A stretch of 25,802 bases of DNA from a virus (Duplodnaviria > Caudoviricetes): positions 1 to 25,802 of the IMG/VR virus record IMGVR_UViG_3300031455_000006; one strand, written 5' to 3'. Shown here piece after piece: positions 1 to 25,802 of this stretch. Position 1 is the first letter of the stretch. Each line of letters opens with the position of its first letter. The translations under genes were made by a program, and so were the position numbers. A model generated the notes under the pieces. It saw only the letters and a program-made list of their open reading frames with translations, did no database searches and was not told the origin of the DNA.

Positions 1-147
1 TAACTCAATCAATTTCATTTTTTTTTCTGTCAATTTATATCTTTCGTGCATTTAATTCACTTCCTTTCATTATGAGGGTAGTTAAAAAAATATAGGAGTA
101 GTTATTTTGAAAATTCTGGGAAGGGTATAAATATTTATAGATTTATT
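1..147. repeat. Terminal direct repeat, copy 1 (circular contig overlap)
   Basis: Identical to 25656-25802 except T at 21 vs G at 25676; contains the 5' end and upstream region of terS. Confidence 0.95.
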
Positions 148-338
148 TTAAAAAACCCCCACTAATCTCACCCAACCTCAAAACCAAACACCAACCCACG
201 ACAAATAACCCCTTAACTCCTTTGTTAAGCGGTTTTCTAATACCCTTACTAATCCCTTTTACCCTTGTTAATTCCTTGTTTTCTCTCAATTTAACTCACA
301 TTTCAAAAACTTTACACCAAAAAACTTGTAAGCTAAAT

Positions 339-911
339 TTAACTAACATGACTCCAATTTTTACCAAGTTTAATACTAGAAATTATTGCATCACTAACAT
401 CGAACATCTTGGCTATTTTTACTTGCTTTTCACCAATATCAATCAAGAATCGAATTTCTCTAACTTCTGATTCAGTTAACTTTGATTCTCCATTGTTAGA
501 ACCTCTGTTATTAATTAATCCATTCTCTATTGCATGTTTAATATTTTCCTTTGGTGTTACCCATTCAAGATTCTCAATACAATTATCATGCTTTATTCCA
601 TTTTTATGATTAACTTCTTTTTTATTTTCTGGGTTCTCAATAAATGCTATGGCGACAAGTCTATGAATTGTAAAAGTTCTCTGTTTTTTATTTTCACATA
701 AACTCACTACTAAATAACCATTGCTAAAAGAAGGCTTCAAAATCCTTCCTTCACATTTCCGCTTACCTCTTTTTGTCTCAACAACCCTTGATAAACTTCT
801 CACTCGACCTAAGTTACTAACTTCATAATAATCACCGTACTCAACGATACCTTTTAAACTTTTCCAAATTTCATTTTCAATCATTTCAATTTCAACTTGC
901 TTCAATATCAT
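339..911 (-). CDS. NUMOD4-HNH homing endonuclease family protein with C-terminal HTH
   Basis: EIWK..YEVSNLGRVRS (NUMOD4); HRLVA..F...VNHKNGIKHDNCIENLEWVTPKEN (HNH); C-terminal IAKMFDVS..ISSIKLGKNW. Confidence 0.92.
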   Translation of the reverse strand: MILKQVEIEMIENEIWKSLKGIVEYGDYYEVSNLGRVRSLSRVVETKRGKRKCEGRILKPSFSNGYLVVSLCENKKQRTFTIHRLVAIAFIENPENKKEVNHKNGIKHDNCIENLEWVTPKENIKHAIENGLINNRGSNNGESKLTESEVREIRFLIDIGEKQVKIAKMFDVSDAIISSIKLGKNWSHVS

Positions 912-951
912 TTATCCTTTATAGTTTATTGTTTATTGTTTTGCCGCAAAC

Positions 952-992
952 AAAAAAGAACACCTTTAACCATCTCTGGCGGTGTCCTTTTT
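952..992 (-). terminator. Probable intrinsic terminator after the Zn-ribbon gene
   Basis: Minus strand AAAAGGACACC...GGTGTTCTTTT stem followed by a U run. Confidence 0.55.
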
Positions 993-1357
993 TATTTCCA
1001 ATCATGAAAATATGTTTTTAACTCATTTGTCAATTGCTTAATTTCGATTTCCAACAACTTGTTCTTCTCAAATAATGAATCAATCTCATTTTTATTCTTC
1101 AATTCGTTCATCAACTTTATACTTTGATAATTTTTTCTCATTTCTTGAACCATTTCGTTGAAGCGCTTGCAATCCACACCAACAAAAAACCTTTCACGGC
1201 AACGCTTACATGAGAAGAAGTTAAAAATCACGTTAAACCCTTTATATTCACCCACATGCTTACTTTCAATTTTCTTAACTGTAAAAGTATTTCCACACGA
1301 ATCACACAAAACATTTTCAATAACATTTTTATTTTCCTTTTTTAAAAAACCTAACAT
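992..1357 (-). CDS. Hypothetical Zn-ribbon plus coiled-coil protein
   Basis: CDSC...CKRC cysteine pairs; C-terminal heptad-like helix; AAGGAAG SD upstream. Confidence 0.7.
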   Translation of the reverse strand: MLGFLKKENKNVIENVLCDSCGNTFTVKKIESKHVGEYKGFNVIFNFFSCKRCRERFFVGVDCKRFNEMVQEMRKNYQSIKLMNELKNKNEIDSLFEKNKLLEIEIKQLTNELKTYFHDWK

Positions 1358-1390
1358 TTTTTATCTTCCTTTTTTTTGATATTCCCTTAT

Positions 1391-2656
1391 TTATCCTCTG
1401 ATCACTTTTTTCAACTGCTCCACTCGTTCCACGACTAAAGCATAAACTCTGTATAAAGTTTTATTTGTCATTTCACTTCTTACAATTTCTAAGATCTCCA
1501 ACTGCTCCATTTGTTCAAAAACAACATCCAAATAATCAAAGTTCATTCTCTCACTAACCCAAATACTTAACTCTTCATTTTGAGAATTTAAATTTTCATC
1601 GCTTTCAACAATTTCAACTAAACCAGCCCAAAATTTCAACTCTCTTTTGGCATCCATTTGAATGTGAGTGAGTTTCTTTTCACTCTTATATAATGCATCC
1701 ATCTTCTGACGAATCCTTTTATAATGATTTGCTTTAGCTCTTTCACTATACGGTTTATTCTCAATCGCTCTGTAGGGAGCTGTGTACTGGCAGTTTCTAT
1801 CCCTTTGAAAAAACTCCATCACCTTCAGAAAATCATTCTGATCATTGTTCAATTCATTAACGTTCTCATAGAAAAATTGAAGAAAATGGTTCATTGAATA
1901 CCTGTTTTCATCGACATGAAACAAGTTCATTTCAGATGATATTTCATCAGATAAAGAAAAACTTCCCTCTTCGGTTTCATTGACAAAATCAAAGCTTTTA
2001 ATAATCGGTTTAACCCATGTCATCTCGAGATTTTTCTGTTCTTTATACACGTCATTAATTTGATTAGCATACTCTTGAATGTCTGTTTTTATCTTCTTGT
2101 TGATGTAATCATGCAATATACGATTTTCTTTATACCCCTCAGCATTAACCATCTGCCAATTAAAATCAGCGTCATTCGATTTAAATTTCATAACGCCCTC
2201 AGTCACGGATAATGCAACATGAGCGATAAAGTCTTCAAAATCATCAAATAGAAAACTTCGACTTCTCCAGATTCCACCTATATATCTTTTTGATTCTACT
2301 GTTGCAGGTTGAATATAATATTTACCCTTTTTTATGAAGTAACTCTCAACAAATAAACATCTATGTATGTAACTTTCTTCTTCAATTCGTTCTTGCTCCT
2401 TATAACTCTCACTTACAATAACTGTATAATCCTCTGGTAAAAACTCTTTTTCAATCGGTAAAAATTCTTTTTCAATCAAGTTTCCAGATTCATCAATCTC
2501 AATCTCTGCCCAACGTTTACCACTCTTTATACGGCTAACCATTGAGCCATCCACACCAAACTGATTCGCAATTTGTTGCAGATTCAACTCACCTAATCGA
2601 ATGAGATATTTTATTTTTGCAACATCTATTTTTTCTAATTTTGTATTCTTACCCAT
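1391..2656 (-). CDS. N-terminal HTH protein with a possible divergent sigma-70-like domain
   Basis: 421-aa ORF coupled to the upstream gene; HTH QQIANQFGVDGSMVSRIKSGKRW; FEDFIAHVALSVTEGVMKF..DYINKKIK resembles sigma region 2 (by eye). Confidence 0.55.
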   Translation of the reverse strand: MGKNTKLEKIDVAKIKYLIRLGELNLQQIANQFGVDGSMVSRIKSGKRWAEIEIDESGNLIEKEFLPIEKEFLPEDYTVIVSESYKEQERIEEESYIHRCLFVESYFIKKGKYYIQPATVESKRYIGGIWRSRSFLFDDFEDFIAHVALSVTEGVMKFKSNDADFNWQMVNAEGYKENRILHDYINKKIKTDIQEYANQINDVYKEQKNLEMTWVKPIIKSFDFVNETEEGSFSLSDEISSEMNLFHVDENRYSMNHFLQFFYENVNELNNDQNDFLKVMEFFQRDRNCQYTAPYRAIENKPYSERAKANHYKRIRQKMDALYKSEKKLTHIQMDAKRELKFWAGLVEIVESDENLNSQNEELSIWVSERMNFDYLDVVFEQMEQLEILEIVRSEMTNKTLYRVYALVVERVEQLKKVIRG

Positions 2657-2658
2657 TT

Positions 2659-2844
2659 TTACTCTAATTCAGCCGAAACAACATGCTTACAATTGATAAA
2701 AATCGTTTTATTTTCCCTAGAAACATAAACTACTTCCTTATTCAAGACTGACTCTATCAGAGCTTCAACTTGTCTCTCTGAATAAGTTCTAAGATCAATC
2801 ATTATTTTATCATCGTTCACCATATAAAAAGTAATTTTTTCCAT
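2659..2844 (-). CDS. Small hypothetical protein (61 aa)
   Basis: ATG with AAGGAAG SD; stop is 2 nt before the next ATG. Confidence 0.75.
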   Translation of the reverse strand: MEKITFYMVNDDKIMIDLRTYSERQVEALIESVLNKEVVYVSRENKTIFINCKHVVSAELE

Positions 2845-2872
2845 TTTTCATCTTCCTTTTCTTTAAGAAATT

Positions 2873-2905
2873 AAAAAAGAAGAAAGGGAAATATCCCTTT
2901 CTTCT
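2873..2905 (-). terminator. Intrinsic terminator or attenuator
   Basis: 12-bp stem AGAAGAAAGGGA/TCCCTTTCTTCT followed by a U run on minus. Confidence 0.7.
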
Positions 2906-3001
2906 CAAAAAACATTTAATCTACGGGAGGAAAATTAAACATAGCTGAAAGGGGTTGTAACCTTTCATAATTAGTATAGATATACCTCCTTGTAACACCG
3001 C

Positions 3002-4048
3002 TTACATAGCCTTGTTACTATAAAAATCACTAAACACAGACTTCCAATTACCACCAATATTATCCTCTAAGCGCTTTAACTTATTTTTAAAATTATTCTC
3101 GCCCATGCCCATCAAATCAGCAAAATATCGCTTATTCATATACGGTTTGCCATCCTTATCGAAGTGAAAAGCGTTTTGATTTTCTGCTTCAATTTCTTCT
3201 TTTACAGTTTTATAAACCTTCAACATGAACTCCTTTTGATTGTCGTTCAAGTGTTCATCAAAAGCATCAACCCCAACATAAAGAAGACTCTTTTTGAGAA
3301 TCATCATCCAGATAACATTGTCATCAACGTCAAAAGTAGGCTTTATCACATATGAAACTCCTTCATTTTTCACACGCTTTTTTTCTGTTGCTTTGATTTG
3401 CGCATCAAAAAACCTTGAATTTATGACTAAATTTATGTATTTAACAATTTCTTTTTCACTTTTTTCAACATCAACTCTGATCAATCCATATTTAAGCGAT
3501 TCCACAAAGTAAGGTATTAATTTTTCTTTTGTATCGATAAAATCCTGTTTAAACTCTTCACTGTCCTGACTTAATTTGCTAAACTTTTTACATAAATTAA
3601 ACAACTCATATGCTTGCCCACCATAGTGTTTAATTAATTTCTTTTCGTTTCTCCAGACTGACGAAAAATTATATTCGCACATTTCATCTACATCAACGTC
3701 TAGTTGTGGATTCTCCGCTAACTCATTAATCCAACTATCTTCAGCATCGCCATTGTATAGATCTTGTCCGTTCTTACCAGAAAATAACTGCTGGTACTCC
3801 AGTTTATCCTGCTGACTAGCTTCAAAAATGTGACGCTGATTTCTTTCTCGGAAACAATCTTTCATCATCAAAGCCCGAATACGATACGCCACATACATTA
3901 AAGGATCTTCAACACTTGGGGCTTCTGTTCCCTCATCGTATTTAAGATCTGTCAAATCAGCATCAGCAAACTTTAAAATTCTCTCTACAATCTCTTCATT
4001 TTCATTTTCTTTGTAGTTTTTAATTAATTCTTTCATTTTCTTTTCCAT
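3002..4048 (-). CDS. Putative divergent sigma-70-like / HTH transcription factor
   Basis: Likely start MEKK at 4048 (AGGA SD 8 nt upstream; ORF extends to 4081); GLIRVDVEKSEKEIVKYINLVI is region-2-like; LNDNQKEF..KRYFADLMGMGENNFKNKLKRL is region-4 HTH-like. Confidence 0.55.
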   Translation of the reverse strand: MEKKMKELIKNYKENENEEIVERILKFADADLTDLKYDEGTEAPSVEDPLMYVAYRIRALMMKDCFRERNQRHIFEASQQDKLEYQQLFSGKNGQDLYNGDAEDSWINELAENPQLDVDVDEMCEYNFSSVWRNEKKLIKHYGGQAYELFNLCKKFSKLSQDSEEFKQDFIDTKEKLIPYFVESLKYGLIRVDVEKSEKEIVKYINLVINSRFFDAQIKATEKKRVKNEGVSYVIKPTFDVDDNVIWMMILKKSLLYVGVDAFDEHLNDNQKEFMLKVYKTVKEEIEAENQNAFHFDKDGKPYMNKRYFADLMGMGENNFKNKLKRLEDNIGGNWKSVFSDFYSNKAM

Positions 4049-4177
4049 TTTAACCATCCTTTTTATTTGAAGCACACACATTCCGTATATGGTGCTTGTT
4101 TCTTATTTCCAATACCTAGACCTTATAAATCACTAAAACCTCTTAAATGGAGTTTGTGAGCGTTTTATGAGGAGTAA

Positions 4178-4245
4178 GGTTAAACAAAACTCAATACTAC
4201 CCCTTCATAATAAATAGCCTTATGGACTGTGTTTTGTAACCTTTT
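4178..4245. repeat. 68-bp direct repeat, copy 1 (probable promoter/operator)
   Basis: 67/68 identical to 6601-6668; lies upstream of the sigma-like gene. Confidence 0.9.
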
Positions 4246-4278
4246 TTAAAAAATAATATTTTTAAAAATCCACAAAAC

Positions 4279-4308
4279 AAAAAGAACAGGTGAGAATCCT
4301 CCTGTTCT
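4279..4308 (-). terminator. Intrinsic terminator
   Basis: AGAACAGG/CCTGTTCT stem plus U run just after the stop at 4320. Confidence 0.75.
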
Positions 4309-4319
4309 GCTTCTAAAAT

Positions 4320-4928
4320 TTATAAGTTATAGTTTTTATCTTTAATTGCGTCATTTCTTCTTAAAATTACTTCCGTCAACTTAAACCAAGCGTAAGCTTC
4401 TTCGTATGCTACTAAATATAAATAAGAATTTGTCTCAACAGGTTTATGAAAATAGGCAAATTCTATTTTGAAAAATGGGTCATCTAAATCATCCAAAGTC
4501 AAAACTAATTCGACATTTTTAACATCTTTTTGTTGTTTTTGTTTTCCACTTAAACCACCAATAACAGCACCAATTCCACCTGCTAAAACTCCACCAACTA
4601 ATGCTCCTCCGAGCTGACTTGCTCTTGATGTGGATATGACAGATTCATCATCTTGCTTCAACTCGACTTGAATAATATCTTTATAATTAAATTTTTTTAC
4701 CACATCAGAGTTAATAATACACCAGAAACATTTTGATTCTGAATCATTAATTAAAGTATAGGATGATTTGCAATCAAACCTCTTACTGATATTGATTTGA
4801 TTTTCTTTAATAATTTCTTCAACTTTTTCTCTTCTTATTTCTTCATTATTACTTTCACTTTTATTCATTAATACCACTATCGTAAAACATACTAACATAA
4901 TTAAAATACAGATAAATATCACCATCAC
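4320..4928 (-). CDS. Membrane-anchored hypothetical protein with a glycine-zipper segment (moron-like)
   Basis: GTG start with GGAGG SD; N-terminal TM helix; GGALVGGVLAGGIGAVIGG; own terminator. Confidence 0.75.
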   Translation of the reverse strand: MMVIFICILIMLVCFTIVVLMNKSESNNEEIRREKVEEIIKENQINISKRFDCKSSYTLINDSESKCFWCIINSDVVKKFNYKDIIQVELKQDDESVISTSRASQLGGALVGGVLAGGIGAVIGGLSGKQKQQKDVKNVELVLTLDDLDDPFFKIEFAYFHKPVETNSYLYLVAYEEAYAWFKLTEVILRRNDAIKDKNYNL

Positions 4929-5038
4929 AACACATCCTCCCAGTTGTATTTACATACTAAAAGTATCATTTTTCATTATGAATTGGATAAGGAATCGATC
5001 GCCAAAATAAGACAAAAATAATTACAACATTGCTTTAA

Positions 5039-6247
5039 TTAAAAAGTATGATTGTAATACTCCTGAAGATCTTTTATTTTTGTTGCATATAAATATTGGA
5101 AATAAAGCTGATAATACTCCTCATCAAACGTGAAATTTTCTGGTTGAGGAATAAATACTTTCTTTTCTTTACCGCCAAACTCTTCAAGTAATTCTTCATT
5201 TTGTTTTTTGTAAGATTTGCCATCCAGAAAATTCTGCTCCTTTTTATAGGCTCTATCGTACACAAAAACATTTCTTTTCTGTTGAAAGTCATTTTTATTA
5301 TTAATGACAAATTGTTCTGGATTATCCTTAAAAACTTCAATTACTTCATTATTATATTTTCCTAAGTATTTGATGATTTTCTTCTTTGTTGCTTTTAAGT
5401 TGATTATGTATGCCGTGTAATAAAAATCAAGTTCTAAAGGTTCTCCTGCCACATTAGTAATGGTGTGAAGAAAATTTCTCCATTCCTCATTAAATTCTTT
5501 GACATTTTTCTTATTTGTTAAAGTGTTGATCGTCCACGTATCAACTTGATAAACCTCTTTTAATTCTCGGTTTTTCCGTTGAAGTCTATCAATTGTGATT
5601 CCGTCAAGCTCGACTTTTTGACCTTCTTCATTTACTCCAACTATCTTTTCAGTGAAGTTAATAATATTAATTTTTTTCATCCGTTCAAGTGTTCCAGCTA
5701 ATTGTTTTTGAAGCTCTTTCACATAATCAATATAGTCATTGATAATTCGCTCTTGACCATTGTTGATGATTTTTTTCTCTTTCAACTTCTCAATGTGACT
5801 GTCTTTTGCCTTCAAATTATTTTTTGATTTTACTAGCTGATATGTCGATTCATTAATCAATCCAAAATCCAAACACCATTTATTAAGTGTTTGTTCACCA
5901 ACTGCAATGTTAAGATTTTCTAAGTGTGAAACAACAATAATATCAAGGTTTTTTGTGTATGGAATTTTCCAAGTACCATTACTGATACGCTTATCTTCAC
6001 GGATGTTAGATGTTTCTTTTCTTCCTATACAAGTTATATCTCTATTTGCTCCGCTTCCACTAATCAGAACCGTCTCCCAATCACATTCATAGGATTCTAT
6101 CAGAATGTTAGTATAATTTGAATTTATTGTACCTTTTTTCTTCTTAGATGCTTCTTTCTTCTGATTAAATTGTTTAATCATTCCTGCCGTTCCCTTTTCC
6201 ATAACTGCATTTTCTAAATTAATTTTCACCATTTCTTTTTCTTCCAT
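5039..6247 (-). CDS. Hypothetical protein (402 aa), possibly DNA-binding or replication related
   Basis: Long Lys-rich ORF with AAGGA SD; no family recognised; directly downstream of the palindrome/hairpin region. Confidence 0.7.
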   Translation of the reverse strand: MEEKEMVKINLENAVMEKGTAGMIKQFNQKKEASKKKKGTINSNYTNILIESYECDWETVLISGSGANRDITCIGRKETSNIREDKRISNGTWKIPYTKNLDIIVVSHLENLNIAVGEQTLNKWCLDFGLINESTYQLVKSKNNLKAKDSHIEKLKEKKIINNGQERIINDYIDYVKELQKQLAGTLERMKKINIINFTEKIVGVNEEGQKVELDGITIDRLQRKNRELKEVYQVDTWTINTLTNKKNVKEFNEEWRNFLHTITNVAGEPLELDFYYTAYIINLKATKKKIIKYLGKYNNEVIEVFKDNPEQFVINNKNDFQQKRNVFVYDRAYKKEQNFLDGKSYKKQNEELLEEFGGKEKKVFIPQPENFTFDEEYYQLYFQYLYATKIKDLQEYYNHTF

Positions 6248-6276
6248 TTCATTTCATCCTTTTGTTATTTTATTTT

Positions 6277-6335
6277 TTGAACAAAGATCACTCTGGTAAG
6301 TAATTTTATTTATTACCAGAGTGATCTTTGTTCAA
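6277..6335. repeat. 59-bp palindrome, copy 1 (23-bp perfect arms, 13-nt loop)
   Basis: TTGAACAAAGATCACTCTGGTAA-GTAATTTTATTTA-TTACCAGAGTGATCTTTGTTCAA. Confidence 0.95.
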
Positions 6336-6600
6336 TTTTCTTAGGGCAACAAAATCACTCTGCTACTTGAACCATCTCTTCACAAGAAAACCACTTGTGA
6401 AGACCTGCGACAAGTAGCGCAATCGCTGATTAAGTCTTTATTTTTATTTTTCATTCCATCTAAATCAACGTCAATTTGTTCAGCGATGTTTTTGGCGTAC
6501 CTTTTTGCATCGCAACAAATAAAAATAATTTGTGAAGCGAATGCGTAACAAATATTTTTAAGCGAAGCGATTTGCTTGTGTAAAAAGGTACTTGATTCAG

Positions 6601-6668
6601 GGTTAAATAAAACTCAATACTACCCCTTCATAATAAATAGCCTTATGGACTGTGTTTTGTAACCTTTT
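6601..6668. repeat. 68-bp direct repeat, copy 2
   Basis: 67/68 identical to 4178-4245. Confidence 0.9.
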
Positions 6669-6708
6669 AATTAAATAAATTTTTCACAATAAAAATAAGG
6701 CTTATTTT

Positions 6709-6767
6709 TTGAACAAAGATCACTCTGGTAATAAATAAAATTACTTACCAGAGTGATCTTTGTTCAA
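6709..6767. repeat. 59-bp palindrome, copy 2, loop inverted
   Basis: Same 23-bp arms; loop TAAATAAAATTAC is the exact reverse complement of the copy 1 loop. Confidence 0.95.
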
Positions 6768-6780
6768 TTTTCTACAAAAT

Positions 6781-6807
6781 AAAAAAAAGCCCTTATGTGC
6801 AGGGCTT
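6781..6807 (-). terminator. Intrinsic terminator of the FtsK operon
   Basis: AAGCCCT/AGGGCTT stem with an 8-U run on minus, after the stop at 6820. Confidence 0.8.
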
Positions 6808-6819
6808 ATAAAATAATTT

Positions 6820-7305
6820 CTACAACGTCTTGGTAATCTCTTCTAACATTGACATTAAAAATGGCATCAACTGCACCAGAATATAACCAATTCCAGCATT
6901 AGTAATCATCGACAATCCTTTTTCCTTTTGATTCAACATCCAAAATAAACAACCTGCCGTCATTCCTAACAAACAAAGAGGATGTGCTATGGCTTGCAGA
7001 AGTCCTAGCAACGGAGCAAAAGCGTCCATTATTTTACCGAATACAACTCCATTTACGGCATCACTAACAACATTGACAGGCACTGCTTGAACATTGTTTA
7101 TAGATGCATGGGCAGGGTGGGCAGGATAGCTAAGAACGGCAACTACAGGCAACAATGCAGAGGTAGAGAGTCCTTTGTTGTCGAGAATTTTCTTCACTCT
7201 CTTTTGACTATTTTTCAAAACCTTCTCAATTTGCTTCTGTTCTTTTCTCCAATTATTGCTACCTGCCATAAATTCAGAAATAGACATTGTTTCCACTCTT
7301 GCCAT
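6820..7305 (-). CDS. Membrane protein, TrbC/VirB2 pilin-like
   Basis: AGGAGG SD; leader ending AHA; two hydrophobic helices separated by NQKEKG, then IGYILVQLMP. Confidence 0.6.
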   Translation of the reverse strand: MARVETMSISEFMAGSNNWRKEQKQIEKVLKNSQKRVKKILDNKGLSTSALLPVVAVLSYPAHPAHASINNVQAVPVNVVSDAVNGVVFGKIMDAFAPLLGLLQAIAHPLCLLGMTAGCLFWMLNQKEKGLSMITNAGIGYILVQLMPFLMSMLEEITKTL

Positions 7306-7317
7306 TTAAATCTCCTC

Positions 7318-7932
7318 CTAACAGTCAATGTCGATCTCAAACATAGTAAAAACTCTACACCTTAGCCTGTATTCATCGCATAATTGTTGAATTTTATTTT
7401 TTTTTCTTTCAGTTGTTGTCACCCATATAAAAGCAGGAGGTGATTTGAAAAATCCAAGATCAACTAACTTCTTATATTTCTCCAATTTCTTCTTATTTAT
7501 TGACATTTTTTGAGTATTATCCACCTCGACAATATACTTCATATCTTTATAAGTGAATGTGGCATCACAAATGACAGAAAATTGACCTTCAACCCCCATT
7601 TCAACCTCATTAACCCAATCTCGCGGCTTCTTGTAGGTGATGTAAAGTTGATTCCTCATAATATAATGCCTAGCCTGAATTGTCTTCCTGCGAACAACCA
7701 TAGAGCCAGTTCTAAGCCTTCCCTCCGATGAAAGATAATAGATATTCTCATCATCCCTAAAATGGCTCAAATACTCCTTCATCCCATTTAAAACCCTTGA
7801 TGTATTCCTTTGGCTTTTTAAATCATGCAGAACTTTTATTTGTGTTGTGCTGAGATAATCTAGGTTTTTCAAAGAATTTAATATTTCGTCTGTTCTCTGC
7901 TCCTTGAGAATGTGCTTTTTTAAGCTCAACAT
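7318..7932 (-). CDS. Replication-relaxation (Replic_Relax, MOBC-like PD-(D/E)XK) family protein
   Basis: N-terminal winged HTH (YLSTTQI..YYLSSEG); CDATF..IVEVDNTQK motif; overlaps the FtsK gene end; start 7932 or 7938. Confidence 0.8.
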   Translation of the reverse strand: MLSLKKHILKEQRTDEILNSLKNLDYLSTTQIKVLHDLKSQRNTSRVLNGMKEYLSHFRDDENIYYLSSEGRLRTGSMVVRRKTIQARHYIMRNQLYITYKKPRDWVNEVEMGVEGQFSVICDATFTYKDMKYIVEVDNTQKMSINKKKLEKYKKLVDLGFFKSPPAFIWVTTTERKKNKIQQLCDEYRLRCRVFTMFEIDIDC

Positions 7933-9184
7933 CTTCACTCCTTGAAAGAATGTTTATGTGTGGTGTGATTTTCTTGGTAATGAAGTCATTATCAATGTAG
8001 GGACATTGGACAATTTCTTTTTTATCTCTGAGTACAATGCACCTTCCTTGAATCAGAGGTAATTTCTCTGCACCAGATTCATCAATAACCACTTCCGATG
8101 CTGTTTGATTAGTCAATTTAAAGGCAATTTTAGTTGGTGAGTTCTGTTTTATTTGTCTCGGGAGAACATCGGCAGTAGGATATTGGGTGCAATAAATCAA
8201 TCTGTAACCTAGCCCATTCCCCAACCTTGCTATTTCTGAAAGTAGTTGCTCACATTTTCTCTTCTTTTTCTGCTCATCACCCTTAGTACCAGCACTTGAA
8301 AGTTCTGCCCCTTCATCAACAATAATGATGTTTCTGGTCTTAATCTTAGAATCACGAATGTTCTCAAATCCTTTTTCTCTGAAAATAGTCCACCTTGCTC
8401 TCATATCAGCCATGATTTTTTCTAATACTTCCAATGAAGAATCCAAGTCGTAAGCTACATCTTTCACCTGTGAACACTTTTTAAATCTGTTGAAGGCTAA
8501 CCCGCCTTTAAGGTCTAGTAAGTGAAATTGAGCATCTTGTGGCTTCCTGTGAATCAATGAAGTTACAAGCATCTTGAGAAACACAGTTTTCCCATACTGA
8601 GTTATGCCCGCCACACACATATGACCATTTTCCATATCGTGCTTAATTAAGCCTTTTCTGCTGACACCCAAAGGAATTTCCCATCCATTACATTTACTCA
8701 ACATTTCATCTGTAAGTGGTATCATTGTGGGCAACGGCTCATTATATACTCGAACCTTCAACATTCCATCCCATAATAATTCAACCTCTTTCCTAAGCTT
8801 CAACCTCTTATCTGATAACATTTGAATCTGTTTGATTATGGTTCTATCTAGTTTCAATTGCTTCAAGTCCTGCAAAGAGAAATCCAACACTGATCTTTTA
8901 GCGTTTAATCCATCTTGAAAATTATCAATTTTTGATTCGAAGTCCTTAAACTTCATACCTATTGGTATTTGATAAACATACTCAATGCCATTAGGTATGC
9001 TGGACTTCCTAAAGATACGAATTGTCTTCTTTGAATTACTCTTTTCATCTTTAATAAATAACCCACAGTTCTTGCATATTATTTCAATCTTCTTATGGTC
9101 ATTTCCGCCACCACCATAATATAAAAAATTTGCCCCTGCGATGACACCACCCGCAATCAAACATCCACCTAATTCGATAATCAT
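7823..9184 (-). CDS. FtsK/SpoIIIE family ATPase (coupling protein/DNA translocase-like)
   Basis: N-terminal TM; Walker A AGITQYGKT; DLKGG; Walker B IIVDEGAEL; TQYP; GGAGG SD favours the ATG at 9184 (9190 possible). Confidence 0.88.
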   Translation of the reverse strand: MIIELGGCLIAGGVIAGANFLYYGGGGNDHKKIEIICKNCGLFIKDEKSNSKKTIRIFRKSSIPNGIEYVYQIPIGMKFKDFESKIDNFQDGLNAKRSVLDFSLQDLKQLKLDRTIIKQIQMLSDKRLKLRKEVELLWDGMLKVRVYNEPLPTMIPLTDEMLSKCNGWEIPLGVSRKGLIKHDMENGHMCVAGITQYGKTVFLKMLVTSLIHRKPQDAQFHLLDLKGGLAFNRFKKCSQVKDVAYDLDSSLEVLEKIMADMRARWTIFREKGFENIRDSKIKTRNIIIVDEGAELSSAGTKGDEQKKKRKCEQLLSEIARLGNGLGYRLIYCTQYPTADVLPRQIKQNSPTKIAFKLTNQTASEVVIDESGAEKLPLIQGRCIVLRDKKEIVQCPYIDNDFITKKITPHINILSRSEDVELKKAHSQGAENRRNIKFFEKPRLSQHNTNKSSA

Positions 9185-9537
9185 AATCATCGTCCTCCAC
9201 CCTTTAAGTATTCTTAAATAGTCTCTCTTTGGGGGAACGGTTTGAGCCAGGCTGTTTTTATTGATGCATATGGATTCTTCGTATTCTAGTGTGAGTACCC
9301 TTTTACCATTCTTTTTAGAAACATGATTCGTATTTTAAATGGTATTCGTAAGATGTAAATAAATGCCCATATATTTAGTATTTATTTAAGAATCCTGTTT
9401 AGAACACTTGTGGACAGGCAGATATCCAGCCAATTTTATTGTGTTTTAAAGAGGTTTTTAACTTCCTTTAAAGATCTGGAAACGTCCTAGGAAGTTTAAA
9501 ATAATCACACTCAAACTAAGACAGGAAGTGTTCAAGA

Positions 9538-9565
9538 GGGTGTTCAGATTATAATTTGAACACCC
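9538..9565. repeat. 28-bp near-perfect palindrome
   Basis: GGGTGTTCAGATTATAATTTGAACACCC, one mismatched pair; no U tract. Confidence 0.7.
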
Positions 9566-9667
9566 AAATCCCTGTTTTCCCCTTATATATTAACGTTCCT
9601 ACAATCCTCTAATTTACCTACTTTATACTTATAAAGGAGTGAGTCTCACATGGAGAGTTCGACTTTA

Positions 9668-10522
9668 TCAAACACCAGCTTCGTACATTTCTTCAAATAA
9701 CCATTCATGATAATCTGCTTCAATTATATTTTTGCAAATAGCCGTATAGTAGGCTTCAACATTGCGTATCTTGCGCCCTGCCTTCATATTTCTTATGAGT
9801 TGATAAAAGCTGCGTTCAGCCAGTGAAACCTTATCAGCGGACTTATAGTGAGTCAGATGGTGAGTGTTGATTGTTACCACTCTCCACAGGGATTCAATTT
9901 GTTTATAGCCATTATTGAGCATTTTAGCCAAGTTTTTAAATGTAGTTGGGACTTTATTGGATGTTAATTCATGTGATTGAAAAGATTCATGTGATTCATG
10001 CGACAAGTCCTTATAACGTTTATTTATATTTTTGTTGTAAGTTTTATATATTACATCAGTTTTTCGGGGTGTCATCGTCTCAATTTCAGAACCTTGATCT
10101 GGTGCTGTTTGAGGCTCTGTATGATCGTTGGCGCGGGTGTCATTTGAAGATGAAATAGAAGTCCCAGAATTTATAAAACGCTGAATTACGTAAACGTTGG
10201 ACGATTGAGAGCCATTAGCGCGTTCGGTTGAGTGAATTTCAAGTATGCCAAACTTAACAGCCTTCCGTTTAAATCGGTGAAAGGTTGCTTCGGAGAGTTT
10301 GATTTTTTTATTTTGGAGAGATTTCAATAAGGTACGGATGGAAGCGTTAGATACCCCTATCGTTACACAGGAGTAGCGTAGAAGTTCTTTGAAGATATGG
10401 AGTTCGCCAGTTGTCAAATCGCTCTTGTGACAACTGAGGAATGATTCCATATTATTGTTAAGGTCTTTAATAGAAGAAAAATTCGATAAGTAATTAAATG
10501 ATTGAATGTTTGATTGTTTCAT
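9668..10522 (-). CDS. HTH-domain putative replication initiator
   Basis: Likely start MKQS at 10522 (GGGGG SD); winged HTH SEATFHRFKRKAVKFGILE..NGSQSSNVY; low-complexity linker; C-terminal IRNVEAYY. Confidence 0.65.
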   Translation of the reverse strand: MKQSNIQSFNYLSNFSSIKDLNNNMESFLSCHKSDLTTGELHIFKELLRYSCVTIGVSNASIRTLLKSLQNKKIKLSEATFHRFKRKAVKFGILEIHSTERANGSQSSNVYVIQRFINSGTSISSSNDTRANDHTEPQTAPDQGSEIETMTPRKTDVIYKTYNKNINKRYKDLSHESHESFQSHELTSNKVPTTFKNLAKMLNNGYKQIESLWRVVTINTHHLTHYKSADKVSLAERSFYQLIRNMKAGRKIRNVEAYYTAICKNIIEADYHEWLFEEMYEAGV

Positions 10523-10581
10523 GATTAATGCCCCCAATTTTTTAATTTAATTTTGGGCATACTCAAATAAGCCATTAGGAC

Positions 10582-10610
10582 TTGACTTTTTTCACAAAAT
10601 CCTTTAGACT
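10582..10610 (+). promoter_or_regulatory. SigA-type promoter for an antisense RNA
   Basis: TTGACT-17 bp-TAGACT. Confidence 0.65.
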
Positions 10611-10615
10611 AAATG

Positions 10616-10684
10616 CAACTATTATATTGCGTATTTGAGTACGCGCGTGGGCTTGTCTGTTGTCAGCAGATGAGCCTTTTTTTT
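10616..10684 (+). ncRNA. Putative ~70-nt countertranscript (antisense) RNA regulating the rep gene
   Basis: Plus-strand promoter followed by a plus-strand terminator (stem 10650-10676, 8 T); no ORF; antisense to the rep leader. Confidence 0.6.
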
Positions 10685-10783
10685 GCATGTATACCAAAAT
10701 GTATACAATTGACATTTTTATTTGATTTTCGACTTAATAACTCCTCAAACTACATCGATCCTCAAATTAACCGTTAGGATTCA

Positions 10784-11818
10784 TTAATCATCTCTCCCCA
10801 TATTGCGTTTTCTTTTACGCTTCTCTTTTTGTTCTATCAAATTTAAAGGTGAATACTGTCCGTGTTGAGAGACTATAGTTGTGTCTAACACATGTGCGTA
10901 TCTTAGGGTAACGGTTAAATCAGAGTGTCCAAGGATCTGCTGAAGCACTCTCATAGAGCCACCTTGTCGCAAGAACATTTCACTAGCAGTGTGTCGGAAT
11001 AAATGTGGTGGAACTCTTCTTTTAATTCCTGCTCGATCCACCATTTGCGCCAAGTGCTTTCTGAAAGGCGTTGAGGTCAAAGGTTTTCCATGATTAGTTA
11101 AAAAAATATAATCTGATTTTATCTCCTCGTTTTCTTCCATCATTTCTGTGAGAAGTTTTATTGTTTTTTTCGTAACAGGAACAATCCTAGCTTTTTTATT
11201 CTTTGTATTTTGGAACGTTACTGAAAAATTCTCATGGTTTATATCTGTTTTTTTTAGCGACAAAACCTCTGTGATCCGCCCGAATGAATCTAATAAAGTG
11301 TTTAAAATTACATACTCACGAAATTCAGAATACATTTCCTTGTTCAATTCATTTAGAATTTTATTTATTTCGTAAACAGTAAGCGTTTCAATCCGCTTTT
11401 GTTGTTCTTTAATTGGAGCGATTGCCAAGAAAATATTTTTATCAACAATTTTTTCTTCACACAAGATTGTAAAAATCGCTTTGGCGTACATCAAATAGGT
11501 GTTCACTCCACTTGGAGACAAGCCTATTTTTTTCACTTTATATGTCGGTTGATTTAAGAATTGTTTTTTTTCGTGTAATTGCCAATAAATGAAATCTCTA
11601 GCATCTTGAATTGACAACTTTGTAATATCCGCTTTTTCACCATAAAACCGATCAAAGTCATTGAACACTTTTTCATAATTGGCGATTGTGTTTATTGCCA
11701 ACCCCTGCATCTTTTTTATCTTAATAACAAATTCCCTTGCAACGTCTATTGTGATAATTTTTTCTTCATTTTTTTTTGTATAACGTTTTGTTTTTTTATT
11801 TACTGGATTATTAGACAA
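10784..11818 (-). CDS. int: Tyrosine recombinase/integrase
   Basis: Catalytic R (SFGRITE), K (TKNKK), HLFRH, LGHSD, Y (LRYAH); likely TTG start at 11818 with GGAGG SD (ORF extends to 11836). Confidence 0.93.
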   Translation of the reverse strand: MSNNPVNKKTKRYTKKNEEKIITIDVAREFVIKIKKMQGLAINTIANYEKVFNDFDRFYGEKADITKLSIQDARDFIYWQLHEKKQFLNQPTYKVKKIGLSPSGVNTYLMYAKAIFTILCEEKIVDKNIFLAIAPIKEQQKRIETLTVYEINKILNELNKEMYSEFREYVILNTLLDSFGRITEVLSLKKTDINHENFSVTFQNTKNKKARIVPVTKKTIKLLTEMMEENEEIKSDYIFLTNHGKPLTSTPFRKHLAQMVDRAGIKRRVPPHLFRHTASEMFLRQGGSMRVLQQILGHSDLTVTLRYAHVLDTTIVSQHGQYSPLNLIEQKEKRKRKRNMGRDD

Positions 11819-11819
11819 G

Positions 11820-11864
11820 AAAAAACCTCCCTTCATGTTTTAAAAGACAACATGAAAAGAGGTT
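11820..11864 (-). terminator. Hairpin/terminator overlapping the integrase SD
   Basis: 16-bp stem (2 GU pairs) AACCTCTTTTCATGTT/AACATGAAGGGAGGTT followed by Us. Confidence 0.6.
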
Positions 11865-11946
11865 GATTGATAATATTAAGTCTTCATCATATAAAGCACT
11901 GTCTTTCCTACCACTGAAGCTTAAAAACGTTGATATAACAGCGTTT

Positions 11947-12021
11947 TTAGGTTAAGCGAGTAACATCGCGTGCGATCATTACTTCTTCATCAGTTGGAAT
12001 AACAACTACTTTTACAGGTGA
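11947..12021 (-). other. attP core: replacement 3' end of acetate kinase (ackA)
   Basis: Minus strand reads SPVKVVVIPTDEEVMIARDVTRLT*, the conserved AckA C-terminus (IPTDEE.MIA); no start codon; sits between TMP and int. Confidence 0.9.
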
Positions 12022-12096
12022 GATTTAACCATATATTATCAATACGTTTCATGTTGTTTAATATAATTCTATCATTTTGGACTTCATTATGCAAAC

Positions 12097-12135
12097 AAAA
12101 AAAAGCTACCCTATAATTATAATTATAGGGTAGCT
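12097..12135 (-). terminator. Terminator after the tape measure gene
   Basis: Perfect 32-bp palindrome at 12104-12135 followed by a U run on minus. Confidence 0.8.
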
Positions 12136-12153
12136 CAGGACATCAATTTTCCA

Positions 12154-14706
12154 TTATCCTCCTCTTTTCTTAAGTCCTGACAATTGAACACCTGCTACGT
12201 AATTGGCAATTTTCTTCATTTGTCGGCCATCCATGTTTCCAGCGACATTAAAATTAAAAGTATTTTCAACAGTGATAGGTTTCCCACCTGTAGGAAGAGC
12301 CGACATATTAGAGAAAATTTTATCTCCAATTGTGCTTAGAACAGATTTAGTGAGAGGGATAATTGCCTCTGCACCTGCCTCTCCTACGCCCTGCATTCCT
12401 GCATTGGCTGTGTTAAAGATAGTCGGCTTACTGAAAATACCTCCTAATGCATTCCAATTAACCGCTATTTTCGGAACGCTTGGAGGATTTAAAGAAAATT
12501 TACCTGATAACGAAAACTTTGGAAGTTTTGGCATAGAAATTTTAGGAATTGATAATTTCATTCCAGTGAAAAATCCTTTGATGGTATCAACGAGTCTGCT
12601 AACTGTATTTTTTGCTGATTCGATCGGACTTGTGATTGCTGTTTTTACATTATTCCAAATATTGTAAGTTGTATTTTTAATGGAATTGAATGCATTAGAC
12701 AGATTATTTTTCATGTTATCAAATCTTGATTTTGCAATATCAACCGTTCCGCTAACAGCATTTGTGATGGCACTTTTTATTCCATTAAAAATGTTAGAGG
12801 CTGTATTTTTCATGTTATTAAAGATCGTTGATACGTTGTTTTTGAAATTATCAAATCTTGTACGCGCTGTATCAACTGCGCTGGAAACAGCATTTGTGAT
12901 GGTATTTTTTACGTTATTCCAAATATTTGAAGCTGTGTTTTTAATGTTATTTAAAGCTGTCGAAACGTTGTCTTTCATGTTATTGAATCTTGTCCGTACC
13001 TCAGTAACAATATTCGAGATTGTTGTTTTTAAATATGTAGAAATAGTATTCCATATCGAAGCGATTAAACCTCTTGCCGCATCCATATGATTGCGAATAG
13101 AATCGGTTATTGATTGAAATTTTGATGTTACATATGTGACGATGAAACTCAAAACTGTGTTGAAGATATTTTTTATTTCAGTGAATTTAGTCGTGATGTA
13201 AGTTGCCACAAAAGCAAAAACTTCAACTGCTTTCGCTCTGATAAAATCCCAACTTTTACCAACAAAAGCTACAACTTCGTCCCAATTTGCCCACAGAGCA
13301 ACACCTATCGCAATTAATGCCGCGATAGCCGCGATAACAATCCAAACTGGTGCGGTGATTGCTCCTATCGCTGTGACTAATATTCCAAAGCCCGCAACAA
13401 TAGCTGGTAAAAAGCCGATTATAGTTCCAAATACTACCAAAAGAGGTCCGATTACTATGATCAATCCTGTGATGATTGCGACCACTCTATGTATACTTGG
13501 ATCTAACTCACCAAACCAAGTCGCTAATTCAGCTATTTTTTCAATCCATGGGGTTATCATATCGATAACATCCATTAAAATAGGAAGGAAAGCGTCACCT
13601 AATGTGAGCGCAATGTCTTTAATTTTATTCCACATGATTGTTAATTGTGAGCTGACCGTTGCATATTTTTGTTCGGCTTCAGTTTGGAGCGCTGTATTTT
13701 CGTTCCACGCATCTGTTCCTATTTTCAAAGCATCCGTCAAAGTACCGCTACCAGATGCCATGGTTTTTAATACTTCAGAAACTTGTAAGCCACTGAATCC
13801 CATTTCATCTAAAATAGGATTAATATTTTCCCCTTCACCTTGCATTTTTCCTAGACCACTGATAAACATCTCCAATGCTCCACCTGCATCCTGTTCAAAT
13901 GCGGTAGAAAATTCGCTTGCGGAAACGCCTGCTACACTAGCAAATTGTTCTAAGCCTTTACCTCCATTTGCAACAGAATTTGTCATTTCGGTGATGACGC
14001 GCGACATTGACCCTCCACCACGTTCTGCTGAAATTCCCATTGAAGACATGGCGGCTGATACTGACATAATTTGAGCTTGGCTCATTCCTGCTTGTGTTGC
14101 AGATCCTGCCAAATAACCAGCCATATTAACAATTTGTGATTCTGTTGTTGCGGTGTTGTTACCTAATGCAACGATTGTACTTCCAAGCCGATCAAAGTTT
14201 TCTTGTGGCATGTTGGTTGCATTCGCAAATTGAGCAAGTGCCATGCTGGCTTCATCTGCTGTCATGTTGGTTGCCACACCCAAATCAACCATTGTACGAG
14301 TAAAACCAAGTATGTTTTCTTTCTCAATTCCAAGTTGTCCCGCATTTTCGGCTACTTTTGCTATCTCGATAGCAGAAACTGGGATCTCCTTACTCATATC
14401 TCTGATGCCTTGTTTTAAACCTGCGAACTCGTCTTCTGTTGCGTCCACCGTTTTACGAACACCAGCGAAGGCTGATTCAAAATCAATTGCCGTCTTAATT
14501 GCAAACGTAGCAATACCAGCCAATGGTAGAGATACGCTTTTAGTAAGGGCGCTACCAACATTCTTCATTCCCTGACTGAGATTTTTCGTTTTCGTTTCAA
14601 AATTCTTTGAAAATTCATCAGTTTTCTTTCCAGCGTCACCCATTGCTTTTGTAAACTCGTCAGTTTTCGCAAGTATCCTTGCTACTAAACTGTATTCCTG
14701 TGACAT
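12154..14706 (-). CDS. Tail tape measure protein (TP901-family core)
   Basis: FESAFAGVRKTVD; DRLGSTIVALGNN; central hydrophobic stretch; 11/22-periodic F/W repeats; C-terminal GGIFSKPT..GEAGAEAIIPL. Confidence 0.95.
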   Translation of the reverse strand: MSQEYSLVARILAKTDEFTKAMGDAGKKTDEFSKNFETKTKNLSQGMKNVGSALTKSVSLPLAGIATFAIKTAIDFESAFAGVRKTVDATEDEFAGLKQGIRDMSKEIPVSAIEIAKVAENAGQLGIEKENILGFTRTMVDLGVATNMTADEASMALAQFANATNMPQENFDRLGSTIVALGNNTATTESQIVNMAGYLAGSATQAGMSQAQIMSVSAAMSSMGISAERGGGSMSRVITEMTNSVANGGKGLEQFASVAGVSASEFSTAFEQDAGGALEMFISGLGKMQGEGENINPILDEMGFSGLQVSEVLKTMASGSGTLTDALKIGTDAWNENTALQTEAEQKYATVSSQLTIMWNKIKDIALTLGDAFLPILMDVIDMITPWIEKIAELATWFGELDPSIHRVVAIITGLIIVIGPLLVVFGTIIGFLPAIVAGFGILVTAIGAITAPVWIVIAAIAALIAIGVALWANWDEVVAFVGKSWDFIRAKAVEVFAFVATYITTKFTEIKNIFNTVLSFIVTYVTSKFQSITDSIRNHMDAARGLIASIWNTISTYLKTTISNIVTEVRTRFNNMKDNVSTALNNIKNTASNIWNNVKNTITNAVSSAVDTARTRFDNFKNNVSTIFNNMKNTASNIFNGIKSAITNAVSGTVDIAKSRFDNMKNNLSNAFNSIKNTTYNIWNNVKTAITSPIESAKNTVSRLVDTIKGFFTGMKLSIPKISMPKLPKFSLSGKFSLNPPSVPKIAVNWNALGGIFSKPTIFNTANAGMQGVGEAGAEAIIPLTKSVLSTIGDKIFSNMSALPTGGKPITVENTFNFNVAGNMDGRQMKKIANYVAGVQLSGLKKRGG

Positions 14707-14736
14707 TTATAAATCCCCTTTCAATTAAAAAAACAT

Positions 14737-14784
14737 AAAAAAAAGAGAGGAAAACCCTCACTCTCAAAGGTTTTCCTCTCTTTT
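14737..14784. terminator. Strong, possibly bidirectional terminator between chaperones and TMP
   Basis: AAAAGAGAGGAAAACC/GGTTTTCCTCTCTTTT stem with A/T runs on both sides. Confidence 0.75.
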
Positions 14785-14789
14785 AAAAG

Positions 14790-15098
14790 CTACATATTTT
14801 TAAGTTGTTCCTTAGCTTTTTTGATTGCTTCAAAATCTGTTTTCTTGTTGATCTTTGAAGGCTTATACACTTTTTCGGGCATTAAACCCTCCAAAAACTC
14901 CTTAATATCCTTTTGATCATAATTAGGAAGTAGACTAATTTGTGCTTTCATTAACCAGTCTTCACGTTGTGAATTTTGGATAACTTTCAACTGCAAGATA
15001 TGTTCGTCAAGATAAACATTGTCTAGGATAAATTCACGAGTCCAGCCGTATTCCTTCGCATATAAGTGTATTATGGAAATTATTTGCTTTTGGTACAA
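14790..15098 (-). CDS. Tail assembly chaperone C-terminal extension (gpT-like), reached by -1 frameshift
   Basis: Frame stays open up to the slippery site at 15167-15176; AKEYGWT..I motif; immediately before TMP. Confidence 0.8.
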   Translation of the reverse strand: MYQKQIISIIHLYAKEYGWTREFILDNVYLDEHILQLKVIQNSQREDWLMKAQISLLPNYDQKDIKEFLEGLMPEKVYKPSKINKKTDFEAIKKAKEQLKNM

Positions 15099-15145
15099 AG
15101 TAAAAAAGGATTCATTTGATTTTTCATCATCTGAACCCTTCTCGT

Positions 15146-15505
15146 TTATTGCCCCTTCAATCTCTTGAAAAAACCCATGATCACACTTAGGTTATTCACA
15201 CTCAAAACGGCTTCAGTTAGAGTGAAAAAGTCATCGATTCCACCGTCTAAAACTGTTTCAACATCAATATTTGCCGCCACTGCCAAAAATCTTGGTAGTG
15301 TGTCAGATGCTTCCATTAAGATTTCTGGGACTTTATCAATAATCGTTTCTGTATTGACTTCCGTATTGCCATCTTGCATAAATAATTCTTTAAACACTTT
15401 TGGAAGATTATTCAAAGTTGAAGCAACTGCCCCCATGTTACGGATAGCAATTTTCTTGATTTCAAATTCTTCACCATTAAATTGAATTTTCACGCTGTCC
15501 TGCAT
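15146..15505 (-). CDS. Tail assembly chaperone (gpG-like)
   Basis: Lies between tail tube and TMP; ends with G GGT TTT TTC slippery sequence. Confidence 0.8.
   Translation of the reverse strand: MQDSVKIQFNGEEFEIKKIAIRNMGAVASTLNNLPKVFKELFMQDGNTEVNTETIIDKVPEILMEASDTLPRFLAVAANIDVETVLDGGIDDFFTLTEAVLSVNNLSVIMGFFKRLKGQ
15167..15176 (-). other. Programmed -1 ribosomal frameshift site
   Basis: GGGTTTTTTC (X XXY YYZ); -1 frame reads QEIEGAINEKGSDDEKSNESFFTLYQKQ into the downstream ORF. Confidence 0.85.
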
Positions 15506-16020
15506 TATTCTGCACCCTCTTCATTACCGATACGGAAGAAATTCCCACCAGTTTTATAATTACCAGTTTTCGGTAATGCTCTGAACTCAACTTCATATGT
15601 ATTCACGTCTTTACCATACGCACGAGTAAATCCACCTGTCGGTAAAGCCTTGAAAATTGTAATGTCATAGTCTGTTGTTCCACCAGCGTCCCGTGGACAT
15701 ACTTGGATCTCAACAGCTTTATCCCGCATACGTTGGTGGGTAGCACCATCAGTTAATCCAACTGTGCTTGCACCGTCTTTAATTTCTTGTAATGCAGGTA
15801 GTGCCATTTTTAATTTTTCAAATGACTCGTCCTGTAAAACTACTTTTAAAGTTACATTCCAAGAATCCAAGTAGTAGTCATATACTCCTAGTTCATACGT
15901 TTCGATCTCCAACATCACAGGTTCAGCCATAAATTCTGCCGAATCTCCTTGTAAACCGATGTCTTTACCATCAATTTTGATGTCTGCTAAACCAAATCCG
16001 ATTTTAATATCTTCTGCCAT
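15505..16020 (-). CDS. Major tail (tube) protein
   Basis: Position after tail terminator and before chaperones; beta-rich ~171 aa; start 16020 or 16032. Confidence 0.75.
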   Translation of the reverse strand: MAEDIKIGFGLADIKIDGKDIGLQGDSAEFMAEPVMLEIETYELGVYDYYLDSWNVTLKVVLQDESFEKLKMALPALQEIKDGASTVGLTDGATHQRMRDKAVEIQVCPRDAGGTTDYDITIFKALPTGGFTRAYGKDVNTYEVEFRALPKTGNYKTGGNFFRIGNEEGAE

Positions 16021-16051
16021 TTTGCATTTCACTTACTTTCTTATTTTTATT

Positions 16052-16432
16052 TTATTTTTTTGTCATGAAGACAAGTTCAACTGTGAACTCTTCTCTATCG
16101 TTGTTATCTCTATATAAATAACTCACATCTGTTCGAGCGAACGAATGCAGAACATACAAATCATCTAATTGATAATTCTCTTTTGAATGGAATAAATCCA
16201 TAATTTCATTGCCCAATTTATCTCCATCTAACCAAGTTAAAGTTCTGAATTTAATTTCAATAACTTTCTCTCTTATTGGTGTATATAAGCTAGGAGGATA
16301 GCCACCCAAATCAACCACACTTACAATTTCATCTGGATTATCTGGATAAAAATTAATGAATAAATTCTCTCCAAAAGTTAAATCATTTTCTTTAATTTCT
16401 TGTTCTAAATAATCAACAATTTTTTTAAGCAT
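16052..16432 (-). CDS. Tail terminator / minor capsid 3-like protein
   Basis: GENLFINFYPDNPD...YLYRDNNDREEFTVEL pattern; position in the connector block. Confidence 0.7.
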   Translation of the reverse strand: MLKKIVDYLEQEIKENDLTFGENLFINFYPDNPDEIVSVVDLGGYPPSLYTPIREKVIEIKFRTLTWLDGDKLGNEIMDLFHSKENYQLDDLYVLHSFARTDVSYLYRDNNDREEFTVELVFMTKK

Positions 16433-16927
16433 TTACAAAACCTCTTCCCAATCACCAATGAAGAAATAAGATTGAGTATCGCCAAGTTGAGTAGGTTTTC
16501 CGATGAAAGTAATTTCAAATTTATCTGATTCTTTTTTAAAGGTTCTTGTAAACCCTGTTTCTGGGGAAACAAAAGCACTCCAAATACACAAATCAAATTC
16601 TTTTGAATCGCCCGCATCATATGGATGAATAATTAATCTTTTTCCTGTTGTGTCAACGTTTGAAGCTTCATCGTACAAGCCATGTTCATGCTGTTTAAGA
16701 GTTGGAGAAATGATCTTTAAAGTTTCATAAGAAACACTATCAATGACAACTGTGAAGGCAACTTGATACTCCTCAAGGATAAACTTTTTTACAGTGTTTC
16801 CAGTCCCACCATATAAAGGCATATATTTAGGAACTGCTGAAAATACTGCTTCATCTGCCATGCTTGGAAGTTTTTTACCATCATATGTGATCTCACATAA
16901 ACCAAAAGGGATATTTAATTCGTTCAT
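16433..16927 (-). CDS. Second tail-tube-like protein (paralog of 15505-16020)
   Basis: Aligns end to end by eye with the major tail protein (FGL..I..DGK, P.DAG, GFTR, F.IG). Confidence 0.7.
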   Translation of the reverse strand: MNELNIPFGLCEITYDGKKLPSMADEAVFSAVPKYMPLYGGTGNTVKKFILEEYQVAFTVVIDSVSYETLKIISPTLKQHEHGLYDEASNVDTTGKRLIIHPYDAGDSKEFDLCIWSAFVSPETGFTRTFKKESDKFEITFIGKPTQLGDTQSYFFIGDWEEVL

Positions 16928-17322
16928 TGTCCTAACCCCTTTTTCATCGCTTCACCGATGTGTTTAGTGTATTTTCCTCTATACTGTGTCATAGGTTGAC
17001 CTAGGAATTTCCTTCCAACTGTCATGCCATCAAATCCAGATTTCTTTTGAGATGTTTCACCTAGTTTGTAGAAAGATTCATGACGAATTAACGTATATTT
17101 TTTCTTATATCCGACCTTCGCAACTATTTGACTTCCTTCTTTTTTGGCTGGCTCTACCGTTCCAGATTCCATTAAGCCACCCTCTTTTAAAGGTGCTAAT
17201 CGTTGTGAGGCTGACAGAAGATCTTCAGCGACTTCATTGATAGCTTTTTCAATGCTTTTAATAGTGCTTTCTTCGATCCTTTTCAATTCTTTAGAGAAAA
17301 GGTTTATATCCATTTGTTTCAT
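16924..17322 (-). CDS. HK97 gp10-like neck / tail-completion protein
   Basis: LAPLKEGGLMESG...VGY..Y..IRHE...GRKFL motif. Confidence 0.75.
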   Translation of the reverse strand: MKQMDINLFSKELKRIEESTIKSIEKAINEVAEDLLSASQRLAPLKEGGLMESGTVEPAKKEGSQIVAKVGYKKKYTLIRHESFYKLGETSQKKSGFDGMTVGRKFLGQPMTQYRGKYTKHIGEAMKKGLGQ

Positions 17323-17612
17323 ACGAATATCACCTTTTTCACAATTTCACCTATGGAATTTCTAGTGATTTTCATAGAAATAATCGTAAATTCCTTACCT
17401 TCAAATTCAAATTTATCATCAACATTAACAACGGTTGTGGCAGAAAGAATAACTTCTAACTGTGACACCGTTTCAATATTAGTTTGATTTTTTACAAGTT
17501 GGATTTTCTCTTTTACCCTACACTTTTCAAAGCGTTCATTCTTTTTAATCGGCTTCCCATAACCATCACGACCAATTTCATAAATCGTACAATCCTGATA
17601 AAGAGTGATCAT
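17319..17612 (-). CDS. Head-closure (stopper) protein
   Basis: 97 aa, RDGYGKP..CRV; beta-rich; second gene of the connector block. Confidence 0.65.
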   Translation of the reverse strand: MITLYQDCTIYEIGRDGYGKPIKKNERFEKCRVKEKIQLVKNQTNIETVSQLEVILSATTVVNVDDKFEFEGKEFTIISMKITRNSIGEIVKKVIFV

Positions 17613-17977
17613 GTGATTTTGCCAACTTTTTTATAAATGTGCTTCTTTAAAAATACTTTTGTAACAGGGGAAATAATTGAATGTGTCATTGTAAAAGACA
17701 TATCCTCAACCTTATAAGAAACAACACCCTCACGCTGAAGTCTTGAGCGCTCTTTATCGAAGGTTAGAAGAAAAATGGCTTGCTCATATATGGCATGGAG
17801 ATAAATAAGTTCACCTTTTACACCATTTCTCAAATCAAAGGAGTTATTAATATACATTTCTGCTTTTTTAAGCAACGCCTTTTTTTCTTCATAGCTCAAA
17901 TAAGGGGAAATCCACTCATCTTTTTCTTGGTGATTTTGAAAGTAGGAATCGGAATCGCATACATTAAATTCAATCAT
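17609..17977 (-). CDS. Head-tail adaptor protein
   Basis: ALLKKAEMYIN..AIYEQAIFL..GVVSYKVEDMS; follows the capsid gene. Confidence 0.65.
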   Translation of the reverse strand: MIEFNVCDSDSYFQNHQEKDEWISPYLSYEEKKALLKKAEMYINNSFDLRNGVKGELIYLHAIYEQAIFLLTFDKERSRLQREGVVSYKVEDMSFTMTHSIISPVTKVFLKKHIYKKVGKIT

Positions 17978-18173
17978 TTTTCTTCACCTTCTTAGGTGTG
18001 TTTTTTTTAGTTGTTTTTTTAACTGCTGGTTTTTCTTCTTCAACTTTAGGAATTTTTTCATCTGTAAATAGAGAAAAACCTTCTCTATCTTTATATAAAA
18101 TTTCCCAAGCTGAAAGAGTAACTTCAATAATCTTATTCGCATTATTGATAATTTTAATTTTTTCACTTTTCAT
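17970..18173 (-). CDS. Small hypothetical protein with a Lys-rich tail
   Basis: ATG at 18173 with GGAGG SD; typical small gene after a capsid gene. Confidence 0.65.
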   Translation of the reverse strand: MKSEKIKIINNANKIIEVTLSAWEILYKDREGFSLFTDEKIPKVEEEKPAVKKTTKKNTPKKVKKND

Positions 18174-18192
18174 ATTTGATACCTCCAAATTT

Positions 18193-18225
18193 AATAAAAA
18201 GGGGAGATAAAATCCCCTTTTTATT
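18193..18225 (-). terminator. Terminator after the capsid gene
   Basis: AATAAAAAGGGGA/TCCCCTTTTTATT. Confidence 0.7.
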
Positions 18226-19054
18226 AACCTTCTTGATTATCTTTTTTAAGAGAAGCAAAAGCATCTGGCTTAGTCACAACATGTGCAAAGTGACCAATTA
18301 CACGTAGTGCTACCATATCTCGTTCCGCAAGATTTACACCGTTTACTGTAGCTTCTTCAAGTAGCTTATATTCAATTTCACCTTTGATTCCTACCACAGA
18401 ACGGCTCCAGTCACCCAAAATTGCTGTTGTATTAGCATCTACACCGAATGAATATTCCACTGGTTGACCATAAAGCTGATCAGAAACTTCACTTGTAATA
18501 GCTGGCACATAAAGTGGATTCCCTTGTGCGTCTTTCAATTTACGCAGACGGTTTTTCGTAGCGAAACCAGTTACGAATCCATTTACATTGTGACCATGAG
18601 CTTCAGCCATTGCCATTGCATCAGACAAATCTTCATCAAGTGATTGACCTGCTGTTGTTCCTTCTACTACCGTTTGTCCTGCCACTGCTGTAGCAATTTT
18701 TGCTAATGCTCTTTGATCAAAAAGCCGTGCAAACTGTTCGTTGATATCGTCTTTGATTTCTTCAAACACATCAACCAATGACTCATTTACTAACTCGCTT
18801 GAGAAGGGAACGATGATTGCGAATTTTTCTGTTTTCAATGTAATAGGCTCGAATTTCGCTTCTGTGCTACCGATTTTTTCACCTTCACCAATTACAAACG
18901 CTTGAGTTCCAAGAAGTACAGGGATAACTTTTTCACCTGTTTTCATTGGTTCGATTTTCGACAACTGCATAATTGTAGATCCGTTTTGGACGCCTTTTAC
19001 AACTTCTTGTGATAATTCTTTACTAAGTACGCCTTGATTATTTTCCTTTAACAT
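18224..19054 (-). CDS. Major capsid protein (HK97 fold)
   Basis: VIGEGEKI..F..ITLKTEKFAIIVPFSSELV; LRKLKDAQGNPLY; LYGQPV; GDWS; NLAERDMVALR; PDAFA. Confidence 0.92.
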   Translation of the reverse strand: MLKENNQGVLSKELSQEVVKGVQNGSTIMQLSKIEPMKTGEKVIPVLLGTQAFVIGEGEKIGSTEAKFEPITLKTEKFAIIVPFSSELVNESLVDVFEEIKDDINEQFARLFDQRALAKIATAVAGQTVVEGTTAGQSLDEDLSDAMAMAEAHGHNVNGFVTGFATKNRLRKLKDAQGNPLYVPAITSEVSDQLYGQPVEYSFGVDANTTAILGDWSRSVVGIKGEIEYKLLEEATVNGVNLAERDMVALRVIGHFAHVVTKPDAFASLKKDNQEG

Positions 19055-19155
19055 TTAAAAATCTCTCTTTTCTATTTTTTTATTTTTTAAAACGCAAAAT
19101 AAGCACCAATAAAAATTGGTCGCCTTAACACTTATTGATTTTTTAATCAGAACGA

Positions 19156-19773
19156 TTAAAATTTTCTACCTAACTTCTTAATGAAGCTAGTATTATCTTG
19201 TTGCTCTTGCTCTAGTGGATTTCCGCCACTATTGCCAAAATCTTGTACTTGCTTTACTTCAAACAAACCTTTATTCAAAGCGCTTTCAATCCATTGTAAC
19301 TTAGATAAATCTGAACCCTCGGGGACTAAATCTCTAAATTGTTCAGGGACAGAATTTAATTTTATTTCAAAAATCTGATTGAATGCTTCTTTGTATTGTT
19401 GAAGCTCTTCATTATCTGAAACAGTTTCTTTTGAATCATTAGTTAAATGAGTTTTTTCAATTTCTTCATTCGTTTCATTAACTTCAACTACTTCTACTCC
19501 AGGCTTAGGCTCTGCTTGGCTATGATTTAAATTATCTTTTATTCCATCCAATTCAGCCTTAACCGCTTCATACTTGTCATTGATGTCTTTGAATCGCTTA
19601 TAAGGAACTGGTTTTTCCTCTGCTTCTTCTTCTTCAACTTCTTCTGTTTCATCTTCTTCAACTTCTACTGTCGAATCTTCTATTTTTACATCTTTGTTTG
19701 ATGAGTCTTCTTCGACTGCTTCAGTTTCTTCTGTTTCTTCAACTGTTTCTAACTCTTTTTCTTTATCTTCCAT
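19156..19773 (-). CDS. Capsid scaffold protein
   Basis: Very acidic, VPYKRFKDIN motif, coiled coil, directly before the capsid gene; no protease gene seen. Confidence 0.75.
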   Translation of the reverse strand: MEDKEKELETVEETEETEAVEEDSSNKDVKIEDSTVEVEEDETEEVEEEEAEEKPVPYKRFKDINDKYEAVKAELDGIKDNLNHSQAEPKPGVEVVEVNETNEEIEKTHLTNDSKETVSDNEELQQYKEAFNQIFEIKLNSVPEQFRDLVPEGSDLSKLQWIESALNKGLFEVKQVQDFGNSGGNPLEQEQQDNTSFIKKLGRKF

Positions 19774-19813
19774 TTAAAATCAATCCTCTCAACATTTTTT
19801 TACGTGATCTAGT

Positions 19814-20776
19814 TCACGGCTTGGATTTTTTTCTCATGTCATAATCTAATTTATTTAATTCTTTCAAGCTGATATTTTGATACTTTTTATCAACCTTATT
19901 TCCTTCACCACGGAATGAGGAAATATAAACTAGGAATATATGCTTACAATTCGGATGCAACGTGTTATAAGGTCTATTCGGCAAAGTCTCAATAGAAGGA
20001 TATTTGTCACTTTGACCGCTTACAGAAAATACCATATCCTCATAGAAAAAACACCAATCAGATGAATTGTGATTTGAAATTTGAATAAGGTCAAAACTCT
20101 TATCATATTCAGCGCTATTTACTTGATACTCTCTTAGCCTGTTTATAGTTCCTTCATTATGTAATATTCTACTTTTTGTCCGAATCACCATATCAACATA
20201 TTTATCAATCTGCCACTTCTTTTTTCCTGCATCAATGAAAGCTGGAACACCTTGGATCAATAGTTTTTCTTTTAATTGTCGCTTAATAACGTCATAACTT
20301 TCACCAGATTGAATCATTGCTGTAATAAGTTCTTTAGCATTTTCACGAATGATCCTTTTGGCTTGCTGTTCCATGAAAGTAGTGCGCTTTGCCAAATCTG
20401 AGTATAAATCAGAAATCGCTTTTTCTAGCGCTTTCTTATGTACTACACCTGAACCTTTGACGATTTCAAGATTAACAACTAAATCATCAACATTTTTCAA
20501 AGAAGAAAAATAAAATGAGGGGAAAATGTTTTCAGCATAATCCTTTGTTTGAGTTTTTAAATCCTCAAGAATATCGCTAATTTCCTTCATAATTCCTTGC
20601 GACTGCTGAACACTCAAATCCTTATCAATCTGTTTTTCTAATAACTTCAAAATCGATGCATAAGCCGTGACATAAATAAAAATTAACTTCTTTGATTCAT
20701 CATCAAGGTTCTCAATTTTAATATCTTCATCTTCAAACTCATTTAAAAATTCTTCATACTCTTCATTAAACTCCAT
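19814..20776 (-). CDS. Minor capsid / head morphogenesis protein
   Basis: FIDAGKKKW..Y..M..RT; C-terminal LHPNCKH; lies between portal and scaffold. Confidence 0.8.
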   Translation of the reverse strand: MEFNEEYEEFLNEFEDEDIKIENLDDESKKLIFIYVTAYASILKLLEKQIDKDLSVQQSQGIMKEISDILEDLKTQTKDYAENIFPSFYFSSLKNVDDLVVNLEIVKGSGVVHKKALEKAISDLYSDLAKRTTFMEQQAKRIIRENAKELITAMIQSGESYDVIKRQLKEKLLIQGVPAFIDAGKKKWQIDKYVDMVIRTKSRILHNEGTINRLREYQVNSAEYDKSFDLIQISNHNSSDWCFFYEDMVFSVSGQSDKYPSIETLPNRPYNTLHPNCKHIFLVYISSFRGEGNKVDKKYQNISLKELNKLDYDMRKKSKP

Positions 20777-20782
20777 TATTCA

Positions 20783-22078
20783 TTACTCCATGAAAGAGAG
20801 CCTTGAACGCTCATTTTCTTCATTGATAATTTCAAGAAATTCATCTTCAATTTCTTTTGCTGAATAATGAGGATTTAAACGAGCAATCGAAGCTTTAATC
20901 GAGGTATTACCTGCAACAATCTTTAATTGTTCTTCTTGTGCTTGAGTATATGAATCAGTAGGCATTGAAGCCGATAATTCTACAGTTGGTAAGGTTGGTG
21001 TATATTTTCCGTTCCCTGCTAAAACATCTAAATGCTGTGCTTGTAATAAGATTTTTTTTATTCCATGCTCAAAATATTTAAGCGAATTGTCTATAACCGA
21101 ACTAGTACGGAATGCTTTTAACTTAATTGATAAGGCTGAACTATTTGCAGATTCTTTTGTTAAGCCATAAAGATTGGCATTCAATGGTGAAAGATAGTGG
21201 ATAGCTTTCATGATAATTGAATCCATATACTCAAAATTAGCTTTTAATTGCGATTCCCACGTTAAATATTTAGGTTCGATTTCTCCATCTTCAACAGGGA
21301 TGTATAAACCATTTTCACCTTTTTGAAATTTATAATCACTGTCCAATAAACTCATTGAACCGATGATATTAGGGTCGCTATGCTTATCAAGAATTTTACT
21401 AATTTGTGAAACTCTCCAATTGTATTCTTGTAACAATGGTTCTAAGCCAAAATACAAACTATAACCATGAAAATCTCCGTTATTGCGCGCAAATGGGATG
21501 TAAGTAAGCGGTGATTCAGTTAAATATGTATTTACTTCATTGTATTCGGATTCAATCTCTGCACCGACTTCATTATTGTTGTAGACATTTTTCTTACTAA
21601 TGCACCAATAATAACCGTCACGCTTTTCATAGGTTTCACTGTATAAGTACGTTTCATTTCCCTCTTGTACAGGAAAAGCAATTGTTTCTCTTAAAATCTT
21701 TCTCTGATTTCTAGGGTCAAGTTCGGGGAAATAATAATCTGGCTGAATAAAGCTGATTTTACTTTTTCCTCCATCAATGTAGTTCTTAAAAATGACTCCA
21801 CCTTTGACCGCACATGTTATGGAAGCTTCTGAAAGAATGGAATTAAATTCATTTTCAAAGATTAATCTATCTAGCGCTGAATTAACTTCTTCATTATTTT
21901 TTACGCTTGCTGTAATATCATCTTTAAAACTTAGATCACGAAATAATTTTGCCATTTCCATTCCAAGTGCAATTGGAATATATTTTCCTGTTGGCTTCTT
22001 GAACTGTGGCTTATTTCTATATATATCCCAATTCTTCTGGAAACGTCTATGACGCTTGTCATTAAAATTAATTAACAA
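20783..22078 (-). CDS. Portal protein (SPP1 gp6-like)
   Basis: 431 aa after terL; ILDKHSDP, YLTWE, SALSIK features; GGAGG SD. Confidence 0.82.
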   Translation of the reverse strand: MLINFNDKRHRRFQKNWDIYRNKPQFKKPTGKYIPIALGMEMAKLFRDLSFKDDITASVKNNEEVNSALDRLIFENEFNSILSEASITCAVKGGVIFKNYIDGGKSKISFIQPDYYFPELDPRNQRKILRETIAFPVQEGNETYLYSETYEKRDGYYWCISKKNVYNNNEVGAEIESEYNEVNTYLTESPLTYIPFARNNGDFHGYSLYFGLEPLLQEYNWRVSQISKILDKHSDPNIIGSMSLLDSDYKFQKGENGLYIPVEDGEIEPKYLTWESQLKANFEYMDSIIMKAIHYLSPLNANLYGLTKESANSSALSIKLKAFRTSSVIDNSLKYFEHGIKKILLQAQHLDVLAGNGKYTPTLPTVELSASMPTDSYTQAQEEQLKIVAGNTSIKASIARLNPHYSAKEIEDEFLEIINEENERSRLSFME

Positions 22079-22110
22079 TCTTTTTCCTCCTTTTCTTCAA
22101 AATAAAAAAC

Positions 22111-23718
22111 CTATAACCATGATGGCTTAGGTTTTACTGTTTTTGGTTTCTTTACTTTTTCTATTTGCTCCCAAGCACCTGCCAATGAGTCTGGGGCATC
22201 ATCATGCTTGGCATTTGGATTCCAATCTTTCACTTGTGAATTGTATTCTTGATTATCTCGGTTGAACTTAATGACACCATTTACAATATCGGGTTGAAGT
22301 TGCATGATACGAACCTCTTTTTTCGTTCGTGGTTTGATCGGTTTTATACGAATGTGAAAGATACCTTCATCTTTTAATCTTTTCTTCAAATCATTTAAAA
22401 GCATCTCTTGAAAAAGAACACTTTCAACACAAATTAAATCAAGATAATCCTCATACTGCTTCACTTTTTCAACAATCAAATCAATCAATTTATCTGGTGT
22501 AATACGCTTGATAGTTCCATCAATGACATATTTGTAATTGGTGATTTTGTGCTTGCCAAGAATTGTGATTGCTGAAAAATCACCTTTTTTCTTACCCATT
22601 TTCTTACCCATTGCAGGATCAATAAACATAACATTGTGGCAAGTATTTAAATCTGGCAACTTGTCAAAGTATTGAATTACATTGAAAACATAATCCTCTG
22701 CACCTCTTGGTTGACATTGCATTTCCTTGTAGAAGGAAGATTCACCATCATCAACAAGTTTTTTCATTAAGAAGTAGTAATCAAATTTCTCTTGCCATAA
22801 TACACGAACACCCTTCAACATCTCTTCTTGATTAATAAGATAAAATTGATAAGCGTTCTCTTCACGCTCTTTATCTTCTAATGAAGTATAGATTTTTCTC
22901 CATTCTGCCCAAAGGTCTGAACGTTCTGCCCATTCCATAACAGACTGAAAGAATAATTGTTTATATCCTGTTGTATTCGGTGAAAGTAATTCAGAAAGAA
23001 TATCTTCATTATGTAATACCGTTCCTACTACAAGTGTTCTGGTATTCTCATCACCTGCATTTAACAATGAATCCTTATATGTATTAGCAAGTTTTTCTCT
23101 CGCTGAATCTGATTCTGCAACATCGTCTTTAATTAAATCATCACACAAGATTAAAGAAGGTCGATTTTCTTTGTACCTAACTCCACGAATTGAACCCTCA
23201 ATTCCACGAATCATCATTGAAGTATCATTCGTCAACCAGATTTCATCAAATGCCCATTTTTGAGATGATTTCAACTTACCAAAATCCTCAATAACCGCAT
23301 CGTTTGAAGTAATTTCCTCTTTGATCATCGCTAAGAAGGGAACTGCTGTATCTTGTGTGGCTGAAACTAATAAGATGAATTGCAATTTCTTATATAGTAA
23401 GATGTGTACCGGAAATAGAAAGCTTGATAAGGTTGATTTTCCGTTAGCTCTGGGAACTCCGACAACCATTCTTTTTCCTTCATTATTAATAAGCCAATCA
23501 AGTTCATCCATTAATCGGTTATGAAATTGTGAAAATGGCTTGTTGAAGTATTTTGGAAAGTACGCCTGTGCAAAATAAGATATATCTATTTCGCTTAACA
23601 TTTTACGTAAGCCCTCTGATCCTGTGAGGGGATAGTTTAAAATTAATTCTTCAATTTCATTATCGTTGAAGTGTTTTTTTAAATAATTAAATAGTAATTC
23701 TGTTTCTTGCCTGTTCAA
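22111..23718 (-). CDS. terL: Terminase large subunit
   Basis: Walker A PRANGKST; Walker B LILCDD; VVGT coupling motif; nuclease DPA..DFSA..HDDAPD. Confidence 0.95.
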   Translation of the reverse strand: MNRQETELLFNYLKKHFNDNEIEELILNYPLTGSEGLRKMLSEIDISYFAQAYFPKYFNKPFSQFHNRLMDELDWLINNEGKRMVVGVPRANGKSTLSSFLFPVHILLYKKLQFILLVSATQDTAVPFLAMIKEEITSNDAVIEDFGKLKSSQKWAFDEIWLTNDTSMMIRGIEGSIRGVRYKENRPSLILCDDLIKDDVAESDSAREKLANTYKDSLLNAGDENTRTLVVGTVLHNEDILSELLSPNTTGYKQLFFQSVMEWAERSDLWAEWRKIYTSLEDKEREENAYQFYLINQEEMLKGVRVLWQEKFDYYFLMKKLVDDGESSFYKEMQCQPRGAEDYVFNVIQYFDKLPDLNTCHNVMFIDPAMGKKMGKKKGDFSAITILGKHKITNYKYVIDGTIKRITPDKLIDLIVEKVKQYEDYLDLICVESVLFQEMLLNDLKKRLKDEGIFHIRIKPIKPRTKKEVRIMQLQPDIVNGVIKFNRDNQEYNSQVKDWNPNAKHDDAPDSLAGAWEQIEKVKKPKTVKPKPSWL

Positions 23719-23754
23719 TTTAGTAATTTCACCTTCTTTTTAGTTGGATTAAAA

Positions 23755-23924
23755 AAATCAATTATTAAAACAACTCTTACGAGAAAAGGAGTGACTAATG
23801 GAGGAAAGTCAAAACTCGTAAGCGCTGTTTTAATAATTGATTTGGTTGTTGCTTTCTCTTATTGAAAGTGATCGATAAGAAGGGGTGAAGGAAAAACTCA
23901 TCAATCACTTTCAATAAGAGAAAG
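23755..23924. repeat. Two adjacent long inverted repeats upstream of terL
   Basis: 23755-23843 (18-bp perfect outer arms plus inner pairing) and 23852-23924 (21-bp perfect arms). Confidence 0.85.
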
Positions 23925-24050
23925 AATGGATGTTGCTGGGCTGTTGATTGTTGGGCTGTTGGTTTGGTCAAAGTATAAAAAATGGTGCGAATTTTTTGGG
24001 GTTATGGTACATCACCTATCCTCTCCCAAAAATTACCTATACCCCCTAGC

Positions 24051-24450
24051 ACGATATCATTCGACATACTTCGACACAACATGACATACTCACACCCTGT
24101 TATTTCCTATCAACATGCACTGTACACCTTAATGCATCATACATGTGTCACACACCTTACACCTCACACAAGTATGATGTACTTATGTATGTACTACCTC
24201 TTTGCACCTTGTACTATGTACTGTGTGTATGTGTATGTGTATGTGCATGCTATGTACTACCTATGTACCATGTGTATGTGTACCTACTTTATGTGCGACC
24301 GTGTGTACTATGCTGTACTATACTGTGCTGTGCTGTGTTATGTACTGTGTACTGCATGTGTGTATACTTGTATGTACTGTATGTGTTGTACTGTGCGTCC
24401 TCTACCTACTGCATGTTGTACCTCCCACGTACGTATGTATGTATGTACAA
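24051..24450. repeat. Low-complexity alternating purine/pyrimidine tract (TGTA/GTAC-rich)
   Basis: Only one purine-purine step on + across 24178-24448; many TATG/GTAC units. Confidence 0.85.
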
Positions 24451-24543
24451 CCATAATAAAAAGGCTCTCAATAAAAAGAGAACCCGAACATGAAAAAGAT
24501 TTAATTGAATTGAATCACAAAATAAACAAATATAAAATAATAT

Positions 24544-25104
24544 TTAATGTTCGGCTTCCTTTTTTCTCTTAGCACGAATCAATGTACTTTTCGAGATTCC
24601 AAGTGTAGACTCAACTTCTTTATAAGAATGAGAATCCAATAAGCTTAAAGCATGTTCTATCTGCTTTTTTGTAAATTTATTTGGTCTACCTTCTCTAAAA
24701 TCTTCACGCTGTTTAGCAATTGCCTTTCCTTCTTGCGTTCGCTCAACAATCATATCCCTTTCAAATTCAGCAAATGAACTCAGGATATTAAAGATTAATC
24801 TCCCTGTCGGAGTATTCTCTACTAACCCCATGTTCAACACATGAACTTTTACACCCTTTTCAAATAACATTTTAATTGTTTGAATACCGTCTACTGTTGA
24901 ACGAGCGAAACGATCTAACTTTGTTACAACTAAAGTATCACCTTGTTGAAGTTTATTAAGTAGTTCTTGAAATTGTGGTCTTTCTTTTTTCGTTCCAGTA
25001 AATTTCTCTTCAAAAATAATGCCACAATTCTCATTCTTTAACAATTGAATTTGTGATTGTAAATCTTGCCCAAAAGTAGAAACACGAGCATAACCATATT
25101 TCAT
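24544..25104 (-). CDS. Serine recombinase (resolvase/invertase family)
   Basis: [40 protein letters not shown]-terminal HTH; ATG at 25104 with GAGGTG SD. Confidence 0.95.
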
Positions 25105-25119
25105 GTGTAGCACCTCATT

Positions 25120-25220
25120 TATCAGTAGTATTTATGACACTAAGTAATGACACCTCTTTATATACTGATAATACTACATATAAAATTAGGTGTCAATACT
25201 TTTAAGTTATGACACCGACT
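25120..25220. promoter_or_regulatory. Putative res site / autoregulated resolvase promoter
   Basis: TGACAC at 25135, 25148 and 25210, inverted GTGTCA at 25190, directly upstream of the resolvase. Confidence 0.65.
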
Positions 25221-25274
25221 TGAGAAATATGGTTGATAAAAGAGAAATTTTATTCATTAATCTTCTTGATTAGA

Positions 25275-25706
25275 TCAATCTTGATTAGATTCTTTTTTCT
25301 TTTCCAGCATGTCAAGTAATGCATTCTTGCTCTCAGAATCATCTGTTTTAATTGTGACTTCTTGCTTAAATTGCGGGTCAAGTTCGGCATAAGTCAATAA
25401 CTTAGCAACTGCATTAACTTTTGCTGTTTCATTAGAACCGCTTTTAATAATCTTCATTAGTGAATCAATTAAGCCATTAATATCATTTTTAATTCTTCTC
25501 TTTGATTCATTAACTTTGAAATCAAGTGCTTCCTCATAAGCCTTTTGAAAAGCTCGCCCTTTTTTTCCTTCGCCCTGCATCCATGAATAATAAGTAACCC
25601 TACTAATTCCTACTTGTTCACAAGCATCTTTTATTGTGAGATTCCCTTCAACAAGTAACTCAATCAATTTCATTTGTTTTTCTGTCAATTTATATCTTTC
25701 GTGCAT
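25275..25706 (-). CDS. terS: Terminase small subunit-like HTH protein
   Basis: LTEKQMKLIELL..DACEQVGISRVTYYSW HTH followed by helices; upstream of terL. Confidence 0.7.
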   Translation of the reverse strand: MHERYKLTEKQMKLIELLVEGNLTIKDACEQVGISRVTYYSWMQGEGKKGRAFQKAYEEALDFKVNESKRRIKNDINGLIDSLMKIIKSGSNETAKVNAVAKLLTYAELDPQFKQEVTIKTDDSESKNALLDMLEKKKESNQD

Positions 25707-25802
25707 TTAATTCACTTCCTTTCATTATGAGGGTAGTTAAAAAAATATAGGAGTAGTTATTTTGAAAATTCTGGGAAGGGTATAAATATTTATAGATTTA
25801 TT
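25656..25802. repeat. Terminal direct repeat, copy 2
   Basis: Matches 1-147 with one mismatch. Confidence 0.95.

Follow-up and report, generated by a model that had tools for sequence, protein, structure and literature searches.

The window, the whole stretch of 25,802 nucleotides analysed here (IMG/VR record IMGVR_UViG_3300031455_000006), is a mobile element of soil bacilli with an intact head, neck, tube and ruler, and its tail tip and lysis functions probably come from a helper phage. The best explanation, which we hold at somewhat better than even, is a helper-dependent satellite that builds all of its particle except the tip and borrows the tip and lysis. We infer this from the conserved layout in which the tape measure protein (TMP) gene comes last, the age of that layout, ordinary prophages in which Dit follows TMP, the recurrence of the layout with other heads, the lack of tip genes elsewhere in the hosts, the affinities of Dit proteins carried by relatives, the profile of the TMP end and the precedent of the PLE satellites. 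Essential virion genes are missing as a conserved state, as in phage satellites in the broad sense. The original prediction had proposed such an intermediate strategy; the own head, tube and ruler and the missing tip and lysis genes were found as expected, while the dependence on a helper is still a deduction.

The window is a single element with a unit length of 25,655 bp and an edge at the 3' end of ackA. Whether it is a real circle or a prophage closed by the assembler, the element is complete between its att ends. A direct repeat of 147 nt with one mismatch is found at its ends (1..147 and 25656-25802). In the separate Logan assembly of the sole run holding the window, which may be the sample it came from, a 17,765-nt contig spans 12106-25802 with 13,697 letters and, judged from its length, the remaining 4,068 letters run on into the window start, crossing the junction. 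The repeat and this contig agree with the earlier claim of a closed circle. The same run has an assembly branch at 11947 into other DNA, which indicates that an integrated form or an empty site is present alongside, and that the circle could have been made from a prophage by the assembler. No RNA runs holding the window are listed. The att region (11947..12024, lower edge 11947; this and all other genes and sites below are on the minus strand unless stated otherwise) consists of the last 25 codons of ackA (TIGR00016 positions 381-404 of 405). Together with a tyrosine integrase (10784..11836; PF00589, 3.5e-33) it shows, at the level of gene content, that the element integrates. A contig circularised across a missing tip-lysis block is extremely unlikely: the window consists of one metagenome contig with one holder run, in which three Logan contigs tile the stretch from TMP over att to the integrase, but these overlap across 9561-25802 without gap or joint, and complete chromosomes (L002-L004) hold the same layout. 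The Logan contigs leave 7137-9137 uncovered, which proves nothing.

Family matches and conservation show that the element encodes its own terminase, head, neck, tail terminator, tube, chaperones and TMP. The small terminase gene terS (25275..25706; phrog_2538, 2e-18) falls outside the span 11947..23718 originally marked out, which holds the other structural genes. The large terminase terL (22111..23718) has 72-81% identity in four relatives and at most about 35% in the listed cultured phages, and the same ceiling of about 35% applies to the tube against any listed phage. Major capsid, scaffold, minor capsid and SPP1-type portal genes follow at 18224..22078 (PF05065, PF06152, PF05133), the scaffold being assigned from position and conservation. 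The neck region (16924..18188; Pfam, PHROGs) encodes a tail completion protein (HK97 gp10-like), head-tail stopper and adaptor, and a 67-aa protein. The tail terminator (16052..16432; PF12691, 1.2e-17) is flanked by two tube genes, rather than the single one first reported: the major tail tube protein (15505..16020; phrog_2175, about 27-35% to PM1/TP-84-type tubes) and a second tube paralogue (16433..16927) with a tube fold and without the Dit galectin domain. The paralogue is the marker of a two-tube family and a candidate adaptor ring. Two tail assembly chaperone ORFs of 119 and 102 aa (14790..15505) are both conserved, the first matching phrog_1442 and the second assigned by position.

TMP (850 aa, 12154..14706; TIGR01760, 6e-61) is the last structural gene. 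Its C-terminal 160 aa have 54-63% identity in four relatives and 36% in a fifth. Directly 3' of it is an intrinsic terminator with a 15-pair hairpin (12103..12136), followed by the ackA codons and then the integrase; a hairpin and T run past TMP are also present in L001, L002, L009 and L060. All structural ORFs of the window are open and match the relatives in length. The predicted intact TMP with terminator and att immediately behind it, and the absence of decay in the structural genes, were thus both borne out.

Dit, Tal, RBP, holin and lysin were absent from the 32 ORFs searched with Pfam and PHROGs and the 18 searched with NCBIfam, and six-frame tblastn of the window with 31 Dit, Tal, RBP, holin and lysin proteins gave no match, in agreement with the original reading. 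The same PHROG library found Dit in 9/9 ordinary prophages. Among the ORFs of unclear role that were checked for likeness to tip proteins or lysins none qualified; the 421-aa and 359-aa products look like DNA-binding regulators (HTH/sigma-like). The window accordingly has the intact head, neck, tube, TMP, integrase and att of an autonomous temperate siphophage, and lacks its holin and endolysin as well as its Dit, Tal and RBP.

Related elements in several genera share the gap in tip and lysis genes, as judged from their gene content. Tal and lysin are missing from all five related full elements, which lie at five integration sites different from that of the window (0/6 with the window), so that relatives with Tal or lysin past TMP, which would have spoken against the prediction, were absent. 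The tail operon ends at TMP in six of seven two-tube members (the window, L001-L004 and the partial L009); in the seventh, G417, it ends at Dit, with TMP-Dit in normal order. All six full members keep the second tube paralogue. They occupy six att sites (ackA, yneF-like, spo0A, tRNA, comGC and glnA, five of the names read from ORF sequence), have three capsid families (phrog_10, 544, 212) and carry either a tyrosine or a serine integrase. The relatives measure 27-37 kb against 25.7 kb for the window. Synonymous sites of their tail genes are saturated, and the tail genes, TMP end included, are under purifying selection (pN 0.21-0.46 vs pS 0.61-0.92). The variety of att sites, capsids and integrases together with pN/pS shows, in these comparisons, that the state without tip and lysis genes is old, common to the relatives and under selection, and not one recent deletion; the seven members are kin and represent a single loss instead of seven. 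In ordinary controls Dit lies directly after TMP (7/7 single-tube relatives and 2/2 co-resident prophages). L006, an ordinary prophage, also stops after Dit.

The two-tube arrangement was not found in 50,697 phage records, and no close relative of terL turned up in plasmids or phages. The tube paralogue has 47 homologues, some on contigs of 29-41 kb and some in genomes of Oceanobacillus, Neobacillus, Schinkia and Bacillus SM2101. Scans of IMG/VR with the tube, a tube alignment and terL gave nothing; two scans with the tube paralogue gave two short fragments ending before TMP. No further two-tube members were found in the G001 family (44 genomes), a sample of the G002 family (301 genomes) or two small families.

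The TMP-last layout recurs with other head modules, which favours the original prediction. A Dit search of 401 genomes gave seven matches: G001, three SPbeta-like prophages with the order TMP-Dit-Tal, and three elements whose heads are different (terL 22-24%, or HK97-type). In each of these three a lone Dit precedes terS, TMP closes the series, Tal is absent and the ORF lists show a single tube gene. Besides the search centre, the 400 sampled Bacillales genomes contained four tip-less elements vs the three SPbeta-like prophages that the same Dit query gave. Five of the nine elements carry a lone Dit of their own, just upstream of terS in four of them. The predicted gap therefore narrows to Tal, RBP and lysin, the part that is constant, and does not take in the tip as a whole.

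Independent and recent loss of the tip and lysis block from prophages whose intact parents exist unsampled is improbable. Some members are damaged (split TMP in G002, split terL in G247, an IS21-type insertion in G003), and the holin of G003 is perhaps a leftover; the normal TMP-Dit order in G417, the truncation past Dit in L006 and the position of tube-paralogue homologues on 34-41-kb contigs also suit decay. The damage, the G003 holin, the L006 truncation and an M23 peptidase in G342 count against the satellite reading as well. However, all nine elements, at different sites, are without Tal, and eight stop exactly at the end of an intact TMP, often with a terminator, as does the partial L009. 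Their TMP ends are related to each other, two-tube phages are missing from the phage records, and random loss would not place Dit ahead of terS in each of three head lineages. It is very unlikely that the particle is autonomous, with a minimal tip in which the second tube paralogue or another ORF caps the tube and host lysis frees the particles. The constant presence of the paralogue in full two-tube members and the tube fold that it shares with the Dit N-domain fit such a cap, but it has no receptor-binding domain, no ORF of unclear role is common to all members, the two largest shared ones are regulator-like and the other-head elements show one tube gene.

The pointer to a helper comes from these relatives, the window itself being without Dit. 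Their Dit class is DUF6558. The G001 Dit has 57-65% identity to Dits of PBC2/Kirov/PJN02-type phages (140-170-kb Bacillus siphoviruses) and nests among them in the Dit tree (99/100); that of G417 lies within the SPbeta/Andregratiavirinae clade (100/99). The tree placed these two of the five Dits. On this basis large SPbeta/Andregratiavirinae-like siphoviruses are the most likely helpers, a tentative assignment that overall falls a little short of even.

With a profile built from the last 55 residues of TMP in the family, 5/5 large-phage TMP ends scored above their 20 shuffles, compared with 0/8 ordinary TMP ends. The signal in the large phages is weak (3.9-11.4 bits) and four of the five are close kin; a second set, three ends from SPbeta-like prophages, gave one borderline and two negative results. 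Two of the three other-head elements were positive (27.5 and 11.6 bits, 0/50 shuffles) and the third, G247, was negative. A library search with the profile gave 20 matches, none identifiable as a large-phage TMP end. For residues 1-106 of the last 159 TMP residues the best phage match was an ordinary Geobacillus phage (68%). Predicting the complex between SPbeta YomG 1-620 and the TMP end gave a score of 0.00, which favours neither side.

Location of the tip genes elsewhere in the host was not supported: the complete genomes G002 and G004 had no match to Dit or Tal, and G001, G417, G247, G342 and G173 none to Tal. An SPbeta-type Tal query, which had no positive control, matched 0/5 genomes, and no proposed helper was found in the examined hosts. 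The comparison with co-resident prophages that was originally suggested gave no shared TMP end: the two in G003 have other TMP ends and were rejected as helpers, which makes an incoming large phage the likely helper. An 810-890-aa gene of G002, G247 and G173, considered as an SPbeta YonO-like polymerase, had no SPbeta match.

A helper-dependent satellite of this kind would excise and replicate when the helper infects or is induced, and package its DNA in its own head. The TMP C-terminus would dock on the Tal-RBP tip of the helper, with Dit supplied by the helper, as for the window, or by the element, as in the five members that have one. Tail length is about 0.15 nm per TMP residue, and the tube would polymerise to the length set by its own ruler, about 130 nm vs about 460 nm for Kirov. 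The second tube paralogue could, speculatively, be a ring that fits the TP-84-type tube to a foreign Dit. Helper lysis genes would release the chimera, whose host range would be that of the helper, and drawing off tips would lower helper yield. An unlikely alternative use of the same parts is an anti-phage decoy, in which the tip parts of an invader are titrated or capped by tube, TMP and lone Dit, to the protection of the host; its spread, equally doubtful as part of the same reading, would be vertical or by an FtsK-relaxase module. A lone Dit away from the tail operon (four elements), nearly matching large phages, suits a dominant-negative role, and FtsK-relaxase modules are present in the window, G417, G342 and G247. 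On the other hand, terminase, portal and capsid, which a pure decoy would not need, are best conserved, as the terL values show, and the FtsK module was not found in the G001-G004 elements, yet these moved between att sites.

By analogy the tip-borrowing satellite would work like the chimeric tails of PLEs and like cf-PICIs, and it belongs to neither. According to the accessible text of PMC12987554, PLEs of Vibrio cholerae build chimeric tails with ICP1 and encode TMP and chaperone, as the element does; its own tail would likewise be chimeric. In some members of both one own tip-proximal part is similar to that of the helper, BhuB there and Dit here. PLEs differ in taking capsid, tube, sheath, baseplate and fibres from ICP1 (same text), whereas the element has its own terminase, head, neck and tube; they also occur in another phylum. 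The element has a non-contractile tail and relatives in Bacillales genomes, and the TMP and chaperone likeness is presumably analogous. The cf-PICIs, as far as described in the accessible parts of PMC10085698 and 10.1101/2025.02.11.637232, encode capsid, portal, terminase and head-tail joining proteins themselves, lack lysis genes and have their host range set by borrowed tail parts, as the element would. The window has the corresponding integrase, capsid, portal, terS/terL, head-tail adaptor and connector, but its 32 ORFs gave no match to the PICI-type AlpA regulator or primase. Unlike the element, with its 25.7 kb and full tube-TMP operon, cf-PICIs have a median of 14 kb and take whole tails from the helper, which join released tail-less capsids (PMC10085698, 10.1101/2025.02.11.637232, accessible parts). 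The SatelliteFinder model for cf-PICIs, as given there in PMC10085698, forbids tail genes, and the window has a tail terminator, two tubes, chaperones and TMP. EPIPs of Mycolicibacterium share integrase, head genes, TMP and the lack of a holin, but are reported without tail proteins in the accessible text of PMC12822802; the element encodes a terminator as well as two tubes and chaperones. TP-84/PM1-type siphophages and single-tube Bacillales prophages share the tube family phrog_2175 and the gene order from head to TMP, and differ in that the tube gene is single and Dit comes straight after TMP, mostly with Tal and lysis genes behind it. SPbeta-like/Andregratiavirinae phages (phi3T, Kirov, PBC2, PJN02) share the DUF6558 Dit of the relatives and a weak likeness in the last TMP residues. 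They are complete 125-170-kb phages, head, tube and TMP body of Kirov have no blastp match, and they are candidate helpers, not kin.

Titles and abstracts in the literature, with supplements and most subscription papers outside the scope, described no tip-less satellite with head, tube and TMP; the tmp-bearing cf-PICIs in Extended Data Fig. 10 of PMC12987554, a source available in part, may bear on this novelty. Such elements look like defective prophages and models forbid tail genes (PMC10085698, accessible text), so they would be missed. What known satellites borrow ranges from a whole virion over the entire tail in cf-PICIs to the larger part of a chimeric tail in PLEs, and the element, if the reading is true, would mark the far end of this range, with only tip and lysis borrowed. 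Conceivably, though as a whole at rather less than an even chance, it represents a widespread and unrecognised Bacillales satellite class, which arose three or more times from different head-tail modules and joins a short tube and ruler to the Tal-RBP tips of large SPbeta/Andregratiavirinae phages, with Dit re-captured by some members, the host range of the helper and depletion of its tips. They would possibly be the first satellites of SPbeta-type phages and lend themselves to a natural experiment on whether the TMP-Tal or the tube-Dit interface decides which tails are compatible. Hosts that are cultured, non-pathogenic and completely sequenced exist.

The other genes of the window include a NUMOD4-HNH endonuclease (339..911; PF07463, PF13392; phrog_59, 9e-59) and a small Zn-ribbon-like protein (992..1357) with homologues in the G002 and G003 elements. 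The 421-aa putative regulator (1391..2656) is 38-39% identical to homologues in G001 and G003, that of G001 directly preceding the lone Dit. The 359-aa protein (3002..4081), with a weak sigma-like lead, has 44-50% identity in G001 and G003, and a 402-aa protein of unknown role (5039..6247) without a family match is 29% identical to a G003 homologue; none of these three had a useful phage match. A 202-aa membrane-anchored cargo protein (4320..4928) gave a structure model (pLDDT 42) too poor for fold search. Plus-strand ORFs at 23982-24572 are low-complexity frames without family match. The module of FtsK/SpoIIIE, Replic_Relax and a membrane protein (6820..9190) is common in Bacillus prophages and resembles modules of G417, G342 and a G003 prophage. 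An HTH replication-initiator-like protein is encoded at 9668..10537 (phrog_1835, 1.6e-25; 49% in G004) and a serine resolvase/invertase at 24544..25113, near the position at which the relatives have a Xer-type recombinase.

The tip-less layout of the element is real and conserved. The terminal 147 bases of the 25,802-base record are repeated with one mismatch, which gives a unit of 25,655 bp. All 29 accepted genes are on the minus strand, and together they take up 85% of the window. Read from att, also on the minus strand, Pfam and PHROGs gave the order integrase, HTH replication protein, FtsK, Replic_Relax, membrane protein, six unknown or regulatory ORFs, HNH, terS, resolvase, terL, SPP1-type portal, minor capsid, scaffold, capsid, small protein, adaptor, stopper, tail completion, tube paralogue, terminator, tube, two chaperones and the tape measure gene (TMP). 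The set from head to TMP is complete and under selection. The TMP is followed, as originally noted, by a terminator and the att end: a terminator hairpin lies directly beyond it and then come the last 25 codons of ackA. The closed circle stood in part. The terminal repeat is present and the end-to-start junction is apparently crossed by Logan contigs of the only run holding window DNA, which may be its source; either an excised form or a prophage closed by the assembler could account for the circle, and the window is complete att to att in both cases. The contigs tile 9561-25802, the longest with 4 differences to the window, and branch into other DNA at 11947. Misassembly as the origin of the layout is hardly credible. 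Pfam and PHROGs revealed no repressor-like gene among the window ORFs, which would fit activation from outside.

The claim that head, tube and TMP occur without tip or lysis genes was upheld. Neither Dit, Tal, RBP, holin nor endolysin was found in the window by Pfam and PHROGs on 32 ORFs, by NCBIfam on 18 ORFs, or by tblastn with 31 Dit, Tal, RBP, holin and lysin proteins. The proposed check of the unknown ORFs for tip or lysin folds gave, for the 421- and 359-aa ORFs, a likeness to HTH/sigma-type proteins in the ESM Atlas instead, as leads only. A tail-tube fold is predicted for the 164-aa tube paralogue (pLDDT 72), with tube-fold chains giving both the best Foldseek E (1e-4) and the best Z (8.2), and its model has no domain beyond the tube fold. 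The model of the 202-aa ORF was too poor for use. It is improbable that the particle is autonomous and has a cryptic tip.

A search of GTDB genomes with the tube alignment gave six loci, two of them distant single-tube prophages and four close relatives, in Bacillus sp. FJAT-50079 (G001), Psychrobacillus L3 (G002), Salipaludibacillus HK11 (G003) and Jeotgalibacillus malaysiensis (G004). All four keep the terS-to-TMP order of the window and none has a Dit or Tal beyond the TMP. They extend over 27-32 kb in full; the att repeats measure 77 bp in G001, 93 bp in G002 and 69 bp in G003, and in G004 the comG operon is split. A fifth, more distant relative (G417; terL 40%) spans 36.7 kb and has a Dit directly after the TMP, followed by neither Tal nor lysin. 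The tail genes end at the TMP in the four and not in the fifth, and the possibility that relatives carry the missing genes after the TMP was not borne out for Tal or lysin in G417 or for Dit or Tal in the others. A partial metagenome member (L009) has a terminator-like hairpin after the TMP. The G003 element also carries a holin, and a frameshift, either genuine or due to a sequencing error, splits the G002 TMP. Att sites, types of integrase, capsid families and replication genes all vary from member to member. The major capsid has been swapped between families (phrog_544 in G002, L002:7063-7881, and G003, L003:6998-7801; phrog_212 in G417, L036:1344-2318; phrog_10 in the window), with portal, scaffold and neck still homologous. 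In the place of the window's serine resolvase, between terS and terL, relatives have a second, Xer-like recombinase (L001:468-1061, L002:901-1761, L004:11-853 and L036:7109-7690, in G001, G002, G004 and G417).

The controls comprised seven single-tube prophages whose tubes belong to the same family, together with the two ordinary G003 prophages. Dit lies directly 3' of the TMP in all nine and no tail ends at the TMP. Beyond Dit, a Tal-type gene was found within two genes in six, only fibre-type genes in two and nothing in one, so ordinary prophages can be truncated after Dit. One of the single-tube prophages (L006:14893-20525) ends at Dit, the following 4 kb having no long ORF, and has probably decayed. 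Repeated decay of prophages as the source of the tip-less elements is quite unlikely. Tail genes of the members compared with the window gave pN 0.21-0.46 and pS 0.61-0.92, and these sequences are read most simply as a single ancient loss, after which a tail without its own tip stayed under selection for a long time. Whole-genome searches found neither Dit nor Tal in G002 and G004, and in G001 and G417 only the Dit of the element itself. No PF06605 Tal was found in G001, G417, G247, G342 or G173, those of G001, G417, G342 and G173 being draft assemblies.

The G001 Dit (255 aa, phrog_33, DUF6558) is encoded upstream of terS, at a distance from the tail operon. Its best 25 phage records, whose Dits share 57-65% identity with it, are all 140-170-kb Bacillus siphoviruses, among them PBC2, Kirov and PJN02; identity to the G417 Dit is only 31%. 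In a tree of 16 sequences, with G001 and G417 as the element Dits, the G001 Dit is nested among the large Bacillus siphoviruses (99/100), and both form one clade with phi3T (100/99) that is separate from the ordinary Dits, TP-84-type ones included. The G001 Dit had seven matches in 401 genomes: G001 itself, three SPbeta-like prophages in which the order is TMP-Dit-Tal, and the elements of G247, G342 and G173, each with a lone Dit before terS. These lone Dits, outside the tree, are 29-36% identical to those of G001, G417 and Kirov. The three elements differ from the window in the head: terL is 22-24% identical to that of the window or, in G173, the head is HK97-type and the tube is a different one. 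In each of them the tail genes end with the TMP. Tal, RBP, holin and lysin queries had no match in them, G247 being scored as a stretch and not between located ends; its terL is split, and an M23 peptidase is encoded in G342 on the opposite strand. Across the window, the five relatives and these three, Tal, RBP and endolysin are absent in 9/9 element stretches, and a Dit of the large-phage class is present in five. The G173 element is at the end of spo0A, as is that of G002, and their integrases are 49% identical. An 810-890-aa protein (phrog_8308), whose only matches are three gut phage records, is common to G002, G247 and G173 (L011:5181-7610, L054:15819-18491 and L056:4203-6881).

Established siphophage structures place the C-terminal residues of the TMP inside the Tal hub. 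The last 55 residues of the family TMPs have a strand-helix-basic pattern in common, and their profile scored above own shuffles in 5/5 large-phage TMP ends and 0/8 ordinary ends, and well above shuffles in two of the three tip-less elements with other heads. On SPbeta-like prophage TMP ends it was negative in two of three and borderline in one. Among 1.8 billion proteins it gave 20 matches, mostly family-sized TMP ends and none an identifiable large-phage TMP. The TMP end therefore ties the tip-less elements together better than it identifies a helper. We infer that the element probably depends on a helper, which would trigger its excision; the element would package its own DNA, its TMP end would dock on the helper tip, the tube would polymerise to the length set by its own ruler, and helper lysis would release the particles. 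That the helpers are of the SPbeta/Andregratiavirinae type is possible, at somewhat less than even chances. A role as defensive decoy, compatible with the other readings, is unlikely.

PLEs contribute a TMP, a chaperone and in some cases a hub of their own to tails otherwise of ICP1 parts (PMC12987554), cf-PICIs make their heads and take tails whole (bioRxiv 10.1101/2025.02.11.637232; PMC10085698), and EPIPs have head genes and TMP without tail proteins (PMC12822802). The window element is similar in working to each but fails a defining feature of PLEs, of cf-PICIs and of EPIPs alike. Titles and opening parts of abstracts contained no report of this layout and, to that extent, a phage-satellite variant missing only tip and lysis is new.

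Cargo genes include MazF-like toxin-antitoxin genes in G004 (L013:4135-4593) and G417 (L036:11978-12718), a C5 DNA methylase in G003 (L012:10208-11578) and, after the TMP in the G002 element and still inside its att bounds, a gene which from its N-terminal sequence we take to be flagellin-like (L002:15068-16417). The 825-bp gap between terL and resolvase in the window (23719-24543) contains two hairpins (23755-23843 and 23852-23924) besides a long low-complexity stretch of TGTA/TGTGC, with a similar spurious ORF in the equivalent place in G003 (L003:1707-2144); it is possibly a packaging or replication site. The region of the 402-aa gene is flanked by an 84-bp repeat (4178-4261 and 6601-6684; 90%) and a 72-bp palindromic repeat (6270-6341 and 6702-6773; 90%), both candidate operator or recombination sites. 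Upstream of ftsK, 70 bp (9517-9586) recur with 2 differences in a contig of 32.6 kb from run X1, which may be a further mobile element of the same host.
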